Shown here: positions 1 through 64,000 of the stretch, piece by piece
Layout: each line of letters begins with the position of its first letter
Position numbering within the stretch: position 1 is the stretch's first letter
Assembly (NCBI GenBank): GCA_963747775.1
Contig: CAVVGT010000005.1
Coordinates: forward strand, 3,148-67,147
Direction of reading: 5' to 3'
DNA from: an uncultured beta proteobacterium
GTDB lineage: Bacteria; Pseudomonadota; Gammaproteobacteria; Burkholderiales; SG8-39
Length of the DNA stretch: 64,000 nt
The notes under the pieces: generated by a model
What the model was told of the DNA's origin: nothing
Database searches by the model: none
The model's input: the letters and a program-made list of their open reading frames with translations, nothing else
Translations under genes and position numbers: made by a program

Positions 1-205
1 TCCAGACGTAGAACGTGGCCTCTGAGATGCCCATCTGCCGGCACACATCGGCCACCGGCGATCCGGCTTCTGCTTGCCGCAATGCGAAGGTGATCTGTTC
101 CTCGGTGAACCTCGACCGCTTCATCGCTTCTCCTTCCCCTTGCAAGGAGCCTCAAAGCGACCTTACTCTAGATCCAATCTGTGCCGAGGAACCGGGGTGA
201 CGTCA
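1..205 (-). mobile_element. IS3-family insertion sequence, one end only: putative terminal repeat (TGACGTCACC.. at ~205) plus first 41 codons of orfA (HTH transposase), cut by the window edge
   Basis: Minus-strand ATG at ~124 gives MKRSRFTEEQITFALRQAEAGSPVADVCRQMGISEATFYVW, a typical IS3/IS911-type OrfA N-terminus. The ~80-nt leader is as in IS3 members. Absent from the ORF track because partial. Confidence 0.6.
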
Positions 206-215
206 TGCCCATGAA

Positions 216-244
216 ACACCTCCTTCAGCGTTAGGTGGAGGTGT
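216..244 (-). terminator. 8-bp stem hairpin (ACACCTCC / GGAGGTGT, 13-nt loop) downstream of the VOC gene, just outside the IS end
   Basis: Perfect inverted repeat read in the sequence. No T-tract, so terminator function is uncertain; it could also be a cassette-boundary structure. Confidence 0.25.
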
Positions 245-312
245 CCACATTATCGGGTGAGGTGCTCGGTCGGGTCGATCGTGCGGTTAGGCGTCCGGTT
301 GCCGACCATGAT

Positions 313-714
313 TCAAGGCACTGCAACATTGCTCCACTCGTCATTCTGCAAGACGATGCGGTAACCGTCTTGGTCTTCATATGTGTGGCCGCAGGCTTCC
401 CAGAACGGATTGAATGAGGTGACCTGTTTGAATCCGGCGGCCAGCATGTTGTGGCAGGCGCTTTGCCACTCGGAGAGCGTGGGCAGGTAGAAGACGGCCA
501 GGTCTTCGGCCGTGGGCGTAGGAGCGACCGGATGAGTTCGGCAGTAGGTGAACTCGAAGTGGTAGCCCGCACCAGCAACCCCGAGCATGACGCCGTCGAA
601 CCCTTCATGGTTTTCGAAGCTGCCGACAACGCGAAGACCAAGGCCCTGACAGTACATGGTCCGTGTGCGTGCCAGGTTGGAGACAGGGCGGGCTATTCGC
701 AGATGAGGCGGCAT
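313..714 (-). CDS. VOC (glyoxalase/bleomycin-resistance fold) family protein
   Basis: 133-aa ORF with a paired beta-alpha-beta-beta-beta style sequence (..LGLRVVGSFENHEGFDGVMLG.., ..HTYEDQDGYRIVL..). GC is lower than the rest of the window. Confidence 0.7.
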   Translation of the reverse strand: MPPHLRIARPVSNLARTRTMYCQGLGLRVVGSFENHEGFDGVMLGVAGAGYHFEFTYCRTHPVAPTPTAEDLAVFYLPTLSEWQSACHNMLAAGFKQVTSFNPFWEACGHTYEDQDGYRIVLQNDEWSNVAVP

Positions 715-782
715 GGGGTTTGGGTGGAAGGCGTCTGCTCGCTGGAAGGGTTACTCCCCATTCGCGACGTCGAGCGCTGGTT

Positions 783-1265
783 TCACAAGTAGGGTCTGCC
801 ATCTTTGTGGACATACGCCCACTTGTTCGCCACCAACAAGGCCTTGAGATCGTCGTCTGGATAACTCCCTTCGTCTCCCGGTGTTCTATCGCCGATTTCG
901 AGGTATACGACTTCCTCTGCAGTGTCATTGATCAGGTGGTGCCCGTTCCCGGTGCCCGCCTTAAAGCCCGCGCACATACCCGGAGAGAGTCGAGTGTGGC
1001 CTTCGTCGGTATGTAGCGTTGGGTGCCCCTTCAAGATGTAGACGAACTCGTCTTGCCTGGTGTGAGCATGACGAAGGGACGAAACTGCGCCGGGGGCTAA
1101 GGATGTGAGATTGACTCCAAAGTTGGTGAGGCCAAACACGTCACCAAGCGGGCGCTTCTCCCTGCCCATCATGCGCGATGCGAACGGCTCGGGATAGCTT
1201 GAGGGTCTGGTCCGTGCGGGTGCCTCGGCGGCCGTGATGGCGACTGGATTGGTGCTTTCCGGCAT
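783..1265 (-). CDS. cupin domain protein
   Basis: 160-aa ORF with the cupin motif region LRHAHTRQDEFVYILKG ... GNGHHLIN. Confidence 0.7.
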   Translation of the reverse strand: MPESTNPVAITAAEAPARTRPSSYPEPFASRMMGREKRPLGDVFGLTNFGVNLTSLAPGAVSSLRHAHTRQDEFVYILKGHPTLHTDEGHTRLSPGMCAGFKAGTGNGHHLINDTAEEVVYLEIGDRTPGDEGSYPDDDLKALLVANKWAYVHKDGRPYL

Positions 1266-1433
1266 GACAACCTCGTGAGGAGGAATGATGAGGTCTAACT
1301 AGAATTGGACACCCTAAAATACTGGACATAAAACCAGGCACCAGGTGCATACGCCCGGCAGCGCTCCGGAAGTCGTTGATCCATCAACGATCCAGTGATC
1401 GGGGGCGCCCTAAGCATGGATGGCAAAGACACC

Positions 1434-1610
1434 TTTGCAGCTTGGCCCAGAAGGCTCGCGCGGTTGCGCGAGCCGCGCATCGGCTCCCGTACCGAGGCTC
1501 AGTGGATTCAAGGGATTAAACGCTTCATCCACTTTCGTGACAAGCGGCACCCGCCACGGAGGGGTACCTCGAAAGTGGAATCGTCCTTCACGCACCTTGC
1601 GGCGCGCGGG
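1434..1610 (+). pseudogene. integron-integrase-type tyrosine recombinase, N-terminal remnant (~60 codons)
   Basis: ORF 1395..1670 contains SRTEAQWIQGIKRFIHFRDKRHPPRRGTSKVESSFTHLAA. This aligns by eye with the IntI N-terminal SAM-like domain ([39 protein letters not shown]). Homology ends where the livG-like gene 3' end begins. Confidence 0.55.
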
Positions 1611-1612
1611 AT

Positions 1613-2380
1613 CTACGCCGCCGCCTGCCCCAGATACGCCGCAATCACGCGCGGATCGTTGAGCACCTGATCCGGCGTCCCCTGCGCGAGCGGCTTGCCG
1701 TAGTCGAGCACGAAGATCCGGTCGGCGAGATCCGCGACCATCTGCATGTCGTGCTCGATCCAGATCATCGGGATGCCGAGCTCGTGCTTGATGCGCAGGA
1801 CGAACCGCGCCAGGTCCTCGCGCTCGTCGCGGTTGAGGCCCGCCGACGGCTCGTCGAGCAGGAGCAGCTTCGGCTCGAGCGCGAGCGCGCGGGCGAAGCC
1901 GACGAGCTTTTGCATGCCGAAGGGCAGGCTCGAGACGGTCGTATGGCGGTGCCGCCCGAGCTCGACGAAATCGAGGATCTCCTCGACCACGCGGCGGTGC
2001 GCGACTTCCTGCTCGCGAACGCGCTGGCTGAAGAGCGCTTCGCCGACGAGGCTGGTGCGGAAGCGCGTGTGCCGGCCCACGAGCAGGTTCTCGACGACGG
2101 TCAGGTGCGGGAACAGCTCGCCGTGCTGGAATGTGCGTGCGACGCCGAGCCGCGCGATGTCGTGCGGCTTCATGCCGACGACGTCGTGTCCCTCAAAGCG
2201 GATGCGCCCCGCGGCCGGACGGTAGAGGCCGCTGATGCAGTTGAACACGCTCGTCTTGCCGGCGCCGTTCGGCCCGATCAGCGCGAAGAGCTCGCCGCGC
2301 TCGACGGCGAGCGACACGTCGTCGAGGACGACGAGGCCGCCGAAGCGGAGCGTGACGCTCTCGACCGCGAGCTCAGCCAT
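1613..2380 (-). CDS. branched-chain amino acid-type ABC transporter ATP-binding protein (LivG-like)
   Basis: Walker A GPNGAGKTS, ARTFQ motif and Walker B LLLLDEPSAG. 8-nt overlap with the upstream ATPase gene. Confidence 0.9.
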   Translation of the reverse strand: MAELAVESVTLRFGGLVVLDDVSLAVERGELFALIGPNGAGKTSVFNCISGLYRPAAGRIRFEGHDVVGMKPHDIARLGVARTFQHGELFPHLTVVENLLVGRHTRFRTSLVGEALFSQRVREQEVAHRRVVEEILDFVELGRHRHTTVSSLPFGMQKLVGFARALALEPKLLLLDEPSAGLNRDEREDLARFVLRIKHELGIPMIWIEHDMQMVADLADRIFVLDYGKPLAQGTPDQVLNDPRVIAAYLGQAAA

Positions 2381-3191
2381 ACCACCGCCGGCTGCGCCGG
2401 TACTGCTTCACCTGCCGGTAGCTGCGCCGCTCGCCCGCCCGCATTTCGCCGGAGATCCCCAGGTAGAACTCGCGGATGTCCTGGTGGTCCCCGAGCCGCG
2501 CCGCGTCGCCGTCGAGGACGACGCGCCCGTTCTCCATGATGTAGCCCCAGTCGGCGATGCCGAGTGCGACCGGCGCGTTCTGCTCGACGAGCAGGATCGT
2601 GATCCCGAGGCGGTCGCGGATTTCCCGCAGCCGCCGCGCGAGGTCCTGCACCGCGAGCGGCGCGAGCCCGAGCGACAGCTCGTCCACGAGCAGCAGCTCC
2701 GGCCCGCACGCGATAGCCGCGCCGATCGCGAGCATCTGGCGCTCACCGCCGGAGAGATACCCCGCTTCGCGGTCGCGCAGCTCGGCGAGCTTCGGGAAGA
2801 ACTCGTAGGCGAGCTCGACCAGCCGCCGCGGCACCGCGCCCGGCGCGACCCGCGGGACGTTCGCGATCAGGTTTTCCGCGACCGAGAGGTTCGGGAAGAC
2901 CTTGTCGCGCTCGGGCACGAGGACGATCCCGCGCGTCGTGATCTCGTGCGGCGGCCGGTTCTCGATGCGCTCGCCGCGATGGAACACGGTGCCCGCCGTG
3001 ACGCGCGCGTCGTCCAGCCCGAGGAAGCCGGAGATGGCGCGCAGCGTGGTGGTCTTGCCGGCGCCGTTGGTGCCGAGCAGCGCGACGATCTGGCCGCGTT
3101 CGACGTGCAGCGTGACGCCTTGCACCGCGGTGATCACGCGGTGATACGTCACCTCGACCTGCTCGAGCTTCAGCAGCGGCGCGCCGTCCAT
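2373..3191 (-). CDS. branched-chain amino acid-type ABC transporter ATP-binding protein (LivF-like, with basic C-terminal tail)
   Basis: Walker A GTNGAGKTT, signature LSGGERQ, Walker B LLLVDELS. Confidence 0.9.
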   Translation of the reverse strand: MDGAPLLKLEQVEVTYHRVITAVQGVTLHVERGQIVALLGTNGAGKTTTLRAISGFLGLDDARVTAGTVFHRGERIENRPPHEITTRGIVLVPERDKVFPNLSVAENLIANVPRVAPGAVPRRLVELAYEFFPKLAELRDREAGYLSGGERQMLAIGAAIACGPELLLVDELSLGLAPLAVQDLARRLREIRDRLGITILLVEQNAPVALGIADWGYIMENGRVVLDGDAARLGDHQDIREFYLGISGEMRAGERRSYRQVKQYRRSRRWYG

Positions 3192-4259
3192 TTACTTCGT
3201 TCCCGAGAGCGGCCTCTGGCGGAACGGCCAGAGGAGGAACCAGTCGCGCACGCGCCGCCAGATGCCGACCAGCCCTTCGGGCTCGAAGAGCAGGAACAGC
3301 ACCATCACCAGTCCGAAGGCCGCGTAGTTCACCGCGAAGACGAGGTTCGCATAGCGCTCCGGCGTAGGCAGCGACGCGATCAGGGCTTCGATCGCATAGG
3401 GAAACAGCGTGACGAACGCCGCGCCGAGCAACGCGCCGAGGATCGAGCCCATGCCCCCGATGATCACCATGGCGACGTACTGGATCGACAGGAACAGCGA
3501 GAACGCCTCCACCGAGACGAAGCCGCGGTAGTACGCGAACAGCGCGCCCGCGACCGCGGTGAGCGCCGAGCTGACCACGAAGGCGGCGAGCTTGTACGCC
3601 GGAACGTTGATGCCCAGGGCCTCTGCGACCGTCTCGTGATCGCGGATCGCGCGCCATGCCCGCCCGCTGCGCGCGCGCAGGAGATTCAGGCAGAGGACGA
3701 CCGTTGCCGCGGCAGCGGCGCAGAGCACGAGGTACCAGACGCGCGGGTCGTCGACCGCGAATGCCCCGATGGCGGGCGGGTCCACCACGATCCCGGTCGA
3801 GAACCCCCGCCGGGTCTCGTACTCGCCGCCGACGTACGCCACCACGAAATAGAGCGCGAGCGTGCTCACCGCCAGATAGAGGCTGCGGAGCCGCAGGGAC
3901 GGGAGACCGAATACGACGCCGAGCAGCGCGCCGACGGCCGCGGCGGCGGGGACCGTGACCCAGAACGGCGCGTTCACTTCCTTGACCAGGATGCCGACCG
4001 TGAATGCGCCGGCGGCGAGCAGGCCCGCATGGCCGAGCGAGACCTGGCCGGCATAGCCGGTCAGCAGCATGAGCGCCACCGCGCCGATCGACGCGAGGAA
4101 GAACTGGTTCGCCAGATCGAGCAGGAACGCCGACGCGACGAACGGAAACGCCGCGAGCAGCGCGACGAACACGGCGAGGCTCGCGACCTGGGTGCGCGTG
4201 TCGACGAGGCGAATGTCGCGCGCGTAGGTCGTCCGGAAGTAACCGCTGGCGAAGGGCAT
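3192..4259 (-). CDS. Liv-type ABC transporter permease (LivM-like)
   Basis: 355-aa polytopic membrane ORF, directly abutting the ATPase gene. Confidence 0.85.
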   Translation of the reverse strand: MPFASGYFRTTYARDIRLVDTRTQVASLAVFVALLAAFPFVASAFLLDLANQFFLASIGAVALMLLTGYAGQVSLGHAGLLAAGAFTVGILVKEVNAPFWVTVPAAAAVGALLGVVFGLPSLRLRSLYLAVSTLALYFVVAYVGGEYETRRGFSTGIVVDPPAIGAFAVDDPRVWYLVLCAAAAATVVLCLNLLRARSGRAWRAIRDHETVAEALGINVPAYKLAAFVVSSALTAVAGALFAYYRGFVSVEAFSLFLSIQYVAMVIIGGMGSILGALLGAAFVTLFPYAIEALIASLPTPERYANLVFAVNYAAFGLVMVLFLLFEPEGLVGIWRRVRDWFLLWPFRQRPLSGTK

Positions 4260-4394
4260 CTATAGAGGCTCTAACAAGGTCTTGCGGCTGACGTCATCGC
4301 CCGTTCGCGCCGGCGCCAGGCGTTGTCGCCTGTCGTCCGCGCTCGTCCAGCTGCGCTGCCTCGCGATACCCCGTGACCCATTCGCAGGCCTTCC

Positions 4395-5267
4395 CTAGAC
4401 GCGGTCGAGCTCTTCGCGCGTGCCGAACAGCCCCCACGGCCGCACCATCAGCATGGCGATCAGGACGAGGAACGGCACGACGTCCGCGAGCAGCGGGTTC
4501 ACGTAATGGATCAGCAGCACCTCCGCCGCCGCGACGATGAGCGCGCCGGCGATGGCGCCGACGAGGCTGTCGAGGCCGCCAACGAGTGCCGCCGGGAAGG
4601 CTTTCAGGCCGATCACGACCATCGTCTGCTCGAGCCCCGAGTCGAGCGCGATGAGCATGCCGGCGAGGCCGCCGGTGAAGGTGGAGAGTCCCCACGCGAG
4701 CGCGTAGACGCCATGCAGCCGGATGCCGCGCTGTGCGGCCAGCAGCGGATTCTGTCCGGCGGCGCGCATGCGGATCCCCCAGCGCGTGTAGCGCAGGAAG
4801 GCGAAGAGGCCCGCGTACACCGCCGCCGTCGTCACTACGAGCACGGCCGCCGCGGTGGAGATCCGCCCGCCGCCGGGCAGCTCGAGCGCCGGGTTGGGCC
4901 AGCCGAGCGCCTGGCCGGGATACTGCTGCTGTGCCGACCAGATCAGCACGACGATCCCGCGCAGCAGGATCCCGAGCGCGACGGTGGCGAGCACCGCGGC
5001 GAGCACCCGCTCGCCGGTCATCTTGCGCATCAGGACCCCGTAGACCGCGACGCCGACCACGAGGCCGAGGAGGGCGGACGCGACGAACGCGGTCAGCGGA
5101 TGTCCGGAGAACAGGGACGCCGTGGTCAGCAGCAGGTACGCCGCGACCATCATCAGCTCGCCGTGCGCGAGGTTGAGCACGCGGCTCGTGCGGTAGATGA
5201 GCACGTAACCGCAGCCGATCAGCGCATAGATCGACGCGAGGACGAGAATATTGACGAATAGCTGCAA
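4395..5267 (-). CDS. Liv-type ABC transporter permease (LivH-like)
   Basis: 290-aa polytopic membrane ORF (MQLFVNILVLASIYALIGCGYVLIY.. is a typical LivH start). Confidence 0.85.
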   Translation of the reverse strand: MQLFVNILVLASIYALIGCGYVLIYRTSRVLNLAHGELMMVAAYLLLTTASLFSGHPLTAFVASALLGLVVGVAVYGVLMRKMTGERVLAAVLATVALGILLRGIVVLIWSAQQQYPGQALGWPNPALELPGGGRISTAAAVLVVTTAAVYAGLFAFLRYTRWGIRMRAAGQNPLLAAQRGIRLHGVYALAWGLSTFTGGLAGMLIALDSGLEQTMVVIGLKAFPAALVGGLDSLVGAIAGALIVAAAEVLLIHYVNPLLADVVPFLVLIAMLMVRPWGLFGTREELDRV

Positions 5268-5355
5268 CGAGACTCCGCCTATGGACTCCCCGCGGTTGTG
5301 CGACGAAGATGCCGCGCAACCTCGTCCATGAATGCGCTGCCTGCGCTCGCGCGGG

Positions 5356-6519
5356 TTACTTCACGTCGATCGCGGTCCAGTCCTTCACCTGGACGATCGC
5401 GTTCTTCGACGGGTCCCACCGGTACACGCGGTAGGACTGCTTGGTGCGGAAGTGGTTGTCCTTCGTCCATTCGATCGGTCCGCCGCGCAGGCCCTTCGTG
5501 TCGACCTTGAGGCTGTTCATCGACGCGAGCACCTTCTGCGGGGTCGGCGGCCAGGACGTGCCCTTGAGCGCCGACTCGAGCACCAGGCCGGCGATGAAGC
5601 CCTCGGTGAGCTGGGTGATCGGGTAGTTGAGCTTGGCGCGATGGGTCGCCGCGCGGATCTCCGCGTGCACCGGCAGGTTGTCCTGGAAGAAGGCGTTGGT
5701 GCCGAAGACGTACAGGTCGCCGTCCTTCAGCCGCTCGAGCTCGTCCTCGGACTGGATGTGCGCGTAGGCGATGTAGTTGCCCTTCCACCCCAGGCGGCGC
5801 AGCGCTTCCAGCGTCCGCACCTGGGTCACCCAGGGCGCCCACGAGTAGACCCAGTTCGGGTTCGCGTCCTTGAGCTTGGTGGCGAACGGCGTGTAGTCGG
5901 GCGTCGGCGGCGGGATGACCTGCTTGTCGACCGGCGTCATGCCCATCTGCTTGGTCAAGCCCTCCGCGTAGTCGATCTCGCCGCGCGAGATCGGGATCGC
6001 CATCGCGGAGTAGCCGACGCGCGGCGCCTCCTTCGATGTGGACTTCACGAAGCCCATCGCGAACTGGCTGTCGTACTGCGCGCCGAACGCGGTCGAGCAG
6101 AACTGCAGCGGATCGGCCGGCGGATACGTTTCCTTCGGGCACACCGCGCCCGCGTAGAAGAGCGGCACCCCGGCGCGCTTCGACTCGGCGATCATCGGCG
6201 CGTACGTCGACGAGAGGCTCGAGTTGATCAGGATGAGCACCTTGTCCTGGGCGATCAGCTTCTTCGCGTCTGCCGCGGCCTTCGACGGCTCGCCCTGGTT
6301 GTCGGCGATGAGGAGCCGGATCGGCTTGCCGTTCACGCCGCCCTTGCTGTTGACGTGATCGACGTAGGCGCGCATCGCCTCGATCACCGGCGCGTAGGTC
6401 GCCGCGGCCGGGCCCGTGAGCGCGCCGGACAGGCCGACGACGTAGGCGTCCTGCGCGGCGGCGGGTTGGGCGGCCGCGAGGGTCGCAGCGAGCGCGGTCG
6501 TCAGGGCAAGTCCTTTCAT
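5356..6519 (-). CDS. ABC transporter periplasmic substrate-binding protein (LivK/type-I PBP family)
   Basis: Signal peptide MKGLALTTALAATLAAAQPAAAQD. 387 aa, in operon position with the permeases. Confidence 0.85.
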   Translation of the reverse strand: MKGLALTTALAATLAAAQPAAAQDAYVVGLSGALTGPAAATYAPVIEAMRAYVDHVNSKGGVNGKPIRLLIADNQGEPSKAAADAKKLIAQDKVLILINSSLSSTYAPMIAESKRAGVPLFYAGAVCPKETYPPADPLQFCSTAFGAQYDSQFAMGFVKSTSKEAPRVGYSAMAIPISRGEIDYAEGLTKQMGMTPVDKQVIPPPTPDYTPFATKLKDANPNWVYSWAPWVTQVRTLEALRRLGWKGNYIAYAHIQSEDELERLKDGDLYVFGTNAFFQDNLPVHAEIRAATHRAKLNYPITQLTEGFIAGLVLESALKGTSWPPTPQKVLASMNSLKVDTKGLRGGPIEWTKDNHFRTKQSYRVYRWDPSKNAIVQVKDWTAIDVK

Positions 6520-6542
6520 GGTCCTCCTCCTTATTGGTGGCT

Positions 6543-8432
6543 CTAGTTCTGCAGCAGCTCGCCGACGCTCGCGGCGACCAGCCGTTCGTCCGCGTCATCG
6601 TACATGGACTCGACGAGCGTCCTGAACCGCTCGTACATCAGCGTGCGCTTCACCTTGCGCGTCGGTGTCACCGGCTCGCCTTCCTCCTCCGGATCGAGCG
6701 CCTTGGGCAGGATGCGAAAGCGCTTCACCTGCTCGACGCGCGCGAGCTCGGCGTTCGCGCGGTCGATCTCCCCCTGGAGCAGGCGCTCGACCGCCGGGTG
6801 CTGCGCGAGACTGGTGAAGCCGGTGTACGCGGCGCCGTGGGCGCGCGCCCAGTCGGACACGGTGTCGTAGTCGATCTCGATCAGCGCGGCGACGTACTTC
6901 CGGTTGTGGCCGAACACGACGACCTCGGCAACGTAGGGGCTCGCGCGCAGGGCGTTCTCGATGTAGGACGGCGACAGCGTCTTGCCGCCGGAGGTCACGA
7001 TGAAGTCGCGCGCGCGGTCGACGATCTTCAGGCGGCCGTCCGTCCACGCGCCGACGTCCCCCGTATGCAGCCACCCCTCCGCGTCGAGCACCGCATCGGT
7101 CGCTTCGCGATTGTTCCAGTAGCCCTCGAAGAGGTCGGGGCTCCGGACCAGGATCTCGTCTTCCGCGCCGAGCGTCACGTCCCAGCCCTCGGGCGCCGTG
7201 CCCACGTCGCCCGGGCGCGGAAACGGCCCGCGCTGGCCGGTGATGATGCCGCCCGCGGTCTCGGTCTGGCCGTAGATCTCGCACACGTTCACGCCCCAGA
7301 TGTGCCAGAGCGCCATCGTCTCGCGCGGCACCGCCGCGCCGCCGGCCAGCACGAGCTCGAGGCGATCGAGGCCGAGTTTGTTGAGGATCGGTGCGAACAC
7401 CGTCGCGCGCGCGAGGCGGTAGGCGAGGACGGAGGCCGTGCCCGCGGTGCCCTCCCAGCGCCGCTTGACATGCGCGCGCCCGATTCGCGCGGCGAGGTCG
7501 TACGCCGCACGCTTGATCGTCGCGGTACCCGAGATGCCCACGAGGACCTGGGAGGCGAACTTCTGCAGGTAGCGGGGCACGGCGAAGAGCACGCTCGGCG
7601 CCACCTCGAAGAAGGTCTGCGGCAGGTCCTCGAGGTCCTCGCCGAAGTGCGGCACGAGCTGCGATACGAGCGGCAGCGTGATCGCCACGTCGCGCCCGAG
7701 GATATGGCACAGCGGCAGGTAGATGACCGTGCGGTGGGTCTTCTCCGCGAGCGCCGGGTAGTGCGTCACGATGTTGAACGCGCCGGCGAGATGCCGGCCG
7801 TGCGAGACCAGCGCGCCTTTCGGGTGGCCGGTGGTGCCCGAGGTGTAGACGATGAACGCCGGCGCCTCCGCCGGCACGCGCGCCGCGAGCCGCTCGAGCG
7901 CTGCCGCCGGATCGGCCGCGGGTGTGGCGCCCTCGAGCAACTCGGCGTAGCTCTTCAGCTGCGGATGGTCGTAGGCGAACATCGCGGCGTCGTCGATCAC
8001 CACGATCCAGCGGACCGCAGGCAGGCGGTCGAGGAGCGGCAGCAGCCGGTCGACGTACTCCTGGTCCTCGGCGACGAAGATCGAGGCACCGCCGTCGCGC
8101 ATCTGGTACTCGACTTCGGCGGACGATGCGGTCGGGTAGATGCCGTAGGTCACCGCCCCGAGCGATTGCGCCGCGAGGTCGCAAGTCATCCACGCCTCGC
8201 ACGCGTCGCCCATGATCGCGACCCGATCGCCCGCTGTCACGCCGAGCCCGGCGAACCCGCGGGCGGCGCGCTCCACGAGGCTCGCATAGTCGCGCCAGGT
8301 GCGCTCGCGGTAGATCCCGAGGTGCTTCGAGCGGAACGCGACGGCGTCGGGGCTCGCCTGCGCGCGCTCGGCGAGGACGAGCGGCGCGCTCTTGCGGCGG
8401 AGAGAATTCGCGTCGAACGGGACCGGGCGCAT
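6543..8432 (-). CDS. AMP-dependent acyl-CoA synthetase/ligase (long-chain fatty acid-CoA ligase-like)
   Basis: AMP-binding motif IVYTSGTTGHPKGA and a later TGDVG.. motif. 629 aa. Confidence 0.9.
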   Translation of the reverse strand: MRPVPFDANSLRRKSAPLVLAERAQASPDAVAFRSKHLGIYRERTWRDYASLVERAARGFAGLGVTAGDRVAIMGDACEAWMTCDLAAQSLGAVTYGIYPTASSAEVEYQMRDGGASIFVAEDQEYVDRLLPLLDRLPAVRWIVVIDDAAMFAYDHPQLKSYAELLEGATPAADPAAALERLAARVPAEAPAFIVYTSGTTGHPKGALVSHGRHLAGAFNIVTHYPALAEKTHRTVIYLPLCHILGRDVAITLPLVSQLVPHFGEDLEDLPQTFFEVAPSVLFAVPRYLQKFASQVLVGISGTATIKRAAYDLAARIGRAHVKRRWEGTAGTASVLAYRLARATVFAPILNKLGLDRLELVLAGGAAVPRETMALWHIWGVNVCEIYGQTETAGGIITGQRGPFPRPGDVGTAPEGWDVTLGAEDEILVRSPDLFEGYWNNREATDAVLDAEGWLHTGDVGAWTDGRLKIVDRARDFIVTSGGKTLSPSYIENALRASPYVAEVVVFGHNRKYVAALIEIDYDTVSDWARAHGAAYTGFTSLAQHPAVERLLQGEIDRANAELARVEQVKRFRILPKALDPEEEGEPVTPTRKVKRTLMYERFRTLVESMYDDADERLVAASVGELLQN

Positions 8433-8515
8433 GGAGCGCGGCGAGTCTATCAGGGCGCACCGCGGGCCGGCGACGGCCGCGCTACCATCGCGCCTTCCCG
8501 CAAGCGAGGATCGCG

Positions 8516-9628
8516 ATGCGCATCTCCCCGAACGGCCGCCCGCCCTTCCGCGCCGACCACGTCGGCAGCCTGCTCCGGCCCGCGCCGCTGCGGCACGCCT
8601 TCAAGCGCCACGCCGAGAAGGCGATCTCCGACGCCGAGCTCGGACGGATCCAGGACGAGGCAATTCGCGACGTCGTCAAGCTGCAGGAGGCCTGCGGCCT
8701 CCAGGTCGTGACCGACGGCGAGTTCCGGCGCATCTCGTACTGGGCGCGGTTCGTGAGCCTGACCGACGGCCTGACCGTGAAGGAGGCGGCGTTCCGGTTC
8801 CGCGACGAGCACGGCCACGAGTCGGACTTCACCGCGCCGCACGTCGTCGGCAAGGTGAAGCGGAGCGGCGACATCGCGGTGGACGAGTTCCGGTTCGTCC
8901 AGGGGATCACGCAGGCGACCCCGAAGATCACGATGCCCGCGCCGTCGACGATGCACTTCTGGCGCGGCACGAATTACGCGGACCCGGGGATCTACGCCGA
9001 TCCGCGGCAGTTCATCGTCGACCTCGGCAAGGTCTACCAGGAGGAGATCGCGGCGCTGTCGGCGGCCGGGGCGCAGTACGTCCAGCTCGACGAGGTCGCG
9101 ATCGCGATGCTGTGCGACCCTGCGGCGCGCGAGCGGGTAAAGGCCGGCGGCAACGATCCGGAAGCGCTCGTCGACCTGTACGTCGACGCGATCAACGCGG
9201 CGGTGAAGAACCTGCCCGCCGGCATGGTGGTCGGCGTGCACATGTGCCGCGGCAACTACAAGGGCAAGTACCTCTCCGAGGGCGGCTACGATTCGATCGC
9301 GGAGAAGCTCTTCGGCCGCGCGAACGTCAACCACTTCCTGCTCGAGTACGACACGCCGCGCGCGGGCGATTTCGCGCCGCTGCGGTTCATGCCCAGGAAC
9401 AAGGGCGTGGTGCTCGGGATGGTGAGCTCGAAGGTCGCGACGCTCGAGCCGCTCGCGGCGCTGGAGCGGCGGGTGGAGGAGGCGGCCCTGCACGTCGACG
9501 GGGACCGTCTCGCGATCAGCCCGCAGTGCGGCTTTGCCAGCACCATCGGCGGCAATCCGGTCACCGAGGCCGACGAGGTTGCGAAGCTGAAGCGCTGCGT
9601 CGAGGCGGCGAGAGCGATCTGGGGCTGA
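8516..9628 (+). CDS. cobalamin-independent methionine synthase (MetE C-terminal domain-only) family protein
   Basis: 370-aa ORF with the typical start ..RADHVGSLLRP.. and CRGN.. / ISPQCGF metal-ligand regions. Confidence 0.75.
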   Translation: MRISPNGRPPFRADHVGSLLRPAPLRHAFKRHAEKAISDAELGRIQDEAIRDVVKLQEACGLQVVTDGEFRRISYWARFVSLTDGLTVKEAAFRFRDEHGHESDFTAPHVVGKVKRSGDIAVDEFRFVQGITQATPKITMPAPSTMHFWRGTNYADPGIYADPRQFIVDLGKVYQEEIAALSAAGAQYVQLDEVAIAMLCDPAARERVKAGGNDPEALVDLYVDAINAAVKNLPAGMVVGVHMCRGNYKGKYLSEGGYDSIAEKLFGRANVNHFLLEYDTPRAGDFAPLRFMPRNKGVVLGMVSSKVATLEPLAALERRVEEAALHVDGDRLAISPQCGFASTIGGNPVTEADEVAKLKRCVEAARAIWG

Positions 9629-9635
9629 CGTTCTT

Positions 9636-9653
9636 CCCTCCTGGTCAGGAGGG
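9636..9653. terminator. short GC hairpin between convergent genes (CCCTCCTG..CAGGAGGG)
   Basis: Inverted repeat read in the 57-nt gap between convergent stop codons at 9628 and 9686. No clear T-tract. Confidence 0.25.
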
Positions 9654-9685
9654 GTGGCGCGCAGCGCCGGGGTGGTTGCCGCGGC

Positions 9686-10120
9686 CTACCCGCCCGCCTG
9701 ATACGACTCGTCGAGGTACTCGGTCATCTTCGCCCGGAGGTCGTCCGGGATCGGCACCGCCTTGTAGGTCGTGTGCGTGAACGTGCAGACGGTATGGCGC
9801 GACCGGAAGCACGGCCGGTCCGCGACGAACGAGTCGATCGCCATCTCGATCGAGGCCCGGCCCAGCCGCACCACGCGCAGCTCGATGGCGAGCGTGTCGC
9901 CGAAGCGTGCGGGGCCGACGAATTCCGTGCGCGTGCTCACCGTCGGGACGCCGAGTTTCTTCTTGACGATGAAGTCGGCGAATCGCTCCTCGAGCCCATA
10001 AGTGAACCAGTCCTCCATCGCGGTGTGGAGGAGGTCGAAGAAGCGCGGGAAATAGACGATGCCCGCGGGGTCGCAGTGCGAGAAGAGGATCGGGTATTCG
10101 ACGCGGAAGACCTTGCGCAT
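9686..10120 (-). CDS. 4HBT (hotdog-fold) acyl-CoA thioesterase
   Basis: N-terminal ..YPILFSHCDPAGIVYFPRFF.. typical of YbgC/4-hydroxybenzoyl-CoA thioesterase family. 144 aa. Confidence 0.8.
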   Translation of the reverse strand: MRKVFRVEYPILFSHCDPAGIVYFPRFFDLLHTAMEDWFTYGLEERFADFIVKKKLGVPTVSTRTEFVGPARFGDTLAIELRVVRLGRASIEMAIDSFVADRPCFRSRHTVCTFTHTTYKAVPIPDDLRAKMTEYLDESYQAGG

Positions 10121-10141
10121 GGGCGCGGATGGTATCAGCGC

Positions 10142-10570
10142 TTACGCGTGCGGGGCGACGTACGACTCCATCTTCGCCCGCAGGTCGTCGGGCACCGGAA
10201 TCGCGCGGTAGGTATCGAGGGAGATCATCGCGACCTTGTGGCGCGCGCGGAACTTCTCGTTGCCCTCCACCGTGCCGCGGATCGAGAACTCGATCGAGCT
10301 GCGGCCGAGCTTCGCGATCGTGAGGGTGAGCTTGAGCCGGTCGCTCAGGCGGCACGGGCTGTAAAAGTGGCACCCGGTGTCGACGATCGGGAAGCCCCAG
10401 CGGCGCACGAGGTGGATCTCGTTGAAGTTCATGCCGATCACCTCGGCGAACCAGTCCTCGACCGTGCCGTTGCACATGTCGAAGAAGTGGACGAAATAGA
10501 CGATGCCGCCCGGGTCGCACTGCGAGAAGCGGATCACGCGCTCCGCGGAGTAGCTCCTGGACAACGTCAC
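10142..10570 (-). CDS. 4HBT acyl-CoA thioesterase, tandem paralog
   Basis: ..RFSQCDPGGIVYFVHFF.. and shared C-terminal ..IPVPDDLRAKM.. with the neighbour. Likely GTG start overlapping the iorA stop as GTGA. In the ORF track it is the tail of ORF 10142..12715. Confidence 0.7.
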   Translation of the reverse strand: MTLSRSYSAERVIRFSQCDPGGIVYFVHFFDMCNGTVEDWFAEVIGMNFNEIHLVRRWGFPIVDTGCHFYSPCRLSDRLKLTLTIAKLGRSSIEFSIRGTVEGNEKFRARHKVAMISLDTYRAIPVPDDLRAKMESYVAPHA

Positions 10571-12715
10571 GCCGGCTGCAGCCACCCGATCACCGTCGAA
10601 CGCGCGCGGTGCTTCAACCGGTCCCACCAGCTCGGGTTCTGCACGATCTCGGCGCGGAAGAAGCTCGGGCACAGGATCGCCGCGTGCGCCACCTCGCCGC
10701 AAAGGCCGCACCCGACGCAACTGTTGTTCACGTGCGCGACCGGGTCGACTTTGAGCGGGTCGGAGGAATCCTTCACCGTGAGCGACGGGCAGCCCGGACA
10801 GCCGGATGCACGAGTGGTCGCCCGAGCAGGTGTCCTCGTCCACGCCGAAGCGCGTGCGCACCACGCGACCGCCCGAGCTCAGCAGCTTCGCGAGCACCGG
10901 GCGGATGCGGCGCTGACGCTCGAGCTGGCACTCCGCCTCGGCAACGATCACCTTGAGGCCGGGCTCGGACGTGTTGAACGCGTCCTTCAGCGTCTGCGCC
11001 ATGTCGGACACCTTGTACGTGTAGACCGTCCGCAGCCACTTCACGCCCAGGCCCCGCAGCGTGTTCTCGATCGTCCGGTCGGCGTGGACGGCGCTCTGCT
11101 CGCGCGCCAGGTCCTTCGCGACTTCGGGCGGCGAGGAGACGATCTCCTGCGTGCCGGTCGCCGAGGTGTAGCCGTTCTTCATGATGACGAGCACGCCGTC
11201 GCCGCGGTTGAGCAGGTTGGAGGCGACGCCCGAGAGCAGGCCGTTGTGCCAGAACCCGCCGTCGCCCATGATCGACAGCGTGCGCCGTTCCATCGAGGGC
11301 CCGACGCCCGCCGCGCTCGCGAGGCTCATGCCGTAGCCGAGGATCGAGTTGCCCTGCGAGAAGGGCTCGAAGGTGGCGAACGCGTGGCAGCCGATGTCGG
11401 CGGCGACGTGCGGCTCGCCGATCTCGCGCTTCGCGAGCTTCATCGCCGCGAACACCGGGCGCTCCGGACAGCCGACGCAGAACGTCGGTGGGCGCGGCGG
11501 GAGCGGCTGGCCCAGGATCTCCGCGGCGCGGGCACGCGTTCCGTCCAGGGCTTCCAGCCAGCGCGCACCGGGCGACGTGTCGAGATGTGCGAGGTGCGCG
11601 GCGAGGAAGCGCGCGAACCCGCGGACGACGACTTCGGTCGTGTACTCGCCGGCCTGCACCAGCACGTCCTTGCCGTGAAGCTTCGTTTGAAGGTCCGCCC
11701 GGCGCAGGAGCGTAGCGATGTCCTGCTCGATGAACTCGGGCCGGCCTTCCTCGACGACCAGGACCGCGCGCTTGCCGGCGCAGAAGCCCGAGATCTCTTC
11801 CGGGACGAGCGGGTAGACGACGTTCAGCGCGAGGATCGGGATGCGGCAGACGCCGAAGTGGTCGGCGAGCCCGAGCACCTGCAGGGCGCGCACCACGTTG
11901 TTGTAGAGGCCGCCCTGGACGATGATCCCGACGTCGCGCTCGGATCCGTCGAAGACCTCGTTCAGCCGGTGCTCGGCGATGAACTTCCGCGCGGCGGGCA
12001 GGCGCACCTCGGCTTTGAGCTTCTCCTGCTTGAAGGTCGCCGGGGGATGCGAGAGCCGTTCGTACACGAAATCGGGCGGAGCGCTCAGGCGCAGCCGGGT
12101 CGACACGGCCGGCGCGCGGTTTGCGCGCGCGACGAAGCGCCCGGTGACGTGGCACGCACGGATGCGCAGGTCCATGAACACCGGCGTGTTCGACGCCTCG
12201 GAGAGCTCGAAGCCCTTCTCCACCAGGTTCACGATCATGGCGAGGTCGGGGCGCGGGTCGAGCATCCACAGCGAGGACTTGAGCGCGACCGCGTGCGTGC
12301 GCTCGAGCGCGACGCTCGCGCCCTCGCCGTAGTCCTCGCCGACCACGATCAGCGCACCGCCCACGACGCCCGCGGTGCTGAGGTAGGAGAGCGCGTCGGA
12401 GGCGACGTTGGTGCCGACGATCGACTTCCAGGTCACCGCGCCGCGCATCGGGTAGTTGATGGAAGCACCGAGCATCGCTGCGGCCGATGCCTCGTTGGTG
12501 CACGCTTCGACGTGCACGCCGAGCTCGTCCAGGTAGTCGCGCGCCTGCACCATGACGTCGAGCAGGTGCGACACCGGCGCACCCTGGTAGCCGCCGACGT
12601 ACGCCACGCCCGACTGCAGCAGGGCCTTCGTCACGGCGAGAATGCCCTCGCCGTGGAAGGTCTCGCCGTCGCCGAGCTTCAGGTTCTGGATCTCGTCGTG
12701 GAAGGAGACTTCCAT
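10567..12715 (-). pseudogene. iorA: indolepyruvate/2-oxoacid:ferredoxin oxidoreductase alpha subunit (IorA-like), copy 1, with +1 frameshift near 10792
   Basis: TPP motif GDGGFWHNG. Homology to copy 2 runs to ..DHSCIRLSG, then the frame turns R-rich. The conserved ferredoxin-type C-terminus (CVGCGLCGE..WLQPA) continues in ORF 10567..10776. One extra base relative to copy 2. Confidence 0.8.
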
Positions 12716-12724
12716 GGTCGCTCC

Positions 12725-13264
12725 TCAACGCCGCTTCCTGCGCGGCGCCCGCGTCGTTTTGCCGAGCTTACCGCGTCCGCCTGCGGCGCGCGGTGCCCCG
12801 CGCTCGGGCGGCCGGGCGTCAAGGCCGAGGTTGTCCCGCATACGGGCGAGCAGTGCGGCCAGCGTCTGCCGTTCACGGTCGGAAAACCCGCGCAGGAGCT
12901 CCCGATTGATGTCCAGCGCGAGCGGCAGGATCCGCTCGTACAGGCGCCGGCCCTTCGCGGTGAGCGCAAGCTCCACCGCGCGCTGGTCGTCCAGAGCGGC
13001 GGTGCGCTGCACCAGCCCCGCGCGGGCCATGCGGTCGAGGAACCGCGAAAGCGTCGAGTGCGGCGTGACCGAGTACTCCGCGAGGGCGGCGATCGTGCGT
13101 CGCCGGTTGGCCGCGAGGAAGGCGAGAACGCGCCAATGGCGGAACGTCAGCCCGACCGTCCTCAGTTCGTCGACCAGCCGCCGGTTGAGGCGGTTCGCGA
13201 TCCGGTTCATGAGGTAGGGCGCGGCCACCTCGATCCTGTAGCGCCTGACTTCGGGGCGTGGCAT
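12725..13264 (-). CDS. MarR family transcriptional regulator
   Basis: 179 aa with winged-HTH region ..FRHWRVLAFLAANRRRTIAALAEYSVTPHSTLSRFLDRMARAGLV.. Divergent from the dioxygenase genes. Confidence 0.85.
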   Translation of the reverse strand: MPRPEVRRYRIEVAAPYLMNRIANRLNRRLVDELRTVGLTFRHWRVLAFLAANRRRTIAALAEYSVTPHSTLSRFLDRMARAGLVQRTAALDDQRAVELALTAKGRRLYERILPLALDINRELLRGFSDRERQTLAALLARMRDNLGLDARPPERGAPRAAGGRGKLGKTTRAPRRKRR

Positions 13265-13355
13265 GTATGCGGCGCACCATTGCGGATCGTCCCGATTCTA
13301 CGACGCGCCGGGCTGCATGCGGTGCTTGACGCCGCCGGGAGCGAGCCGGAACAAT

Positions 13356-14690
13356 ATGCAGATGCATATTTCCGGCGCCGTCCGCGCAGGCCGCTCCGAC
13401 GCCGCCGATATGGTGCGCGACGGCCGGGCGAACCGCGCCGTCTACACCGACCCGGCGGTGTTCGAGCTCGAGCTGGAGCGCATCTTCGGGCGCGCCTGGC
13501 TCTACGTGGGGCACGAGAGCGAGGTGCCCGCGCGCGGGGACTGGATCCTGACGCGTCTCGGCTCGGCCGCGGTCATCCTCGTGCGGCAGGAGGACGGGGC
13601 GCTCGCGCTGCTGCACAACCAGTGCGCGCATCGCGGGGCCTGCGTGGTGTCCGAGCCGCGCGGCCACGATCGCCATTTCCGGTGTCCCTACCACGCGTGG
13701 ACCTATCGCCTCGACGGCAGTCTCGCCGGGGTTCCCATGGCGTCGGGCTACGGTCGGGCGGAGAGCGACGGCGAGCGGCGCGGCCTCGCCCGCGTGCCGC
13801 GCGTCGCGAGCTATCGGGGATTCGTCTTCGGGTCGCACGCGGCCGACGGTCCGGACCTGCCGGCCTTCCTCGGCGGGCTCGCGTCCGCCCTCGACAACCT
13901 CGTCGACCGCGCGCCCGCCGGGAGCGTCACGCAGGTCGGCGGCCGCCTGCGGATGGCGTACCGCGGCAACTGGAAGCTGTTCATGGAGAACGCGACCGAC
14001 CTCGTGCATCCGGGGTTCGTGCACGGCAGCTCCGTCGCGGCGGCGCGCGCCGCGCCCGATGCGCTGGCCGCGGACCCGTCCACCGCGCAGACGGCCCAGA
14101 TGCTGCTCGCGAACGGCCTGTCGGTGCCCGAATGGGACGACGTGCCGATCCGAACCTTCCCGGGTGGCCACGCATACATGGGCGGCTTCTATCGCACGGG
14201 TGTCATCGCGCCGGAGCGGAGCGATCCCGCGTACTCGCGCTACCGCCGGGCGCTGGTCGAGCGGCACGGCGAGGCGCGGACCGCGCAGATCCTCGGCATG
14301 GACCGGTTCAACAACCTGATCTGGCCGAACGTCTCGGTGAACTCGCGCTTTGCCGTGCTGCGGGTGGTGCAGCCGCTCGCCGTCGATCGCACCGTCGTGA
14401 CGGCAAGCTGCTTCCGCCTCGAGGGTGCGCCGGAGGAGATGTTCGATGTCACGCTCCAGTTCCTCAATACCGCCGCGTCGGCCGCCTCGCTCGTCGCCTC
14501 CGACGACCTGGAGATCTTCGAGCGCTGCCAGCGGGGCCTGGCATCGGGCGCGCAGGAGTGGGTGGACGTGAGCCGGGGGATGGCGACGGACCGCCGGTGC
14601 GAAGACGGCTCGATCGAGGCGAGCGGCACCAGCGAGGCGGCGATCCGCGCCCAGCTCGCCGCGTGGCAGACGTGGATGGCCCGGCCGTGA
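13356..14690 (+). CDS. Rieske-type aromatic ring-hydroxylating oxygenase, alpha subunit
   Basis: Rieske motif CAHRG..(17)..CPYHAW. Start taken at MQMH (aa 32 of ORF 13263..14690). Confidence 0.85.
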   Translation: MQMHISGAVRAGRSDAADMVRDGRANRAVYTDPAVFELELERIFGRAWLYVGHESEVPARGDWILTRLGSAAVILVRQEDGALALLHNQCAHRGACVVSEPRGHDRHFRCPYHAWTYRLDGSLAGVPMASGYGRAESDGERRGLARVPRVASYRGFVFGSHAADGPDLPAFLGGLASALDNLVDRAPAGSVTQVGGRLRMAYRGNWKLFMENATDLVHPGFVHGSSVAAARAAPDALAADPSTAQTAQMLLANGLSVPEWDDVPIRTFPGGHAYMGGFYRTGVIAPERSDPAYSRYRRALVERHGEARTAQILGMDRFNNLIWPNVSVNSRFAVLRVVQPLAVDRTVVTASCFRLEGAPEEMFDVTLQFLNTAASAASLVASDDLEIFERCQRGLASGAQEWVDVSRGMATDRRCEDGSIEASGTSEAAIRAQLAAWQTWMARP

Positions 14691-15184
14691 TCGCTGAACT
14701 GCCCGACGCGGGCGTGCGGCAGGCCGTGGAGGCGCTCGTGTTCGAAGAGGCGCGCCTGCTCGACGAGCGGCGCTTCGACGACTGGCTCGCGCTGTTCACG
14801 GAGGACGCGACCTACTGGGTGCCCGGGCAGCCCGGCCAGCGCTCCCCGCGCGACGGGTTGTCGCTCGTCTACGAACGCAAGCCCCTGCTCGCGCTGCGCG
14901 TGCAGCGGCTCGCGGGGGCGGGGATCCACGTGCAGACGCCGCCTGCCCGGACGCACCATCACGTCTCGGCCGTGGAGGTGCGCCCGTCCGCCGACGCGGA
15001 CGCCGCGTACGAGGCCGACTCGTCGCTCATCGTCGCGGAGTGGCGCGGTGACGAGGCCCGCTGGTTCGCCGGTCGCGCGCACCATCGGCTGCGGCACGCG
15101 GCCGGCACGCTGCGCATCGTCGCGAAGCGCGTGACGCTCATCAACTGCGATGCCCCGCATCGCGCCCTTGCTGTACCGTTCTAG
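14687..15184 (+). CDS. ring-hydroxylating dioxygenase beta subunit (NTF2/SnoaL-like)
   Basis: GTG overlapping the alpha stop (GTGA). ..EEARLLDERRFDDWLALFTEDATYWVP.. is typical of beta subunits. Embedded in the tail of shadow ORF 9773..15184. Confidence 0.8.
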   Translation: MIAELPDAGVRQAVEALVFEEARLLDERRFDDWLALFTEDATYWVPGQPGQRSPRDGLSLVYERKPLLALRVQRLAGAGIHVQTPPARTHHHVSAVEVRPSADADAAYEADSSLIVAEWRGDEARWFAGRAHHRLRHAAGTLRIVAKRVTLINCDAPHRALAVPF

Positions 15185-15206
15185 AACCGCCACCGGAGGA
15201 AGACCG

Positions 15207-16169
15207 ATGAACGCCAGGCAACTCTCGTCCGCAGCCGCGCTCGCCGCGCTCGTGACGCTCGGCCCGATCGCGCAGGCCCAGGAGGTCACGCTCAGGGCAG
15301 CGATGTTCGTGCCGCCGAACACGACGTTCGGCGAGATGTGCGGCCGGTTCGTGGAGCACGTCAACTCGACCTACAAGGGGACGGTGCAGATCCGCGTGGT
15401 CGGCGGCCCCGACGCGGTGCCGCCCTTCGAGCAGGGCAACGCGCTGCGCACCGGCGTGCTCGACGTCGCGTGCCTGCCGCCGGCGTTCTACGTCAGCGCG
15501 ATGCCGGAAGCGGACGTGGCGATCCTGTCGACGCTCAATTTCAGGCAGCAGCGCCAGTCGGGCGCGTGGGACGCGCTCAACAAGGCGCACAACCAGCGCA
15601 TGAACGCGTGGCTGCTCGCGGCCTACGGCGACGGCGTCGAGTTCCACGTCTTCACCAATCGGCCGGTATCCTCGATCGACGACCTGAAGGCGATGAAGCT
15701 GCGCACGACGCCGAACTACACGCCGTTCTTCTCGACCATCGGCGCGACGCTGATCAACACGCCGCCCGGCGAGGTGCGCACCGCCCTCGAGCGCGGCGTG
15801 GTCGACGGTTACGGCTGGCCGCTGATCGGCATCTTCGACCTCGGCTGGGGGAGCTTCACCAAGTTCCGGATCGATCCCGGGTTCTACAACGTGGTCGTGA
15901 ACGTCCTGGTGAACTTCCCGAAGTGGACGAGTCTCACGGACGCGCAGCGCGCGGCGCTGACGAAGGGCGCCGAATGGCTGGAGAACGAGAACACGAAGTG
16001 GGCCGCCGAGAAGGTGGCCTCCGAGCGCAAGCGGCAGGCCGAGGCGGGGATCAAGCCGGCCGAGCTCGGGCCGTCGTTCCGCAAGCAGGCCTACGACGCG
16101 TACTGGGCGGAGCTCAACAAGCGCGCGCCGGAGGCGGTCAAGTCGCTGCGGCCCCTGTTCGACAAGTAG
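15207..16169 (+). CDS. TRAP transporter substrate-binding protein (DctP family), orphan (no adjacent Q/M)
   Basis: Signal peptide MNARQLSSAAALAALVTLGPIAQAQE with GGAGGA RBS upstream. Paralogous to 23482..24441. Confidence 0.8.
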   Translation: MNARQLSSAAALAALVTLGPIAQAQEVTLRAAMFVPPNTTFGEMCGRFVEHVNSTYKGTVQIRVVGGPDAVPPFEQGNALRTGVLDVACLPPAFYVSAMPEADVAILSTLNFRQQRQSGAWDALNKAHNQRMNAWLLAAYGDGVEFHVFTNRPVSSIDDLKAMKLRTTPNYTPFFSTIGATLINTPPGEVRTALERGVVDGYGWPLIGIFDLGWGSFTKFRIDPGFYNVVVNVLVNFPKWTSLTDAQRAALTKGAEWLENENTKWAAEKVASERKRQAEAGIKPAELGPSFRKQAYDAYWAELNKRAPEAVKSLRPLFDK

Positions 16170-16254
16170 CGGCGCGGCTTCGCGTGGAGCGCATCCCGCC
16201 CGAGCAGCCCTACACGCCGGAGCGCATCCTCCGCGCGCTCGGCGCGGTCGAGTG

Positions 16255-17418
16255 ATGCGCGTCCTGGCGGTCCGCGAGGCGACGGTCCCGATTGGTGCGC
16301 GCATGCGCAACGCGTCGATCGCGTTCGACACGATGACGGCATCGGCCCTGGCGATCGTCACCGACCGCCAGGTCGCGGGCAAGCCGGTGATCGGCTATGC
16401 ATTCGACTCGATCGGGCGGTACGGCAAGGGCGGTCTGCTCGCGGAGCGCTTCGTGCCGCGGCTGCTCGCCGCCGCCCCCGAGCAGCTCCTCGATGCATCC
16501 GGATTGATCGACCCGGTGCGCGCCTGGCCGGTCATGATGGCGAACGAGAAGGAGGGCGGTCACGGGGAGCGCTCCGGGGCGGTGGGGCTTCTCGACGCCG
16601 CGCTGTGGGACGCGCGCGCGAAGGCGGAAGGCCGCCCGCTCTGGCGGGTTCTCGCGGACCGCTACGGTACGCCTGCGGCGACGCCCGCCATCGCGACGTA
16701 TGGCTCATGCGGCCACTATCGCCCGGGGGAATCGCTCGCCGACCTGGTGGCCGAGGTGCGACGCGCCGCCGACGCCGGCTACGCCACGGTCAAGATCAAG
16801 GTCGGCGGCGCGAGCATCGAGGAGGACTCGCGGCGCGTGGCCGCGGCGCGCGAGGTCGTCGCCCGCGTCGCAGTCGACGTGAACGGCCGGCTGGGCGACG
16901 CGCTGGCGGAACCATGGCTCGCGGCGATGGCCGGAGCCCGGGTCGAATGGGTCGAGGAGCCGGCGTCGCCGCTCGACTACCAGTCGCTCGCGCGGATCGC
17001 CGCGCAGAGCACCACGCCGCTCGCGACCGGCGAGAACCTGTTCTCGCTCGACGACGCCCGCAACCTGCTGCGCTACGGCGGGCTCCGGCCGGATCGCGAC
17101 CGCCTCCAGTTCGACATGCTGCTCGCCTATGGCGTGCCGGAGTACGCGCGCATTCTCGAGTCTTCCGCGGCGGCGGGCTGGCCGCGCGCGGCATTCTGGC
17201 CACACGCGGGACACCTCTTCGCGGCCCACTGCGTCGCCGGGCTGTCGCTCGGTTCGGCCGAGGCCGCGCCCGACGCGTCGCTTCCGTACGGCGGCTACTG
17301 GGATGGCGTGCCGGTGCGCGCCGGGCGGATCGAGATTCCCGCCGTGCCCGGCGTCGGCTACGAGGCGAAGGCGAACCTGCACGCATTGCTGCGCAATGCG
17401 CTCGAGACCGACACCTGA
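16255..17418 (+). CDS. enolase-superfamily enzyme (mandelate racemase/muconate lactonizing family)
   Basis: About 387 aa. ..KIKVGG.. and ..EEP.. metal-ligand-type regions. GTG at 16252 is an alternative start. Confidence 0.65.
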   Translation: MRVLAVREATVPIGARMRNASIAFDTMTASALAIVTDRQVAGKPVIGYAFDSIGRYGKGGLLAERFVPRLLAAAPEQLLDASGLIDPVRAWPVMMANEKEGGHGERSGAVGLLDAALWDARAKAEGRPLWRVLADRYGTPAATPAIATYGSCGHYRPGESLADLVAEVRRAADAGYATVKIKVGGASIEEDSRRVAAAREVVARVAVDVNGRLGDALAEPWLAAMAGARVEWVEEPASPLDYQSLARIAAQSTTPLATGENLFSLDDARNLLRYGGLRPDRDRLQFDMLLAYGVPEYARILESSAAAGWPRAAFWPHAGHLFAAHCVAGLSLGSAEAAPDASLPYGGYWDGVPVRAGRIEIPAVPGVGYEAKANLHALLRNALETDT

Positions 17419-17429
17419 GGGAGACCCGC

Positions 17430-17840
17430 ATGAAAGCGAAGCTGCGCCACATCGCCATCTCGGTGCCCGACCTGAAGAGCGCCGCCGCGTTCTACACGGA
17501 GACGTTCGGGCTCGCGGAGGTGAACTACGTCGAGACGCCCTACGGCGACGGCCTCTCGCTCTCCGACGGCGTGATCAACCTGACGCTGCTCAAGTTCCAC
17601 AGCGACGAGGCGGCGGGCGACGAGCGCGGCAAGGACTTCGTCGGCCTCCACCACATGGGTTTCATCGTCGACGACCTCGAGGCGATGAGCGCGCGCATCA
17701 AGGCGAACGGCGGCCGCTTCCACCGCGAGCTGAAGGGTGGCGGCGGGGTCGACTTCGAGCGCAAGTTCCGCGATCCGAACGGCGTCGTGTTCGACATCTC
17801 CCACCACGGCTGGGTGGGGATCGCGCTCGAGAAGGGCTGA
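17430..17840 (+). CDS. VOC/glyoxalase family protein
   Basis: MKAKLRHIAISVPDLKSAAAFYTETFGL.. and ..GLHHMGFIVDDLEA.. 136 aa, within ORF 16605..17840. Confidence 0.8.
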   Translation: MKAKLRHIAISVPDLKSAAAFYTETFGLAEVNYVETPYGDGLSLSDGVINLTLLKFHSDEAAGDERGKDFVGLHHMGFIVDDLEAMSARIKANGGRFHRELKGGGGVDFERKFRDPNGVVFDISHHGWVGIALEKG

Positions 17841-17842
17841 GC

Positions 17843-19453
17843 CTAAACTGCGCGCTTGGTGCCGCCGGGCGGCCGGCGGAAGAACTGCATCGGCTTCGCC
17901 TGGAGCGGTCGCGGCGGCACGCCCACCGTCTCGAGGGACTGGTCGAGCTTGCGCCCTTCCGGGTCGGCGAGCGCGGCCTCGCGGGCCTTGCGGATGGCGC
18001 TCGCCCGCGTGCCGTCGGATGCGAAGGTGCCGCCCGCCACGATCGTGTCGAGGATGCGCGTGAAGTTGTCCTTGCCGCGACGGTGCGTGTCACCGTAGCC
18101 CTTGATCAGCCGGCCGCACAGGGCGACTTCCAGGGCGAGCCCCAGGTCGCGCGCCGCGCTCGCGCGGACCGCGTCGAGCCAGCGCTCGATCAGCTGCTGC
18201 TCGTCTTTGTAGCGGCTCGTCGCGCGGCGCAGGGGGCGCAGCCACGCGAGGGCGCGCAGCATGAGGAAGCCGAACAGGCTCGTCGTCTTCACGTAGAGGC
18301 CGACGTTGAGCTTGTGCGTGAGCCCGCGCCGGTGGGCCCAGTGCGAAAGCCGGCCGGAGAGCCCGCGCGGCAGGAGCGCCGCGACCTCGTCGACGCCGGG
18401 CTTGAGGTACTCGACGATGTGCACGGGCTCGCCGGGCTTCGCCTGGACCTCGGTCCGCACGCGCTCGAAGCGGGCCTTGCGCGACTTGAGGTCGGCGACG
18501 CGGATCACGTCCTCGTAAGCCATCCACAGCGCGAGGAAGCGACCGGCCTCGTTGGTGAGCTTGTAGCCGGTCGAGCCTCCTCCGCCGTCGCGGTCGAGCT
18601 TCGCGATCGGCTCGAGGCGATCGAGATAGAGCGTGGCGTAGGCAGCATCCTGGAAGTCCGTCGTGCGCGCCGCGCCCTCTTCGAGGATGCGATGCGTCTC
18701 CCCCGGGAACGCGCTGCGGACGCGTTCGACCGGATTTGCCCGCCACGCCTTGAGGTCGGCGGGCGAGGGCGGCTGCGCTTCACCGGTCGCGTGCGAGTAG
18801 CCGAGTGCGAAGCCCTTGAGGCTGCCCTCGACGCCCTTGCCGGCGCTGCGGATCGCCGCCTCGCACGCGGCGCGCGAGAGCGGCAGGACTCCGGCGCCCA
18901 CCATGGCGCCGAACAGCACCGCGTTGATCACGGTGCCGGAGCGGCTCGCCAGGTCGGCCATGTCGAACAGCACCGCGCGTTTCGCGAGCTCCCCGGCGGC
19001 CTTCACGATCTTCTCGACGTCGGTGCGGCCGTCGCCCATCGCCATCTTCTCGACGACGGTGTAGATGCGGTGCGTCGAGGCGACGAGCGTCGTGCGGTCC
19101 GGGCTCACGAAGCCGTTCTGCATCGCGCGGCCGGCCTCGACGAGCTCCGAGGCGACCATCAGGTCGACGTTGCCCGGGGAGGGCGTGAGCGCGAGCACCG
19201 GGCGCCGGTCGCCGAGCGCCGCGCGCGTCGCCGGATAGAGCTCGATGTAGTAGGTCGTCGCGCCGGTCCGCTGCGCGACGCCGGGGATCGAGGTGCTCTG
19301 CACCGGGAAGTCCGCCGCGGTGCCCGCGGCGACGATCCAGTCGGCGAGCACCCCGCCGCCCTCGCCGCCGAGCGCGGCGACGAGCACCGTGATGGGCCGC
19401 GCGGGAAGCGCGCCCGTGCCGGGGAAGGTGAGCGTGTCGGTCGTCGTGTTCAT
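17843..19453 (-). CDS. iorB: indolepyruvate ferredoxin oxidoreductase beta subunit (IorB-like)
   Basis: 536 aa. N-terminal ..ITVLVAALGGEGGGVLADWIV..STSIPGVAQRTGATTYYIE typical of the IorB gamma-like domain. 9 nt after iorA. Confidence 0.85.
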   Translation of the reverse strand: MNTTTDTLTFPGTGALPARPITVLVAALGGEGGGVLADWIVAAGTAADFPVQSTSIPGVAQRTGATTYYIELYPATRAALGDRRPVLALTPSPGNVDLMVASELVEAGRAMQNGFVSPDRTTLVASTHRIYTVVEKMAMGDGRTDVEKIVKAAGELAKRAVLFDMADLASRSGTVINAVLFGAMVGAGVLPLSRAACEAAIRSAGKGVEGSLKGFALGYSHATGEAQPPSPADLKAWRANPVERVRSAFPGETHRILEEGAARTTDFQDAAYATLYLDRLEPIAKLDRDGGGGSTGYKLTNEAGRFLALWMAYEDVIRVADLKSRKARFERVRTEVQAKPGEPVHIVEYLKPGVDEVAALLPRGLSGRLSHWAHRRGLTHKLNVGLYVKTTSLFGFLMLRALAWLRPLRRATSRYKDEQQLIERWLDAVRASAARDLGLALEVALCGRLIKGYGDTHRRGKDNFTRILDTIVAGGTFASDGTRASAIRKAREAALADPEGRKLDQSLETVGVPPRPLQAKPMQFFRRPPGGTKRAV

Positions 19454-19462
19454 TCCGATTCC

Positions 19463-21589
19463 CTATGCCGGCTGCAGCCACCCGATCACCGTCGAACGCG
19501 CCCGGTGCTTCAACCGGTCCCACCAGCTCGGGTTCTGCACGATCTCGGCGCGGAAGAAGCTCGGGCACAGGATCGCCGCGTGCGCCACCTCGCCGCAAAG
19601 GCCGCACCCGACGCAACTGTTGTTCACGTGCGCGACCGGGTCGACTTTGAGCGGGTCGGAGGAATCCTTCACCGTGAGCGACGGGCACCCGGACAGCCGG
19701 ATGCACGAGTGGTCGCCCGAGCAGGTGTCCTCGTCCACGCCGAAGCGCGTGCGCACGACGCGATCGCCGGACTTCAGCGCCGCCGCGACCAGCGGCCGGA
19801 GCCGGCGCTGCTTCTCGAGCTGGCACTCGCTCTCGGCGATGATCACCTTCAGACCCGCGAAGGGCGTGGTCATCGCTTCCTTGAGCGTCGCGGACACCTG
19901 GCCGACCTTGTACGTCGTGACCCGCTTCACCCACTCGACGCCGACGCCCTTCAGCGCCTGCTCGATGGACATCCCGGTCATCTTCTCGTCGGGTTGATGC
20001 AGCGAGGAGGGGATGTGCTGCGTCCCCGTGGCCGCGGTGTAGCCGTTGTTCATGATCACCAGGATGCCGTCGTCGCGGTTGAACACCGCGTTGGAGATCC
20101 CGGAGGACAGGCCGTTGTGCCAGAAGCCGCCGTCGCCCATGATCGTGACGGTCCGGCGCCCGAAGAGCGGATCGATCGCCGAGTTGCTGGCGAGGCCGAG
20201 CCCGTAGCCGAGCACCGTGTTGCCGATGTTGAAGGGCGGCAGCGTCGAGAAGAGATGGCAGCCGATGTCGGCCGAGACGTGGAACGCGCCCGACTCGTGC
20301 TCCAGCAGCTTCATCGCCGAGAACACCGGCCGCTCGGGGCAGCCGACGCAGAAGCCGGGCGGACGCCCCGGCACCGGGCCGCCGAGCAGCTCCGCGGCGC
20401 GGGCCTTGGGCGTCATGATCCGGTCGCGCGCGGCGAGGGCCGTCGCGACGTCGACCCCGCGCGGCGCGGCGCGCTCGATGAAGCTCGCCAGCCCCTGGAG
20501 GACCACCTCGCCGGTGTACTCGCCCGCCATGGGCAGGCAGCCCTTGCCGTGCACCTTCGTCGCGTTGACTTCCGCCCGGCGCAGCGCCGCGTGGATCGCG
20601 TCCTCGAGAAACGCCGGCTGGCCCTCCTCGACGATCAGCACGTGCGCCTTGCCCGCGCAGAACCCGACGATCTCTTCCGGAATCAGCGGATAGGTGACGT
20701 TCAGGCAGTAGATCGGGACGCGCGACGCTCCGAACGCGTCGGCGAGCCCGAGCTGCTGCAGGCCCCGGATCACCATGTTGTACAGACCGCCCTGCGTCAC
20801 GATCCCGGTCTCGGCGAGGTCGCCCGGGAAGAACTCGTTGAGCCGCTGTGCCTTGACGAACTCGACCGCCTTCGGCCAGCGCACCTCGACTTTCTGCTTC
20901 TCCTGCGCGTAGCTCGAGGGCGGCAGCACGATCCGGCCGTAGTCGAAGGTCGGGTTCTCCATCATGCGGTTGCGCGACACCGCGGGCTCGCGGTTCGGAC
21001 GGGTGCGGAACGAGCCGTAGACGTGGCAGGCGCGGATGCGCAGCTCGAGCATCACCGGCGTGCTGGAGGCCTCCGACAGCTCGAAGCCCTTCTCGACCAT
21101 CGCGACGATCTTCGGGAGGTCGGGGCGCGGATCGAGCAGCCAGATCTGCGATTTCATCGCGAAGGCGTGCGAGCGCTCCTGCATGATCGAGGAGCCCTCG
21201 CCGTAATCCTCGCCGATCACGATCAGCGCGCCGCCGGTCACGCCGGAGGAGGCGAGGTTGGCGAGCGCATCGGAGGCGACGTTGGTGCCGACGGTCGATT
21301 TCCACGCCACTGCGCCGCGGATCGGGTAGTTGATCGACGCGCCGAGCATGGCGGCCGCGCCGGCCTCGGACGCGTTGGTCTCCAGGTGCACGCCCAGCTC
21401 GCCGAGCAGGTCGCGCGCGTCGTTCAGGACGTCGACCAGGTGCGAGATCGGGGCGCCCTGGTAGCCGCCGACGTAGGACACGCCGGACTGCAGCAGGGCC
21501 TTGGTCACCGCGAGGATGCCCTCGCCGTGGAACGTGTCGCCTTCGCCCAGTCTCAGCGACGCGACTTCTTCCTTGAAAGAGCGTTCCAT
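19463..21589 (-). CDS. iorA: indolepyruvate ferredoxin oxidoreductase alpha subunit (IorA-like), copy 2, intact
   Basis: 708 aa with TPP motif GDGGFWHNG and 4Fe-4S cluster motif CVGCGLCGE. Confidence 0.9.
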   Translation of the reverse strand: MERSFKEEVASLRLGEGDTFHGEGILAVTKALLQSGVSYVGGYQGAPISHLVDVLNDARDLLGELGVHLETNASEAGAAAMLGASINYPIRGAVAWKSTVGTNVASDALANLASSGVTGGALIVIGEDYGEGSSIMQERSHAFAMKSQIWLLDPRPDLPKIVAMVEKGFELSEASSTPVMLELRIRACHVYGSFRTRPNREPAVSRNRMMENPTFDYGRIVLPPSSYAQEKQKVEVRWPKAVEFVKAQRLNEFFPGDLAETGIVTQGGLYNMVIRGLQQLGLADAFGASRVPIYCLNVTYPLIPEEIVGFCAGKAHVLIVEEGQPAFLEDAIHAALRRAEVNATKVHGKGCLPMAGEYTGEVVLQGLASFIERAAPRGVDVATALAARDRIMTPKARAAELLGGPVPGRPPGFCVGCPERPVFSAMKLLEHESGAFHVSADIGCHLFSTLPPFNIGNTVLGYGLGLASNSAIDPLFGRRTVTIMGDGGFWHNGLSSGISNAVFNRDDGILVIMNNGYTAATGTQHIPSSLHQPDEKMTGMSIEQALKGVGVEWVKRVTTYKVGQVSATLKEAMTTPFAGLKVIIAESECQLEKQRRLRPLVAAALKSGDRVVRTRFGVDEDTCSGDHSCIRLSGCPSLTVKDSSDPLKVDPVAHVNNSCVGCGLCGEVAHAAILCPSFFRAEIVQNPSWWDRLKHRARSTVIGWLQPA

Positions 21590-21611
21590 CGGTCCACCTC
21601 CGGGCGCCGCG

Positions 21612-22925
21612 CTAGCCGATCAGGCCGGGCAGCCATACTGCCACGGCCGGCACGCAGAAGACGAGGACGAGCACCGCGATGCTCAGCGCGAGGTAGGGCA
21701 CCACGGCGCGAAAGATGTGGGCCATGCTCACCTGCGGCGGCGCCACCCCCTTCATGGTCATGAGCAGCAGGCCGTGGGGCGGCAGCAGCAGCCCGAGCTG
21801 CATGCAGATCAGGAACAGCACGCCGAACCACACCGGGTCGATGCCGAGCGCCTGCACGATCGGCATGAAGATCGGCAGCGTGATCAGCATCATGCTCACC
21901 TGGTCGAGGAACAGCCCGAGGAAGATCAGCAGCCCCATCATCGCGGCGACGATGGCGAACGGCGACAGCCCCTGTCCGGTGATCAGCTTGGCCAGCCCGG
22001 TGCTCGACCCGGAAAAAGCGAGGATCTGCGAGAACGTGGTCGCCCCGACGATGATGAACAGGATCATCCCCGAGACGCCGACGGTGCCGCGCAGTGCTTT
22101 CATGAACGCATCGAGCGTGAGCGCGCGGTAGGCCGCCGCGAGGAGGACCGTCGCCATCGCGCCGAGCGCCGCCGACTCGGTCGGCGTGGCCCAGCCGGCG
22201 ACCATCGCGCCGACCACCACGCCGAAGATCGAGACGAGGGGCACGACGTACTGGAAGAACGGCAAGAGCTTCCGCAGGCCGTGATGCTCCTCGAACGGCG
22301 TGGCCGGTGCGAGCGTCGGGTCGAGCTTCACGCGCACGATGATGTAGGCCACGAACGCGACCGACAGGATCAGACCGGGCACGACGCCGCCGATCAGCAG
22401 CTTCGAGATCGAGATGCCGGACAGGCTGCCGAGGAGCACGGTGAGGGCGGACGGCGGGATCAGCATGTCGACCGCGCCGATCGCCATGATCGGCCCGGTC
22501 GCCATGGTGGGATGGTAGCCGCGGGCGAGCATCACCGGCAGCATCAGGCTGCCGAGCATGGCGGTGGTCGCGATCGTCGACCCCGAGATCGCGGAAAAGA
22601 CGGTCCCCGCGACGACCGCGACGACCGCGAGCCGTCCGGGGACCTGGCGGATCAGGCGCTCGATGCCGTCGATCACCTTCACCGCGAGCCCGGTGTGGAA
22701 CAGCACCTCGCCCATCAGCACGAAGAGCGGGATCGGCGTGAGCGAGAAGCTCGCCACCGCCGACACGCTGTTGCGCACCAGCTGCACCAGCCCGGCCTCG
22801 CCGCCGAGGAAGATCAGCGCGCCGGCGAGATTGATCACCAGGAACGAGAACGCGACCGGCAGCCCGAGAAACAGCAGCGCGGTCGACCCGCCGAGCAGAA
22901 ACCACGCCGCCTCCTGCCACGACAC
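21612..22925 (-). CDS. TRAP transporter large permease (DctM family)
   Basis: 437-aa polytopic membrane ORF downstream of the Q and P components. Confidence 0.9.
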   Translation of the reverse strand: MSWQEAAWFLLGGSTALLFLGLPVAFSFLVINLAGALIFLGGEAGLVQLVRNSVSAVASFSLTPIPLFVLMGEVLFHTGLAVKVIDGIERLIRQVPGRLAVVAVVAGTVFSAISGSTIATTAMLGSLMLPVMLARGYHPTMATGPIMAIGAVDMLIPPSALTVLLGSLSGISISKLLIGGVVPGLILSVAFVAYIIVRVKLDPTLAPATPFEEHHGLRKLLPFFQYVVPLVSIFGVVVGAMVAGWATPTESAALGAMATVLLAAAYRALTLDAFMKALRGTVGVSGMILFIIVGATTFSQILAFSGSSTGLAKLITGQGLSPFAIVAAMMGLLIFLGLFLDQVSMMLITLPIFMPIVQALGIDPVWFGVLFLICMQLGLLLPPHGLLLMTMKGVAPPQVSMAHIFRAVVPYLALSIAVLVLVFCVPAVAVWLPGLIG

Positions 22926-22935
22926 GCGATGCGCC

Positions 22936-23466
22936 CTACGAGGCCGAGACCGCGTCCTCGCGCACCGCGCGCGGGCCGCGCTGCAGCGCGTACATCCTGA
23001 TCACCACCTCCACCGCGAGCACCGCGAACGCGAGCGGGAGGACGGCGAGCCCCCACCACTCGGGGGTGATGAGCGTCTTGATCGACATGGCGTCGGTCGC
23101 GTGGCTCGCGACCGACGCCTTCACGCCGTACACCACCATTGCGAGGCAGCACCCGAGCGCCAGCACGTCGGCGACCCACTCGCACGTCCACGCCACTTTC
23201 CCGGGCAGCACGCGCAGCAGGATGTCGACGCGGATGTGCTGGCCTTGCCGCAGCAGCCACGGCGCGGCGAGCATCGTCATCAGGTAGAGCATCGTCTCCG
23301 AGATCTCGTTCGCCCACGACAGGCCGCGCGTGAAGCCCCACGCCACCGGCAGGTTGCGCAGCAGGATGTCCGCGCAGATCATCAGCATCATCGCCGCGAC
23401 CATGGCGCAGGCGATCACGCAGAGGCCGGCGGACAGCCGGCCGATCCAGAGGGAGAGGCGCTCCAT
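22936..23466 (-). CDS. TRAP transporter small permease (DctQ family)
   Basis: 176-aa ORF with 4 TM helices between dctP-like and dctM-like genes. Confidence 0.85.
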   Translation of the reverse strand: MERLSLWIGRLSAGLCVIACAMVAAMMLMICADILLRNLPVAWGFTRGLSWANEISETMLYLMTMLAAPWLLRQGQHIRVDILLRVLPGKVAWTCEWVADVLALGCCLAMVVYGVKASVASHATDAMSIKTLITPEWWGLAVLPLAFAVLAVEVVIRMYALQRGPRAVREDAVSAS

Positions 23467-23481
23467 CGTCCCGGTGCGGCG

Positions 23482-26309
<2,828 letters not shown>

Positions 26310-26346
26310 AATCCGCAGCTTTCCGTATGCAGCAAGAGGGAACCAG

Positions 26347-27270
26347 ATGGCTCAGCAGCGACTCCGCGGCGTGCTCTCGCCCGTCGTCACGCCGTTCCGC
26401 AAGGACTATTCCCCCGACGCGCCGCGCTTCGTGCGCCACTGCAAGTGGCTGCTGGCGCACGGCTGCTCCGGGCTCGCGGTGTTCGGGACCAACAGCGAGG
26501 CGAACTCCCTTTCCGCCGACGAGCGCATGACGCTCCTCGAGCAACTCGTCGAGGGCGGCGTGCCCGCCGCGCAGCTGATGCCGGGCACCGGCTGCTGCGC
26601 GCTGACCGACTCGGTGCGCCTCACCGCACACGCGGTGAAGCTCGGCTGCGCCGGGGCGCTGATGCTGCCGCCGTTCTACTACAAGGGCGTGCCGGACGAC
26701 GGCCTGTTCCGCAACTTCAGCGAGGTGATCCAGCGCGTCGGCGACGACCGGCTGCAGCTCTACCTCTATCACATCCCGCCGGTCGCGCAGGTGGGATTCA
26801 CGCTCGGGCTGATCGAGCGGCTGCTGAAGGCTTTTCCGAAGACGGTCGCCGGCGTGAAGGACAGCTCGGGCGACTGGAACAACACCAAGGCGATGATCGA
26901 CGCGTTCGCGAAGCAGGGCTTCGAGGTGTTCGCGGGGAGCGAGGTGTTCCTGCTCCGGAACATGCGCGCGGGCGGGGTCGGCTGCATCACTGCGGGCGCG
27001 AACGTCAACCCGCACGGCATCGACCGCGTTTACCGCGGCTGGAACTCGGCGGAGGCGGAGCACCTCCAAGCCGACGCCGACAAGGTCCGCCAGATTCTGC
27101 AGACCCAGGTCTCGATGATCCCCGCGCTCAAAGCCGCGATTGCCCACTACGCCGCCGATCCCGACTGGATCACGGTGCGCCCGCCGCTGGTGGAGCTGAC
27201 CGTCGAGCAACGCGCGACGATGGTGAGCGAGCTGCTCGGGGCGGGGTTCGAGATGCCGGGGATCAAATAA
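26347..27270 (+). CDS. dihydrodipicolinate synthase family class-I aldolase
   Basis: 307 aa. ..GTNSEANSLS.., ..YLYHIP.. and Schiff-base lysine context GVKDSSGD. Confidence 0.8.
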   Translation: MAQQRLRGVLSPVVTPFRKDYSPDAPRFVRHCKWLLAHGCSGLAVFGTNSEANSLSADERMTLLEQLVEGGVPAAQLMPGTGCCALTDSVRLTAHAVKLGCAGALMLPPFYYKGVPDDGLFRNFSEVIQRVGDDRLQLYLYHIPPVAQVGFTLGLIERLLKAFPKTVAGVKDSSGDWNNTKAMIDAFAKQGFEVFAGSEVFLLRNMRAGGVGCITAGANVNPHGIDRVYRGWNSAEAEHLQADADKVRQILQTQVSMIPALKAAIAHYAADPDWITVRPPLVELTVEQRATMVSELLGAGFEMPGIK

Positions 27271-27303
27271 GTCGCGAATCCCGGCTCACGCTTGCTGTTT
27301 TAC

Positions 27304-27510
27304 ATGCTTTACGCCTTCACAATCGCTCGAACAAGGGGCCGAGGGAAGGGTTGGGACCCTTCCCTTCCCAACCGGGCCCCCTTGTAGATCCCCCAGCAAT
27401 GCTTTACGCCTTCACAATCGCTCGAACAAGGGGCCGAGGGAAGGGTTGGGACCCTTCCCTTCCCAACCTGGCCCCCTTGTAGATCCCCCAGCAATGCTTT
27501 ACGCCTTCAC
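27304..27510. repeat. 95-bp tandem repeat, about 2.2 copies (27304-27398, 27399-27493, partial 27494-27510), each unit starting with the ATG and 17 nt of the downstream gene and containing a palindromic core
   Basis: Units differ at one base (CCGGGC vs CCTGGC). Core GGGAAGGGTtgggACCCTTCCC, with alternative stem GGTTGGGA/TCCCAACC and outer stem AAGGGG/CCCCTT. Confidence 0.85.
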
Positions 27511-29524
27511 CATCTTCGTCTCCGCCTTCCTGCTCTTCCAAGTGCAGCCGATCATCGCCAAGATGATCCTGCCCTGGTTCGGCGGCGGCGCGGCAGTGTG
27601 GACGACGTGCATGTTGTTCTTCCAGCTGCTGCTGGTCGGCGGGTATCTCTACGCGCACTGGACCACCCGCAGCCTCGCCGCGCGCACGCTGGCCGTCGTG
27701 CACGGCGTGCTGCTTGCGCTGGCCGCGGCCGCGCTGCCGATCATCCCGGACGTCGCGTGGAAGCCGCTCGGCGACACCGATCCCGGCTTCTACATCCTCG
27801 GGCTGCTCGCGGTCACGGTGGGGCTGCCGTACTTCATGCTCTCCACCACCGGCCCGCTCGTGCAGGTCTGGTATTCGCGTGCGAATCAGGGCGCGATGCC
27901 GTACCGGCTGTATGCGCTCTCGAACGTCGGCTCGATGCTCGCGCTGCTCACCTATCCGATCGCCGTGGAGCCGTGGCTGCCGACGCGTGCGCAGGCGCTC
28001 GGGTGGTCGGGCGCGTTCGTCGTGTTCGCGATCGCATGCGGCGTGCTTGCCTGGCGCAGCCGCGGCGCGGCGTGGGAGGTGACCGCCGGCGCTCCGGCCG
28101 AGGCGGCCGCGCGACCGACCGCAGGTCGCTACCTACTGTGGGCGGCGCTCGCGGGCACGGCCTCCGTGCTGCTGCTCGCATTCACCAGCCAGCTCTCGCA
28201 GAACGTGGCACCCATTCCGTTCATCTGGGTGCTGCCGCTCGCGCTCTATCTCCTGTCGTTCGTCCTCACCTTCGACGGCCGCGGGTGGTACCGGCGCAAG
28301 GTCTACCTGCCGCTCGCCGCCGCGGGCCTCGTCGGCGTAACGGCGCTGCTGCACTCCGATTTCCGGCATTCGCAGCTCTGGGTGATGCTCCCGGTATACG
28401 CCGCGACGCTGTTCGTCGCGTGCATGGTGTGCCACGGCGAGCTGGTGCGGCTCAGGCCGCCGCCGCGCTACCTGACCGGCTTCTACCTCGCGATCTCGGT
28501 CGGCGGGGCGCTCGGTGGCGTATTCGTCGGTCTGATCGCGCCGCGCATCTTCCTCGACCTGTACGAGCTCCCCGCGGGCCTCGTGGCGATGGGGGCGGTG
28601 GTCGCGGTCGTGCTCGCGCTCGACCAGGCGGGATTCCCCGGCGTGCGGACCTGGCGTGCCGCGGTCTTCGGCGCGGTGCTGCTCGCCGGCGGGCTCGCGG
28701 GAACGCTGTGGTGGATCTACGACGGTTACGCGCGCGACGCGAGCGTGCGCGTCCGCAACTTCTACGCCGCGATGCGCGTGTGGGACTCGGGCGACGGCGA
28801 GGCGGCGCAGCGCGTGCTGACCCACGGCTCGATCACGCACGGCAAGCAGTTCACCAAGCCCGAGCAGCGCAAGCGGATCACGACCTACTACGGCGAGACC
28901 TCCGGCGTCGGCCGCGCGATCCTCGCTGCCGGGCTGAAGGGCCCGGTGCGCGTGGGCGTGATCGGCCTCGGCGCGGGCACGCTGGCCGGGTACGGGCGCG
29001 ACGGCGACAGTTTCCGCCTGTACGAGATCAACCCGCAGGTGATCGACCTCGCGACGAAGCAGTTCAGCTACGTGACGGACTCGCGCGCCAAGGTGGAGAT
29101 GGCGCTCGGCGACGCGCGGCTGTCGCTCGAGCGCGAGCCGCCGCAGCGCTTCGACGTCCTGGCGGTGGACGCGTTCTCGAGCGACTCGATCCCGGTGCAC
29201 CTGCTCACCGCCGAGGCGTTCGCGACCTACTTCCGGCATCTCAGGCCGGGCGGCATCCTCGCGGTGCACATCTCCAACCGCTATCTCGACCTCAAGCCGG
29301 TGCTGCGCGAGGCGGCGGCGAAGTTCGGCCGGGACGCGCGCCTCTTCGACGAGGACTCCGACGAGGGGCGCGGGGTGTACGGCTCGACCTGGGTGCTGAT
29401 CTCGGACGACCCGAAGACCTTCGAGCGCTCCCCGCTCGAGAGCGGCGCGGAGCCGTTGGAAAGCGACAAGACGGTGCGGCTCTGGACCGACGACTACAGC
29501 GACCTCTGGCGCATCCTCAAGTGA
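27494..29524 (+). CDS. fused polytopic membrane / spermidine-synthase-like methyltransferase-fold protein
   Basis: Start MLYAFTIFVSAFLLFQVQPIIAKMILPWFGGGAAVWTTCMLFFQ is typical of this family. C-terminal ..VIGLGAGTLAGY..DVLAVDAFSSDSIPVHLLT.. 676 aa. Confidence 0.8.
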   Translation: MLYAFTIFVSAFLLFQVQPIIAKMILPWFGGGAAVWTTCMLFFQLLLVGGYLYAHWTTRSLAARTLAVVHGVLLALAAAALPIIPDVAWKPLGDTDPGFYILGLLAVTVGLPYFMLSTTGPLVQVWYSRANQGAMPYRLYALSNVGSMLALLTYPIAVEPWLPTRAQALGWSGAFVVFAIACGVLAWRSRGAAWEVTAGAPAEAAARPTAGRYLLWAALAGTASVLLLAFTSQLSQNVAPIPFIWVLPLALYLLSFVLTFDGRGWYRRKVYLPLAAAGLVGVTALLHSDFRHSQLWVMLPVYAATLFVACMVCHGELVRLRPPPRYLTGFYLAISVGGALGGVFVGLIAPRIFLDLYELPAGLVAMGAVVAVVLALDQAGFPGVRTWRAAVFGAVLLAGGLAGTLWWIYDGYARDASVRVRNFYAAMRVWDSGDGEAAQRVLTHGSITHGKQFTKPEQRKRITTYYGETSGVGRAILAAGLKGPVRVGVIGLGAGTLAGYGRDGDSFRLYEINPQVIDLATKQFSYVTDSRAKVEMALGDARLSLEREPPQRFDVLAVDAFSSDSIPVHLLTAEAFATYFRHLRPGGILAVHISNRYLDLKPVLREAAAKFGRDARLFDEDSDEGRGVYGSTWVLISDDPKTFERSPLESGAEPLESDKTVRLWTDDYSDLWRILK

Positions 29525-29540
29525 CGCGCGCGTACGCCGG

Positions 29541-30209
29541 TCATTGCGGCGAAAGCGGAGATCCGGTCTGGGCGGTGATCGCGCCGCGGTCGATCACATA
29601 GACCCGGTCGAGCAGCCCGCGCGCGTGCGTGAGGCTCGACTCGGACAGGATCACCGCCAGGCCTTCCCGCCGCAGGCTGGCGATCACTTCCGCGAGGCGC
29701 CGCGCCAGGACGGGCGCGACGCCCTCGAACGGCTCGTCCAGGAGCAGCAGCTTCGTTCCCGGGATGAGCGCGCGCGCCAGTGCGACGAGCTTCTGCTGAC
29801 CGCCGGAGAGCATGAGCGCCTTGCGCGCGCGAAACGCGTGGACCTCGGGGATCGCGGCGTACACGCGCTCGAGCCGGCGTGCCGCGTCGGGCAGCCGCGC
29901 TGCCCATGCCGGCAGCAGCACATTCTCCTCGACAGTCAGCCCGGGTACGAGCCGACGGTCTTCGGGCATGTAACCGACGCCCAGCGCGGCACGCCGATGG
30001 GTCGGCACCTGCGCGAGCGACGTACCCTCGAAGCGCACGTCGCCCTCCCGGTACGCGAGCAGGCCCATGATGGTGCGCATGAGCGTGGTCTTGCCGGCGC
30101 CGTTGCGGCCGATCAGCCCGGCAGATTCGCCGCGCGCAAGCTCGAGCGAGACGCCACGCAGGATCCCCACCGGCCCGATCGAGACCGAGACGCCGCCGAC
30201 TTCAAGCAT
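29541..30209 (-). CDS. Liv-type ABC transporter ATP-binding protein (LivF-like)
   Basis: Walker A GRNGAGKTT, LSGGQQK, LLLLDEPFEG. Start at MLEVGG (aa 38 of ORF 29541..30320). Confidence 0.9.
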   Translation of the reverse strand: MLEVGGVSVSIGPVGILRGVSLELARGESAGLIGRNGAGKTTLMRTIMGLLAYREGDVRFEGTSLAQVPTHRRAALGVGYMPEDRRLVPGLTVEENVLLPAWAARLPDAARRLERVYAAIPEVHAFRARKALMLSGGQQKLVALARALIPGTKLLLLDEPFEGVAPVLARRLAEVIASLRREGLAVILSESSLTHARGLLDRVYVIDRGAITAQTGSPLSPQ

Positions 30210-30960
30210 GGGCGTCTTCCCCGATGACATAGCGGCGCACCTCCGTGTCGCGCAGCACGTCGGTCGGCGCACCGTCGGCGAGGACTCGCCCGTCGGCGAA
30301 TGCCACCACCCGCCCGGCATAGCGCGCGACCACCTCCATGTCGTGCTCGACGAAAAGCACGGTCACGTCGACGCCGCGCACCGCGGCCATCACGAGATCC
30401 ATGATCGCGAACTTCTCGTCCGCCGAGACGCCGCTCGTCGGCTCGTCGAGGAGCAGCACGCGCGGCTTCGTCACCAGTCCCATCGCCACGTCGAGGAGCT
30501 TGCGCACCCCCTCCGGCAGCAGTCCCGCGGGCCGGTCGCGATAGGCGCCGAGGCCGAACCGCTCGAGCATCTCGTCGGTCGCGCCGCCCGCGCGCGCCGG
30601 CGTGAGGTCGGAATGCGCCCAGGCGTGCGCCGCCGCCGCGACGATGCCGACCGCCACGAGCAGGTTCTCGCGCACGCTGAGCGAGTTGAAGAGCTGCGGA
30701 ATCTGGAACGAGCGCGACACGCCGAGCTGCGTGACGCGTCGTGGCGCAAGCCGCGTCAACTCGTGCCCGTCGAAGCGGATCGATCCGGCCGTCGGTTTGA
30801 GATAGCCGGTCACCATGTTGACGAAGGTCGTCTTACCGGCGCCGTTCGCGCCGATGAGACCGACGACCGACTCCCGCTCGATCGCGATGTTGAGGTCGGC
30901 CGCGGCGATCACCGCGCCGAAGCTCTTGTTGAGGCCGGAGGCAACCAGTATCGGGGTCAT
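30202..30960 (-). CDS. Liv-type ABC transporter ATP-binding protein (LivG-like)
   Basis: Walker A GANGAGKTT, SRSFQ, LLLLDEPTSG. Start at MTPILV within ORF 30202..31815. Confidence 0.9.
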   Translation of the reverse strand: MTPILVASGLNKSFGAVIAAADLNIAIERESVVGLIGANGAGKTTFVNMVTGYLKPTAGSIRFDGHELTRLAPRRVTQLGVSRSFQIPQLFNSLSVRENLLVAVGIVAAAAHAWAHSDLTPARAGGATDEMLERFGLGAYRDRPAGLLPEGVRKLLDVAMGLVTKPRVLLLDEPTSGVSADEKFAIMDLVMAAVRGVDVTVLFVEHDMEVVARYAGRVVAFADGRVLADGAPTDVLRDTEVRRYVIGEDAHA

Positions 30961-31892
30961 GTCCTTGCACGCCGTGCGAAGAGCGACCACAGGCCCGATG
31001 GGAGGAACAAGATCAACAGCAGCATCGCGATCCCGAGGGTCATCTGCCAGACGTTCGGTGCGTACTGGTTGCCGATCGTGCGCACTGCCTCGAAGATTGC
31101 CGCGCCGAGGAACGGCGCCGCCACGCTGCCGGTGCCGCCGAGGACCGCGATGAAGACGAACTCGCCGGAGATCGTCCAGTACACCGTCTCCGGATCGACG
31201 TGGCCCACCGCGAGCGCGGCGAACGCGCCGCCGAGTCCCGCGAGCGCCGCGGCGACGACGTAGTTCGCGTACACGATGCGGAACACCGACGTGCCGAGGT
31301 ACTCGACGCGCAGCTCGTTGTCCCGGATCGCGATCGCGAGCCGGCCGTAGTGCGAGGCGAGATAGCGGTGCACGCCCCATGCCGCGGCGGCGGCCGCGAC
31401 GACCGCCACCGCGTAGAAGACGCGCCGCTCGGTGCCGCCGCTCAAGGCGATGCCAGCGAACGACTTCGCGTGCAGGTTGAAGCCGTCGGTGCTGCCCAGC
31501 GCCGAGCTCTTCACCAGCAGCCCGTAGAGGATCATCGACAGCGCGAGCGACAGCATCGCGAAGAAGATGTCGCGATAGCGCGCCATCAGGAGCCCGAGCA
31601 CGGCCGCGACCGCGCCCGCGACGACGACCCCGGCGAGAACCATTGCGGCCGCGTCGAGCAGGCCGGCCCGCGCGCCGAGCAGCGCCGACGCGTACGCCCC
31701 CAGACCGAAGTACAGGCCCTGTCCGAACGACACCAGGCCGGTGCGCATCAGCACCACGAGCCCGAGCACGACCAGCCCCTTCGCGAGCGCGAGCGTCAGC
31801 AGGAATACGAGCCACTGCGGCGTGAACGGCGCGGTCGCCAGGAGCACTGCCGCGGCCGCGAGGAGCATTGCGGTCGTCCGGTCGAGGCTCAT
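30957..31892 (-). CDS. Liv-type ABC transporter permease (LivM-like)
   Basis: 311-aa polytopic ORF starting MSLDRTT; ATGA overlaps at both ends. Confidence 0.85.
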   Translation of the reverse strand: MSLDRTTAMLLAAAAVLLATAPFTPQWLVFLLTLALAKGLVVLGLVVLMRTGLVSFGQGLYFGLGAYASALLGARAGLLDAAAMVLAGVVVAGAVAAVLGLLMARYRDIFFAMLSLALSMILYGLLVKSSALGSTDGFNLHAKSFAGIALSGGTERRVFYAVAVVAAAAAAWGVHRYLASHYGRLAIAIRDNELRVEYLGTSVFRIVYANYVVAAALAGLGGAFAALAVGHVDPETVYWTISGEFVFIAVLGGTGSVAAPFLGAAIFEAVRTIGNQYAPNVWQMTLGIAMLLLILFLPSGLWSLFARRART

Positions 31893-32785
31893 ATCTTCCG
31901 CGCCTCGGGCGCGGCGAAGAGGCCCTTCGGCCGCGCGACCAGCACCAGCGCCATGACGAGGTAGATCGTGAAGAGCTCGCCCTCCGGCCAATAGCGCACC
32001 ATGACCGAGCGCACGACGCCGACCAGCAGCGCGCCGAGCGCGGCGCCGCCGAGGCTGCCGAGCCCGCCGACGACCACCACCGCGAAGGACAGCACGATCA
32101 CTTCCACGCCGATGCCGGGCGAAACCGCGATCGTCGGGGCGGTGAGCGCGCCGCCGGCGGCGGCGAGCGTGGCGCCGATCGTGAAGGTGAGGAGGTACAC
32201 GCGGTCGACGTTGATCCCCATCGCCGCGCTCATCTCGCGGTCGTGGATGACCGCGAGCAGCAGCTTGCCCTGGCGCGTGCGATAGAGGCCCCACCCGAGC
32301 ACTAGGCCGATCGCGATCGCGGTGCCGATCAGGATCAGGTTGTAGACCGGGTAGGCGAGGGTGCCGATGTAGAAGTTCCCCGGCAGTGCGTAGGGCTCGG
32401 AGACCATCAGCGATTCCACGCCCCAGATGAGCTTGATCACGTCCTCGAGGATCAGGAACACCGCGTAGGTGACGAGCAGCAGGACGACCTCGTCCTTGCC
32501 GTACACGATGCGCAGCAGCCCGCGCTCGAGCAGCGGTCCCATGACCGCCCCGACCGCGAGCGCCGCGGCGGCCAGCAGCAGGTAGCTCGCGCCGGGCGCA
32601 TGTCCCCCGGCGAGCCAGGCGCCGACCAGCGACGCCGCGGTGTACGCGCCGAGCGCATACAGGCTGCCGTGCGCGATGTTGAGGATCTTCATCACGCCGT
32701 AGATCAGCGTGAGCCCCGCGGCCATGATGAACAGCCACGAGGAGTAGACGACGCCGTCGAACAGGACGGACGCGATATCTGTCAT
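31889..32785 (-). CDS. Liv-type ABC transporter permease (LivH-like)
   Basis: 298-aa polytopic ORF. Confidence 0.85.
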   Translation of the reverse strand: MTDIASVLFDGVVYSSWLFIMAAGLTLIYGVMKILNIAHGSLYALGAYTAASLVGAWLAGGHAPGASYLLLAAAALAVGAVMGPLLERGLLRIVYGKDEVVLLLVTYAVFLILEDVIKLIWGVESLMVSEPYALPGNFYIGTLAYPVYNLILIGTAIAIGLVLGWGLYRTRQGKLLLAVIHDREMSAAMGINVDRVYLLTFTIGATLAAAGGALTAPTIAVSPGIGVEVIVLSFAVVVVGGLGSLGGAALGALLVGVVRSVMVRYWPEGELFTIYLVMALVLVARPKGLFAAPEARKI

Positions 32786-32911
32786 TGCGCAGGGCGCGGT
32801 GGCAGGCGCGCAGCCGCTGGGGGCACCGAAGTCACTGCGAAAGACACCGGTGACGGGACCCGGCGAACCGTTCTTCTCCGGGTCCTCGCTGCCCGCGGCG
32901 GCTCGAAGGCC

Positions 32912-34174
32912 TTACTTCGCCTTCATCCCGGACTTGATCCAGGCCTCGCTCTTTACGCCGTCGGGCGGGGTGGTGAGCTCGGGCGGATAGAACTTGACGT
33001 CGGTGAGGGTGAGCTCGCTGCCGACGACCTTCGTCACGCCGTAGGCGACGCCCTGCACCGCCTGGTGGCCCTTGCCGAGGGCCATACGCACCGTTCCGCC
33101 GGGGGCCTCGAAGGTGAGGTTCTCGAGCGCCGCGATGATCTGCTCCTGGTTCGGGTTCGCGGCGCCCGCCTTCTGCGCCTTCTCGTAGGCGGCCTTCACG
33201 CCGAGGATCGCCTGCGCCATCTTGTAGGCGGCGTAGTTCGACGGCACGCCATAGCGGTCCTGGAACGCGGCGCGGAACCACTTGTCGAGGTCGGTGCCCG
33301 GAGAGAACGGCCCGAACGGCCCGCGCGCGCCGAGGATGGTGCCATCGGGAATCTTGGCGCCGAGACGGTTGATCGCCGGCTCGCCCGCGGCGAGCAGCAC
33401 GAGATGCTTCTGGAACAGCCCGCGCGGCGCGCCCTGCAACACCAGGCCCTCGAGGTCGCCGCCCCAGAAACTCGAGTGGACCACGTCGGCGTTGCTGGAG
33501 AGCAGGGTCGAGATCTCGGCGCCGAACTGGCCGGCGAAGAGCTTCGGCATCTGCGAAGTCTTGACCTCGACGTCCGGCTTGAGCGTCTTCATCGCCGCCT
33601 CGAAGTCGTTCCACGAATCCTGGCCCCAGGCGTAGTTCTGGTTGATGCCGGCGATCGATTTGACGTTCGGACGGCGCTCCAGCACGTAGCGCGCGAGCGC
33701 GACCGCGTCGCCGGTCGCGGTCGCGCCGGTGCGGAACACGTACTTGTAGCTCGCGTCCTCGAAGATGCGCGGCGTGCCGCAGTCGAACAGCACGGTGAGC
33801 TTCTTCAGCTCCTCGGCCACCGGCGCGACCGCGAGGCAGTCGCCGCTCGAGATGTAGCCGATCACGAGATCCACGCGCTGCGCGAGGTTGCGCAGCTCCT
33901 GCACCTGCTTCTGCGGGCCACCTGCCTCGTCGATGATCACCAGCTCGATCGGGGCGCCGCCGAAACCCTTGGTCGCGTAAGGCGCGGGCACGCGGCCCGC
34001 GTTCACGCTCTCCGCCATGATCTCGGCGGCGTTGCGGGCCGGCACGCCGAACGGCCCGGCCGCTGGCCCGGAGAGGAACGTGACAATGCCGACCTTGATC
34101 GGCGCCTGCGCCCAGGCGGCCGGAGCCGCGAATGCCGCCGCGACGACGAGCCCATACAGGAACGAGCGCTTCAT
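32912..34174 (-). CDS. ABC transporter periplasmic substrate-binding protein (type-I PBP)
   Basis: Start MKRSFLYGLVVAAAFAAPAAWAQAP (signal peptide) with GGAGGA RBS; aa 13 of ORF 32912..34210. Confidence 0.85.
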   Translation of the reverse strand: MKRSFLYGLVVAAAFAAPAAWAQAPIKVGIVTFLSGPAAGPFGVPARNAAEIMAESVNAGRVPAPYATKGFGGAPIELVIIDEAGGPQKQVQELRNLAQRVDLVIGYISSGDCLAVAPVAEELKKLTVLFDCGTPRIFEDASYKYVFRTGATATGDAVALARYVLERRPNVKSIAGINQNYAWGQDSWNDFEAAMKTLKPDVEVKTSQMPKLFAGQFGAEISTLLSSNADVVHSSFWGGDLEGLVLQGAPRGLFQKHLVLLAAGEPAINRLGAKIPDGTILGARGPFGPFSPGTDLDKWFRAAFQDRYGVPSNYAAYKMAQAILGVKAAYEKAQKAGAANPNQEQIIAALENLTFEAPGGTVRMALGKGHQAVQGVAYGVTKVVGSELTLTDVKFYPPELTTPPDGVKSEAWIKSGMKAK

Positions 34175-34313
34175 GGTCTCCTCCATTGTGTTGTTCAGGC
34201 TGCGCGGCAATCCTACACCGCCCCCCGGCTCACCAGTACCGCATCGCCCCGACGAAGAGGATCGCGAGGTCCGCTTTCACCCCCGGCGGTGGCAAAGAAG
34301 GCGGCGAGGCGCT

Positions 34314-34342
34314 TTGCACATTACCGTGCATGCGCCTACGAT
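34314..34342 (+). promoter_or_regulatory. candidate sigma70-like promoter (TTGCAC - 17 nt - TACGAT) ending 7 nt before the ATG at 34350, implying a near-leaderless mRNA
   Basis: Hexamers and spacing read by eye; no SD between the -10 and the ATG. Confidence 0.25.
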
Positions 34343-34349
34343 CCGAGCG

Positions 34350-34640
34350 ATGAAAGCAGCACCCAACAAGACCGTCGTGACCGCCCGGCTGCGGAAGTTC
34401 GAACCTGCCGCCGACGGCTACGGCGGCGAACTCGAGCTCGAGGTCATCCGCAACGAGTCCCCCGATCCCGCGGCGGACTTCCTGCAACCGCAGGCGGGCA
34501 AGTCGCTGCGGGCGTTCTACGCGCAGACCGATCCGCCGGCAGCGTCGCTGCCGCTGGGTCGACGGGTCAGGGTCGAGCTGACGTTTCTGGGCGGGCCGAC
34601 CGGCGGACGGGCCGTCGTGCAGAGCATCCGTGCCGAGTAG
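34350..34640 (+). CDS. hypothetical 96-aa protein
   Basis: MKAAPNKTVVTARLRKFEPAADGYGGELELEVI.. has non-low-complexity composition. It is the internal part of ORF 34017..34640. No family recognised. Confidence 0.45.
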   Translation: MKAAPNKTVVTARLRKFEPAADGYGGELELEVIRNESPDPAADFLQPQAGKSLRAFYAQTDPPAASLPLGRRVRVELTFLGGPTGGRAVVQSIRAE

Positions 34641-34651
34641 CCCCCGGCGGC

Positions 34652-36046
34652 TCACCGCTTCACGTTGAGCCTCACCTTGCCTTTCGCGACCGTGATCGCG
34701 CTCAGCGCGACCCCGGTCGGGCTTCCGTCGTGGGCGCGCGACGAAGGCGTGGTCCGGTCGTTGAAGCTCGACTTCTTCAGGGACCCCGGGAAGAGGTCGC
34801 CCGGGTCGCCGCTGTTCTTGGCAAGCTCCAGATCGCGCTTGCCGTCGGCCTGCGCGAGGCCCACTTTGTAGGCCAGCGGGTTGGTGTTGTCCGACCGGGC
34901 TTCGTCGATGTGCCACACCGCGAGCCCGGAGCCCGGCAGCGACGCATCGCGGCCGGTCGCCTGCCGGTTCTCGAGCAGGAAGTACTCCGGTGCGGACTTG
35001 CCGCCGGTCCACACCCACAGGCAGTCCTTCGCATCCTTCTCGAGCGGGTCGAGGGTGTAGCGCGCGGTCTTGGCCGACCGGGGCTTGATCCAACCGAGCT
35101 TGGAGAGGCACCAGCACGACAGTCGGGTGGGTTTCAGGCCGCCGCCGCCCCAGGATCCGCCACCCATGAGGCACCACTGGCCGACGCCCTCCGAGCGATA
35201 GGACGTGTCGTAGAGGTCCGGCAGGCCCAGCACGTGACCGAACTCGTGCGCGAACACGCCGACGCGCCCGTCCTCGGGTTCCGTCGAGTAGGCGTACACC
35301 TTGACGCCCTGGTTGGTGAACACCTGGGGCAAGGTCCACTTGTGCGACCAGATCATGTTGTTGCGCTTCTGCGGATTGGGCTCCGCCTCGGCGCCGCCGC
35401 CCGCATGGATGAGGAAGATCCCGTCGACGAACCCGTCCCCGTCGGTGTCGAAGCGCGCGAGGTTGTTCGTTTTGCAGTATTCCGTCAGCGCATCGAACAG
35501 CAGGCCCGGAGTGTTGCGCGGGTAGCTCATCCCGGTCCCGCTCTCGCCGTTCGTATAGAACGAATAGGGTTGCGGCGCCCGCACGTATCCGACGACCTCG
35601 CCCGTGACCACCAGCTTGCCGTAGGACATCTCGCGGTAGATCGTCGTCATCGAATCCGGATTCGCCGGATCGAACAGCATGCGCTGGAAGTCGGCTGCCG
35701 GGCGGCTTCCCGGGTTGTCGCTGAAGTCGACCATGAGTGCCAGGGCATGCAGCTTGCGGGGGGCCGCCGTGGCGCGCTCCATGCGCGCGGCGCGCAGGGG
35801 GCGGTTGGCGGGGGCGCGATCGAGCGCCAGGCCGGTCGGCGGATAGAACACCCCGTCGTTGAAGCCCGTCGGGCGCTCCACCGTGGCGGCGGCAACCAGG
35901 CCCATGTAAGCCGCCAGGCGGACATCGGCCGTCGACATCGCGCCGCTTTTCTTGATCGCCTGCTGGATGCTCTTCAGCACGGCACTGGAGGGACGGCAGG
36001 CGGTTGGCCCGTCGTCGTAGCGGTGGGACATCGGGTCGCGCATCAT
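34652..36046 (-). CDS. M6 (immune inhibitor A-like) zinc metallopeptidase domain protein, no signal peptide
   Basis: HEFGHVLGLPDLYD (nt ~35234-35275) and ..LALMVDFSDNPG.. / ..GIFLIHAGGGAE.. are typical of M6. Start uncertain: ATG 36046 chosen, and a TTG at 36208 is also open. Confidence 0.75.
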   Translation of the reverse strand: MMRDPMSHRYDDGPTACRPSSAVLKSIQQAIKKSGAMSTADVRLAAYMGLVAAATVERPTGFNDGVFYPPTGLALDRAPANRPLRAARMERATAAPRKLHALALMVDFSDNPGSRPAADFQRMLFDPANPDSMTTIYREMSYGKLVVTGEVVGYVRAPQPYSFYTNGESGTGMSYPRNTPGLLFDALTEYCKTNNLARFDTDGDGFVDGIFLIHAGGGAEAEPNPQKRNNMIWSHKWTLPQVFTNQGVKVYAYSTEPEDGRVGVFAHEFGHVLGLPDLYDTSYRSEGVGQWCLMGGGSWGGGGLKPTRLSCWCLSKLGWIKPRSAKTARYTLDPLEKDAKDCLWVWTGGKSAPEYFLLENRQATGRDASLPGSGLAVWHIDEARSDNTNPLAYKVGLAQADGKRDLELAKNSGDPGDLFPGSLKKSSFNDRTTPSSRAHDGSPTGVALSAITVAKGKVRLNVKR

Positions 36047-36208
36047 GATCTCCGGCGGTGGGTTCGAATGCGACGGGGTCGCACGGCGTGGCTGCAAGTT
36101 CCGCGCGGTGTCGACCGAAGCGGCGACGCCTAGCTTCCGCGCGAGGCGCCACGCATGGCAATAGGCCGAAAGGCTGACCGCGCGGCCGTGCCAACGCTTG
36201 CGGCGCAA

Positions 36209-37669
36209 TCAGGGGAGGAAGTAGTCGACGTAAAGGGACGGCGTTGCGGGATCGACCGCGACGCGCGCGGCGAAGGCCTTCCACAGCCGCTCGTCGGCGT
36301 GCTTGCGTCTCGGGTCGGTCGCCGTCGGGCCTTTGCCGTCGGCGCGCAGCACGCGCCCGCGGGTCTTTTCCAGCAGATGCGGGTACAGCGACTCGGCCGG
36401 CATGTCCCACTTCTTGGTCTTGTTCGCGAATTGCTGGTCGACCGGGATCGCCGCGACGAGCCCGGGATGCGACATCGCCTCCAGGCCGCCGTCCTTGAGC
36501 GTGGCGTTGTGGCTGCCGTGGTGGCCGACCTTGTAGAACACCGTGCGTGCCAGCAGGTCGTTCGCGCGCACTTCGGTGCGCGTGCCGCCGTCAGTGACCT
36601 TCCACGCGAGCTTCTGCCACGACAGCCAGTTGCCGATCTGCGCATCGGCCGCGAAGAGGAGCACCTCTTTCGTCGCCGTGAACTCGAACGCGAGCACCAT
36701 GCTCAGGTTGTTGACGACGTTGTCCAGCTTGAGCGCGAGCTGTTCGGCGGCGAGCAACCACTGATCGTCGATCGTCCGCCAGCGCTCGTCCGGCGCCCGG
36801 TACCGGGCGACGACCGGCGCCAGGGTCGTCTCAGTGCGCGCCCGCGCGTCGCTCCAGTGCAGGCTCGCCTCGAAGGGACACATCGCCTCCGTCCGGGCCG
36901 CGCCTTCGACGGCCGAGTCCTTGCTCGCGGCAACCGCATCGAGCAGGCCTGCGTAGAAGCCCGAGTCGGCGCCGAGGCCGTACATCTCCGAGCCCTTCTT
37001 GCCGAGCAGCTTGCCGAGGAGCTTTTCGTCGCGGGGCGGGGCGAGCACGTAGATGCGCACCCCCGGCAGCCACGCCGGGGCGAGGAGGTCGCCCGGCTCG
37101 CAGTAACGGGGGTCGGGTGCAAGCTCGCGGAGTGCGGCCAGCGCGGCATCGGTTCCACGCACGCCCGCGGCGCTCACCGGCCCGAAGAACGACAGGATCT
37201 GTTCGATCGCCGCCCCGCGCGCGCGGGCCGCCTCGTCCGGCGAGACGGCAAGTCGAGCCAGCGCCCTTCGCGCCCCGTCGAGCTGCAGCGCGGTCGCGCG
37301 GGTCCGCTCGCGGCCCTCCGGATCGTGCGGGTTCTCGGCCCAGGAGAGCCAGACCTCGTCGATCCGCAGCGCCTTGAACTCGTCCCGCGCGTCGAAGAAC
37401 CCGGACAGGTGGTCCCAGTGCGGATGGGTGCCGACAATCGCACTCACGCGGCCGCCGGCTTCCTTTGCGACGTTGGCAGCGATGCGCTGTGCCCACTGCT
37501 TGCTGTCGGGCGTCCCGCCGAGCACGCCGCAGTCGATCAGGATGTGGCTGGGCTTCGGGCCGGTGTAGAACGAGAGGAGGAACGCGTCGCCGATACCCTG
37601 GCGATACATCCGGATGCGTACCCTGGGGCGGCGCCGCGCGGCGCGCTTGCTTGCGACGGTCTCAGCCAT
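36209..37669 (-). CDS. metallo-beta-lactamase-fold hydrolase
   Basis: HPHWDH motif (nt ~37409-37426) after ..GDAFLLSF..ILIDCG.. Start MAETV overlaps the upstream stop (ATGGCTGA). Confidence 0.75.
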   Translation of the reverse strand: MAETVASKRAARRRPRVRIRMYRQGIGDAFLLSFYTGPKPSHILIDCGVLGGTPDSKQWAQRIAANVAKEAGGRVSAIVGTHPHWDHLSGFFDARDEFKALRIDEVWLSWAENPHDPEGRERTRATALQLDGARRALARLAVSPDEAARARGAAIEQILSFFGPVSAAGVRGTDAALAALRELAPDPRYCEPGDLLAPAWLPGVRIYVLAPPRDEKLLGKLLGKKGSEMYGLGADSGFYAGLLDAVAASKDSAVEGAARTEAMCPFEASLHWSDARARTETTLAPVVARYRAPDERWRTIDDQWLLAAEQLALKLDNVVNNLSMVLAFEFTATKEVLLFAADAQIGNWLSWQKLAWKVTDGGTRTEVRANDLLARTVFYKVGHHGSHNATLKDGGLEAMSHPGLVAAIPVDQQFANKTKKWDMPAESLYPHLLEKTRGRVLRADGKGPTATDPRRKHADERLWKAFAARVAVDPATPSLYVDYFLP

Positions 37670-39680
37670 GGTCGGTCTCCGGATTGAACCCATGGAGCTG
37701 CGCGAGCTGCCGCGACGGGTCGGTCTCGTCCAGCGCGCCGAAGTACATGCCCGCGAGCCCCGCGCGCCAGCCGACGCGGAATGCGCGCTCGGCCTCGAGG
37801 CGGGTGTCGCTCCGGGCGTTCTTGCGGATCACGTAATCGATGTCGCCCGAGCGCAGGTCCACGACGATCGTGCACCCGCCGCGAAACATGAACGACCCGG
37901 CGCCCGGCGCGCCGTCCGCTTCGGCGCGCTCCTGCACGATCGACACCAGTCCCTGCGGCACGCCGGGGCCCGCGGGCGAGGACTTGCGGGTGAACTGCAG
38001 CGAGCGCAACTCGAAGGCGGCGTGGCCGGGGCGCAGATCGAGTCCCATGTTCTCGGCGAGGACGTTCCGCTGCTGCGTGTCGAGCGACCGGAGCAGGCGC
38101 TGCACCGAATCGTGCAGCTCGCCGCGCCACTTGCTGAGGTGCGCGAAGATGTCGCGGCGGGGATCCGCGGCGTCGCGATTGTCGAGATACGCGTATTCGT
38201 CCGCGTAAGGCCTCAGGACGAGCGGTCGCCCGCGCAGCAGCGCCCGGACCTCCGCGCTCGGGCGGTCCCACACGAGGTTGTCCACCGCGAGCGACCGCAG
38301 GCCCTTCGGGTAGATCCCCCGCGCGCGGAACGCCTCCACGATCGCGACTCGATAGCCCAGCCGGTCCTGCGGCACGACTTGGATGTCCGCAGTGATGAGC
38401 GCGCGGAGATAGTCGCCGAACGTGAGATCGACCGGCGGGCAGTAGTCGAGCGCGCGCACGCAGATCGTCAGCAGGTGGCCGGCGGCCTTCGCGGCCTCGT
38501 CGGCGAGCCTTTCGACCAGGTCGGGATGCAGCGCGCCTTCCGGCAGCACGCCGCTGCCCCCCGTGGCGATGCGGACGAGATCGACGGTGCGCCGCTCGTA
38601 GATCCTGAGAAACGCATCGAACACGGCGGCGACGAGGATCGCGCCGCGCTCGTGGGGCTCCTGCGTGCGCATGAGCGCCGCCGGATCGGGCTCGAGCCGC
38701 GTCCAGGCCCGCGTCTGCGGATCGACGTGGCCGATCGCGCTGCGTAACGCCCCGTACCGGCCCGTCGCCTGACCGAACTGGACCGCGAGCTCGGCGAGCA
38801 GGTTGCGCGTGCGCAGGTCGCCGCGGGCCCGGGCGATCTGGTGGCGCAGCACGCCGGGCAGCGAAAAATGCTGGAACAGCGCGACCAGGTCGGCGAAGGC
38901 CTCGTGGAACGCGAGCGTGTCCGGATTGCTCGGGTGGAGCAGGGACGGGTGAACCCCGTCGAGGATGGCGTGCGTCGTCTCGTGGGCCACGATGTCCTGG
39001 GACAGGCACGTGAACACGGTGCCGCCGGGATAGACGCGGCCCGGATCGGTGTCGGCGGCGGGGAAGTAGCCGAAGAGCAGCGCCTTGCGCTGCGGATCGT
39101 AGAACGCGTTCTGCTGCCGCAGCGCGTGCGGGTAGACGCGCAGCTGACCGACATAGACGGCTGCGCCGGAGGGCAGCATGTGCGGCGACCACAGCACCCG
39201 GCGCCCGAGGGCGCGCTCGAAGTGCTCGATCGTCCGCATCGCCACCGCGTACACCATCTGCTGGTGGAACTGCGGGTTGGCTTCGGACGGCGCGAGCCCG
39301 TTCTGGGCGAGCAGGGCGCGATCGTCGAGGTCGACGGGCTGGTAGAAACATTCGCTCGCAGGATCGTAATCGATCACGTCCAGGTAGTCACCGCGCGGCC
39401 CGGGCTCGAGCTTTGGCTCCCACGGCACTTCGTAGACGATCTCGTTGATCTCGACGGACTCGAGCTCGGTCGAGAGCTGGGGGTCGAATGCGTATCCGCG
39501 CAGGAGCCGTCGGGTGGGCTGCGGCGGCGCGACGGCGCGCGGCGGCCAATAGCCCTGGGTCGAAGCGCTCCGCGTCGAGGCCGGCTTGCGGGCCTGGCCC
39601 GCGGAGCGGCGCGCGCCCTTGGCCGGATGCGGATTCCCGAGAGCCTTCTTTCGTAGCTTGGACGCTGCCATCGTGCTCAC
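37662..39680 (-). CDS. thermolysin-like (gluzincin, M4-like) zinc metallopeptidase with basic disordered N-terminus, no signal peptide
   Basis: ..QQNAFYDPQRKALLFGY.. + VAHETTHAILD (nt ~38970-38984) + FHEAFADLVA parallels the thermolysin NAFW / HELTH / NEAISD active-site layout. GTG 39680 or ATG 39671 as start. Confidence 0.7.
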   Translation of the reverse strand: MSTMAASKLRKKALGNPHPAKGARRSAGQARKPASTRSASTQGYWPPRAVAPPQPTRRLLRGYAFDPQLSTELESVEINEIVYEVPWEPKLEPGPRGDYLDVIDYDPASECFYQPVDLDDRALLAQNGLAPSEANPQFHQQMVYAVAMRTIEHFERALGRRVLWSPHMLPSGAAVYVGQLRVYPHALRQQNAFYDPQRKALLFGYFPAADTDPGRVYPGGTVFTCLSQDIVAHETTHAILDGVHPSLLHPSNPDTLAFHEAFADLVALFQHFSLPGVLRHQIARARGDLRTRNLLAELAVQFGQATGRYGALRSAIGHVDPQTRAWTRLEPDPAALMRTQEPHERGAILVAAVFDAFLRIYERRTVDLVRIATGGSGVLPEGALHPDLVERLADEAAKAAGHLLTICVRALDYCPPVDLTFGDYLRALITADIQVVPQDRLGYRVAIVEAFRARGIYPKGLRSLAVDNLVWDRPSAEVRALLRGRPLVLRPYADEYAYLDNRDAADPRRDIFAHLSKWRGELHDSVQRLLRSLDTQQRNVLAENMGLDLRPGHAAFELRSLQFTRKSSPAGPGVPQGLVSIVQERAEADGAPGAGSFMFRGGCTIVVDLRSGDIDYVIRKNARSDTRLEAERAFRVGWRAGLAGMYFGALDETDPSRQLAQLHGFNPETDHG

Positions 39681-39778
39681 GCCTTCGTCGCCGCGCGCGC
39701 GTCGCTGTCCGGCGCGACCGGAGCGTCGAGCGCCGGGGGGAATGCGCTCGTCTCGAACAGGGTGAACGGATCCGGCAT
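39677..39778 (-). CDS. candidate 33-aa small ORF (MPDPFTLFETSAFPPALDAPVAPDSDARAATKA) translationally coupled to the thermolysin-like peptidase
   Basis: AAGGAA 6-8 nt upstream of the ATG. Stop TGA overlaps the GTG at 39680 (GTGA). High GC3. Too short for the ORF track. Confidence 0.3.
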   Translation of the reverse strand: MPDPFTLFETSAFPPALDAPVAPDSDARAATKA

Positions 39779-39836
39779 GCTGGGTTCCTTGAGAGAGGGG
39801 GTCGGTCGATGGCGCAGCACGGCGCCGGACGTTCGC

Positions 39837-42800
39837 TCAGCGCTTGCTCTGTATGGCCTCCTGCAGCAGGCTTGTGGCCCTGAGCGGCGGGATCCACACT
39901 TCCAGGTCGCCCGGCTTCTCCTTCTTGGAGCGCGTCGCGTCGAGTGGCAGAAGCGACAGCCGCAGCGTGTATCCCCCCTGCGAGAGGGCGCGTTCGACCC
40001 GGTCGCGGACTTGGGCGGCGGCCCTCTCGTCCTGCGGGAAGAAGTACCGCACGTTCCCCGAGGTCCGCCTGCCGGGGACCTCCTCCGATCCCTTCACGAC
40101 CAGACCGGGAATCTGGCCGAGCGCTTTCGCCACCTGGTCCACGAGTTGCGCATCGCTTCCGTCCGCGTAGTGGAGGAACACCCGCGTCACACGCACGTCG
40201 GCGGGCGCGGTCTTGTCGCCGAGTTGCGCGAGGCGGCGCTCGGCCAGCGTACGCGTGTCGAGACGCATGGTGAGGGAGGCGACCTTGCGGTAATCCGCGA
40301 TTGCGGCGTCGACCCGGCCCATCCGCTGCAGCAGCGATCCGCGCTTGAGGTAGGCCTCGACGTCAGCCTCGACGTCATCCGGACGCAGCTCGATCGCCTT
40401 CTCGTAGTCGGCGAGCGCGGCGTCGTTCTTCCCCTGGGCATCGTGGACGACGGCACGGCGATAGTACATGGCGGGGTCCGCGGGCCGGAGATCGATCGCT
40501 ATGTCGAAGTCTTCCTTCGCGCCGGCCCAGTCGCGGGTCGTCGCGCGCAGGGCGCCGCGCAGCAGGTAGTTCTCGACCCGGCCCGGCCTGAGCTTGATCG
40601 CCATCGTCAAGTCGGCAATCGCGTTGTCATACTCCGGGTCGGCGAGTTCCGCGTACGCCTGTCCCCGCTTCGCGTACACGCGGTCGAGGTCGCTCTCGTG
40701 ATAGTCGGGGATCGCTTTCGTGTAGCGTTCCATCGCCTTCGGGTAGTTCCGCTCGGCGGCGAACGCGTCCGCTTCCGCGACCAGCAAGATCGCCACCTCG
40801 GCGCGCCCGCGCGCAAGTTGCTGTTCCGCCATCCACCACCACCAGCCGAGCGCCAGCGCCAGGCTGCAGACGACCGCCAACGCGACGGCCGCCCAGCCCC
40901 GCGTCCGGGCCGCCTTGCTGCCACGCATCTCGCCGAGGCCGATGAACTCGAGCTCCTGCGCGTTCAGATCGGCGCCGCGGGAGTCGCGCCATGCTTTGGC
41001 TGCTTGGAGCTGCGCGCCGGAGAGCAGCCCGCCGGGGTCCCGCTTGCTCTTCTCCCAGTCCGCGCGATACGCGCCCAGCAGTTCGCGCCAGCGCAGGAAC
41101 TCGCGGTCGGCTTCGACCCATTCGCGCAGTCGCGGCCATTGCTGGGCGAGCACCGGGTGCACGAGCTCGGCTGCCGGCGCGTCGGACTCGGCGGTGCAGA
41201 GCACGACGAGCCGCGACGTCGCGAGTTGCTCGAGCAGGGCGGCGACGGCTTCGCCGGGCGCCGCCTTCGACTCGAGCTCGGACCGGAGCGCGCGCCGGAT
41301 CCGGTCCGCGGCCGGATGCGGACCGACGTTCACGAGCCGCGGCAGGACGCGCTGCGCGAGCGCGCGCTCCGCGTCGTTGAGGCCGTCCAGGGCCGCGTCG
41401 GCGCGCGCGACGAGTAGCCCGCGCACACCGCCCATGTCGTCGTAGGCCGCATTGGTGAGAAAGCCTTCCCGGCGCCGCACGTACAGGCTCTGCAGCAACA
41501 GCTGGAGGAGCGGCAGGCGAAACGCCTCGGTGCCGAGATCCTCGATGATGCGGTCGACGAGGCCGGGTTCGAACGTGAGTCCGGCGCGTGCCGTCGGTTT
41601 CTCGATCGCCTGGCGCAGCTCGTCGCGCGTAAGATCGCCGAGTCGGACGACGCCCGCGTCGTCCGCGGGCACCGGCAGCGGCGTGCCCGCGAGCCGGCGG
41701 ACGAAGTCCGAGCGCGCCGCGATCACCGTCACGATGTCCGGCCGTTTGCGCTCGAGTGCGGCGACGCGCTCGAGGAAGCGCGTTCGCAGGCGGGCGTCGA
41801 AGCTCGGCGCAAACACTTTCTCGAGCTCGTCGATGAAGAGCACGTGGCGCGCGTCGGCGCCCGCGCCGGGCGCGAGGCGGGCCAGGACGCGCGTCAGGCT
41901 GGCGACCGGATCGGTGCCGGGCACGATGCGCTCGAGCCGGCGGGGCGCATCCGCGGCGGCCTGGCTGCGCCGCAGCTCGGAGAACGCGCCGGCCATCACC
42001 AGCGAGCGCTTGCCGCTGCCGCTCGGCCCGAGCACCCAGACGCGTGTTCGGGAGCGCAGGTGGTCGAGCAGCCGCGCGCGCAGCTCGTTGCGTCCGAAGA
42101 AGAATGCAGCGTCGTGCTCCTGGAACCGCTCCAGCGGCCGGAAGGGGCTGCTGACCGCCACCGCGGTCCCGCGGGTCGTCCAGGTCAGCGTGTGCTCCTG
42201 ATCGACGCCCTCGGGCGGCGCGCCTTCGACTGTCGGCTCCGGCCGCGCGGGCGCGAGCGCGGCGATGCGCGCGACGAGCGGGTCGAGCTGGTTCGCCGAT
42301 GCGCCTTCGCGCAGGTCGAGGATCTCCTCGCCGAGCCCTGGCGTCGGTGCCGGGCTCGCGCTCGGCAGCAGCACCTTGAACGTCACGAAATTGCGGCTCG
42401 CACGCACTGCCGCGACCACGTGTTGGAGTCCCTCCGATTGCGCCGGCGTGAGGCCGCCCGGTCCGATGAAGACGACGAGCGCCCTGGAATGGAAAAGCTG
42501 CTGCTCGCTGCGGCGCTGCCACTCGGGCGGCGGCACCGCGTCCAGCTCGTCCACGAAGGCGCGCAGATCGGCGCGCTTCAGCGCCGCCGCGAACGCCTCG
42601 GCGGCAGCGCTGTCCGCGGTCGCGGTCACGATGTATGCGTCGTAACTGGCGTATCGCGCCGTGAGGTCGTACTGGGCCGCGACCTGCGGCGGGGTGTCGC
42701 CGGCGTCTTGCGCGAGCGCGGCGAGCCGGGTCCCGGGTGCGGCGAGATAGGTCAATGCGTCGGCGAGGCGGTGGAATGCGGTGGCGATGCGCTCCCGCTG

Positions 42801-43652
42801 CGCCACGTTGGCGGGATCGGCGAGGATGCGCTCGTCGAACGCATACTGGGGCTCGTAGGGCACGAGCAGGTCGGCGAAGCCGATGCCTCGCGCGCGCAGC
42901 GCCTCCGGCACGCTGTCGCCGAAGGTCGCCGCGAAGCGGGCCATGAACTCGTCGAGCAGCTCCCGCCGGCGCTGCTCGATGCGGGCCGGGACGACCACGA
43001 TCTGCGGCGGACGGCTCTGCCGCAGCGCAAGCACCTGCGGCGAGAGGAAGTCCGCAGCGACGTTCTGCGTGCCGCGCACGTTCTGGTGGTTCGCCGCACA
43101 CATCATGACGATCACGTCGCCGAGCTGGTAGGCGCAGATGCCGCCCATCTCGGTGACGCCGGTGCGGCTGTCGACCAGCACGAGGTCGTAGCGCTCCGGG
43201 ACGAGCTGGCCGCGCAGCCACTCGAAGAAGAGCTCGCCTTCCCAGTTGAAGTAGAAATCCTGCCAGTCGAAGCTGCGCACGTTGAGCGCGTAGTGCTCCA
43301 GCTGCGCCGGGTCCTCGCGTTCGCCCGCCGGCATGAGGTCGAGGCAGCCGTCTCCGGGCAGTCGCTCGTACACCGGCAGGATGAACCGGCGCACGTCGCG
43401 GAAGTCCGCGCTCGCAGCCTCGCCCGAACCGACCGACATCGCGTGCTTGAACTCGAGCAGCAGGTCGAGGAGGCCGGCGTGACGGCGCGCGCTCGGCTGA
43501 TGGATCTGGAAGTACTGCTCCAGCCCGGGCGCTTCGAGATCGAAGTCGATCATGAGCACGCGCGCGCCGCGCCGGGCGAGGATGTCCGCGACGTTCGCCA
43601 TCGCCATCGAGCGGCCGACGCCGCCCTTGTACGAGTAGAACGTGACGATCAC
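39837..43652 (-). CDS. 1271-aa multidomain protein: ParA/MinD-like ATPase (KGGVGR) - TIR-like module - STAND-type P-loop NTPase - TM helix - TPR repeats - C-terminal alpha/beta domain
   Basis: YSYKGGVGRS..DSRTG; YDAYIVTATADS..; PFRPLERFQEHDAAFFFGRNEL..VWVLGPSGSGKRSLVMAG..LFIDELE; WAAVALAVVCSLALALGWWWW; repeated A..Y..AI.L.P TPR pattern. GTG start overlaps the upstream stop (GTGA). The upstream 62 codons of ORF 39837..43838 are R-rich overlap. Confidence 0.8.
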   Translation of the reverse strand: MIVTFYSYKGGVGRSMAMANVADILARRGARVLMIDFDLEAPGLEQYFQIHQPSARRHAGLLDLLLEFKHAMSVGSGEAASADFRDVRRFILPVYERLPGDGCLDLMPAGEREDPAQLEHYALNVRSFDWQDFYFNWEGELFFEWLRGQLVPERYDLVLVDSRTGVTEMGGICAYQLGDVIVMMCAANHQNVRGTQNVAADFLSPQVLALRQSRPPQIVVVPARIEQRRRELLDEFMARFAATFGDSVPEALRARGIGFADLLVPYEPQYAFDERILADPANVAQRERIATAFHRLADALTYLAAPGTRLAALAQDAGDTPPQVAAQYDLTARYASYDAYIVTATADSAAAEAFAAALKRADLRAFVDELDAVPPPEWQRRSEQQLFHSRALVVFIGPGGLTPAQSEGLQHVVAAVRASRNFVTFKVLLPSASPAPTPGLGEEILDLREGASANQLDPLVARIAALAPARPEPTVEGAPPEGVDQEHTLTWTTRGTAVAVSSPFRPLERFQEHDAAFFFGRNELRARLLDHLRSRTRVWVLGPSGSGKRSLVMAGAFSELRRSQAAADAPRRLERIVPGTDPVASLTRVLARLAPGAGADARHVLFIDELEKVFAPSFDARLRTRFLERVAALERKRPDIVTVIAARSDFVRRLAGTPLPVPADDAGVVRLGDLTRDELRQAIEKPTARAGLTFEPGLVDRIIEDLGTEAFRLPLLQLLLQSLYVRRREGFLTNAAYDDMGGVRGLLVARADAALDGLNDAERALAQRVLPRLVNVGPHPAADRIRRALRSELESKAAPGEAVAALLEQLATSRLVVLCTAESDAPAAELVHPVLAQQWPRLREWVEADREFLRWRELLGAYRADWEKSKRDPGGLLSGAQLQAAKAWRDSRGADLNAQELEFIGLGEMRGSKAARTRGWAAVALAVVCSLALALGWWWWMAEQQLARGRAEVAILLVAEADAFAAERNYPKAMERYTKAIPDYHESDLDRVYAKRGQAYAELADPEYDNAIADLTMAIKLRPGRVENYLLRGALRATTRDWAGAKEDFDIAIDLRPADPAMYYRRAVVHDAQGKNDAALADYEKAIELRPDDVEADVEAYLKRGSLLQRMGRVDAAIADYRKVASLTMRLDTRTLAERRLAQLGDKTAPADVRVTRVFLHYADGSDAQLVDQVAKALGQIPGLVVKGSEEVPGRRTSGNVRYFFPQDERAAAQVRDRVERALSQGGYTLRLSLLPLDATRSKKEKPGDLEVWIPPLRATSLLQEAIQSKR

Positions 43653-45409
43653 TTGTTCGTCGCGTGCTGGTAGATCAGACTGCTCACCCCGCGGCGGCGA
43701 TCCGGGCCGACGATGTTCTCGAAGCGCTCGAGCTTGGACGGGTCGGCGCGCGGCCGCGTGAGGATGTCGAGCGTGCCGGGCAGGCTCGCGTGCAGCCAGC
43801 GCCGCAGGCGGCGCTCCTCGCCGACGCCGAACTCGCACGCCGGGTCGAGATCGAGCTCGAAGCGGTCGAACGCGCCGGAGAGCTGCTTGCGGGTCCGCGT
43901 CTCGAGCAGCTGGTTCACGGGCGAGCCGCTATCGTCGAGCGGGGACACGGTCACGATCGCGACCTGGCCCATGGCGACGAAGGACGCGCACGCCTCCGCG
44001 ATCGCGCTGTGGAAGAGCGACAGCTCGTCTACGAGCGCAACGCACCCGGTGAGCGCGATTTGCTGGTAGATGGGCCGCAGCTCGGGATGCGCGCGATCGA
44101 GCCAGGCGTCGAACGGGTAGTACTGGAGCTTGATCTGGCGCCGCTGCGCGCTGCCGGCCACGCGCCGCCCGTTCAGCCGTTTGGCGATGTCGGCGCCGAT
44201 GTCGCGCACGGTGGTGCCGCCGAACGGCTTCCACTGGCGGCGACCCGCGCCGTAGCGCGCGTCCGGTCCGCCGGCGCGCTCGAGTGCGGCCTTGAGCTCC
44301 ATGAATTGCTTGTAGCGGTCCGGCCCGAGCTCGCCCTGGAGCGCGTCGCTGTGCTCGAGCAGCGCGACGGCTTCGTCGCGCGTCATCGCGATCACGACGC
44401 AGGGCACGCCGACAGTCGGCAGCCCGGGCTGCGTCGGCCGTCCGGCCATCGTGGCGACGACCTGGTTCGCCGCGCCACCGGCCGTCACGTCGATGAGCTT
44501 GGTAAAGGGCCACGCGGGCGGCAGCGCGTCGGGCTTCACCCCGGCGAGCAGGCCGACCAGCCAGCCGGTGCGAGTCTCCAGCACCTCCAGCGCGCGGGCG
44601 ACCTCGGCGGGACGGGAGGCGAGCTGCTCGAGGCCGGCGGGGCTGAGCCAGACGAGCGCGGAGTGGCACTGGATCGCGAGCTGCTCGAGGTCGGAAAACT
44701 CCGCCTCGGTCTCCGCGAACAGCGCCTCGGGGGCGAGCAGCGCGCTCAGCCCGGTCTTCTTGAGCTCGTCGGCGAAGGCCCCCGCCGCGTCCTGGTCGAG
44801 GCCCGGCGCATAGGCGAGCGCCGCGCCAAACGTGACCTCGCGCTGGAGCCGCGCAGGCGCTGCGGCCGAGACCGGTGGCTTCGGTGGGGGTGCGCCGCGC
44901 TGCGTCCACAGCGAGACCGCGTTCGCGACCAGGCCCGCGAGCTCGGTCGGCCCCTTGAAGAAACTCACCGTGTGCGCCTTGCCCAGCTCCTCGCGCAGCG
45001 CCTTGATCTTCGCGCCGGCGCCGTTCTCGCCGGTCGCGATGTCCATGAACTCCTCGGCCCACGGGGTCTTGGGGTCGAGGAGGAAGATCAGACACTGCTC
45101 GGCGCCGAGCGCGCCGAGCGCGGTACGGTACTCGGCCTCGGTGATCGACCACTTTTGCGGGTTCGCCGCCTCGTCCGGCACGTAGCCGTAGCGCTTCGCG
45201 AAGATGCCGACGTAGAGGTCGCACGGCGGCAGGTTCTGCGCGGAGTCGCCGGCGATGTCGCGTAGGCATTTCGCCAGGGGGCGCGAGCCGTCGGCGACGT
45301 ACTCCTCCATGCCGACGACCTCGTGTCGGAGCTGGCGCAGGCTCCTCGCGACCTCCTCGCGGTGGTCCTTCAGGTCCTGGAACGTCGAAGAGAGATAGAT
45401 CCTTGCCAT
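43649..45409 (-). CDS. DUF4062-type N-terminal domain protein (586 aa) with uncharacterised middle and C-terminal regions
   Basis: MARIYLSSTFQDLKDHREEV..DLYVGIFAKRYGYVP.. matches the DUF4062 pattern I know. GGGGGAGG RBS. First gene after a 139-nt gap. Confidence 0.65.
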   Translation of the reverse strand: MARIYLSSTFQDLKDHREEVARSLRQLRHEVVGMEEYVADGSRPLAKCLRDIAGDSAQNLPPCDLYVGIFAKRYGYVPDEAANPQKWSITEAEYRTALGALGAEQCLIFLLDPKTPWAEEFMDIATGENGAGAKIKALREELGKAHTVSFFKGPTELAGLVANAVSLWTQRGAPPPKPPVSAAAPARLQREVTFGAALAYAPGLDQDAAGAFADELKKTGLSALLAPEALFAETEAEFSDLEQLAIQCHSALVWLSPAGLEQLASRPAEVARALEVLETRTGWLVGLLAGVKPDALPPAWPFTKLIDVTAGGAANQVVATMAGRPTQPGLPTVGVPCVVIAMTRDEAVALLEHSDALQGELGPDRYKQFMELKAALERAGGPDARYGAGRRQWKPFGGTTVRDIGADIAKRLNGRRVAGSAQRRQIKLQYYPFDAWLDRAHPELRPIYQQIALTGCVALVDELSLFHSAIAEACASFVAMGQVAIVTVSPLDDSGSPVNQLLETRTRKQLSGAFDRFELDLDPACEFGVGEERRLRRWLHASLPGTLDILTRPRADPSKLERFENIVGPDRRRGVSSLIYQHATNK

Positions 45410-45548
45410 GGCCTCCCCCGCTAGCGCCGATTGTTGCAAAGATTCATGGCGCTCAGCGATAGGCAGCATAGCCTAGTATGCGGACGGCATAGTGTGCCCG
45501 CGAGCACCCGGCGGGCGGTCGCGACACCGTTCGCGGGGCGCTTCGACG

Positions 45549-47144
45549 TCAACTCTTCAACGCTGCGGCAATCGACCGGATCGAGATTCCTTCGTTCGCG
45601 GCGTACGTGCCGTCCTTGCCGTTCAGCCGCGGCATGCCCATCTTGCCGCCCTTGTGGTGGAGCGCGATCACCTCCCAGAGCTTGGCGTTGAACACGGGGC
45701 TGCCCGAGCTTCCGCCTTCGGTGGGTGCGCGGTAGTGGAGGCGCCAGACGTCCGGGATCTGCGGCTTGCCCGCCGGCGGGCCCTCGTGATCGAGGAGCTC
45801 GTTGTCCTGGAACGAGAACGCGAGGTCGCGTCCGCCCGGATGGCCGATGATGTAGACGCGTGCCGTCGATTCCACCACCGGCAGCGCGGCGGCGACCGGC
45901 AGCGGCTCGATCCCCGTCACCGGGGTTTTCATGCGCAGCAGGCTCGCGTCATGGCGATCGGGCGGCGAGCTCCAGAGGAGCTCGCCGACGGCATAGGCGC
46001 GGTCCGCACCGGCGGCTTCGAAGACGACCTCCGCCGCGTCGGGCTGGATCCCCGGGCTCGCGCCATGCTCGTTGACGACGTGGAAATTGGTCAGGACCAG
46101 CAGCTCGTCCCTGGGCTCCCGGCCGAGGTCGCCGGCGCGCACCAGAAACCCCGTGCCGATCCGGCTGCCGAGTTGCGGGCGGATCGCGGCGACGGCGAGC
46201 GCGCGGTCGAGCCCGGTCTTCCACCAGCGGTACGTCTGCGGCCCCTCCGTGCCGAGCACCGCCTCGAGCTGCGATCGGTCCGGCGCCGGCGCTGTCCGCA
46301 AGCGCTGCAGCTCCGCACGCCCGAGCTCCAGTCCGCCGCCCGGCAGCGCCATGAGTCGCGCACGCAGGATGTTGACGAGGCCCCGGCCACGGTCATCGGT
46401 CTGTTCCAGGTCCCACACACCGGTGAACTGTCGTACGGTGCTCGCGATCTGAAACGCCTTGGCGTCGTCTGCAGCCGCATACGCCCGGACGTTGCGCTCG
46501 ACCGCGTCCCAGTCGCCCAGACCCAGCGAGGCTTCGGCCAGCGTCGGCAGATACCACTCGTCGCGCTGCTCTCTGGGCGTCGCCTCGAGCGTCGCAATCA
46601 CCTGCTGCGCGATGTCGCGGGGCTGAAGGTCCGCGGCGAGGCGCAGGCCCAGCCCGCGGGCGCGGGTGAGCAGCGCGATGAGGTTCACGCCGTGCCACGT
46701 GTTCGCGGCATGCTCCTCGAACGGCTTGCGATACGCGACGATCGCCTGCTTCAGCGCCTCGCGCGCGCCCGCGCTCGTCTTGTCGCCGGCATCGAAGAAG
46801 ATCTGCTTGTAGGCGCGGCCGAGCAGGCCCGTCGCCTCGGCCGCCTCGGGGTCGGTCTTCGGCAGCCGCTGGGCGAGCGGCCGCAGGAGATCGATCGCCG
46901 CGGTGGCCTTGCCGGTGTCGATCAGGTACTGCGCGTAGAGGCGGCGGTTCTTCGCGTCCTTCGGGTCCCGCCGGCTCACTGCCTCGGCGACCTGACCCAT
47001 GATCTCGTAGTCGCGGACGTTGCGCAGCGCCTCGACGAGCCGCTTGGCGCCGGCGAGATCCTCGACGCTCCCCAGCCCGCGCAGGTGCTGCAGCGCGTCT
47101 TTCGCGCGCTCGCGCAGCTCGTCGACGGTCGGCTCGGCGCTCAT
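45549..47144 (-). CDS. DUF4071 (TPR-like, MAP3K TRAF-binding-type) domain fused to C-terminal trypsin-like serine protease
   Basis: Start MSAEPTV within ORF 45549..48728. ..NTWHGVNLIALL.. is the DUF4071-type region. Protease triad context: NFHVV (His), DASLL (Asp), GGSSGSPV (Ser). Confidence 0.75.
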   Translation of the reverse strand: MSAEPTVDELRERAKDALQHLRGLGSVEDLAGAKRLVEALRNVRDYEIMGQVAEAVSRRDPKDAKNRRLYAQYLIDTGKATAAIDLLRPLAQRLPKTDPEAAEATGLLGRAYKQIFFDAGDKTSAGAREALKQAIVAYRKPFEEHAANTWHGVNLIALLTRARGLGLRLAADLQPRDIAQQVIATLEATPREQRDEWYLPTLAEASLGLGDWDAVERNVRAYAAADDAKAFQIASTVRQFTGVWDLEQTDDRGRGLVNILRARLMALPGGGLELGRAELQRLRTAPAPDRSQLEAVLGTEGPQTYRWWKTGLDRALAVAAIRPQLGSRIGTGFLVRAGDLGREPRDELLVLTNFHVVNEHGASPGIQPDAAEVVFEAAGADRAYAVGELLWSSPPDRHDASLLRMKTPVTGIEPLPVAAALPVVESTARVYIIGHPGGRDLAFSFQDNELLDHEGPPAGKPQIPDVWRLHYRAPTEGGSSGSPVFNAKLWEVIALHHKGGKMGMPRLNGKDGTYAANEGISIRSIAAALKS

Positions 47145-47155
47145 TGCGCCCGGCC

Positions 47156-48097
47156 TCAGAAGCGGAGCATTCGCCGCAGCGTGCTGGCGAAACTCTTCTG
47201 GCGCAGGTACTTCGTGATCGAGTGCCGCCACGCGCCGTCGTTCTGGACCGCGATGTCCTCGACCGCCGACTTGCCGCCTTTGCGGTAGTCGCTCGCGAGT
47301 ATGGGGTCGAACCCGCAGACGGGATCCAGCCGGTCGAACAGGTTGACCCAGTCGCCGGCGACCCGCTCGTGCGGGAACCCGTCCGCGCGACTCCAGCCCG
47401 GCTGCAGCTTGTCCTGGATCTCGTCGAGGCCGAGCGGGCTGCCGAGCGTGATGAATCCGTCCACCGCCGCGCAATCGGTGACTCGCTTGAGGCAGTCGTA
47501 GGCGATGACCGTGCCCATGCTGTGGGAGACGACGATGTGCGGTCGGGTGACTGCGGGCGCGCAGACCGCGTCCGCAAAACGCCGCCGGATCGTCTGCTGG
47601 ATGCGCACCGCGGGGGTGCGGCCCGGCGGTGCGAACTCCACGTCGAACAGGTAATGATGCACGTCGCTCAAGTACGCTTCGAGGACGCGTTTCTTGATGA
47701 ACCAGGGCAGCGGCACGCGCTCGAGCGCACCTTGCGGCGCTGCGGGCGCGGGGACGGGCGCGGCGGTCTCGAGCTCCGCGTCCGAGAGCGTCGTCATTTT
47801 CGCGCGCAGGGCCGCGATGAACGCCGCCTCCTCCGCGCTCTGCGGCCGGGGGGGCGAGGCGTTCCCGCCGCCATCGATCGCCGCGGCGCTGTTCTCGAGC
47901 ACGCCTTCGTAGGCCGTGAGGTCGTCCTCCGGCTTCGCGTAGAGGAGATCGGCCCAGTAGACCAGCGAGCTGCTCACGCCGAGATCGCCCAAGGGCAGCG
48001 GCTCGGCGGCCTCCGCCAGGGCGTCCCGCCAGATGCGCAGGAGATCGTCCGCCGGCGGCTTGTTCGCGATTCCGTGAATGAAGGTGACGTGCGGCAT
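47156..48097 (-). CDS. alpha/beta hydrolase (lipase/esterase-like), no signal peptide
   Basis: VTFIHGI.. and nucleophile elbow VSHSMGT (GxSxG). 313 aa. Confidence 0.65.
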   Translation of the reverse strand: MPHVTFIHGIANKPPADDLLRIWRDALAEAAEPLPLGDLGVSSSLVYWADLLYAKPEDDLTAYEGVLENSAAAIDGGGNASPPRPQSAEEAAFIAALRAKMTTLSDAELETAAPVPAPAAPQGALERVPLPWFIKKRVLEAYLSDVHHYLFDVEFAPPGRTPAVRIQQTIRRRFADAVCAPAVTRPHIVVSHSMGTVIAYDCLKRVTDCAAVDGFITLGSPLGLDEIQDKLQPGWSRADGFPHERVAGDWVNLFDRLDPVCGFDPILASDYRKGGKSAVEDIAVQNDGAWRHSITKYLRQKSFASTLRRMLRF

Positions 48098-48157
48098 GGT
48101 GCGCTTCCCCTCGTGGGTGTCGAAGCAGTCGGTCTTCGGGCGGCGACGGGCCGATTC

Positions 48158-48772
48158 CTAGAAGTCGTAGGTCGGGTCTTCGCCCAGGTCTGGAATCCTC
48201 GCGACGTAGCCGGTCGCGCCGAAGTCCAGCGGGATGGCTGCCTCGTACCCGGGGAGGCCGACCTCCTTGCGCAGCGCGTTGAGCCGGTTCATCCAGCCTT
48301 TCAGGAAGACCGCGAGGTCCGGGTTCTGCCGGGCGAGACGACGGTAATAGGCCTCGCGCGCGTCGCAGTAGGCCGCGATTCCCCGGCCGATGTCGCAGGC
48401 TGCGGCCGCTCGCTCCGTCTGCGGCCCGAAGTCGCCGTCCACGCCGCATCCGACCGCCGACTGCAGGAACCGCACTGCGCGCCCGACCCCCATGTTGACC
48501 GCGGTATCGAACTGCACGAGATCGAGTTGCTGCCGCAGGAGATCGCATCGCGGCGGCAGCCAATAGCCGCTCTCGTAGATCGCCTGCACTTCGCGGTCCT
48601 CGATCAGCTTGACGTCCCGCCGGGCGAATTGCTGCCGCGCGCGCCACGCATCGTAGACCTTCTGCGTCACGCCCTTGTTCGTCCGTCCGCCCGGATCGGC
48701 GGGATGATCTACAAAACCGCCCTCCCACCGCAGAATGAAGGGCAGCGAGCGCTCGAAGGCGGGGGACGGCAT
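48158..48772 (-). CDS. glycoside hydrolase family 108 muramidase with C-terminal peptidoglycan-binding domain, no signal peptide
   Basis: ..FILRWEGGFVDHPADPGGRTNKGVTQ.. (GH108 catalytic region) and ..VDGDFGPQT.. (PG-binding). Start MPSPAF within ORF 48158..49081. Confidence 0.75.
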   Translation of the reverse strand: MPSPAFERSLPFILRWEGGFVDHPADPGGRTNKGVTQKVYDAWRARQQFARRDVKLIEDREVQAIYESGYWLPPRCDLLRQQLDLVQFDTAVNMGVGRAVRFLQSAVGCGVDGDFGPQTERAAAACDIGRGIAAYCDAREAYYRRLARQNPDLAVFLKGWMNRLNALRKEVGLPGYEAAIPLDFGATGYVARIPDLGEDPTYDF

Positions 48773-48964
48773 GGCGTTCTCCTGTTCATGCGGACCGCGT
48801 TCCGCCGCCCGGCCCGGCCTCGAGCGCGGCCGGCAACGTCGGCCCGACTGTCGGCGCACACTGTAGGGCACGCGGCATTCCTTGGCCAGTCGACCAAACT
48901 GCATAGACCCCGGCGGCGCCGGGAACGTCGCACGGCTGCCGGCGGCCGCGGTCCGGATGGAGCC

Positions 48965-48981
48965 GGGAGACCGTGTCTCCC
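48965..48981. promoter_or_regulatory. perfect palindrome GGGAGAC-cgt-GTCTCCC in the divergent intergenic region, ~28 nt upstream of the ATG at 49009
   Basis: Read in the sequence. Candidate operator or 5'-UTR hairpin; no functional evidence. Confidence 0.2.
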
Positions 48982-49008
48982 GACGGTGAAAACCCTGGAG
49001 GGCAAACG

Positions 49009-49767
49009 ATGAGAAAGACTTTGGCAGCATCCGCGCGCGACTACGTCCTGAAGCTGGACCTTCCCTTTGCGCCGCCCGCATTCGAGGCGGTGACCGCGAT
49101 GGCGTTTTCGGACCAGCGCGAGGCGGTCGCCGTCGGTGCGCAGCTCGCGGAGTTCACCCCTGCGGTGCCGGCCGGCGTGCGCGGCGCCATCGCCGACAGC
49201 ATCCTGCTCGCGCAGCTCGCCGCCAACAAGGTCACCACCCAGACGGAGGACGTCTTCCGCTGGTACGACAAGTACATCGAGGTGCTCCAGAACATCGGCT
49301 GGCAGGTCCGGGACCTCGATTTCCAGGCGCAGCAGGTGAGCGACCAGGACGCCTGGGTGCACAAGGAGATCATCCCGGTGCTCGCGCTGCTGCTCGGGCC
49401 GCAGGCCGCGGCCGCCTCGATCGTGATCGCGGTGCTGAACGGTCTCCAGAATATGGATTCGAGCTCCCCCTGGATCACGCTCTTCGACCAGTCGAGCCAG
49501 CACGCGCGCGGCGCGAAGTTCCAAGTGAGCTACGTCGATGCCGACGCGCAGGGATCCCCGGAGATCTCGCTCCTCTGCTTCGGCATCCAGGCGGACCGGA
49601 CCATCACGCAGGTGCTGTTCTTCAAGACCTCCGCGCAGAGCGCCGAGGTGAAGAAGGCCTCGGCCAAGCTGGCCGTCAGCATGGAGCGCCTGAACTCGGC
49701 GAAGGACGCCCTTGCCGGCCGCGTGCAGCCCTTCATTGCGGACTACGTGAAGAACATCGACATCTGA
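49009..49767 (+). CDS. hypothetical 252-aa protein (no family recognised), first gene of the plus-strand unit
   Basis: MRKTLAASARDYVLKLDLPF.. with a GGAGGG RBS. One hydrophobic segment (IIPVLALLLGPQAAAASIVIAVL). 14 nt upstream of the next gene. Confidence 0.55.
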   Translation: MRKTLAASARDYVLKLDLPFAPPAFEAVTAMAFSDQREAVAVGAQLAEFTPAVPAGVRGAIADSILLAQLAANKVTTQTEDVFRWYDKYIEVLQNIGWQVRDLDFQAQQVSDQDAWVHKEIIPVLALLLGPQAAAASIVIAVLNGLQNMDSSSPWITLFDQSSQHARGAKFQVSYVDADAQGSPEISLLCFGIQADRTITQVLFFKTSAQSAEVKKASAKLAVSMERLNSAKDALAGRVQPFIADYVKNIDI

Positions 49768-49781
49768 GGCGCGGGCCGCGC

Positions 49782-51736
49782 ATGAAGCCGCACGCCTTCA
49801 TCGCCATGCCGTTCGGCACCAAGCCCGGCCACGACGGGCAGCCGATCGATTTCGACCGGGTGTACGCGGAACTGATCAAGCCCGCGCTGGAGGCGGCGGG
49901 CTGGGAGGTGTTCCGGGCCGATGAGGAGCTCCGCGCCGGCGACATCCGCATCGACATGTTCCAGGAGCTGCTGGTCGCCGACCTGGTGGTCGCCGATTTG
50001 ACGCTGAACAACCCCAACGTCTGGTACGAGCTCGGCGTGCGCCACGCGCTGCGCGCACGGGGCGTGGTGCTCGTGCAAGGGCCGCGTCCGACCCAGCCGT
50101 TCGACATCTACACCGACCGCAAGCTGAACTACCGGCTGAAGGACGGCGCGCCCGACGCCGCGCACGTGCAGGCCGATCGCGACGTGCTGGCCGCCATGGC
50201 GCGCGCCACGCTGGAGGCGGCCACCGCGCGGCCGGTCAGCCCCGTCTATGCGCTGCTCGATCACCTGCGCGAGCCCACGTGGCGGGAGCTGCTGCTCGCC
50301 GAGCGAAACGAGTTCAGCCAGGCCTATGAAGCGTGGCGCAGTCGCATGGAGATCGCGCGGCAGAAGAACCGGCCGGGCGACATCCTGGTGCTTGCGGATG
50401 AGACGCCCACCCGCGCGCTGTGGCTGGAGGCCAAGCGCGCCGCGGCGAACGGCCTGCTCAAACTGAGGCAGTTCGATTTTGCCCTGGAGCAGTTCGAGGC
50501 CGCGCTGGCGATCGACCCCGACGACAAGCCGAGCCGCGAGAAGAAGGCGGTGTGCCTCGGCCGCCTCGGCCGTTACGAGGAAGCGCGCGAGTGGACGCGC
50601 CAGCTGACCGATGACTATCCGCGGGACGCCGAGGCCTGGGCGTTGGCCGGCCGCGTCGAGAAGGACGACTGGATCAGCCGCTGGCGGCGCGCCGGCGACA
50701 CGCCGGCGCAGATGCGGGCTGCGGCCGCGGCCGAGGAGGCGAGCCTGCGGGAGGCGATCGAGCCGTACCACAAGGCCTTCATCACCGATCCAAGCCACTA
50801 CTTTTCCGGCATCAACTCCCTCACGCTGCACGTGCTGCAAAAGCACCTGGGGGGCGCACCGGACGCGACCGTCGTCGACAACCTGATCGGCGGCGTGCTC
50901 TGGGCCAGCCTGACCGCTCAGAAGCGCGACCCCAAGGACTACTGGGCGCGCGCGAGCTACGCGGAGCTCTGCCTGCTCGTGAATCCGAAGGAAGCCGTGA
51001 TCCGCGAGTTCCGCGCCGCGGTGGCCGCGGCCAATCGCGACTGGTTCGCGCTCGATTCCACGCTCCAGACGTTGAAGCTGTTGCGCGACCTGGAGTTTCG
51101 CCCCGATGAAACCGGCGCGGCGCTGGAGATCGTGGAGCGCGAAATCGCTCGCGCGAACCCGCCGTTCCTGCCGCGGCAGGTGCTCCTGTTCTCCGGCCAC
51201 ATGGTCGACGCGCCCGGACCGCGCGATGCCGCGCTTTCCGGCCGACAAGGAGCCGGTCGCCGCGCAGAAGATCGCCGCGGCGCTCGATCAGCTCGGTGCG
51301 GGCGCGGGCGACCTCGCCCTGACGCAAGGCGCGGCCGGCGGCGACCTGCTGTTCGTCGAAGCCTGCCTGCAGCGCGGCGTGCGCTGCATGCTGCTGTTCC
51401 CCTTCGAGGAACCCAAGTTCATCGAGGAGTCCCTGCTGGCGTCCAAGGACGGCGAGCGCTGGCGCGAGCGCTACTTCGCGGTCAAGGCGCAACTGAAGGA
51501 CGCGCCGCGCGATCATGCCGGCCGAGCTGGGGCCGCTGCCGAAGGGCGCCAGCGCGTACGAGCGCTGCAACCTGTGGCTGCTGTACACCGCGCTCGCATG
51601 GGGCGTGGACAAGGTGCGCTTCGTCTGCCTGTGGAACGGCGGCGGCGGCGATGGCCCCGGCGGGACCGCGCACATGTACAACGAGGTCAAGCGCCGGACC
51701 GGGCGGGTCACCTGGATCGACACCCGGAAGCTGTAG
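49782..51736 (+). pseudogene. TIR/nucleoside-deoxyribosyltransferase-like N-domain - DUF4071 (TPR-like) - C-terminal Rossmann-like domain protein, interrupted by two +1 frameshifts (~51213 and ~51510)
   Basis: Frame 0: MKPHAFIAMPFG..HYFSGINSLTLHVL..LLFSGHMVDAPG. It continues in ORF 51106..51744 (..PRFPADKEP..TQGAAGGDLLFVEAC..) and then ORF 51515..51736 (MPAELGPLPKG..CLWNGGGGDGPGGTAHM..). Confidence 0.65.
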
Positions 51737-51740
51737 GCAG

Positions 51741-53465
51741 CTAACGGCCGGACGCCGCGTGCGGCGCCGGAGTCGCCGCGTCGGCAGCGCGCGCCGGGCG
51801 CGGCGCGACCGCGTCGAGCAGCGTCGCCATCAGGCCGCGGATCTCGGCGGCGGTGCTGCGCTCCACCGCGAGCAGGCGCGCGGTCGGCGCCGGCGAGCGG
51901 CGGTTGGGCGTGCCGGGCCCGACCGCCGACCAGAGCACGCGCAGCGTCGCCTCGAGGAAACCGCGATCGGTGGTGCCGTCGACCACGAATACCACGCGTG
52001 CGAGCTCGATCGCCTGGAGCAGCTCGCCGAGCTCATACACGCAGCCGCGGTTGGCGGGCGCGAAGCTGCGCAGGTCCATCAGGACGACGTCGCTCTCCTC
52101 GACGAGCCGGTGCATCGTCATCTGCCAGGTGTCGGCGTGGCAGAAGAACTCGTTCACGCGATAGCGGCCGTCGGGGTCGCGCTCCTGGTCGATCGCCGCG
52201 ATCCGCCGCTCGAGGTCGGGGCGGCCGGTGACGAAGCGCCCGGCGAGCTCGCCGCTCGCGAACTCGAGGAACTCGTGCGGCTCCACGGTGCTCGTGACGA
52301 GATCCGGGCCGGCGATCATCGACACGCTCCCGAGGCGCAGCCAGTGCGCGCGCAGCACGTCGAAGAACCGTTCCGAGCGGCTGCCGAGCGCGAAAACGCG
52401 AAGCAGCAGAAGCCGGCGTGGTGCCGGCGCCGGGCGGCGCCGCAGCAATGCGAAGGCGACGATCGTCGCGAGCTTGTAGGCGAGGAACGCGGCGAGCCCC
52501 GTCGCCGCCCAGGTCGCGCCTTCGAAGGCGAAGGCGACGGACTGGCTGATGCCGAAGAACAGGAACACCGTATCGATCGTGAGCGATTGGTCGGAGAGCC
52601 GCTTGCGCTGGTAGCGCCGCCCGAGCCGGCGCAGCACGATCCAGCCGCCGAGGGCGAAGAGCGCGAAGCCGGACACGAGCGTGTACACGAAGATCTCCGT
52701 GCCGCCGAGGCCGAGGAGCGCGCCGGCCTCGACCGCCGCGCGCATCCGGTCGTCGCTTGCGCCCACCACTTTGAGCGCGAGCAAGCTGCCGCCCAGGGCC
52801 AGAACGGCGAAGGTCACGACCAGGGGTCCGACGGCGCGGATCGGACGGGCAAGAAAGAGAAAGAGCAGCGCAGTCTCCGCGCCGTTGGTGATGACCCAGA
52901 AGACCGCCGGATCGTACCAACGGAGATCCGGGCTGCGCGCGAGCGCGATGGCCGCAAGCAGCGCGAACACGCCGCCGTATGCGCCGAGCAGCTTGAGGCG
53001 CGCTGCGCGCGTCGTGCCGGCCACGATTCCGGCCGCGATGACCGCCGGCCAAAGGAAAGTCCAGAAGAACGTCGCGAGCTTCACCGGCCCGACGCCTGCG
53101 TCGACGGTGAAAACGGTCCACGGCACCGACATCACGCAGGCGTACGCCGCCCCGCCGAGACCGTAGATGGCCGCGGCGTGCCAGGGTCCGCGCATCACGT
53201 CCCGGATCCCGGGTGCTTCATCCGCGGCGGAGCGTGCGTCGGCGAACGCGATCTTCAGCGCGTTGGCCGGTCCCGCCGCCGCCGTGCGCACTTTAGCCGT
53301 CGCGTCCCCGCCGCGCGCGGCGGTGTTCATCGACCGCAGCACCGCGCGGCGGTACAGCCGCAGCAGCAGCAGCGAGACGGGAAGCGCGAGGAGCGCGCCG
53401 CCGAGCAGCACCGACGGCAGTTCGCCCGTGATCGCGAGCGTCGTGGGGTCCGTCGTCGCGCTCAT
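51741..53465 (-). CDS. 574-aa polytopic membrane protein (about 10 TM) with ~220-aa cytoplasmic-type C-terminal domain
   Basis: Start MSATTDP overlaps the TIR gene stop (ATGA). There are many hydrophobic helices. The C-terminal ..LLLLRVFALGSRSERFF..VVLMDLRSF..VVFVVDGTTD.. suggests an alpha/beta domain. No family recognised. Confidence 0.6.
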   Translation of the reverse strand: MSATTDPTTLAITGELPSVLLGGALLALPVSLLLLRLYRRAVLRSMNTAARGGDATAKVRTAAAGPANALKIAFADARSAADEAPGIRDVMRGPWHAAAIYGLGGAAYACVMSVPWTVFTVDAGVGPVKLATFFWTFLWPAVIAAGIVAGTTRAARLKLLGAYGGVFALLAAIALARSPDLRWYDPAVFWVITNGAETALLFLFLARPIRAVGPLVVTFAVLALGGSLLALKVVGASDDRMRAAVEAGALLGLGGTEIFVYTLVSGFALFALGGWIVLRRLGRRYQRKRLSDQSLTIDTVFLFFGISQSVAFAFEGATWAATGLAAFLAYKLATIVAFALLRRRPAPAPRRLLLLRVFALGSRSERFFDVLRAHWLRLGSVSMIAGPDLVTSTVEPHEFLEFASGELAGRFVTGRPDLERRIAAIDQERDPDGRYRVNEFFCHADTWQMTMHRLVEESDVVLMDLRSFAPANRGCVYELGELLQAIELARVVFVVDGTTDRGFLEATLRVLWSAVGPGTPNRRSPAPTARLLAVERSTAAEIRGLMATLLDAVAPRPARAADAATPAPHAASGR

Positions 53466-55018
53466 CGGGCGAGCGTGAAATCCACGAGCTCGAAGGTGGC
53501 GAGCTCCTGCGGCACGTTGCGCTCGTAGGTGCGCGCGTCGACCTTGACGAAGCGCTTCGCCGCGGGCGCATACCAGAGGGTGACGATCGAGTGCAGCGGG
53601 ATGCGGTTGATGAACGTGCTCCCGCGCCCTTCGGCCACGACCTTGATCGCATCGAACGTGCCGGCCGGCACGGTCACCTGCTCGCGCCCCGCGATCCGCA
53701 TCGCCATCTCGATGGTGGCATCGGAGGAGAGCTGGCGCTTCACCGTGGGCAGCGACGCGCCGTCGTCGAGTCGGTAGAACGCCTGCAGGTAGGGCGCGAG
53801 ATCGGGCGGCGCGTATTCGAGACCAGAGTGGCCGGAAAAGCGTGGCTCGCGCGCGACCACGATTCGGCTCTGGTAGTCGGGGCGGTTCGACACGCGCAGC
53901 AATTCGCCGACGCCGGCCTCGCTCACCGTGTCGACCCGGTAGGTCATCCGGGCGACCTCGGCACGGCGGAAGCCGTCGACGTAGCGATAGGTCCAGGTGT
54001 CGCCCGGCGCGGGCATCAGCGGCGGGCGCGCCGCGACGGCGACCTTCGGCGGTGCAGGCTCGGCGGCCGGAGGCTTCTGGGCCTCCGCGGCCGGTGCCGC
54101 GGGCGCGGGGGCGGGCGGCGCGATGGCGGCCTGCGGTGCGGGCGGCGCGACCGGTTTCGGCTGCGCCTTGGGCGCCTGCCGCCGCTTCTCCTCGTCGGCC
54201 TTCCGCGCGGCCTCCGCGGCGGCGCGCGCGCGCTCGGACTCGGCCTGCGCGATGCGCCGCTGGTCTTCCCGACGCTGGTCTTCCTCCTGCGCGCGGCGCG
54301 CGGACTCGGCCTCCGTCGCCCGAGCCTTCTCGTCGATGCTCCGTTGCTTCGCATCGAGCTCGGCCTGGCGCTTTGCGGCCGTCTCCTCGGTGCGGCGGCG
54401 CGCCTCGTCGAATGCTCTCTGCCGCGAGTCCAGCTCGACGGCGCGGCGGTCGACGTCGTCGAAGTAGCGCATGACCCCGAAGGTGCCGGCGGCGACGATT
54501 GCAACGCCGAGGACGGCCGGAACGAGCCGGCGCAACCACATCCGCCAGTCGGCGCCCGCCGTGCCGCGCTCGACGCGGATCGCCGCCAGCGTCTGCGGCG
54601 GCGTGACCCCGGGCGTGAGCAACGCCCTCAGGTCGGAGACGAGCTGGCGGAAGCCGGGCGAGGTCTGGTCGCCGTGGTAGCCGACGAGGTTGGCGGCGTG
54701 GATACTGCGAAAGCCCATGGGCGGCTCGACCGCGTCGATCAGCACCGGCACGAGGATGCCGCGCTCGAGCCCTTCGTTCGCCTCGTCGCGGACCCAGCGC
54801 GAGGTGATCGAGGCTTTCGACCACAGCACCAGGACGCAGTCCGACTTCTTGATCTCGGACTCGATGACGCCGGCGAAGGTCTTGCCGGCCTGCAGCTTGT
54901 GGTCCCACCACACCGCCCACCCCAGCGCCTCGAGATCGGCCGCGATCTCGCGCGCGCGGTCGCGGTCCTCGCTGGCGTAGCTGAGGAAGATGCGAGGCAC
55001 GACCGCGCCGCCGGTCAA
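53462..55018 (-). CDS. TIR domain protein with TM helix, charged coiled-coil, Pro/Ala-rich linker and C-terminal beta-rich domain
   Basis: RIFLSYASEDRDRAREIAADLEALGWAVWWD..CVLVLWSKASITSRWVRDEA (TIR, conserved Glu ~aa 79). TM LVPAVLGVAIVAAGTFGVM (aa ~165-183). Confidence 0.8.
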   Translation of the reverse strand: MTGGAVVPRIFLSYASEDRDRAREIAADLEALGWAVWWDHKLQAGKTFAGVIESEIKKSDCVLVLWSKASITSRWVRDEANEGLERGILVPVLIDAVEPPMGFRSIHAANLVGYHGDQTSPGFRQLVSDLRALLTPGVTPPQTLAAIRVERGTAGADWRMWLRRLVPAVLGVAIVAAGTFGVMRYFDDVDRRAVELDSRQRAFDEARRRTEETAAKRQAELDAKQRSIDEKARATEAESARRAQEEDQRREDQRRIAQAESERARAAAEAARKADEEKRRQAPKAQPKPVAPPAPQAAIAPPAPAPAAPAAEAQKPPAAEPAPPKVAVAARPPLMPAPGDTWTYRYVDGFRRAEVARMTYRVDTVSEAGVGELLRVSNRPDYQSRIVVAREPRFSGHSGLEYAPPDLAPYLQAFYRLDDGASLPTVKRQLSSDATIEMAMRIAGREQVTVPAGTFDAIKVVAEGRGSTFINRIPLHSIVTLWYAPAAKRFVKVDARTYERNVPQELATFELVDFTLAR

Positions 55019-55129
55019 AGCGACTTCAGGTAATCGAGCAGCGCATCTTTGTCGCCCTCGGGCAGGTCGACGCCGAACGCGTGGCCGCGGTTCGAGTTGG
55101 CGCCCAGCGCGTTAAGGCTGCGGGCGCGT

Positions 55130-56371
55130 CTAGTCAAACGTTTCATCCCCATTCGGCTCGTAGTGCGGCACACCGTTCATGTCGTGCCGATACTTCGACA
55201 ACTCGAAGTACATGCGCTTCCGGGCCCGGCTTTGGTTGCCGAGCGGGCGATGCTCGGCGACGCAGTGCCACGGGTTGTAGGAAAGCCGTCGCGCGAACGC
55301 GATCTGCGCCGGCGAATCGAATTTCTGCTGCGGAATGCGCAAGGTGGCCACCGAGACGCGGGGCGACAGCCGTTCCGGCCACAGTACGGCGTTGTTCTCG
55401 ATCGGCATCCGCTGAGGATCGGTCTGCAGCTGCAGGCGCACGTCGAGCTCGACATCGCCTTGATCGAGCGCGGCGACCATCGCTTTGCGCAGGTAGTCAT
55501 CGGGCGGCCGCAGCGGCAGGCGCGGGATCGGTGTCTTCTTGCTCGACTTCGGCCATACCGAATATTGCATCGCCTGCCCTTCTCCCAGCAGATACGGCAC
55601 GCAACTGAAGTACGGCGCCTCGAACGGACTGCTCTGGGTCTTGATCCACAGTCCCTGCATGATGAAATCCAGCACGTGCGGGCGGTGGAAGTTCAGGAAG
55701 TAGAAGAGCGATGCGTTCTTCAGGCTCTCACGCTGCAACTGGGCGTTCGCGCTCGTGTCCGGCGTCACGAAAGTGGGCGTGGACACGCCGAACATGTCCT
55801 GCGTGAACTTCTCCTCGTCCATCAGCTTGTCGCCGGGGACTCCCATCAGCTTGATGCTGATGCTCATGAAACCCACGTCGTCGATGTCCGGCGTCACGTA
55901 CGGCCCGGGTCCGGAAAAGCGCACCCATGCGCGATAGGTCTTGGGTTGCGCGTAGATGCCGTGCCGGAACCGCGGCGGCAGGCCGTCGTGGACGATGAAC
56001 TCCGCCCGCACGATGCCGTGGGTCTTGGTGTTTCCGCCGCGTTCGAATCCGCCCGGCTTCCAGAGCCCGCGCATCTGCGCCCGGAAGGTATCGATGATCG
56101 ATTGGAGCGACGCCTCTTCGTCCGGCTGCACCCGTTCCTCGGCGATCTTCAGTCCCTCGTTCGGGCGCCGCCAGTTGATCAACGCGGTGGTCAGGCGCGC
56201 GATCGGGTCGCGCAGCACCGCATCGAAGGGCGGACGCATCCAGGGATCGATGCGCCGCTGCAGTTGCAGCAGTCGCAGTGACGTGTCGCTGATCCAGTTG
56301 AGGAGCACCGAGCCGGTTTCGGCCGGCGGCGCCGGGCGGCTCGTCATTGAGCCCAACACGTTCCTTTGCAT
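55130..56371 (-). CDS. catalase-related haem protein (catalase-core-like, ~413 aa)
   Basis: ..FERGGNTKTHGIVRAEFIV.. resembles the catalase distal-His region, and C-terminal ..RARKRMYFELSKYR.. resembles the proximal-Tyr region. Start MQRNV within ORF 55130..56821. Confidence 0.5.
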   Translation of the reverse strand: MQRNVLGSMTSRPAPPAETGSVLLNWISDTSLRLLQLQRRIDPWMRPPFDAVLRDPIARLTTALINWRRPNEGLKIAEERVQPDEEASLQSIIDTFRAQMRGLWKPGGFERGGNTKTHGIVRAEFIVHDGLPPRFRHGIYAQPKTYRAWVRFSGPGPYVTPDIDDVGFMSISIKLMGVPGDKLMDEEKFTQDMFGVSTPTFVTPDTSANAQLQRESLKNASLFYFLNFHRPHVLDFIMQGLWIKTQSSPFEAPYFSCVPYLLGEGQAMQYSVWPKSSKKTPIPRLPLRPPDDYLRKAMVAALDQGDVELDVRLQLQTDPQRMPIENNAVLWPERLSPRVSVATLRIPQQKFDSPAQIAFARRLSYNPWHCVAEHRPLGNQSRARKRMYFELSKYRHDMNGVPHYEPNGDETFD

Positions 56372-56382
56372 CGCGACCCCTT

Positions 56383-57891
56383 TCAGCGCGTCGTGGCGAG
56401 GTAACGCAAGGCGCGAATACCGGGCAGGAAAAAGTAGGCGCCACCCAGCACGGTGACGAACTGCGGCAGGCCGTTCAACCGACGATCCGGACCATCGGCT
56501 TGCGGAATCGAGAAGCCGTCGGTGGGCGAATCCCCCGGGTCCGGCAATCGGTGGCCCAGCAATGGATCGCTTTCGGTGAGCCCGGCAAATTTGCTCCCGA
56601 TCAACCACGCGCTTTGCACGAACTCGAACTGGCGCTTGATGTTGGCCGCGAGGCAGATGAAATGGATCCCGGTATCCGCGCCGGACGAGGATTCCGTGGC
56701 AGACCGCGCCGGCACCACGCCTGCACCGAATGCCCGTCCGCGGCGAAGCAGGCGATGAAAGCGTGTGGATGCGACCAGGTCCCGCTCCAGTGCCGCCGTG
56801 TTGAATCCCAGCATGCGCCACAGACGCGACAGGATTCCGCGCCCACCGGGCGGCAAATCCGCGTTACGCGGATTGGTCCGTCGAATGTGAGCGCCCAATG
56901 GGCAGCGCAGGCCCCGCGGATCGGCCTGGTAGGTGAAGTCGTTCAATGTCGATTGCTGCGTTGAAGCGCCGCCAGCGACCGATTCCCCGCTTGGCGCCGC
57001 AAGGGGCTCGCCATCTTTCTTTCGGCCGACCATCGCCGCGGCCAGTCGCTCGCGCAAGTCCGCATCGCCTTGCGCTTGCCGGTCCAGTTCGCGCCAGAAG
57101 CCCTGCACGTCCTGCCGCAGCTGGCGCAGCACGAGATAGCAGCCGTTGCGTCCGAGGTCGGCCTGGTCCGGCGCGTCCTCGGCCCTCGGCAGCAGAGCAC
57201 CCGGGTCACGCTGTGGGGCCAGCAGCGGACGCGGCGTGTAGAGCCCGTACTCGTTGGGATAGCCGAGCAGGAACTCGCCGAGACAGGTTACGTTGCCGTA
57301 CTCGAGCTGGTCCCGGTCGCGCACCGGGCGCTTGCGTTCCCAATCGACTTCCGGTTGTGAAATGCCGTCGGCAAATCCGAACGGTTCCACGCCCCGCATG
57401 TCGGACGTCGACAGGCGTCCGATGCGCACGAAGCCGGCCGCGTATTGCGCTTCGATCTCCTGCTCCCACGCCGCCAGCCGCCCGGGCCTCGCGTAGAGGA
57501 GCACGGCGACGTGCGGCACCCGCTCGCCGACGCCCCATCGCCACTTTCCGGGGTCGCTGGCGCCGACATCTCCCAAACGGCGTGCGCGTGTGCCGTCGCT
57601 CGCCATGCCGGCGACAAATTCGGCTGAGAACGCCGCACAGAGGTCAGGAGCGACCTCCAACGCACGCAGTCCCTCGCTCGTGAGTGCGACGTGGAGCGCA
57701 GTCTGGGGCGGCGAATCGGCCTTGACTGCGCTCGTTACCGGGGCCCGCGCCAACCAGGCGCGCGCAGCGGCCGGATCCTCGACGCGCAGCAGGAGAAAAC
57801 AGGCTTCCGTCAGGTGCTTGTATCCGAACCGCACCAGGCCCTGAACGTCGTCCAGTTCCACCGATCTGCCCTCGCTCGGGGTCGCGTTCAT
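56383..57891 (-). CDS. DyP-type haem peroxidase
   Basis: ..EPFGFADGISQP.. and ..GAHIRRTNPR.. are DyP hallmark regions. Start MNATPSE overlaps the upstream stop (ATGA). Confidence 0.8.
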   Translation of the reverse strand: MNATPSEGRSVELDDVQGLVRFGYKHLTEACFLLLRVEDPAAARAWLARAPVTSAVKADSPPQTALHVALTSEGLRALEVAPDLCAAFSAEFVAGMASDGTRARRLGDVGASDPGKWRWGVGERVPHVAVLLYARPGRLAAWEQEIEAQYAAGFVRIGRLSTSDMRGVEPFGFADGISQPEVDWERKRPVRDRDQLEYGNVTCLGEFLLGYPNEYGLYTPRPLLAPQRDPGALLPRAEDAPDQADLGRNGCYLVLRQLRQDVQGFWRELDRQAQGDADLRERLAAAMVGRKKDGEPLAAPSGESVAGGASTQQSTLNDFTYQADPRGLRCPLGAHIRRTNPRNADLPPGGRGILSRLWRMLGFNTAALERDLVASTRFHRLLRRGRAFGAGVVPARSATESSSGADTGIHFICLAANIKRQFEFVQSAWLIGSKFAGLTESDPLLGHRLPDPGDSPTDGFSIPQADGPDRRLNGLPQFVTVLGGAYFFLPGIRALRYLATTR

Positions 57892-59186
57892 AGCAGCCGC
57901 AACCAGGCCTGCGCCTGTGCATCGGTCACATTCACCGGCTCCAGCCCTTCCCTGATGCGCTGGTTGCGCTTGAGGTCGACCAGGGCGAGGCCCGGATAGG
58001 CCTTGTACCAGACCTGGGTCGGCAACTGGTGGCGGCGCTGGTAGTGCTTGAACCTGTTTTCGATGCGCGCGCCGCGCGCGACCAGCCAACGCGTGCGCGG
58101 CCAGCCCACGCCGTGGCTGAAAGCGAGATTCAGGCCCCAGGCCACCTTGTTGATGAAGTCGTCCATGTAGGCCTCGTGACCGCCGTCGTAGTTGCTGGTG
58201 AAGACGAGCCGGCGCTTGTCGTCGAGAAAAGCCCAGAACGCGAAATGGATCGTCTGCACGCGCGCGAGAAAGCCGCGCGTGAAAAGATGGCGGCAGGTGT
58301 AGTCGATCAGCACCAGCAGCACGGTGACGAGCCAGCGGCGGAACCATCCCGGCTTGACCGAGCCGATCGCCGTGTACTGGTTGGACACGTCGTGGTCTTC
58401 CAGATGCTGCAATTCCAGCAGCACCGCGCGGTCCGGGGGCGGGCAGATTTCGGCGTCGCCGTTCTCTTTCGTGCGCAGGATGTAGATCAATAGCGGCGAC
58501 AGGACGATCAGCAGCGGCAGCAGGATCAGGCCCACAAGCGGAATCGCAACGAGATGCAGGAGCTTTGCGATTTGCCAGCGCAGCGGCGTCGGATCCGGCG
58601 GCGTCAGGCCAAGCCTCCCGGCGCTTACTTCGGCATCGACGAAGTCGATCAGCTCGCGCCGGAGCTGCTGGGCTTGCGCGGCCGATGCGAGCGGCGCGCG
58701 CGGCACTTTCGCGGCGAGCGCACGTCGCAGTGCGCCTTCCTCCTTGATCTGCCGCACCGTGCGACCGACCCAATTGATGTAATTGGCAGCGAGCGGACGT
58801 TGATGCGCTTGCATCCAGGCGAGCAGGTCGCCCTGCGCGTCGAAGCCGTCGCAGTGCATGAAGATCCGGCGCAGGCCCGCGCCCGCGCGCTGCGCAAAGT
58901 CTGCGATGCACTCGCTGGCGGGCCCGTCACAGCTGACGATAAACGCAAGGTAGACCGGCAGGCTCGGGCGCGGGACACCGTGCGCTTCAATGTCGCCGAG
59001 CGTCGGATCGTCCAGCACCGCCAGCCGGGCGAAATGCAGGCGCTCGAATTGCCCGAACGGCAAGACCGCGTTCGCCGGGTCGGCCATGCCCGGCTGCGAG
59101 TTCATCGCGTCCAGCAGTTCCCGCAGGCTGCGCTCGCGACCCGGTGTGACCCGTGCCAGCACCATGAACTGGGACTGCGGCGTCAC
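57888..59186 (-). CDS. 432-aa membrane-associated hypothetical protein co-transcribed with the DyP peroxidase
   Basis: Soluble N-domain, then TM segments (LLHLVAIPLVGLILLPLLIVLSPLLIYIL; WLVTVLLVLIDY). No family recognised. Confidence 0.55.
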   Translation of the reverse strand: MTPQSQFMVLARVTPGRERSLRELLDAMNSQPGMADPANAVLPFGQFERLHFARLAVLDDPTLGDIEAHGVPRPSLPVYLAFIVSCDGPASECIADFAQRAGAGLRRIFMHCDGFDAQGDLLAWMQAHQRPLAANYINWVGRTVRQIKEEGALRRALAAKVPRAPLASAAQAQQLRRELIDFVDAEVSAGRLGLTPPDPTPLRWQIAKLLHLVAIPLVGLILLPLLIVLSPLLIYILRTKENGDAEICPPPDRAVLLELQHLEDHDVSNQYTAIGSVKPGWFRRWLVTVLLVLIDYTCRHLFTRGFLARVQTIHFAFWAFLDDKRRLVFTSNYDGGHEAYMDDFINKVAWGLNLAFSHGVGWPRTRWLVARGARIENRFKHYQRRHQLPTQVWYKAYPGLALVDLKRNQRIREGLEPVNVTDAQAQAWLRLL

Positions 59187-59207
59187 GGCGTCATCTCCCT
59201 TCCCCCC

Positions 59208-61358
59208 TCACCCCGGCAGGCACGGCCGCAGCTGCTCGTAGCCGTCGGCGAGGAGCAGGTCGAGCCGCGGCGCCGCGCCGCTCTCGGCGCGCACGAGCTC
59301 GGACGCGGTGCGCTCGAGCCCGGCGACTGCGGGCGCCGGCTCGTAGGCCTCCCCGCGCGCCGACGGAAGCGGCGGCGGCATCGGCGTCTTGTCCCGCGCC
59401 GCGGACGGGGCGCCCCACAACGCGAGGCGCGCGTAGATGCGCGGCGCGCAGTGCTTCACGCTCGCCACGACCCGCTCCGGCGGGCCGGCGAGGAAATTCG
59501 GCGGCGAGCGCTCCGCGGTCGCGTGGCAGCCCGCGCACAGCGAATAGAAGGCGGCGAACGGCGCCGCGGCGCCGTCGACGGGCATCGGCGGCTGCGGCGC
59601 TTCGACCGCGGCCGGTGGGAGGCGTGAAGCGTCCTCGCAGCACCACTCGCGCGCGGGGACCCCGAGCTGCGCGAAGAGCGCCGAGAGCACCCGCACCCGG
59701 CTGAACGTCCGGGCGGCGAGCGGTGCGTCGTCACCCGGCTCGCTGGCGAGCGCGGCGACGGCGCTCCGCACCGGCGCGAAGTCGTCGATCGCGGTGACGG
59801 TCGTGCGCGCGGACACTTCGCGGACGCCGCCCCGGGCACGCGCCTCGGCCGGCTTCCAGGCGAGCGCGATGCCGGCGATCGCGGCACCGTCGGCGAGCCG
59901 CGCGTTCGCGCCCCGGCTGCCGAGCGTGACCGCCGCGCGGCCCACGCCGGCGTCGAACGTGCCGGCCGCCACATCGAGATGCTCGAGCGGCGGCGCGCCG
60001 TCAACCTCGAGCGCGCCGATTTCGCCGCCCGCGACGCGCGTGCCGCGGAGGTCGAGGCGCCCGGCTACGCGCAGCGGCGTGTCCCCGGTACCGACGCACT
60101 TGAACCGCGCGCGCGACCCGGTCCAGGCGATCTCGCACGGCGCTTCGCGGCGCCGCTCGACCGGGCGTTCGCGGCCGGCGTGCGCCGCAAGCTGGCCCTC
60201 GAGCACACGGATGTCGACCGCGGTGACGAACTCGGCGAGCCCGGCCACGAGGCGGCGCGCGGTGTCCGCCCCGGGCGAGGCCCACACCTCGAGGGGCGCG
60301 CGCGGCGCGAGCGGCTCGAACGCCGCCGGGACATGCGCGGCCGCGAGCCCCGCGGGGCGCAGGGCGCCTTCGGGGGGCAGCGGGTCGCGGTTCGGAACGT
60401 CCGGGTTCGGGATGGCGATCCCGGACGGCCATTGGGCGCTCCAGGCGCGGCCGAATGCGGGCAGGAACTCGTCGCGCCAGATCGGCGAGCGCTCATCGAA
60501 CGCGCGCTCGTCGGTGAGCCGGTACTGGAGCGCGGCGACGAGCGCCGCGCCGCGGCACCGGGCGCCCGCTGCGCCGTCGCCGCAGCCGACGCGCCACAGT
60601 AGCTGCCAGACGCCGAGCAGATTCGCGCGGTCGGTCGCGGCATCGATCGCGTCCGGAACGTCGACGCCGCGCTGGATGGGGACGCCGTGATACGCCGCAC
60701 GCTCGTGTCCCCCATCGCCGTCGGGGCGCGCGAGGCGCGCGGCGACGCGCGGGTTCGCGTTCGTCTCCTCCCACACCTGTCGCGAGAAAAGCGGCGCGAG
60801 GTTCTGGTGGCAGGCGGCGCACATCGCGCGGCGCGCGTACACGACCTCGCGCGCCCCGCCCGCGCGGTAATCGCGCACGATCTGAAACTCGAACCGGCCG
60901 GCCGCCTCGTTGTAGCTGATCACCTCGACCAGGTCGCTCTTCTCCTGGTAGCCGAGGTAGATCCGGTCCTTCGCGAGCAGCACGCTTCCCCGTGTGGCCT
61001 CGCCGACGATCGCCGCCACCACGCGCGGATGCCTGAAGAACTCCGGTGCGGCCGCGGTGCGCTGGAGCGATCGCCCGAGCGGAATGAGCACTTGCTTGAC
61101 GCACGGCTCGCGGCCCGCGCAACCGGCGCGCTCGGCGACGCGCTGCACCAGCGCCGTGAACGGGAACGGGATGTCGAAGACGCGTTTTCCGTCGGCTTCG
61201 CGCGTGACCACGAAATCGAACAGCGACCGCCCCGCAGGCGGCGCATCGGGCCCGGGCGCGGCGGGGTTCACGGCCCACGCCGGCGCGTCCGCGGCGCGCG
61301 GCGCGAGCGGGCACGCGAGCAGGGCCGTCGCGATCGTCGCCATGACCGCGCCGCGCAT
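59208..61358 (-). CDS. secreted protein with two c-type haem-binding motifs (CxxCH)
   Basis: Signal peptide MRGAVMATIATALLACPLAPRAADA; motifs CAACH and CAGCH. Confidence 0.6.
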   Translation of the reverse strand: MRGAVMATIATALLACPLAPRAADAPAWAVNPAAPGPDAPPAGRSLFDFVVTREADGKRVFDIPFPFTALVQRVAERAGCAGREPCVKQVLIPLGRSLQRTAAAPEFFRHPRVVAAIVGEATRGSVLLAKDRIYLGYQEKSDLVEVISYNEAAGRFEFQIVRDYRAGGAREVVYARRAMCAACHQNLAPLFSRQVWEETNANPRVAARLARPDGDGGHERAAYHGVPIQRGVDVPDAIDAATDRANLLGVWQLLWRVGCGDGAAGARCRGAALVAALQYRLTDERAFDERSPIWRDEFLPAFGRAWSAQWPSGIAIPNPDVPNRDPLPPEGALRPAGLAAAHVPAAFEPLAPRAPLEVWASPGADTARRLVAGLAEFVTAVDIRVLEGQLAAHAGRERPVERRREAPCEIAWTGSRARFKCVGTGDTPLRVAGRLDLRGTRVAGGEIGALEVDGAPPLEHLDVAAGTFDAGVGRAAVTLGSRGANARLADGAAIAGIALAWKPAEARARGGVREVSARTTVTAIDDFAPVRSAVAALASEPGDDAPLAARTFSRVRVLSALFAQLGVPAREWCCEDASRLPPAAVEAPQPPMPVDGAAAPFAAFYSLCAGCHATAERSPPNFLAGPPERVVASVKHCAPRIYARLALWGAPSAARDKTPMPPPLPSARGEAYEPAPAVAGLERTASELVRAESGAAPRLDLLLADGYEQLRPCLPG

Positions 61359-61364
61359 CGTGCC

Positions 61365-62273
61365 CTATTTCGTCGCGACGACCTGGCGCGCCTGCGTGCC
61401 CGGCCAGCAGTCTTCCTTGACGGTCCCGGCCTTCTGGAACGCCGCGCCGTCGCGTTCGGCGATGTCCTTGTTGTAGAGCGTGAAGTTGAGCAGGAACACT
61501 CGACCCGTGTAGGCGCGGCCGAGGTAGAAGCCGGGACGGACCATGCGGATCTCGTCGCGCACCTTGACGCCGTGCCGTCCGGCGAGGAAGTCGGGCTTCT
61601 CGCGATAGCCGGGCAGGCCGTCGGAAAAGAAGTAGTCGATGATGATCGACTCGCGGCGGCCGTCGAGCAGGCTCTGCCCGCAGTACAGCCGCGCCGGGAA
61701 GAGTAGCCACTGGTCCTTGCCGTTGATGGTGATCTTCGGCACCGAATCCGGGTTGTCGACGATCGGCTTCAGGACGGTGAGGTCCTCGATGCGATTGCGC
61801 AGCAGCCGGTCATCGCGGTAGAACACCTTGCCCTTCCACAGCAGGCGCCCGAGCTCCTCGACGCGGTGCAGCTTGAGCTCGACCGCGAAGCCGGGCAGCC
61901 CGCCGACGATCTCGGTCAGGCGGCGGTCGCCGCTCGCGCCCATCGGAAACACGAGGTTGCCGTCGAAGGGGCCGTCGGGGATCGGGCCGGCGGTGAGCCG
62001 CGCGTAGATCTGGTCGAGCTGCTCCTGGCTGTAGTTGACGATGTTGTCGGGCGTGAGCTTCGCGAGCTCCGCAGTCGACAGCGGAAAGTCATGCTCGACC
62101 GCCGCGAAGTCGGGTTTCGTGGCGTAGGCCTCCCCGGCTGGCGCGAACTTGATGTCCGGCGGCGGATGCAGCAGGTTGTTGAGGGCGTCGCAGCCGGCGA
62201 GCGTGGTGGCGAGGCCCACGGCGAGGCCCGCAGTGATGCTGCGTGTGAAGGCGATGCGGCGTGGCGAGCTCAT
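61365..62273 (-). CDS. lipoprotein, function unknown
   Basis: MSSPRRIAFTRSITAGLAVGLATTLAGC carries a lipobox (LAGC). 302 aa, tail of ORF 61365..63938. Confidence 0.65.
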   Translation of the reverse strand: MSSPRRIAFTRSITAGLAVGLATTLAGCDALNNLLHPPPDIKFAPAGEAYATKPDFAAVEHDFPLSTAELAKLTPDNIVNYSQEQLDQIYARLTAGPIPDGPFDGNLVFPMGASGDRRLTEIVGGLPGFAVELKLHRVEELGRLLWKGKVFYRDDRLLRNRIEDLTVLKPIVDNPDSVPKITINGKDQWLLFPARLYCGQSLLDGRRESIIIDYFFSDGLPGYREKPDFLAGRHGVKVRDEIRMVRPGFYLGRAYTGRVFLLNFTLYNKDIAERDGAAFQKAGTVKEDCWPGTQARQVVATK

Positions 62274-62287
62274 GGTAGTTCCCTCGT

Positions 62288-64000
62288 TCACAGCGTCGCG
62301 AGGAAGGCGATAAGGGCCTTCTTGTCGGTTTCGGGCAGATCCTCGCCGAAGGTGTGGCCGTCGTTCTCGACGTCGGCGGTGCAGCTCGAGTAGAACTCGA
62401 CGAGCTTGCGGTGCTGGCGCATCGTCTCGATCGGCCGGTCGGGGGCCTTGCGCAGCTCCGCCGCGACCGACTGCAGCTCGGTGGCCAGCGCCTTCGCCTC
62501 GTCGGCGCCGAACTGCTTGGCGAGACGGCCGCTCAGCGCGTCGGGCCGCAGCTTCAGCTCGAGGAGGTCGCGCACGAACGCCTTGTGGTCGAAGTTCCCG
62601 AGGCTGGCGGAGTTCATCCCCTTCGGCAGCACGACGGTCATCCCGACCAGCTGCTTCTCCTTGCCGTCCTCCACGGTCCGCAGGCCCACCGGCAGCGGTA
62701 CGTCGACGTCGAAGCGGGTGATCTTCGGGACGCGCTTGCCGGGGTTCAGCAGCTCCTCCATCGACGTGACGAAGAGCTTGAACCGGCCGTCGACGCTCGG
62801 GTCGTACGGCCAGCAGGCCGGGGCCTTCTCCGCCGGGAGGGTTTCCTTCGTCTGCCGGTCGACGTACGGCGAGCGGTAGAACTGGTTCTCGGCGTTCTTC
62901 GGCTGGCCACAGATCTCCGGTCCCATGGCGTTGTTGTGCATGAACGGCGCGTGGGCCCACAAGCTGACGAGCGAGAGGTTGCGGTAGTAGCTGCGCCCGC
63001 CGTCGGCCGGCTCCTTCACGTTCGGGTCGGCGGGGCGCGCCCGCAGCGTCTCGGAACCGTACTCCTGCCACACGTGGCCGCGCCATGTGGTTCGAGTGCA
63101 GTGCGCGGCAGCGGTACGTGCCGACTCCGCTGACGAGCGTCGCCTGGTCGTTGCCGAGCCAGTCGCGCCGCAGGCCGGTCTTCTCGTCGAGCGCGCGGAA
63201 GTCGCGGTTCTTGAACGCGCCGCCCTGCGCCTCGGAGACGCTCGAGTGGCAGCGCGCGCAGGTGGCCGCGAACACCTCGCGCCCGCGCGCGACCGCGTCG
63301 GCGCCGAACTGCCGGTCTAGCTCGGCGACCAGGTTGTCCTGCGTGTAGGAGGCATTGGCGCCCTTCGCCTTCAGCTCGTTGTGGCGCGCGACCGCGAGAT
63401 CGGTCGCGTGGTTCTCGTTGGAGAACAGGAACGCGGCGATGTCGGGCAGGCGGTCCTCGATCGCGCGGAAGTTGGGGCAGTCGCGACGGCACTGGCCGAT
63501 GTCGAACGGCGACTGGCCGAAGTTGCGCGCCTGCGGGTCGAGCTGGCGCAGGTCCGTCAGGTGGTTGACCCAGCACTGCTCGGAGCACGAGCCGATGTTG
63601 AAGTACACGCGCTGGATGGCCTCCAGCGCGCCGATCGAGTCCTCGCCGCCCTTGAGGATGTGGTGCACCGTCTCCTTGGCGCGCGACTGCAGCCAGCACT
63701 TGCCGTCGCGGCCGGGCTCGCACCAGCACTTCGTGCCCGCGGCCGGCGTCGCGGAACACGCCGCGACCTTGCGCCACTTGATGACGTCCTCGTCGGGAAA
63801 CGTCGGGCGCTGGTGCAGGTTGATGAGCGCGTTGATGGTGCCCGGGTTGCTGACGCGGTCGGTCGGGATCGCCGAAGTGTCGGACGTCCCGGGGCGCGCG
63901 TGCGAGAACACCTGGTACTCGAGCGACGCGTAGGGCATTCCGGAGCCGAGCAGCTCGGAGATGCGCAGATACTGGTTGCCGATCGCGCCCTTAAGGTTCT
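62288..64000 (-). pseudogene. cytochrome c peroxidase/MauG-like haem protein, 5' end beyond the window, +1 frameshift near 63078
   Basis: CARCH haem motif, ..WAHAPFMHNN.. (compare the CCP APYFHDG region) and CCP-like C-terminus GHTFGEDL..ALIAFLATL. The upstream part is in the frame of ORF 61365..63938 and the downstream part in ORF 62288..63073. Confidence 0.6.

Follow-up and report, generated by a model that had tools for sequence, protein, structure and literature searches.

A candidate protease-gated conflict module with a TPR-S–trypsin protease, an α/β-hydrolase and a muramidase in a beta proteobacterium

Gene organization and protein domains

What could a muramidase, a lipase-like hydrolase and a serine protease, encoded one after another in an uncultured beta proteobacterium, do together? 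A preliminary description had regarded them as three putative effectors that would attack the wall, lipids and proteins, with the logic of a suicide or abortive module or of a cargo set. We analyzed the whole 64,000-nucleotide stretch of DNA in which they lie (hereafter the window). Its G+C content is approximately 70%, so that long shadow ORFs are plentiful, and one of 1059 aa (45549..48728) covers the region of the three genes. This ORF was rejected as a real gene because codon-position GC and a codon-usage model, by which genes were chosen in the region, favored three minus-strand genes (hereafter A, B and C).

48158..48772, minus strand: gene A, GH108 and PG_binding_3 muramidase, 204 aa (Pfam, phage endolysin identity, adjacency to C)
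48161..48265, minus strand: C-terminal tail of A, residues 170-204, about 35 aa, module-specific, candidate cleavage or docking element (25-sequence alignment)
47156..48097, minus strand: gene B, α/β-hydrolase (lipase/DDHD-like), predicted zymogen effector, 313 aa (conserved residues, hhalign, Foldseek)
47720..47905, minus strand: central insert of B, residues 65-126, predicted excised inhibitory segment (alignments, AF2)
47519-47521, minus strand: codon of the B nucleophile S193, in SHSMG (conserved-residue alignment)
45549..47144, minus strand: gene C, TPR-S and S1 (Trypsin_2) protease, 531 aa, constant component of the module (Pfam, homologues, loci)
46614..47039, minus strand: helical-repeat region of C, TPR-S/MAP3K_TRAF_bd, residues 36-177 (Pfam)
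46263..46265, minus strand: E294 codon of C, interdomain motif, candidate autoprocessing site (77-sequence alignment)
45660..46157, minus strand: Trypsin_2 protease domain of C, residues 330-495, triad H355/D399/S480 (Pfam, alignments)

The genes lie in tandem at 45549-48772, with 60 nt between A and B and 11 nt between B and C, exactly as had been described. All three are intact and full length against homologues, and AGGAGA precedes the ATG of A. Pfam assigned Glyco_hydro_108 (1.7e-29, residues 11-95) and PG_binding_3 (3.9e-12, residues 98-164) to A, whose WEGG motif is invariant in the alignment, and Trypsin_2 (2e-20) to C. For B, Pfam gave only a sub-threshold match to Abhydrolase_6 (1.7e-3), and alignments showed conserved H8-G9, S193, D258 and H292 (Ser/Asp/His). 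These results bear out the earlier calls of a GH108 and PG-binding protein, an α/β-hydrolase with an SHSMG motif and a serine protease. The N-terminal half of C had been called DUF4071; this family, now MAP3K_TRAF_bd (PF13281), did score (2.7e-9, 37 bits against a cut-off of 24.1), but TPR-S (PF20308; 5.4e-19, 69 bits against 27.6) is the better description.

In a crude check of hydropathy and N-termini, none of the three proteins showed a TM segment or a signal-like start, in agreement with the earlier statement that export signals are lacking, and they appear to be cytoplasmic. The absence of phage structural genes nearby was likewise confirmed, as neither these nor integrase families were found in approximately 40 of the 48 called genes scanned across the window. 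No tRNA, GTA, tailocin, VgrG, Hcp, PAAR or secretion genes were found in the window, and the genes around the module include conflict-system genes (TIR, nSTAND1, MBL and others).

Distribution of the module and origin of the muramidase

C has more than 1800 homologues, the best 120 clusters of which are 69-93% identical and share its architecture; none was found in 50,697 phage genomes. We compared 79 C-centred genome loci across phyla, 75 of them with enough flank; because the loci were chosen via C, all frequencies are conditional on C. B was immediately upstream of C in 44 of the 75 (about 60%), in many phyla, and a profile search found it in 47/79. Of the 33 loci in which C identity is at least 44%, 24 had A adjacent to or upstream of C (A-B-C in 16, A-C in 8); these 24 loci come from different classes and phyla. 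Pairwise identities were correlated between B and C (r = 0.86), A and C (0.69) and A and B (0.72), with Mantel p ≤ 0.001. A bare B-C pair is carried by a conjugative Agrobacterium plasmid. In loci without A and B, the gene upstream of C encodes Amidase_2, Endonuclease_NS (NucA; L033, one C homologue) or TIR, and Amidase_2 is a second, unrelated wall hydrolase that takes the slot of A in Bacteroidota.

These results indicate that B-C is the conserved core and that the module, whose effectors are swappable, moves horizontally between phyla and on plasmids. The three-gene set described earlier is syntenic in relatives, but its core is the B-C pair, and A appears to be an accessory effector restricted to one clade. 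Since the genes are syntenic in relatives and no prophage was found, neither prophage neighbors nor lost synteny speaks against the earlier reading.

A shares 42-48% identity with phage GH108 endolysins, confined to residues 1-168, and matched an endolysin PHROG, and its sequence marks it as endolysin-derived. It might therefore be a stranded prophage endolysin and an accidental neighbor of B and C. This explanation is hardly credible, being contradicted by the synteny with C in 24 loci of different classes and phyla, the correlated divergence, the absence of phage genes nearby and the unrelated Amidase_2 in the same slot. It is also opposed by the conserved extra tail of A, which lies outside most listed phage homologues. 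The tail carries an invariant GLPG-(F/Y)-E177-(A/S), in which L, P, G and E are each kept in 25/25 sequences. Among the phage homologues listed, the alignment to A ends at about residue 165-169, except that it extends to residue 194 in the endolysins of Sulfitobacter phages. A thus resembles phage GH108 endolysins in combining GH108, with WEGG, and PG_binding_3 without a signal peptide, and differs from them in its tail of about 35 aa. Unlike holin–endolysin cassettes, it comes without holin, spanin or phage context, and it scored 66 bits against the NCBIfam family 'holin-associated N-acetylmuramidase' (cut-off 240).

Hydrolase homology and the putative role of the protease

A VMAP-linked hydrolase of Streptomyces aligned with the B family from end to end (hhalign 99.4%, E 9e-22). 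A Leptolyngbya hydrolase, the gene of which lies upstream of that for a Peptidase_C14 protein, aligned over the C-terminal half (98.6%). In Foldseek, a B model of modest quality (AF2, pLDDT 67) matched the Nir2 DDHD domain best and lipases next. The α/β-hydrolase family to which B aligns is always caspase-paired (Kaur 2020, PMC7159879). One member of this family, LcHydrolase, is a zymogen that becomes toxic when two cuts release fragments of 8.1, 4.7 and 19.8 kDa; its caspase cuts at R|G (Evans 2025, PMC12642450). By homology, B is placed in this α/β-hydrolase family of protease-activated zymogen death effectors. Such a membership makes C most likely a sensor and activator of other proteins, rather than the third, protein-attacking effector that had been proposed.

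The layout of B, an N-part, a dispensable middle and a C-part, is like that of LcHydrolase, which we compared by description. The insert (residues 65-126) is poorly conserved in sequence, with its length roughly kept; invariant E64 and E126 flank it, and the pLDDT drops below 50 at residues 65-80 and 117-146, right after these Glu residues. B is therefore predicted to be, like LcHydrolase, a latent death effector that is licensed when cut twice, but its candidate sites follow Glu, and R|G is not conserved. As in the caspase–hydrolase and LcHydrolase–LcCaspase pairs, a cytoplasmic α/β-hydrolase of approximately 300 aa adjoins a sensor-bearing protease. Unlike LcCaspase, this protease is an S1 trypsin fold with TPR-S and no caspase, and the operon further encodes a muramidase and, often, a Cyt-like protein.

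In Kaur 2020 (PMC7159879), trypsins are paired with Trypco and the hydrolase with caspases, whereas the present module joins trypsin and hydrolase. The Trypsin-NucA 'System 3' of that study is similarly trypsin-centred and mostly proteobacterial, with proteolysis proposed to deploy effectors, but the description names neither TPR-S nor an α/β-hydrolase. The same study noted lysozyme and peptidoglycan-peptidase effectors in EAD-linked/trypsin conflict systems; a Pfam scan of the three proteins found no EAD match. Models for A, B and U1, the divergent neighbor of A described below, are absent from PADLOC 2023.

Divergent and downstream neighbors and the proposed self-lysis

48773..49008, no strand: divergent intergenic region between A and U1, 236 nt, presumed promoters (gene coordinates)
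49009..49767, plus strand: gene U1, 252 aa, predicted Cyt/volvatoxin-like cytolysin fold, candidate protease-activated membrane effector (AF2, Foldseek)
49782..51736, plus strand: gene U2, TIR-like, TPR/TPR-S and C-terminal domain, second TPR-S protein (Pfam, PADLOC)
43649..45409, minus strand: gene D, DUF4062 protein, co-directional, 139-nt gap after C (Pfam; start and RBS)
39837..43652, minus strand: gene E, KGGVGR-type ATPase, TIR, nSTAND1 and TPR (Pfam, NCBIfam)

No sigma-70 consensus was matched in the 236-nt region. By sequence, U1 matched no Pfam family, not even that of the Cyt toxins. Its AF2 model (pLDDT 77.5, pTM 0.82) matched Cyt1Aa (6t1a; E 1.7e-7, prob 1.0, moderate TM 0.45), and the best 13 Foldseek matches were all Cyt, volvatoxin or Evf, pointing to the fold of Cyt delta-endotoxins, volvatoxin A2 and Evf. 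A TPR-S–Trypsin gene adjoins U1 in every context examined, including those of U1 homologues chosen independently of C, and other proteins carry the U1 domain in fusion with caspase, TIR, DUF4062 or NucA. Because U1 is always beside the TPR-S–trypsin gene and is elsewhere caspase-fused, we consider it a candidate membrane-breaching partner. The earlier remark that the muramidase has no holin partner overlooked both U1 and the lipase/DDHD-like fold of B.

The protoxin Cyt1Aa becomes active once its termini are trimmed and propeptides removed; unlike Cyt toxins, U1 is proposed to act inside the cell and on the cell itself, without secretion. Among the 'constant components' of Kaur, EACC1 forms pores upon activation by a protease and has its gene beside caspases, and EACC2 is an alpha+beta domain N-terminal to caspase, the architecture also seen in the U1-domain protein P0404. 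U1 is possibly related to these components, which we compared by description.

The closest solved relatives of the C protease are glutamyl endopeptidases, with weak similarity (E 0.005-0.08). C shares a GGxSGSPVFN...(I/L)H motif with V8, Esp and exfoliative toxins. T475 and H496, each kept in 76/77 sequences, align with Thr190 and His213, the S1 specificity residues given in a review of glutamyl endopeptidases (PMC5508998); a Gly216 equivalent is present, and G499 is invariant in a 26-sequence A1 alignment. C resembles V8-type enzymes only marginally (E about 0.005) and differs from them in its cytoplasmic location and its fusion to a repeat domain of 300 aa. V8-type enzymes acquire activity only once a new N-terminus is made. 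The interdomain motif of C is Q-(L/F/Y)-E-(A/K/R)-(V/I)-(L/F)-G, with E in 70 and Q in 7 of 77 sequences at position 294, and L/F/Y at P2 and G298 in 77/77. (L/F/Y)-Glu is conserved at the domain junction in every putative substrate (A, B, C and U1), and the N-terminal region of U1 has a conserved P-x-(F/L)-E26. Together, these motifs and the V8-like S1 residues suggest Glu-specific licensing, although the motifs could instead be structural or docking elements.

We consider it fairly probable that A-B-C with the divergent U1 forms a protease-gated conflict module of the abortive-infection type, and the suicide logic proposed earlier fits the evidence. The TPR-S repeats of C would receive a trigger, presumably phage infection, and the S1 domain would execute, cleaving B, A and U1 after E64/E126, E177 and E26, and C itself after E294. 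Excision of the inhibitory insert by two cuts would release B, a latent lipase/phospholipase-like hydrolase, and U1 would be a Cyt-toxin-like permeabilizer with an N-terminal propeptide. Since A lacks a signal peptide, a membrane lesion is needed for it to reach the wall; B and/or U1 may breach the membrane from inside, after which this endolysin-derived, tail-bearing muramidase could attack the wall and lyse the cell. The proposed breachers, a lipase-like zymogen and a Cyt-like protein, differ from those of holin–endolysin cassettes, and the outcome would be a holin-free, protease-licensed self-lysis. The module is most likely a variant of the recently described protease–effector anti-virus strategy, with trypsin/TPR-S replacing the caspase, and not a virus remnant. 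It is widely shared among bacteria, and its protease is most likely what turns on the latent enzymes that kill the cell. The preliminary interpretation as a whole is partly supported.

Membrane and wall attack might also serve release of useful goods (gene transfer agents, tailocins, vesicles, public goods) by a domesticated lysis device. LypABC, an immune-like trypsin-type protease system by which Caulobacter cells are lysed to set GTAs free, is a precedent of such repurposing for programmed lysis, and the endolysin origin of A would suit it. We find this improbable, given a window devoid of GTA, tailocin and phage structural genes, typical conflict-system genes as neighbors, and a module that moves across phyla and plasmids and swaps in the non-lytic NucA and TIR. 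T6SS effectors classically include muramidases and GxSxG lipases, and Cyt-fold proteins act on eukaryotic membranes; A, B and U1 could hence be exported antibacterial or anti-eukaryotic toxins matured by C. This is very unlikely: signal peptides and TM segments are lacking, the 60-nt and 11-nt gaps are too small for immunity genes, and no VgrG, Hcp, PAAR or secretion genes lie in the window. Moreover, the caspase-linked death effectors with which B shares homology are intracellular, and fusions of the U1 domain with caspase and TIR domains occur.

Two frameshifts break U2, which tblastn with the intact L077 homologue found spread over three frames, and the local system may therefore be partly decayed; 23/79 loci have a U2-N-like domain no more than 10 kb from C.

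Downstream, the co-directional D and E could complete a five-gene system with A-B-C, in which the nSTAND1 NTPase E (with D) senses an invader and activates C, which licenses A and B. Only 139 nt separate C from D, the order B-C-D-E recurs in L039, and protease–effector pairs are coupled to many STAND sensors (Evans 2025, PMC12642450). A gene for nSTAND1 lies no more than 10 kb from C in 11/79 loci, and in L026 and L059 it is immediately upstream of the B-C pair; such genes also occur close to the C-U1 modules of L083-L085 and L087. We nevertheless regard this arrangement as doubtful, as 68/79 loci lack a nearby nSTAND1 and only 2/79 have DUF4062 close to C, a conjugative plasmid carries B-C on its own, and C has its own predicted sensor domain. 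In addition, unrelated systems gather by chance in defence islands, and D and E, the start of E overlapping the stop of D, stand apart from C and are probably a separate unit. The DUF4062/nSTAND1 unit is an occasional neighbor of the module and no obligate partner.

Gene structure and genomic context

The window has a G+C content of about 70%, and stop-free shadow ORFs are common in it. Codon-position GC and a codon-usage model trained on the obvious genes resolved three minus-strand genes, hereafter A, B, and C, which are listed here with the neighbors considered in this study:

48158..48772, minus strand: A, GH108 muramidase, 204 aa, ribosome-binding site AGGAGA
47156..48097, minus strand: B, alpha/beta-hydrolase, 313 aa
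45549..47144, minus strand: C, protease with TPR-S and Trypsin_2 domains, 531 aa
39837-45409, minus strand: D (DUF4062 protein, 586 aa) and E (1271 aa; ParA-like ATPase with a KGGVGR motif, TIR_2, nSTAND1, and TPR repeats)
49009..49767, plus strand: U1, divergent neighbor of A, 252 aa
49782-51736, plus strand: U2, TIR-like and TPR/TPR-S domains and a C-terminal domain of about 170 aa

The gaps calculated from the coordinates of A, B, and C are 60 and 11 nt, as the preliminary description had reported. D starts at 45409, 139 nt past the end of C, and its stop codon overlaps the start of E (ATGA). A 1059-aa stop-free ORF (45549..48728, minus strand) was rejected as a shadow ORF on codon-position GC; its last 531 codons are C, and the part upstream of 47144 crosses B and A in another frame. 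This high-GC artefact is the first item that automatic ORF lists would give. Scans of 43.5-49.9 kb detected no sigma-70 site and one terminator-like site, a number below chance, which falls within C, on the wrong strand.

Metabolic and transporter genes lie in the left part of the window, at about 1.6-34 kb. From about 34.6 kb on, an island rich in conflict-system domains comprises, in order, a Peptidase_M6 and an MBL-fold protein, a weak EAD2 protein, E with D, and then C, B, and A; beyond A lie the divergent U1 and U2, followed by a TIR protein and several genes without a family. No tRNA gene was found in the window, so no island boundary is marked by one. Phage structural, integrase, and holin families were absent from the window genes scanned, and no homolog of C was found in 50,697 phage genomes. 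We rejected T6SS cargo as a reading of these genes because immunity and secretion genes are absent: the two short gaps leave no room for immunity genes, and neither T6SS families nor a VgrG or PAAR context was found in the window. A crude hydropathy and N-terminus check of A, B, and C revealed neither a TM segment nor a signal-like start, and the reading of A, B, and U1 as exported toxins has a low probability.

PADLOC and NCBIfam had no family for B or U1; for A, PADLOC had none and NCBIfam gave only a sub-threshold muramidase match (NF040573, holin-associated N-acetylmuramidase; 66 bits, cut-off 240); for C, NCBIfam had none and PADLOC gave weak protease matches only. The sole PHROGs match was the expected endolysin match of A.

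Conservation of the hydrolase-protease pair

More than 1800 homologs could be detected for C, and likewise for B. The best 120 clusters of C and B homologs were 69-94% identical over the full length, an unusually high conservation, and were spread over Burkholderiales, Alphaproteobacteria, Acidobacteriota, and others. A bare B-C pair was found on plasmids of Agrobacterium, Rhizobium, and Sinorhizobium, one of them conjugative. Because proteins conserved at 70-90% across phyla are also plasmid-borne, results from a single experimental system would apply to thousands of loci.

A profile scan with one genome per species gave 79 loci from many phyla, a sample that is conditional on the presence of C. 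Synteny was counted by tblastn of the window proteins against these loci, 75 of which had enough upstream flank.

Table. Gene arrangements at 75 loci grouped by identity of C
C identity at least 60%, 19 loci: A-B-C 14, A-C 1, B-C 1
C identity 44-60%, 14 loci: A-B-C 2, A-C 7, B-C 3
C identity below 44%, 42 loci: A-B-C 0, A-C 0, B-C 24

B lies directly upstream of C in 44 of the 75 loci, and a profile search detected it in 47 of the 79. The group below 44% spans Bacteroidota, Actinomycetota, Deinococcota, and Verrucomicrobiota, among others, and A was never present in its 42 loci. Pairwise divergence was correlated between the proteins (r = 0.86 for B and C, 0.69 for A and C, and 0.72 for A and B; Mantel p ≤ 0.001). 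These counts show that B-C is the core and that A is a clade-specific addition, able to pair with C even without B. The linkage of all three genes claimed in the preliminary description, to which a lack of synteny in relatives would have been an objection, was upheld; A-B-C occurs in 16 of the 75 loci.

A constant protease with variable effector-type neighbors is a hallmark of conflict systems. At loci that lack both A and B upstream of C, the slot was occupied by Endonuclease_NS, TIR with SH3, TIR with a deoxyribosyltransferase-like domain, a WD40 protein, a weak GDSL lipase, or, in two Bacteroidota loci, Amidase_2, a peptidoglycan hydrolase unrelated to A; in one locus (L027) it held a radical-SAM protein, which is not effector-like. 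The presence of two non-homologous wall hydrolases in one slot argues that wall attack is a real output. [quoted passage not shown]

A functional link of the D-E STAND unit with the module in this window would fit the recurrence of nSTAND1 near C, which iterative profile searches detected within 10 kb in 11 of the 79 loci; it lies directly upstream of B-C in L026 and L059 and beside the C-U1 modules of L083-L085 and L087. The same frequency speaks against the link, as does that of DUF4062 (2 of the 79 loci), and we consider it unlikely. The association of nSTAND1 and DUF4062 with C is recurrent but far from obligate. No STAND NTPase is fused to C of the window or was consistently encoded with C in these loci, although nSTAND1 is next door here. 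The C-terminal roughly 470 aa of D match no family.

The protease and its candidate substrates

Pfam detected TPR-S (PF20308; 5.4e-19, 69.1 bits, cut-off 27.6) and MAP3K_TRAF_bd (PF13281, formerly DUF4071; 2.7e-9, 37 bits, cut-off 24.1) within residues 36-177 of C, together with Trypsin_2 (2e-20) and no NTPase domain. A TPR-S/MAP3K_TRAF_bd and trypsin architecture is also precomputed for the listed C homologs. The triad H355/D399/S480 was invariant in 77 sequences. The closest solved sequences to the protease were all glutamyl endopeptidases (Esp, V8, and exfoliative toxins), matched weakly (E 0.005-0.08) and over the C-terminal half of the protease domain only. Thr/Ser190 and His213 are mandatory in every glutamyl endopeptidase, and the V8-type S1 pocket is completed by the new N-terminus after processing (review, PMC5508998). 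T475 and H496 of C align to Thr190 and His213 of Esp, each conserved in 76 of the 77 sequences, and G499 is the counterpart of Gly216 in V8-type enzymes. By residue alignment, C has both the triad and the S1-pocket residues of glutamyl endopeptidases, whose specificity is predicted for it. The protease had been counted as a third effector; its combination of TPR-S and protease is better read as a sensor plus an activating protease. For conflict systems, the searchable full-text literature offered nothing relevant on TPR-S, PF20308, or the TRAFs-binding domain; the Aravind-lab papers of 2020 and 2021 are silent on both TPR-S and DUF4062, and two recent defense papers do not mention this combination.

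For B, Pfam gave sub-threshold alpha/beta-hydrolase matches only, including Abhydrolase_6. An alignment of 47 sequences showed a GxSxG motif and a Ser-Asp-His triad, with S193 (in SHSMG), D258, and H292 near-invariant. Conservation was high over the N-terminal about 55 residues, which hold an HG oxyanion motif, and over about 185 residues at the C-terminus, and residues 65-126 varied freely in sequence and modestly in length between the invariant E64 and E126. The AF2 models of B and U1 are of modest quality. That of B had a pLDDT of 67, with drops in confidence at residues 65-80 and 117-146; its best Foldseek matches were the Nir2 DDHD domain (E 3.9e-6) and the Nir1 NirD domain, after which came bacterial lipases together with other alpha/beta-hydrolases. 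DDHD1 and DDHD2 are intracellular PLA1s, and the earlier label of B as lipase-like is a reasonable one.

Remote plasmid tblastn matches of B led to hydrolases encoded directly upstream of VMAP or Peptidase_C14 proteins. By hhalign, B matched a Streptomyces VMAP-linked hydrolase over the full length (99.4%, E 9e-22, 289 columns) and a Leptolyngbya hydrolase upstream of a Peptidase_C14 giant protein (98.6%, E 8e-16). On these profile alignments, B is assigned to the alpha/beta-hydrolase family that "always" adjoins caspases (Kaur et al. 2020, PMC7159879) and that includes LcHydrolase. The zymogen LcHydrolase is inactive until two cuts by its own caspase yield fragments of 8.1, 4.7, and 19.8 kDa, of which the N- and C-terminal pieces together kill the cell (Evans et al. 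2025, PMC12642450, preprint). B resembles LcHydrolase, as published, in its three-part plan. However, LcHydrolase is cut at R|G by a caspase, whereas B is paired with an S1-type protease, its alignment has no conserved R-G site, and its variable insert is bounded by the invariant E64 and E126.

A matched Glyco_hydro_108 (PF05838; 1.7e-29, 102.6 bits, cut-off 21.2) and PG_binding_3 (PF09374; 3.9e-12, 46.6 bits, cut-off 24.6) in Pfam. Its catalytic WEGG, starting at residue 16, was conserved, with E17 in 24 of 25 sequences. Over residues 1-168, A shared 42-48% identity with the phage GH108 endolysins that matched best, a likeness that would suit a prophage remnant or stranded endolysin; this reading, of low probability, was rejected on the synteny and on the context, with no phage or holin genes among the window genes scanned. 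Most of the listed phage matches end at about residue 165-169, short of the last ~35 residues, and Sulfitobacter phage endolysins align as far as residue 194. This tail contains an invariant GLPG-(F/Y)-E177-(A/S).

U1 gave no match in Pfam, PADLOC, PHROG, or NCBIfam; neither U1 nor 40 of its homologs matched a Pfam family even at E ≤ 10, and none was placed among Cyt toxins by sequence. The AF2 model from a 40-sequence alignment (pLDDT 77.5, pTM 0.82) had as its best 13 Foldseek matches Cyt1Aa, Cyt2Ba, volvatoxin A2, or Evf exclusively (best match E 1.7e-7, prob 1.0, TM 0.45). U1 is therefore predicted, from this model, to have the three-layer alpha/beta/alpha Cyt fold. A bacterial gasdermin, our initial guess, was discarded when the fold search gave Cyt toxins instead. 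Cyt1Aa is a membrane-perforating protoxin that becomes active once about 30 residues are trimmed from its N-terminus and 5 from its C-terminus.

Of the 79 C-centered loci, 10 contain U1; most of these have A and lack B, and in L008 U1 directly precedes C. Three U1 homologs picked independently of C all adjoin a TPR-S-Trypsin gene, in the layout B-C-U1 or in that of the window plus a patatin. In the metagenomic locus L086 (6886-8052), the A-B-C / U1 layout of the window is followed by a patatin phospholipase, a further lipid-targeting effector, and a 671-aa TPR-S protein. The U1 family has 1408 representative clusters at E ≤ 1e-3. Its domain is fused elsewhere to Peptidase_C14 (N- or C-terminal), DUF4062, Endonuclease_NS, or TIR_2 with a receiver domain (P0375, P0376, P0390, P0404, and P0432); several other fusions of 700-1600 aa have no recognizable partner domain. 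By descriptions only, which mention a TM helix bearing a patch of small residues and, N-terminal to a caspase, an alpha+beta domain, U1 may correspond to the "constant components" EACC1 or EACC2 (Kaur 2020, 2021). No link of Cyt-like proteins to phage defense was found in the searchable literature.

Compared with its intact homolog in L077 (650 aa, 82% identical over the first piece), U2 carries two disrupting frameshifts, one near 51216 and one near 51511, which account for an odd 1248-aa ORF (49782..53528) and an orphan high-GC3 ORF (51515..51736); it is either a pseudogene or the result of an assembly indel. At least two TPR-S proteins occur in 16 of the 79 loci, and the U2-type TIR-like domain in 23.

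Proposed mechanism and neighboring systems

Conserved Glu residues are few in each of the A, B, C, and U1 alignments, and several lie at predicted junctions. Those preceded by L/F/Y/H there are E64 and E126, flanking the insert of B; E177, at the start of the A tail; E26, which ends the N-terminal segment of U1; and E294, in the TPR-S/protease linker of C, in the motif Q-(L/F/Y)-E-(A/K/R)-(V/I)-(L/F)-G (E in 70 and Q in 7 of the 77 sequences). Two more such conserved Glu residues are off junctions: the catalytic E17 (WEGG) of A and E376 inside the protease domain of C. Judged from the alignments, the junction motifs are consistent with Glu-specific autoprocessing and substrate licensing.

We propose that a trigger would be sensed via the TPR-S of C, maybe with a second TPR-S protein such as U2, and that C would become active, possibly via a cut at E294. 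C would then excise the insert of B, trim U1, and perhaps trim A; the lipase and/or the cytolysin would breach the inner membrane, and the signal-less muramidase would gain the wall, so that the cell lyses. Such an order would answer the puzzle raised in the preliminary description, a cytoplasmic muramidase without a holin. We have high confidence that B-C is a protease-effector conflict module, good confidence that A and U1 belong to it, moderate confidence in lysis as the outcome, and lower confidence in the exact cleavage sites. A domesticated lysis device, on the precedent of LypABC, which serves GTA release, would also end in lysis and has a low probability. The conflict-module reading in its complete form, in which one Glu-specific, TPR-S-gated protease autoprocesses and afterwards licenses, all at once, three unrelated latent enzymes, namely a PLA1/DDHD-like lipase, an inhibitory-tailed, endolysin-derived muramidase, and a Cyt-like pore former, for holin-free inside-out lysis, is offered as a tentative possibility. 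It would amount to a pyroptosis-like bacterial program in which the wall is degraded too, and would give the Cyt cytolysin fold its first immune role in bacteria.

Protease-licensed death effectors are a dominant logic of bacterial immunity, shown only recently. Such latent effectors, including this hydrolase family, are already known from the 2020 predictions and the 2025 preprint. We found no description in the searchable literature of this hydrolase class paired with a TPR-S/S1 protease, of a tailed GH108 muramidase serving as co-effector alongside a Cyt-fold protein, or of the Glu-site logic. In the module, the partner of the hydrolase class is a protease of another type with another sensor, and the company of a cytolysin-fold protein and two wall hydrolases points to the cell envelope as the target. 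The module also yields precise cleavage-site predictions, namely E64|G and E126|R in B, E177|A in A, E26|A in U1, and E294|A in C. If the model is right, it would explain how a cell makes its own use of a signal-less endolysin without a holin, and the range of the Cyt toxin fold would grow beyond insecticidal toxins to take in self-directed immunity.

Further genes of the island were noted:

34652..35980, minus strand: Peptidase_M6 metalloprotease
36209..37609, minus strand: MBL-fold protein
51741-55018, minus strand: U3 (574 aa, no family) and U4 (TIR_2 protein, 518 aa), overlapping by 4 nt
55130-63073, minus strand: U5-U10, six-gene block

The N-terminus of the MBL-fold protein weakly matches the AVAST Avs1a MBL hydrolase, and with the adjacent metalloprotease it is a possible second protease-effector pair (34652-37609); MBL modules have been reported with proteases of the trypsin, caspase, and subtilisin classes, M6 being absent from these. 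U3 and U4 look like a two-gene unit, and U3 homologs also occur near C in L001 and L048. The U5-U10 block, which has no Pfam family except one weak Dyp-peroxidase-like match, recurs near C homologs in two distant genomes, an alphaproteobacterial MAG (L011 13450-18922) and a gammaproteobacterial MAG (L045 167-5669), and may be another conserved multi-gene system.

Follow-up and report, generated by a model that had tools for sequence, protein, structure and literature searches.

The gene at 49782-51736 can be read only if the frame is changed twice, which raises the question of whether it is decaying, recoded or simply misassembled, and of what its product would do if it were whole. We addressed both issues in the window, by which we mean the whole stretch of 64,000 nucleotides that was analysed, by comparing the gene with its orthologs, its domains with solved folds, and its surroundings with those of related loci.

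Reading frames and the origin of the two frameshifts

The gene is a single one that needs three successive frames for its reading, and its parts are as follows.

49782 to 51215, plus strand: segment 1, frame 0, codons 1-478, covering N-domain, TPR-S region and, of the SLOG domain, its first strand and motif
51216, plus strand: first extra base, absent from intact orthologs (CCCGGAC in the window, CCCGAC in orthologs), placed by ortholog DNA alignment
51217 to 51510, plus strand: segment 2, frame +1, 98 codons, the middle of the SLOG domain with the GAAGGD loop
51508 to 51511, plus strand: second extra base, within CGCG, put at 51510 by the alignment
51512 to 51736, plus strand: segment 3, frame +2, 74 codons and a stop, the end of the SLOG domain, containing LWNGGGGDGPGGT

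Segment 1 ends in ..LLFSGHMVDAP, segment 2 reads DRAMPRFPADKEP..TQGAAGGDLLF..LKDAPR, and segment 3 reads IMPAELGPL..TRKL before a TAG stop at 51734-51736. Values of GC3 in the successive frames range from 0.89 to 0.97 (0.93-0.97 in the shifted ones), and all three pieces therefore look coding. Every motif quoted in the initial annotation is present in the sequence, and the two frame changes that it called for, near 51213 and 51510, correspond to two single extra bases. The alignment to intact homologs that it proposed was carried out and yielded an ortholog of 650 aa in a single frame from the same genus (G005:C32:367569-369518), with 93% identity at the protein level and 92.7% at the nucleotide level. 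The DNA alignment contains exactly two 1-bp gaps, both in the ortholog; at the first site the window reads GCGCCCGGACC and the ortholog GCGCCC-GACC. This extra base at 51216 lies inside the invariant SLOG motif SGHxxDxxxRxxxRFP.

Gene decay and assembly indels had been left as alternatives by the initial annotation. Judged from sequence comparison, both frameshifts are most likely single-base insertion errors of an error-prone metagenome assembly, probably one built from long reads. The opposing explanation, that the frameshifts are real and the strain carries a recently inactivated copy of the 650-aa gene, is unlikely, even though both extra bases are present in the assembled sequence, the first would abolish the SLOG domain by hitting its most conserved motif, and loss or inactivation is frequent among defence genes. 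Indels could be trusted in an assembly whose essential genes are free of them, and here they are not: the sole rpoB of the same assembly (G000) is split into at least 7 frame pieces, and in the dnaE family one copy falls into at least 6 pieces and another into 2. Alignment to the sister contig over 294 kb contains 339 one-base gaps. About 108 one-base events break a coding frame of G000 across these ~294 kb, 87 of them insertions (~80%), and the sister genome mirrors this pattern with insertions in 44 of 50. Two further genes of the window are broken alike, at 10797 and 63081, and the ortholog in a third genome of the genus (G002) carries four other 1-bp insertions in the very same gene. Moreover, the broken copy is free of further degradation: past the first shift, the true frames contain no stops. 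Relative to the ortholog, dN/dS amounts to 0.19 for the gene as a whole, with 0.36 (97 codons) and 0.04 (76 codons, the last) in the shifted segments, which still look selected. These results, together with the high GC3 in all three frames, argue for assembly indels and against decay. A same-strain intact copy was not found, the best protein matches being 93% identical.

The errors of G000 are patchy, with rpoC, ileS and fusA intact, as well as a copy of gyrA and a copy of secA. No shared context was found at the insertion sites of 22 isolated G000 events, and homopolymer extensions account for 5 of these 22. Separately, CCCGGAC occurs at two insertion sites of the window and CCGCGC at two others.

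Programmed +1 recoding sites, tuning the amount of SLOG domain made, would fit two shifts that are both +1 and leave the downstream frames open. This explanation was rejected because orthologs (55-93% identity) read straight through in a single frame, as does the majority of the 120 top-ranking homologs listed. No slippery motif is common to the two sites, and identical events occur in unrelated genes including rpoB, which makes recoding hardly conceivable. Cumulatively, 1-bp insertions are pervasive in this assembly and in two or more sister assemblies, which takes away what was most striking about the finding; 'broken' genes in such windows should not be taken for decay or recoding unless reads support it.

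Domains and family of the 650-aa protein

Once the segments are joined, three domains can be placed along the protein.

49782 to 50306, plus strand: TIR/deoxyribohydrolase-like (NDT-fold) N-domain, residues 1 to ~175 (fold, HMM, ThsI homology)
50439 to 51110, plus strand: TPR-S / MAP3K_TRAF_bd (DUF4071) repeat region, residues ~220-443 (Pfam PF20308 and PF13281)
51168 to 51733, plus strand: SLOG-superfamily C-domain, closest to YpsA, residues ~463-650, spanning both shifts (AlphaFold2 and Foldseek)

The N-terminus had been described as TIR- or NDT-like, and fold comparison bears this out. An AlphaFold2 model of the N-domain (pLDDT 84) matched TIR-STING 9lmq (8e-5), MilB 4jem/4ohr, DNPH1 and BcmB in Foldseek at E values of 8e-5 to 1e-3; the SARM1 TIR was also among the matches, and no ASK1 chain was found in the top 50. 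Two of these matches, MilB and BcmB, are CMP N-glycosidases. The domain matches the PADLOC TIR effector model PDLC00733 (E 3.8e-6), and BLASTP aligns it with ThsI of the validated scaffold Ga0265295_1000171 at 36% identity over 165 aa (E 9e-27). E83 of the YELG motif is kept in 20 of 25 family sequences (~80%), in the window copy and also in ThsI. It may be the counterpart of the catalytic Glu that NDT, DNPH1 and TIR proteins carry in the helix after strand 4.

In the repeat region, both Pfam models exceed their gathering scores: TPR-S PF20308 with E 7e-20, and MAP3K_TRAF_bd/DUF4071 PF13281 with E 1e-9 (38.4 bits versus a cut-off of 24.1; model positions 210-355 of 371). PF20308 and PF13281 also match the trypsin fusion at 45549-47144, in agreement with the earlier statement that DUF4071 is common to the two proteins; their TPR-S regions are 31% identical. 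Several TPR-S-bearing proteins recur within the same loci. The two Pfam models also constitute the likeness to the N-terminal regulatory region of ASK1 (MAP3K5) and to TPR-S conflict systems. Unlike ASK1, the window protein is without a kinase domain, and its PF13281 match is partial. Shorter ThsI-like bacterial relatives cover MAP3K_TRAF_bd positions 1-355 of 371 with E 1e-50. The N-terminus of ASK1 has been claimed to be DrHyd-like. TPR-S conflict systems were reportedly treated by Burroughs and Aravind in 2020, to whom ref. 39 of the Thoeris preprint points, and TPR-S and its link to ASK were probably defined in papers of the Aravind laboratory in NAR (2015) and J Bacteriol (2020). In the eLife 2020 and eLife 2021 papers there is no mention of TPR-S.

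The view of the C-terminal domain as Rossmann-like and of nucleotide type could be made more specific. Modelled from the intact ortholog with AlphaFold2 (pLDDT 92.9, pTM 0.90), its predicted fold is Rossmannoid, with three alpha/beta layers, and agrees with that of solved SLOG proteins. The top Foldseek match is YpsA 2nx2 (E 2e-5, probability 1.00, TM 0.52/0.61), followed by DprA, Moco carrier protein, ShosA, YgdH, TM1055 and the TRPM7 MHR; ThsA is absent from the top 50. With YpsA and the SLOG superfamily the domain has in common the fold and the glycine-rich, nucleotide-binding-type loops after strand 1/2 and before the last helix, which among 32 diverse members read GAxGGD (G80 and D82 invariant) and GDGPGGT (G187 invariant). 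It differs from them by its own invariant N-terminal motif FSGHxxDxxxRxxxRFP, with H34, D37, R41 and R45. Sequence-profile searches of PDB and Pfam gave nothing significant, and PF10686 YAcAr matched weakly in 5 of 32 members (best E 0.046); it was the fold search alone that placed the domain. As the domain has no significant profile and a motif of its own, it seems to be a SLOG family not yet described or not covered by a model. It occurs in 2,539 cluster representatives, standalone or after TPR-S, and is also found behind TPR-S with patatin, kinase, ParA-like and AAA_35+TIR heads. A mobile and highly conserved SLOG-type C-domain that is covered by no curated model is thereby defined.

As a whole, the 650-aa protein has homologs numbering over 2,600; in the top 120, lengths of 642-656 aa prevail. 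A further intact ortholog at 55% identity was found in a different bacterial family. The initial annotation had allowed that the joined sequence might be without homologs of its architecture; thousands of intact ones exist. SLOG-less relatives of 442-473 aa form a separate group at 30-36% identity. A full-length profile searched against PDB returned generic TPR proteins only. The gene ties a very large unnamed family, annotated only as 'TPR' or 'DUF4071', to the newly validated ThsI.

Genes around the 650-aa gene

The genes on either side are listed below.

45549 to 48772, minus strand: module of GH108 muramidase, 313-aa hydrolase-like protein and TPR-S-trypsin protease (Pfam), companion of the 252-aa gene
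49009 to 49767, plus strand: 252-aa protein gene (ORF with start ATG at 49009; conserved family)
51741 to 53465, minus strand: 574-aa multi-pass membrane protein, convergent with the 650-aa gene, 4 nt between the stops
53462 to 55018, minus strand: 518-aa TIR_2 protein (Pfam TIR_2, E 1.8e-24), its coding region overlapping the start of the membrane gene

The 252-aa and 650-aa genes had been presented as a divergent two-gene unit. In fact both point the same way, separated by 14 nt in the window and in the sister genome alike, and the arrangement is divergent only relative to the minus-strand GH108 operon. Such spacing could point to a dedicated sensor/effector pair, as could the small SLATT_3 gene that occupies the equivalent position directly upstream of the 650-aa family gene in Nitrospira. 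Outside the genus, however, the 252-aa family (53-61% identity) lies beside the hydrolase and trypsin-TPR-S pair without a 650-aa gene at L019, L020/21 and L022/23; conversely, a 252-aa homolog is missing from five contexts of the 650-aa gene outside the genus. At L014, too, the 252-aa family is near the hydrolase and trypsin-TPR-S pair. A dedicated unit is thus quite improbable. The 252-aa gene is probably co-transcribed with the 650-aa gene here, but its distribution assigns it, in evolutionary terms, to the hydrolase and trypsin-TPR-S module. Its product contains one hydrophobic stretch (residues 120-146), has 494 homologs of ~250 aa, all unnamed, and gave no match to Pfam, PADLOC, NCBIfam or PDB profiles. 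More distant homologs at L047-L049 are 23-25% identical.

The membrane family recurs beside N-domain/TPR-S genes. In G593 a gene whose product is 44% identical to the 574-aa protein lies directly upstream of a ThsI-like gene, and at L018 another homolog lies downstream of the 651-aa gene. Because of a common ..DVVLMDL..N.GC.YELG.. motif, the cytoplasmic C-domain of the 574-aa protein was suspected of being TIR/DrHyd-like; this was rejected as unsupported, since the hhalign probability was 11% for one sequence alone and 3% for a profile of 7 sequences, aligned over 27 residues. The adjoining 518-aa TIR_2 protein has ThsB-like matches in PADLOC and is a candidate signal generator.

Six further loci of the 650-aa family, five of them outside the genus, have other neighbours or none. 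TIR genes lie near family members in the window, L017 and L093, and near related modules at L019/L020 (252-aa and trypsin-TPR-S) and L096 (a ThsI-like gene). None was found within flanks of 6-8 kb at L013, L015, L016 and L018, of which L013 and L015 have peptidases. TPR-S peptidases are the commonest neighbours of the family: in Accumulibacter the 656-aa gene and a CHAT-TPR-S gene have a 4-nt overlap, and L013, L014 and L017 hold genes for caspase, CHAT or trypsin proteins.

Proposed function and comparison with Thoeris systems

On our best reading, the 650-aa protein would be a nucleotide-signal-gated N-glycosidase effector, a ThsI+SLOG variant, within a TIR/TPR-S defence island. On infection, a nearby TIR protein would make a nucleotide-derived signal, the candidate sources being the 518-aa TIR protein, two genes off, and a TIR module within the nSTAND1 protein. 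Binding of this signal would fall to the SLOG domain, the TPR-S region or both, upon which the 650-aa protein may change state or oligomerise, possibly in concert with further TPR-S proteins, the trypsin fusion among them. N-glycosidic bonds of nucleotides or NAD+ would then be cleaved by the N-domain, and this cleavage would starve the phage or arrest the cell. The immune-type identity is favoured by the Pfam matches, the ThsI-like N-domain, the SLOG fold, the SLATT_3 gene of Nitrospira and the TIR genes at several of the loci. Against the mechanism speak the lack of a ThsB-type TIR beside the gene, the loci whose flanks hold no TIR, the retention of E83 in only ~80% of the family, and the absence of ThsA from the top 50 fold matches. 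Taken together, it is likely that we are dealing with an ordinary immune-type ThsI+SLOG-like protein of 650 aa, intact in nature and putatively working through such a nucleotide signal, whose frameshifts are assembly errors.

A more specific proposal can be put forward tentatively. The family may represent an uncharacterised 'ThsI plus SLOG' class of Thoeris-like systems in which the SLOG domain, not TPR-S, receives a cADPR-type messenger made by TIR and switches a ThsI-type N-glycosidase. The window would then hold a three-gene variant with a membrane-anchored TIR and the 574-aa membrane protein, and cross-talk through TPR-S with the module of trypsin, hydrolase and 252-aa proteins would be possible. 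If the SLOG domain is the messenger receptor, the gating of ThsI-like heads would be explained, and a testable handle would be gained on the many TPR-S islands that mix proteases, TIR and membrane proteins.

Alternatively, the 650-aa protein could be a signal-processing or adaptor part and not the effector. A nucleotide messenger would be produced or degraded by its SLOG domain (as a LOG-like N-glycosidase) or by its N-domain, with TPR-S recruiting, as effectors, the trypsin, CHAT or caspase fusions that carry this repeat too. The prevalence of TPR-S peptidases among the neighbours, with the overlapping genes of Accumulibacter, is consistent with this role, as is the existence of SLOG enzymes (LOG, PpnN/YgdH), which appear among the fold matches. 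The invariant H34, D37, R41 and R45 would fit a catalytic or phosphate-binding site, and the C-domain, occurring after TPR-S behind varied heads, looks like a constant regulatory module. Some family members, however, stand alone with no peptidase nearby, and ThsI, with the same N-domain and TPR-S, becomes a toxic effector on addition of cADPR (bioRxiv 10.64898/2025.12.03.692087). We regard the adaptor role as doubtful.

ThsI is the effector of type VIII Thoeris, a 'CMP hydrolase and TPR' protein activated by canonical cADPR (bioRxiv 10.64898/2025.12.03.692087). The N-domains of ThsI and the window protein are homologous, including ..DLVVAD..NPN..YELGVRHA..; in both, TPR-S follows directly after this domain (PF20308 E 1.8e-26 in ThsI, plus MAP3K_TRAF_bd similarity), and both reside in TIR-containing defence loci. 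By contrast, ThsI has 412 aa and ends after TPR-S, whereas the window protein adds a SLOG domain of ~190 aa, and the two TPR regions have diverged too far for BLAST. Immediately after the ThsI gene comes a 134-aa ThsB_TIR gene; no ThsB adjoins the window gene, whose closest TIR is the convergent 518-aa TIR_2 protein two genes away, and several family members are without a nearby TIR.

TIR, DrHyd and SLOG domains belong to a single clade whose members bind and process nucleotides, and cADPR sensors are found among YpsA-like SLOG domains (PMC9503650). The 3'cADPR made by TIR is received in ThsA by the SLOG domain (bioRxiv 10.64898/2025.12.03.692087; PMC9503650). An effector head fused to SLOG is what the window protein has in common with ThsA (SIR2-SLOG, type I) and with the type IX effector, 'TIR and SLOG'. 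The differences are that the head of ThsA is SIR2 and that of the window protein DrHyd/TIR-like, and that the window protein has TPR-S inserted between head and SLOG.

Reading frames of the 650-aa gene and origin of its shifts

The window has a G+C content of about 70%, and a sensible reading of its 650-aa gene needs three successive frames:

49009-49767, plus strand: 252-codon ORF (ATG 49009, stop 49767)
49782-51215, plus strand: segment 1, frame 0; ATG at 49782, 14 bases past the 252-codon ORF; translated end ..PRQVLLFSGHMVDAP
51216: first extra base, GCGCCCGGACC against GCGCCC-GACC in the sister genome G005
51217-51510, plus strand: segment 2, frame +1, DRAMPRFPADKEP..LTQGAAGGDLLFVEA..LKDAPR
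51508-51511: second extra base, inside CGCG, by alignment to G005
51512-51736, plus strand: segment 3, frame +2, IMPAELGPLPKG..LWNGGGGDGPGGTAHMYNEV..TRKL, ending in TAG at 51734-51736
51741-53465, minus strand: 574-aa membrane-protein gene

All three pieces look coding, since GC3 is 0.89-0.97 in each frame within the stretch that it covers. The read-through product has 650 residues, as in relatives. Uninterrupted orthologs were found in G005, which belongs to the same genus (93% identity), and in G055, from another family of the same order (55% identity). The initial annotation had placed two +1 shifts at about 51213 and 51510 and proposed alignment to intact homologs. This alignment confirmed both: at the nucleotide level (92.7% identity) the window differs in length from the G005 gene at exactly two places, each by one additional base. 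The first falls within the motif that is best conserved in the C-terminal domain. Every motif quoted in that annotation is present in the window gene.

Decay and assembly indels had been left as alternatives. We compared the whole 423-kb G005 contig with G000, the genome of the window; 294 kb aligned at 88-97% identity, and a strict gap penalty gave 440 gaps, 339 of them one base long. The tally was restricted to 1-bp events at which a coding-like ORF is kept across the site in exactly one genome. G000 was the broken genome in 22 isolated and 86 clustered events (87 of 108 being insertions in G000), and G005 in 24 isolated and 26 clustered events (44 of 50 being insertions in G005). Bacterial mutation is biased toward deletions, so an insertion bias symmetric in the two genomes indicates a technical cause. 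Two unrelated minus-strand genes of the window are likewise broken by one additional base relative to the sister genome, an indolepyruvate-ferredoxin-oxidoreductase-like gene at 10797 and a member of a haem-enzyme cluster at 63081.

Essential genes were also affected. The sole rpoB of the G000 assembly (C14:258570-262704) is broken into no fewer than seven frame pieces and contains in-frame stops. As no organism could live with such an rpoB, indel errors are demonstrably present in this assembly. A dnaE-family copy (C4:258939-261982) is divided into at least six pieces, and a second copy into two. The errors are patchy, with rpoC, ileS, fusA, one gyrA copy and one secA copy intact. Extra fragmented gyrA and secA copies (G000:C16:4152-6737 and C17:8534-10315), whose intact counterparts lie elsewhere, suggest that fragments of strains or haplotypes have been collapsed within the bin. 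The ortholog in G002, a third genome of the genus (G002:C4:189392-191345), contains 1-bp insertions at four places (codons 138, 274, 285 and 534), none shared with the window gene.

The 650-aa gene could instead be a very recent genuine pseudogene. We consider this quite improbable, because dN/dS against G005 is 0.19 overall (0.36 in the 97 codons of segment 2 and 0.04 in segment 3), and neither relaxed constraint nor further lesions were seen by this measure or in the sequence. Programmed recoding is excluded in practice, since the orthologs read straight through. The indirect tests, on the sister contig, the other window genes, the essential genes, the G002 ortholog and selection, agree, and both shifts are very probably assembly artefacts; of the two alternatives, assembly error is favoured over decay. 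Given the clustered 1-bp indel errors in G000, any "frameshifted" gene of this genome needs read support.

Domains of the 650-aa family

The 650-aa family is large, and its members are closely conserved. Among the candidates scored, 2,669 proteins pass E 1e-3, and the best 120 of these are all 71-93% identical and mostly 642-656 aa long. Named homologs come from Accumulibacter, Rubrivivax, Nitrospira and Porticoccaceae, labelled only in such terms as "TPR repeat", "DUF4071" or "TRAFs-binding domain" protein. In Pfam, residues 220-443 match TPR-S (PF20308, E 7e-20) and MAP3K_TRAF_bd/DUF4071 (PF13281, E 1e-9).

A model with a pLDDT of 84 was obtained for the N-domain, which spans residues 1 to about 175. 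Structurally it comes closest to the TIR of TIR-STING (E 8e-5), to the CMP N-glycosidases MilB and BcmB, to human DNPH1 and to the TIR of SARM1, and it also matches a PADLOC TIR-effector model (E 3.8e-6). The earlier description of this domain as TIR/NDT-like is thus well founded. The C-domain (residues about 463-650), modelled from the intact ortholog sequence and 31 diverse homologs, gave a pLDDT of 92.9 and a pTM of 0.90. YpsA was its top structural match (2nx2, E 2e-5), followed by DprA, the Moco carrier protein, ShosA, YgdH, TM1055 and the TRPM7 MHR region. These are reportedly covered by the SLOG-superfamily classification of Burroughs et al. in 2015. YpsA, DprA and the other matches are SLOG-superfamily proteins (PMC9503650).

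Searches of Pfam, PDB profiles and NCBIfam found no curated sequence model covering the C-domain; the SLOG model PF10686 is touched weakly by 5 of 32 members. Invariant residues of the set define the motifs FSGHxxDxxxRxxxRFP, GAxGGD and LWDGxxGDGPGGT. The domain is mobile: it counts 2,539 cluster representatives, has a standalone form of about 195 aa, and is also found after TPR-S in proteins headed by a ParA-like, AAA_35+TIR, patatin or protein-kinase domain. The initial domain interpretation is supported, and can be sharpened to a ThsI-like head, TPR-S and a SLOG tail.

Neighbouring genes

Synteny between the sister genome and the window is complete, the order being nSTAND1/TIR, DUF4062, TPR-S-trypsin, 313-aa hydrolase-like protein, GH108, 252-aa gene and 650-aa gene, followed in convergent orientation by the 574-aa membrane protein and TIR. 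Outside these two genomes the neighbours of the 650-aa family vary:

L013 (Nitrospira): SLATT_3 protein directly upstream; caspase, patatin and CHAT downstream
L015 (Accumulibacter): start overlapped by a 1,977-aa CHAT-TPR-S gene
L017: pYEATS, caspase, CHAT-TPR-S, TIR and trypsin-TPR-S
L016: no recognisable partner found
L018: 574-aa membrane-protein homolog downstream, otherwise no recognisable partner
G699: patatin and a 930-aa TIR protein

The 252-aa and DUF4071 genes had been taken for a two-gene unit, which is not supported. In three other lineages, which lack the 650-aa gene, the 252-aa family (494 homologs; rare, in 5 of 401 genomes of the order) adjoins, at 53-61% identity, the genes for the hydrolase-like protein and the TPR-S-trypsin protease, and so belongs to the protease module, probably as its fourth component. 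No relatives were detectable in Pfam, PADLOC, NCBIfam or PDB profiles; a role as protease substrate or pro-toxin is speculation. Locus L020, which carries 252-aa-family, trypsin-TPR-S and TIR genes, also encodes a standalone 192-aa SLOG protein (10235-10813) that shares 48% identity with the C-domain and directly succeeds an nSTAND1 NTPase.

A stronger partner candidate for N-domain/TPR-S proteins is the 574-aa membrane protein. In the distant genome G593, a 44%-identical 574-aa homolog (C28, 10960-12657; E 3e-127) lies directly upstream of a ThsI-like gene, on an island that also holds hydrolase-like (313-aa) and trypsin-TPR-S homologs; these modules thus travel together. In L018 the homolog (8369-9291) is directly beside the 650-aa-family gene, and among 400 sampled genomes of the class, two of the five other membrane-family genomes have an N-domain homolog within 6 kb.

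In the window, the stops of the 650-aa and membrane-protein genes are 4 nt apart (51734-51743), leaving no room for a terminator. The cytoplasmic C-domain of the membrane protein (51744-52433, minus strand) contains ..SDVVLMDLRSFAPANRGCVYELG.., resembling ..ADLVVADLTLNNPNVWYELG.. of the N-domain; homology was not supported by profile-profile comparison, which gave 3-11% probability. In G767 this C-domain occurs as a separate 252-aa ORF.

Possible working and comparison with type VIII Thoeris

In type VIII Thoeris, validated in a 2025 preprint, the ThsB TIR produces canonical cADPR upon infection, which activates the effector ThsI, a "CMP hydrolase and TPR" protein; Burroughs and Aravind (2020), as cited there, predicted a TPR role in TIR signalling (bioRxiv 10.64898/2025.12.03.692087). 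The receptor of ThsA is a SLOG domain (same preprint; PMC9503650), and cADPR sensors occur among YpsA-like SLOG domains (PMC9503650).

Upon infection, a TIR protein of the island would make an ADPR-derived messenger, which would be bound by the SLOG domain and/or TPR-S; the N-domain might then cleave nucleotides or NAD+ at the N-glycosidic bond, an activity also proposed for ThsI. We give this whole chain close to an even chance. The analysis itself shows what the domains are, that the protein is homologous to an effector gated by cADPR, that the SLOG module is mobile, and that TIR, TPR-S-peptidase and membrane-protein genes recur nearby. The main mechanistic rival, that the 650-aa protein is a signal processor or a TPR-S adaptor for co-encoded peptidases, seems unlikely to us. 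Two or three TPR-S proteins occur repeatedly per locus, which fits the shared DUF4071/TPR-S modules being a putative common recruitment or sensing domain.

We retrieved the validated Pseudomonas scaffold Ga0265295_1000171 (L070) through the TIR sequence in Table S1 of the preprint. About 3 kb downstream of its Thoeris pair, at 7049-8818, a second N-domain homolog (281 aa, without TPR-S) adjoins a SIR2_2 gene; an adenosine deaminase gene and a Ham1-family gene lie in between. SLOG-less relatives of 442-473 aa in other Gammaproteobacteria share 30-36% identity over residues 1-455 and cover nearly the whole MAP3K_TRAF_bd model; a TIR gene follows one of them.

ThsI itself (3748-4986, 412 aa) shares 36% identity with the N-domain over 165 residues (E 9e-27), including ..DLVVAD..NPN..YELGVRHA.., and likewise possesses TPR-S (E 1.8e-26). 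By contrast, a 134-aa ThsB_TIR gene directly follows ThsI, whereas the window gene has no adjacent ThsB and its product carries an extra SLOG domain; we therefore class it as a variant and not as a member. The window protein joins a ThsI-like head to TPR-S and extends them by a SLOG tail, and its gene represents, in a large and experimentally untouched family, a variation in architecture on a known kind of system.

Follow-up and report, generated by a model that had tools for sequence, protein, structure and literature searches.

A gene for a TIR-domain protein that runs by a stop/start overlap into a gene for a protein with about ten transmembrane (TM) helices raises the question whether both constitute a sensor/effector pair of the Thoeris type, as a sequence-only reading of this DNA had proposed, or became neighbours by other means. 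The locus is part of a window of 64,000 nucleotides, i.e., the whole stretch analyzed, from an uncultured beta proteobacterium. Both open reading frames (ORFs) are present on the minus strand where that reading had placed them, the receptor-like TIR gene at 53462-55018 and the gene of the 574-aa membrane protein at 51741-53465. In the junction letters CTC GCC CGA TGA GCG, the TGA of the former and the ATG of the latter share the ATGA at 53462-53465. The GC content of the window is 70% and many frames carry long ORFs. Over the full length of both genes, GC3 amounts to 0.82-1.00 in the correct frame, and hundreds of homologues were found for each of the two proteins, including about 40 full-length orthologues of the TIR protein. 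This coding pattern together with the homologues identifies both ORFs as real genes instead of chance products. The longest start of the TIR gene is the TTG at 55018, resulting in 518 aa; a GTG six codons inside the ORF is a likely alternative start and a closer fit to the 507-aa orthologue of the related locus L001. There, the end of the TIR ORF (8004) overlaps the start of the membrane-gene match (8001) as in the window. The ATGA overlap implies co-transcription of both genes. Still, adjacent genes on one strand often overlap by 4 nt in genomes of high GC content, which speaks for an incidental juxtaposition.

According to prediction, the TIR protein spans the membrane once. Its TIR domain (aa 10-127, 54638-54991, minus strand), predicted to be cytoplasmic, matches TIR_2 (PF13676) with E=1.8e-24 and 87 bits, over the 28-bit gathering threshold. 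Glu79 (nt 54782-54784) in the motif SRWVRDEA aligns with the W-x-x-x-E Glu of the NAD+ hydrolase AbTIR, which bears out the catalytic-type Glu previously read from the sequence. A single TM helix follows (aa ~160-186, 54461-54541, minus strand) with an Arg-rich flank on its N-terminal side, and an N-in/C-out topology was predicted from hydropathy and flanking charges. The subsequent part (53984-54460, minus strand), predicted to be periplasmic, comprises a charged TolA-like helical stalk (aa ~187-290; NCBIfam tolA_full, TIGR02794, E=5.2e-5 for aa 200-313) and a Pro/Ala-rich linker (aa ~291-345; Pro/Ala-rich letters can be read from aa ~285 onwards), so that the described succession of TM helix, charged stretch and linker was found again by hydropathy, TolA match and composition. 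The C-terminal domain (aa ~346-518, 53465-53983, minus strand) is DUF3108-like and a putative periplasmic sensor. With 17.4 bits for DUF3108 (PF11306) and 19.9 bits for DUF3108_like (PF21347), the window protein stays below the gathering thresholds of 26 and 27, respectively; several of its orthologues have precomputed matches to PF11306 or PF21347. The DUF3108-like domain also sits behind a caspase (Peptidase_C14) in the proteins P0165, P0166, P0193, and P0224, which fits a role of TIR as an output domain, and such an exchange of TIR and caspase on one domain fits the swap expected of receptor-plus-executor proteins. The TIR protein is no soluble sensor of the ThsB type; it is predicted to be single-pass, with its putative sensor domain facing the periplasm.

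The AlphaFold2 model of the membrane protein (pLDDT 84.9, pTM 0.85) features 9-10 TM helices between aa 7 and 342, followed by an α/β domain of six strands (aa 350-553). The polytopic region (52440-53447, minus strand), also indicated by hydropathy and positive-inside loops, contains the modelled helices 7-47, 87-120, 127-149, 153-177, 185-205, 212-235, 238-250, 255-286, 292-311, and 318-342. The predicted cytoplasmic, Rossmann-like domain (51807-52418, minus strand), recognized by the alignments A1 and A4, the model and Foldseek, reached a pLDDT of 85.3 when modelled alone. Its residues R356, R363, S364, D388, T391, R421, R434, R436, D464, R466, E478, D496, and T499 are invariant in A1 and A4, and on this basis the domain appears to have a conserved Arg/Asp/Ser/Thr pocket. 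No match to the membrane protein was obtained in Pfam, PADLOC (0 families at E<=1), NCBIfam, PDB sequences or Foldseek PDB, in agreement with the earlier statements that its family is unnamed and that SIR2, SLOG, Macro and known TM-effector families are unrecognizable in it. For the Rossmann-like domain, Foldseek returned generic Rossmannoid/GTPase-like matches only, with a TM-score of at most 0.51. A P-loop GTPase was rejected, given that the best matches, RhoA and MeaB, showed an rmsd of ~10 Å and E-values of at least 1.5e-3, and that the strand-1 loop reads F-A-L-G-x-R-S-E without a Walker A motif GxxxxGK[ST]. No similarity of this domain was detected, be it to SLOG, TIR and Macro or to a solved structure, and ligand binding by it is therefore a guess. 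According to sequence similarity, the protein belongs to a large family without a name, featuring more than 1,560 homologues, each annotated as 'hypothetical', 2,199 representatives at 50% clustering, and a patchy, transfer-prone distribution.

The pair lies at the edge of a conflict/defence-type island of ~20 kb with TIR, STAND and TPR-S genes. Convergent to the membrane gene and separated from its stop by 4 nt lies a TIR-like/TPR-S/X-domain gene (49782-51736, plus strand; Pfam TPR-S, E=5e-20). Its protein has a TIR-like N-terminus and a TPR-S/MAP3K_TRAF_bd middle part and ends in an 'X' domain that is weakly SLOG-like; PADLOC assigns the protein to 'Effector TIR' (E=3.8e-6). The window copy carries two frameshifts (~51214 and ~51511); the copy in L001 is intact and encodes 650 aa. 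YAcAr (PF10686)/SLOG was matched by the X domain in 3 of 12 homologues, with a best E-value of 0.004 and under the gathering score, and a PDB profile search of the X domain gave no match. Judged by this weak SLOG-likeness, the X domain would be a better candidate for the receiver of a nucleotide signal at this locus than the membrane protein, and the pair as initially drawn had left its gene out. A 264-aa protein of an unnamed family (48973-49767, plus strand), without a Pfam match and syntenic in L001, L002, and L018, is encoded 14 nt upstream of the TPR-S gene. On the minus strand, a three-gene operon (45549-48790) codes for a GH108 muramidase with PG_binding_3 (48158-48790), a 313-aa α/β-hydrolase with an SHSMG motif (47156-48097), and a protein with TPR-S and Trypsin_2 (45549-47150). 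Further island genes on the same strand (39837-45472) encode a DUF4062 protein (43649-45472) and a 1,363-aa ParA-like/TIR_2/nSTAND1/TPR protein (39837-43928). The operon and these further genes were assigned by Pfam. The defence-type setting of the locus is apparent from the TIR-nSTAND1, TPR-S-trypsin, GH108, α/β-hydrolase, and DUF4062 genes (Pfam, PADLOC). The island genes, with the membrane gene among them, are found again in a different arrangement in the loci L009, L011, and L018, where the GH108/hydrolase/TPR-S-trypsin operon adjoins the membrane family.

Conservation of the orthologous pair in other organisms, on which the sequence-only reading had staked its claim, did not emerge. The orthologous TIR/membrane pair was found only in L001 and L002, which represent the window's own lineage with 88-94% DNA identity to the window. 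Six further TIR orthologues (43-72% identity) are without the membrane gene, and the genes downstream of them all differ. The TIR orthologue comes after g708 and two RoxA-like cytochrome c genes in L081, L082, and L084 and after g708 alone in L083; in L086 it is associated with a TPR-S homologue. Directly upstream of the window TIR gene, the 3' end of a RoxA-like cytochrome c gene, ~76 codons long, has been kept (55015-55245, minus strand; translation ending in ...GDKDALLDYLKSL*), whose stop overlaps the TTG start of the TIR gene. This remnant shares 71% identity with the last 76 aa of the RoxA2 of L081 (measured in L001), and its presence makes the TIR/membrane junction look recent. Conversely, in L005, L006, and L017 'cat-like', 432-aa and Dyp-like genes are followed by the membrane gene as the last one, without a TIR gene; these three are related betaproteobacterial loci. 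In L042, the membrane gene is located directly upstream of a RoxA2 homologue.

At the family level, the picture differs from that of the orthologous pair. Within 8 kb, TIR genes were counted around 80 membrane-family loci, a set including the non-independent loci L001/L002 and L009/L011. A TIR gene was present in 20 of them, seven times within ~550 nt. TIR density was six-fold higher in the nearest bin (0-1 kb, 6.8 per 100 kb) than in the farthest (4-8 kb, 1.1; chi-square p=0.003), an enrichment that compares distance bins around the membrane gene and does not refer to a genome-wide TIR background rate. The receptor-like TIR neighbours combine TIR with FGE-sulfatase, PASTA x5, CHASE2 or PG_binding_1, most of them with predicted TM helices. 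The order membrane gene, then TIR gene was found in L014, L088, L066, and L080, with membrane proteins of 34-62% identity, and a reverse search from the TIR family of this conserved order retrieved members of the membrane family from 5 metagenomic loci. TPR-S homologues are the commonest conserved neighbours of the membrane family; TPR-S/X-domain proteins occurred in 15 of the 80 loci, in 10 of these together with TIR (Fisher p=1.7e-4). The TIR/TPR-S associations are scattered over the whole membrane-family tree and several phyla. Accordingly, the proposed pairing of TIR and polytopic membrane genes holds in part, supported by the family-level enrichment and the order in four lineages, but three quarters of the loci (60/80) are without TIR within 8 kb.

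These results are best explained, albeit tentatively, by a lineage-specific operon of two membrane-associated conflict-type genes which were joined by rearrangement, together with a TIR/TPR-S partnership at the family level that is proposed to serve signalling. In many lineages, members of the membrane family are accompanied by membrane-anchored TIR receptors as well as by TIR-like/TPR-S/SLOG-like proteins. A comparable organization is given by the receptor-like TIR 'conflict systems', so far predicted only, in which a TM helix connects TIR to an extracytoplasmic domain that is lectin-like or of another kind, e.g., FGS/FGE-sulfatase and NPCBM (Kaur et al. 2021, PMC8195603). The cytoplasmic TIR, the TM helix and the variable extracytoplasmic domain are shared with the window protein as predicted, as are the STAND NTPase, TPR and trypsin/caspase neighbours and the TIR/caspase swap on one sensor domain. 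The window protein differs by its DUF3108-like sensor on a TolA-like stalk, and neither this combination nor its link to a RoxA-like operon was found in the accessible literature. Against this explanation stand the loci L167-L169, where the GH108/hydrolase/TPR-S-trypsin operon occurs without the membrane family and TIR genes are always near, and the 60 TIR-free membrane-family loci, with many loci of the family among housekeeping genes. The restriction of the orthologous pair to one lineage, the TIR orthologues without the membrane gene, the recent-looking junction, the TIR-free Dyp-like clusters, and the unassigned Rossmann-like domain count against it as well.

A somewhat less likely alternative is an incidental juxtaposition, i.e., a deletion or recombination that merged two clusters and gave rise to the ATGA overlap without functional coupling. 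The TIR protein would then be a self-contained envelope receptor/NADase of a g708/RoxA-like operon, and the 10-TM protein the independent product of the terminal gene of a Dyp-like/'cat-like' cluster. Indeed, the gene order in the window looks like a hybrid of RoxA-type and Dyp-like-type clusters, with the RoxA remnant, the differing downstream genes of the TIR orthologues and the TIR-free clusters pointing in the same direction. However, many unrelated lineages show TIR genes enriched and clustered close to the membrane family, and the order of membrane gene and TIR gene is conserved to 35% identity. Moreover, TPR-S homologues occur near both genes independently, i.e., near the TIR orthologue of L086 and in the 15 membrane-family loci mentioned above.

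Improbable is a strict two-gene system in the sense of Thoeris, in which the TIR protein would sense infection and an ADPR-derived signal would bind the C-terminal domain of the 10-TM protein, so that membrane disruption kills the cell. Thoeris systems whose effectors carry TM helices or uncharacterized domains have been described, and a 2025 preprint predicts 29 types of effector, among them 3TM, 4TM-SLOG, SLATT, and ion-channel effectors (10.64898/2025.12.03.692087); such effectors would leave room for the membrane protein. Among the effectors examined in Table S1 of the same preprint, none has 5 or more TM helices (10.64898/2025.12.03.692087). With Thoeris (ThsB TIR and effector; types I-XI, some with TM, SLATT or ion-channel effectors) the locus shares the catalytic-type-Glu TIR beside a membrane protein in an operon-like ATGA arrangement, an α/β domain on the cytoplasmic side that bears a conserved charged pocket and might in principle take a signal, the defence-type island, and a weakly SLOG-like domain encoded by the adjacent gene. 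In contrast, the orthologous pair is confined to one lineage, and the window TIR is predicted to be a membrane-anchored receptor with a periplasmic domain, unlike soluble ThsB. The membrane protein has no recognized SLOG, Macro, SIR2, DUF2270, DUF6650 or SLATT domain; a signal-binding family was undetectable by Pfam, PADLOC, Foldseek, and PDB searches. Furthermore, this candidate effector mostly occurs without any TIR gene nearby. Of the Thoeris-like character suggested at the outset, the catalytic-type Glu and the TIR enrichment near the membrane family stand, but the locus is not a demonstrated Thoeris-like pair.

Nucleotide-activated membrane effectors, e.g., SLATT, PycTM, and TM-SAVED/CARF, are likewise found in CBASS, Pycsar, and type III CRISPR. 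They resemble the membrane protein in joining a TM module to a cytoplasmic, potentially ligand-binding α/β domain. Nevertheless, they have 2-4 TM helices compared to 9-10 here, sequence or structure similarity is lacking in PADLOC and Foldseek, and neither a cyclase nor another signal generator is constantly encoded nearby. As to the TPR-S/MAP3K_TRAF_bd proteins (PF20308, PF13281) with effector or SLOG-type ends, two of them flank the window pair; the membrane protein and the TIR-DUF3108 protein themselves have no TPR-S domain, and the membrane family is not constant in the GH108/hydrolase/TPR-S-trypsin operon.

The least probable reading denies both genes a function in defence and assigns their products an accessory role, in the envelope or in stress signalling, within a cluster of periplasmic oxidative enzymes (GMC oxidoreductase, Dyp-like peroxidase, RoxA-like cytochromes and 'cat-like' protein), where they might, e.g., sense or export products of the oxidative pathway. 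This reading can draw on the position of both genes at the 3' end of related clusters in different genomes, on L042, and on the predicted periplasmic location of the TIR sensor domain, where such enzymes act (the GMC oxidoreductase has a TAT signal), but this setting is confined to few related betaproteobacterial lineages, whereas the TIR/TPR-S association spans several phyla, the membrane family is patchy and transfer-prone as typical of accessory or conflict genes, and catalytic-Glu TIR domains are not known to have a role in such oxidative metabolism.

Returning to the lineage-specific operon with a family-level partnership, the occurrence of the membrane family near TIR/TPR-S immune-type genes in many bacteria makes a functional link between the TIR protein and the membrane protein plausible, though unproven. 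The gene and domain structure, the predicted topology and the statistical associations are results of the analysis; all activities and the direction of signalling at the TIR/membrane locus are inferred. An envelope or periplasmic cue might cluster the receptor and switch on the TIR NADase. The loss of NAD+ or an ADPR-derived product would be read by cytoplasmic receiver domains, namely the SLOG-like one in the TPR-S protein and possibly also the Rossmann-like one in the 10-TM protein. Beside the neighbouring protease, hydrolase, and muramidase effectors, the 10-TM protein, a candidate effector, may then act as a membrane-damaging or membrane-gating executor.

The TIR gene (53462-55018, - strand) and the membrane gene (51741-53465, - strand) overlap in an ATGA (53462-53465, - strand) that provides the stop of the former and the start of the latter. 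Long ORFs occur in several frames of the window because its GC content is about 70%. Both genes predicted by the sequence-only reading are nevertheless real, since each features a coding GC3 signal in the right frame along its entire length as well as many homologues. The loci of the same lineage carry the orthologous pair, with DNA identities to the window of 93-94% across 17.6 kb for L001 (an uncultured betaproteobacterium MAG contig) and 88-91% for L002. A scan of positions 51400-55400 for promoters and terminators revealed none exceeding shuffled expectation.

The TIR protein begins with a TIR_2 domain (aa 10-127, Pfam E=1.8e-24), and the conserved glutamate claimed for it is indeed present. 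Glu79 (nt 54782-54784) lines up with the W-x-x-x-E glutamate of the NAD+ hydrolase AbTIR, the catalytic residue of that enzyme. The domain is followed by a single hydrophobic helix (aa ~160-186), whose N-terminal flank bears Arg residues and thus predicts an N-in/C-out topology, by a charged region matching TolA (E=5e-5), by a Pro/Ala-rich linker and by a last segment of ~170 aa with sub-threshold Pfam matches to DUF3108 and DUF3108_like, families that several TIR orthologues attain. Helix, topology, stalk and C-terminal domain together characterize the protein as a predicted single-pass membrane receptor-type TIR with a putative periplasmic sensor, whereas ThsB of Thoeris is cytoplasmic. About 40 full-length orthologues were found. 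In other proteins this C-terminal domain follows Peptidase_C14 (caspase) domains, and such an exchange of TIR and caspase on a common C-terminal domain suggests that the N-terminal domain would be the output domain.

The membrane protein was modeled with AlphaFold2 from 73 homologues (pLDDT 84.9, pTM 0.85). The model features 9-10 TM helices (aa 7-342) and a six-stranded α/β domain (aa 350-553), which is placed in the cytoplasm by positive-inside loops. This C-terminal domain is the best conserved region, with many invariant Arg, Asp, Ser and Thr residues and the motifs LLLLRVFxLGxRSE, MIAGPDL, RYRVxEFFC, VLMDLRSFSxxNxGCxYELG and RVVFxxDxTTD. In agreement with the sequence-only reading, the protein could be placed in no known family: it has no match in Pfam, PADLOC, NCBIfam or PDB sequences and profiles, and the family is thus new to all libraries searched. 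Foldseek comparison of the full model and of the C-terminal-domain model with the PDB gave nothing significant (none at E<1e-3); the matches were all generic Rossmannoid or GTPase-like (RhoA, MeaB, PpnN, eIF2B, TRPM8 N-terminal region), with TM-scores <=0.51. A degenerate GTPase was rejected on account of the missing Walker A motif and the low TM-scores, homology to the TPR-S N-terminal domain via a D-L-x-x-x-N-x-x-x-YELG motif because of an hhalign probability of 0.2, and kinship with the weakly SLOG-like C-terminal X domain of the neighboring TPR-S gene because of a probability of 0.3.

The family itself is large, with more than 1,560 matches in a word-indexed search, every one labeled 'hypothetical', and at least 2,199 representatives at 50% clustering in an exhaustive search. 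Among the best 150 of these 2,199, most are ~550 aa long with an equal domain position, and the shorter entries resemble fragments. Rare variants include P0118 with an FHA domain fused at the C-terminus, L061 (6834-9764) with N-terminal TPR repeats, beyond which Pfam detects nothing there, and two tandem family copies in a Syntrophus locus (L025, 7335-12014), each with a ~220-aa N-terminal extension of no assigned family. The X domain, sought as evidence of fusion, is absent from the N-terminal extensions in L021 and L025. A plasmid or phage origin was rejected, as tblastn found no homologue in either collection.

Conservation of the orthologous pair beyond its lineage, a point that the sequence-only reading had named for checking, did not hold from either side. 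Among 80 membrane-family loci from Beta-, Gamma-, Alpha- and Deltaproteobacteria, Acidobacteriota, Chloroflexota, Actinomycetes and Verrucomicrobiota, the TIR protein of the window lies upstream of the membrane gene in L001 and L002 only. A different TIR protein occupies this position in L020, and the other immediate neighbors are heterogeneous, with housekeeping genes being frequent. Likewise, the membrane family is absent from all six loci examined for TIR orthologues of 43-72% identity (P0144, P0152, P0147, P0132, P0130, P0140). Three of these orthologues stand downstream of a 708-aa protein (g708) and two RoxA-like cytochrome c genes, and a fourth (P0147, locus L083) follows the 708-aa protein alone. 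On one contig (ERZ25039549 contig_29128, covering L169 and L082), a TIR-DUF3108 orthologue of 56% identity is again ~10 kb away from the GH108/hydrolase/TPR-S-trypsin operon, there on the other side of the g708/RoxA cluster and without a 10-TM gene.

The genes upstream bear on the origin of the junction. Directly ahead of the TIR gene, the window and L001 have kept ~76 terminal codons of a RoxA-like cytochrome c gene; in the window this remnant (55015-55245, - strand) ends in GDKDALLDYLKSL, and its stop codon overlaps the TTG with which the TIR gene begins. In three other betaproteobacterial loci, L005, L006 and L017, a cluster of 'cat-like', 432-aa and Dyp-like genes is followed by the membrane gene as the last member, without a TIR gene. 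The cluster extends over 55130-61364 (- strand) in the window, 580-8247 in L005 and 1954-9632 in L006, and is likewise present in L017. Its products are a 'cat-like' protein of 416 aa, a membrane protein of 432 aa and a Dyp-like peroxidase, preceded by a TAT-signal GMC oxidoreductase in L005 and, in the window, by g708 with 718 aa; of all these, only the Dyp-like protein and the GMC oxidoreductase have a family. The order in the window (g708, 432-aa, Dyp-like, 'cat-like', RoxA remnant, TIR, membrane gene) appears to combine the RoxA/g708 and the Dyp-like/'cat-like' cluster types. Given this order and the remnant, a recent event confined to the lineage is the simplest explanation of the ATGA junction.

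The membrane family as a whole is nonetheless enriched near TIR genes. With a TIR profile built from the membrane-family loci themselves, at least one TIR ORF was found within 8 kb in 20 of the 80 loci, in seven of them within ~550 nt. The TIR density per 100 kb decays from 6.8 (0-1 kb) to 4.4 (1-2 kb), 3.1 (2-4 kb) and 1.1 (4-8 kb) when normalized for the flank length available (chi-square p=0.003). The neighboring TIR proteins are receptor-like, combining TIR with FGE-sulfatase, five PASTA, CHASE2 or PG_binding_1 domains, and most have predicted TM helices. The order membrane gene, then TIR gene is kept in L014, L088/L089/L095, L066 and L080, with 34-62% identity among the membrane proteins and 45-58% among the TIR domains. 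A reverse metagenome scan starting from this TIR family recovered the membrane family in five of 80 loci, only 28 of which reached 8 kb or more.

A second recurrent neighbor is the convergent TPR-S gene (49782-51736, + strand), which consists of three parts: a TIR-like N-terminus (PADLOC 'Effector TIR' E=3.8e-6; Pfam TIR_2 E=0.0025), a TPR-S/MAP3K_TRAF_bd middle and the X domain, whose likeness to SLOG is weak (YAcAr E=0.004, three of 12 homologues, under threshold). Homologues of this protein, or merely of its X domain, accompany the membrane family at 15 of the 80 loci, in 10 of them together with TIR (Fisher p=1.7e-4), and the TIR and TPR-S associations are spread across the entire membrane-family tree. 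In L086, a full-length TPR-S homologue is located 8 nt upstream of a TIR-DUF3108 orthologue. The gene in the window is interrupted by two frameshifts (~51214, ~51511) when compared with its L001 orthologue, which is intact at 650 aa, and the L002 gene is frameshifted at different places; long-read sequencing errors or recent pseudogenization are the likely causes. A full-text literature search for 'TPR-S' and related terms returned no paper.

These genes are part of an island at about 34.6-55 kb of the window, which also encodes a Peptidase_M6 protein, an MBL-fold protein, a weak EAD2 protein, a 1,363-aa ParA-like/TIR_2/nSTAND1/TPR protein (39837-43928, - strand), a DUF4062 protein, an operon of GH108, α/β-hydrolase and TPR-S+Trypsin_2 genes (45549-48790, - strand) and a 264-aa protein of no known family. 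The 1,363-aa protein has a ParA/MinD-like P-loop, and its PADLOC match (PDC-M28B) is confined to the ParA-like part. The set of GH108, hydrolase, TPR-S-trypsin, 650-aa TPR-S and membrane genes recurs rearranged in L009, L011 and L018; the GH108/hydrolase/TPR-S-trypsin operon is far more widely distributed than this five-gene set. The operon is very tight, adjoins genes for TIR_2 or TIR-nSTAND1 proteins and matches nothing in PADLOC; its hydrolase (~312 aa, SHSMG motif) belongs to a family with more than 1,900 matches at 70-80% identity. It may represent an undescribed multi-effector conflict operon. In L167, L168 and L169, where it occupies ~9300-12550, it lies beside TIR genes and the membrane gene is absent within 10 kb, so the latter was rejected as a core member of the operon and the membrane family is an optional member of the island network.

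Tentatively, we favor the reading that a single lineage brought together two membrane genes associated with conflict, and that the membrane family is a candidate membrane executor, or a candidate co-sensor, within a loose network of TIR, TPR-S and SLOG-like proteins with presumed signaling steps. Incidental juxtaposition of the two genes is a serious rival, if on the unlikely side; it agrees with the lineage-restricted junction and the heterogeneous neighbors, and has to be weighed against the decay of TIR density around the family. The strict Thoeris-like pair of the sequence-only reading is supported in part only and, as such, improbable: the TIR domain with its Glu and the enrichment near TIR genes stand, but the pair is not conserved beyond its lineage. 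The 29 Thoeris effector types predicted in a 2025 preprint, which excluded standalone TIR proteins, comprise 3TM, 4TM-SLOG, SLATT and ion-channel forms among others, and the rows of its Table S1 that were compared contain no effector with five or more TM helices (10.64898/2025.12.03.692087). A role tied to periplasmic oxidative-enzyme clusters, next to which the membrane gene lies in L005, L006, L017 and the window amid otherwise varied neighborhoods, is slightly more improbable.

Beyond the favored reading of a loose network, the 10-TM/Rossmann-like family could, though this is doubtful, form the membrane arm of a widespread and so far undescribed immune module for envelope surveillance. Upon envelope breach, receptor-like TIR proteins with periplasmic sensors (DUF3108-like, FGE-sulfatase, PASTA, CHASE2) would produce an NAD+-derived signal, which SLOG-like/TPR-S proteins and the cytoplasmic domain of the 10-TM protein would read, leading to membrane and cell-wall self-destruction. 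In bacteria, such a module would parallel the logic of Toll-like receptors and employ a new effector family. Computational predictions by Kaur et al. (2021, PMC8195603) include receptor-like TIR proteins whose external domains are lectin-like; a tested bacterial example was found neither there, where they are predicted only, nor in the Thoeris preprint, whose screen excluded them (10.64898/2025.12.03.692087).

If the link is real, the TIR-based immune repertoire would gain a large unnamed membrane-protein family of at least 2,199 clusters at 50% identity, whose members come from Proteobacteria, Acidobacteriota, Chloroflexota and other phyla, and experimental access would open to receptor-like bacterial TIR proteins sensing outside the cytoplasm. 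If it is not, an ATGA-coupled TIR/membrane pair is shown to be able to stem from recent rearrangement, and the label 'system' should therefore await a check of conservation from both partners. Either way, the 10-TM/Rossmann-like family merits a name and a test.
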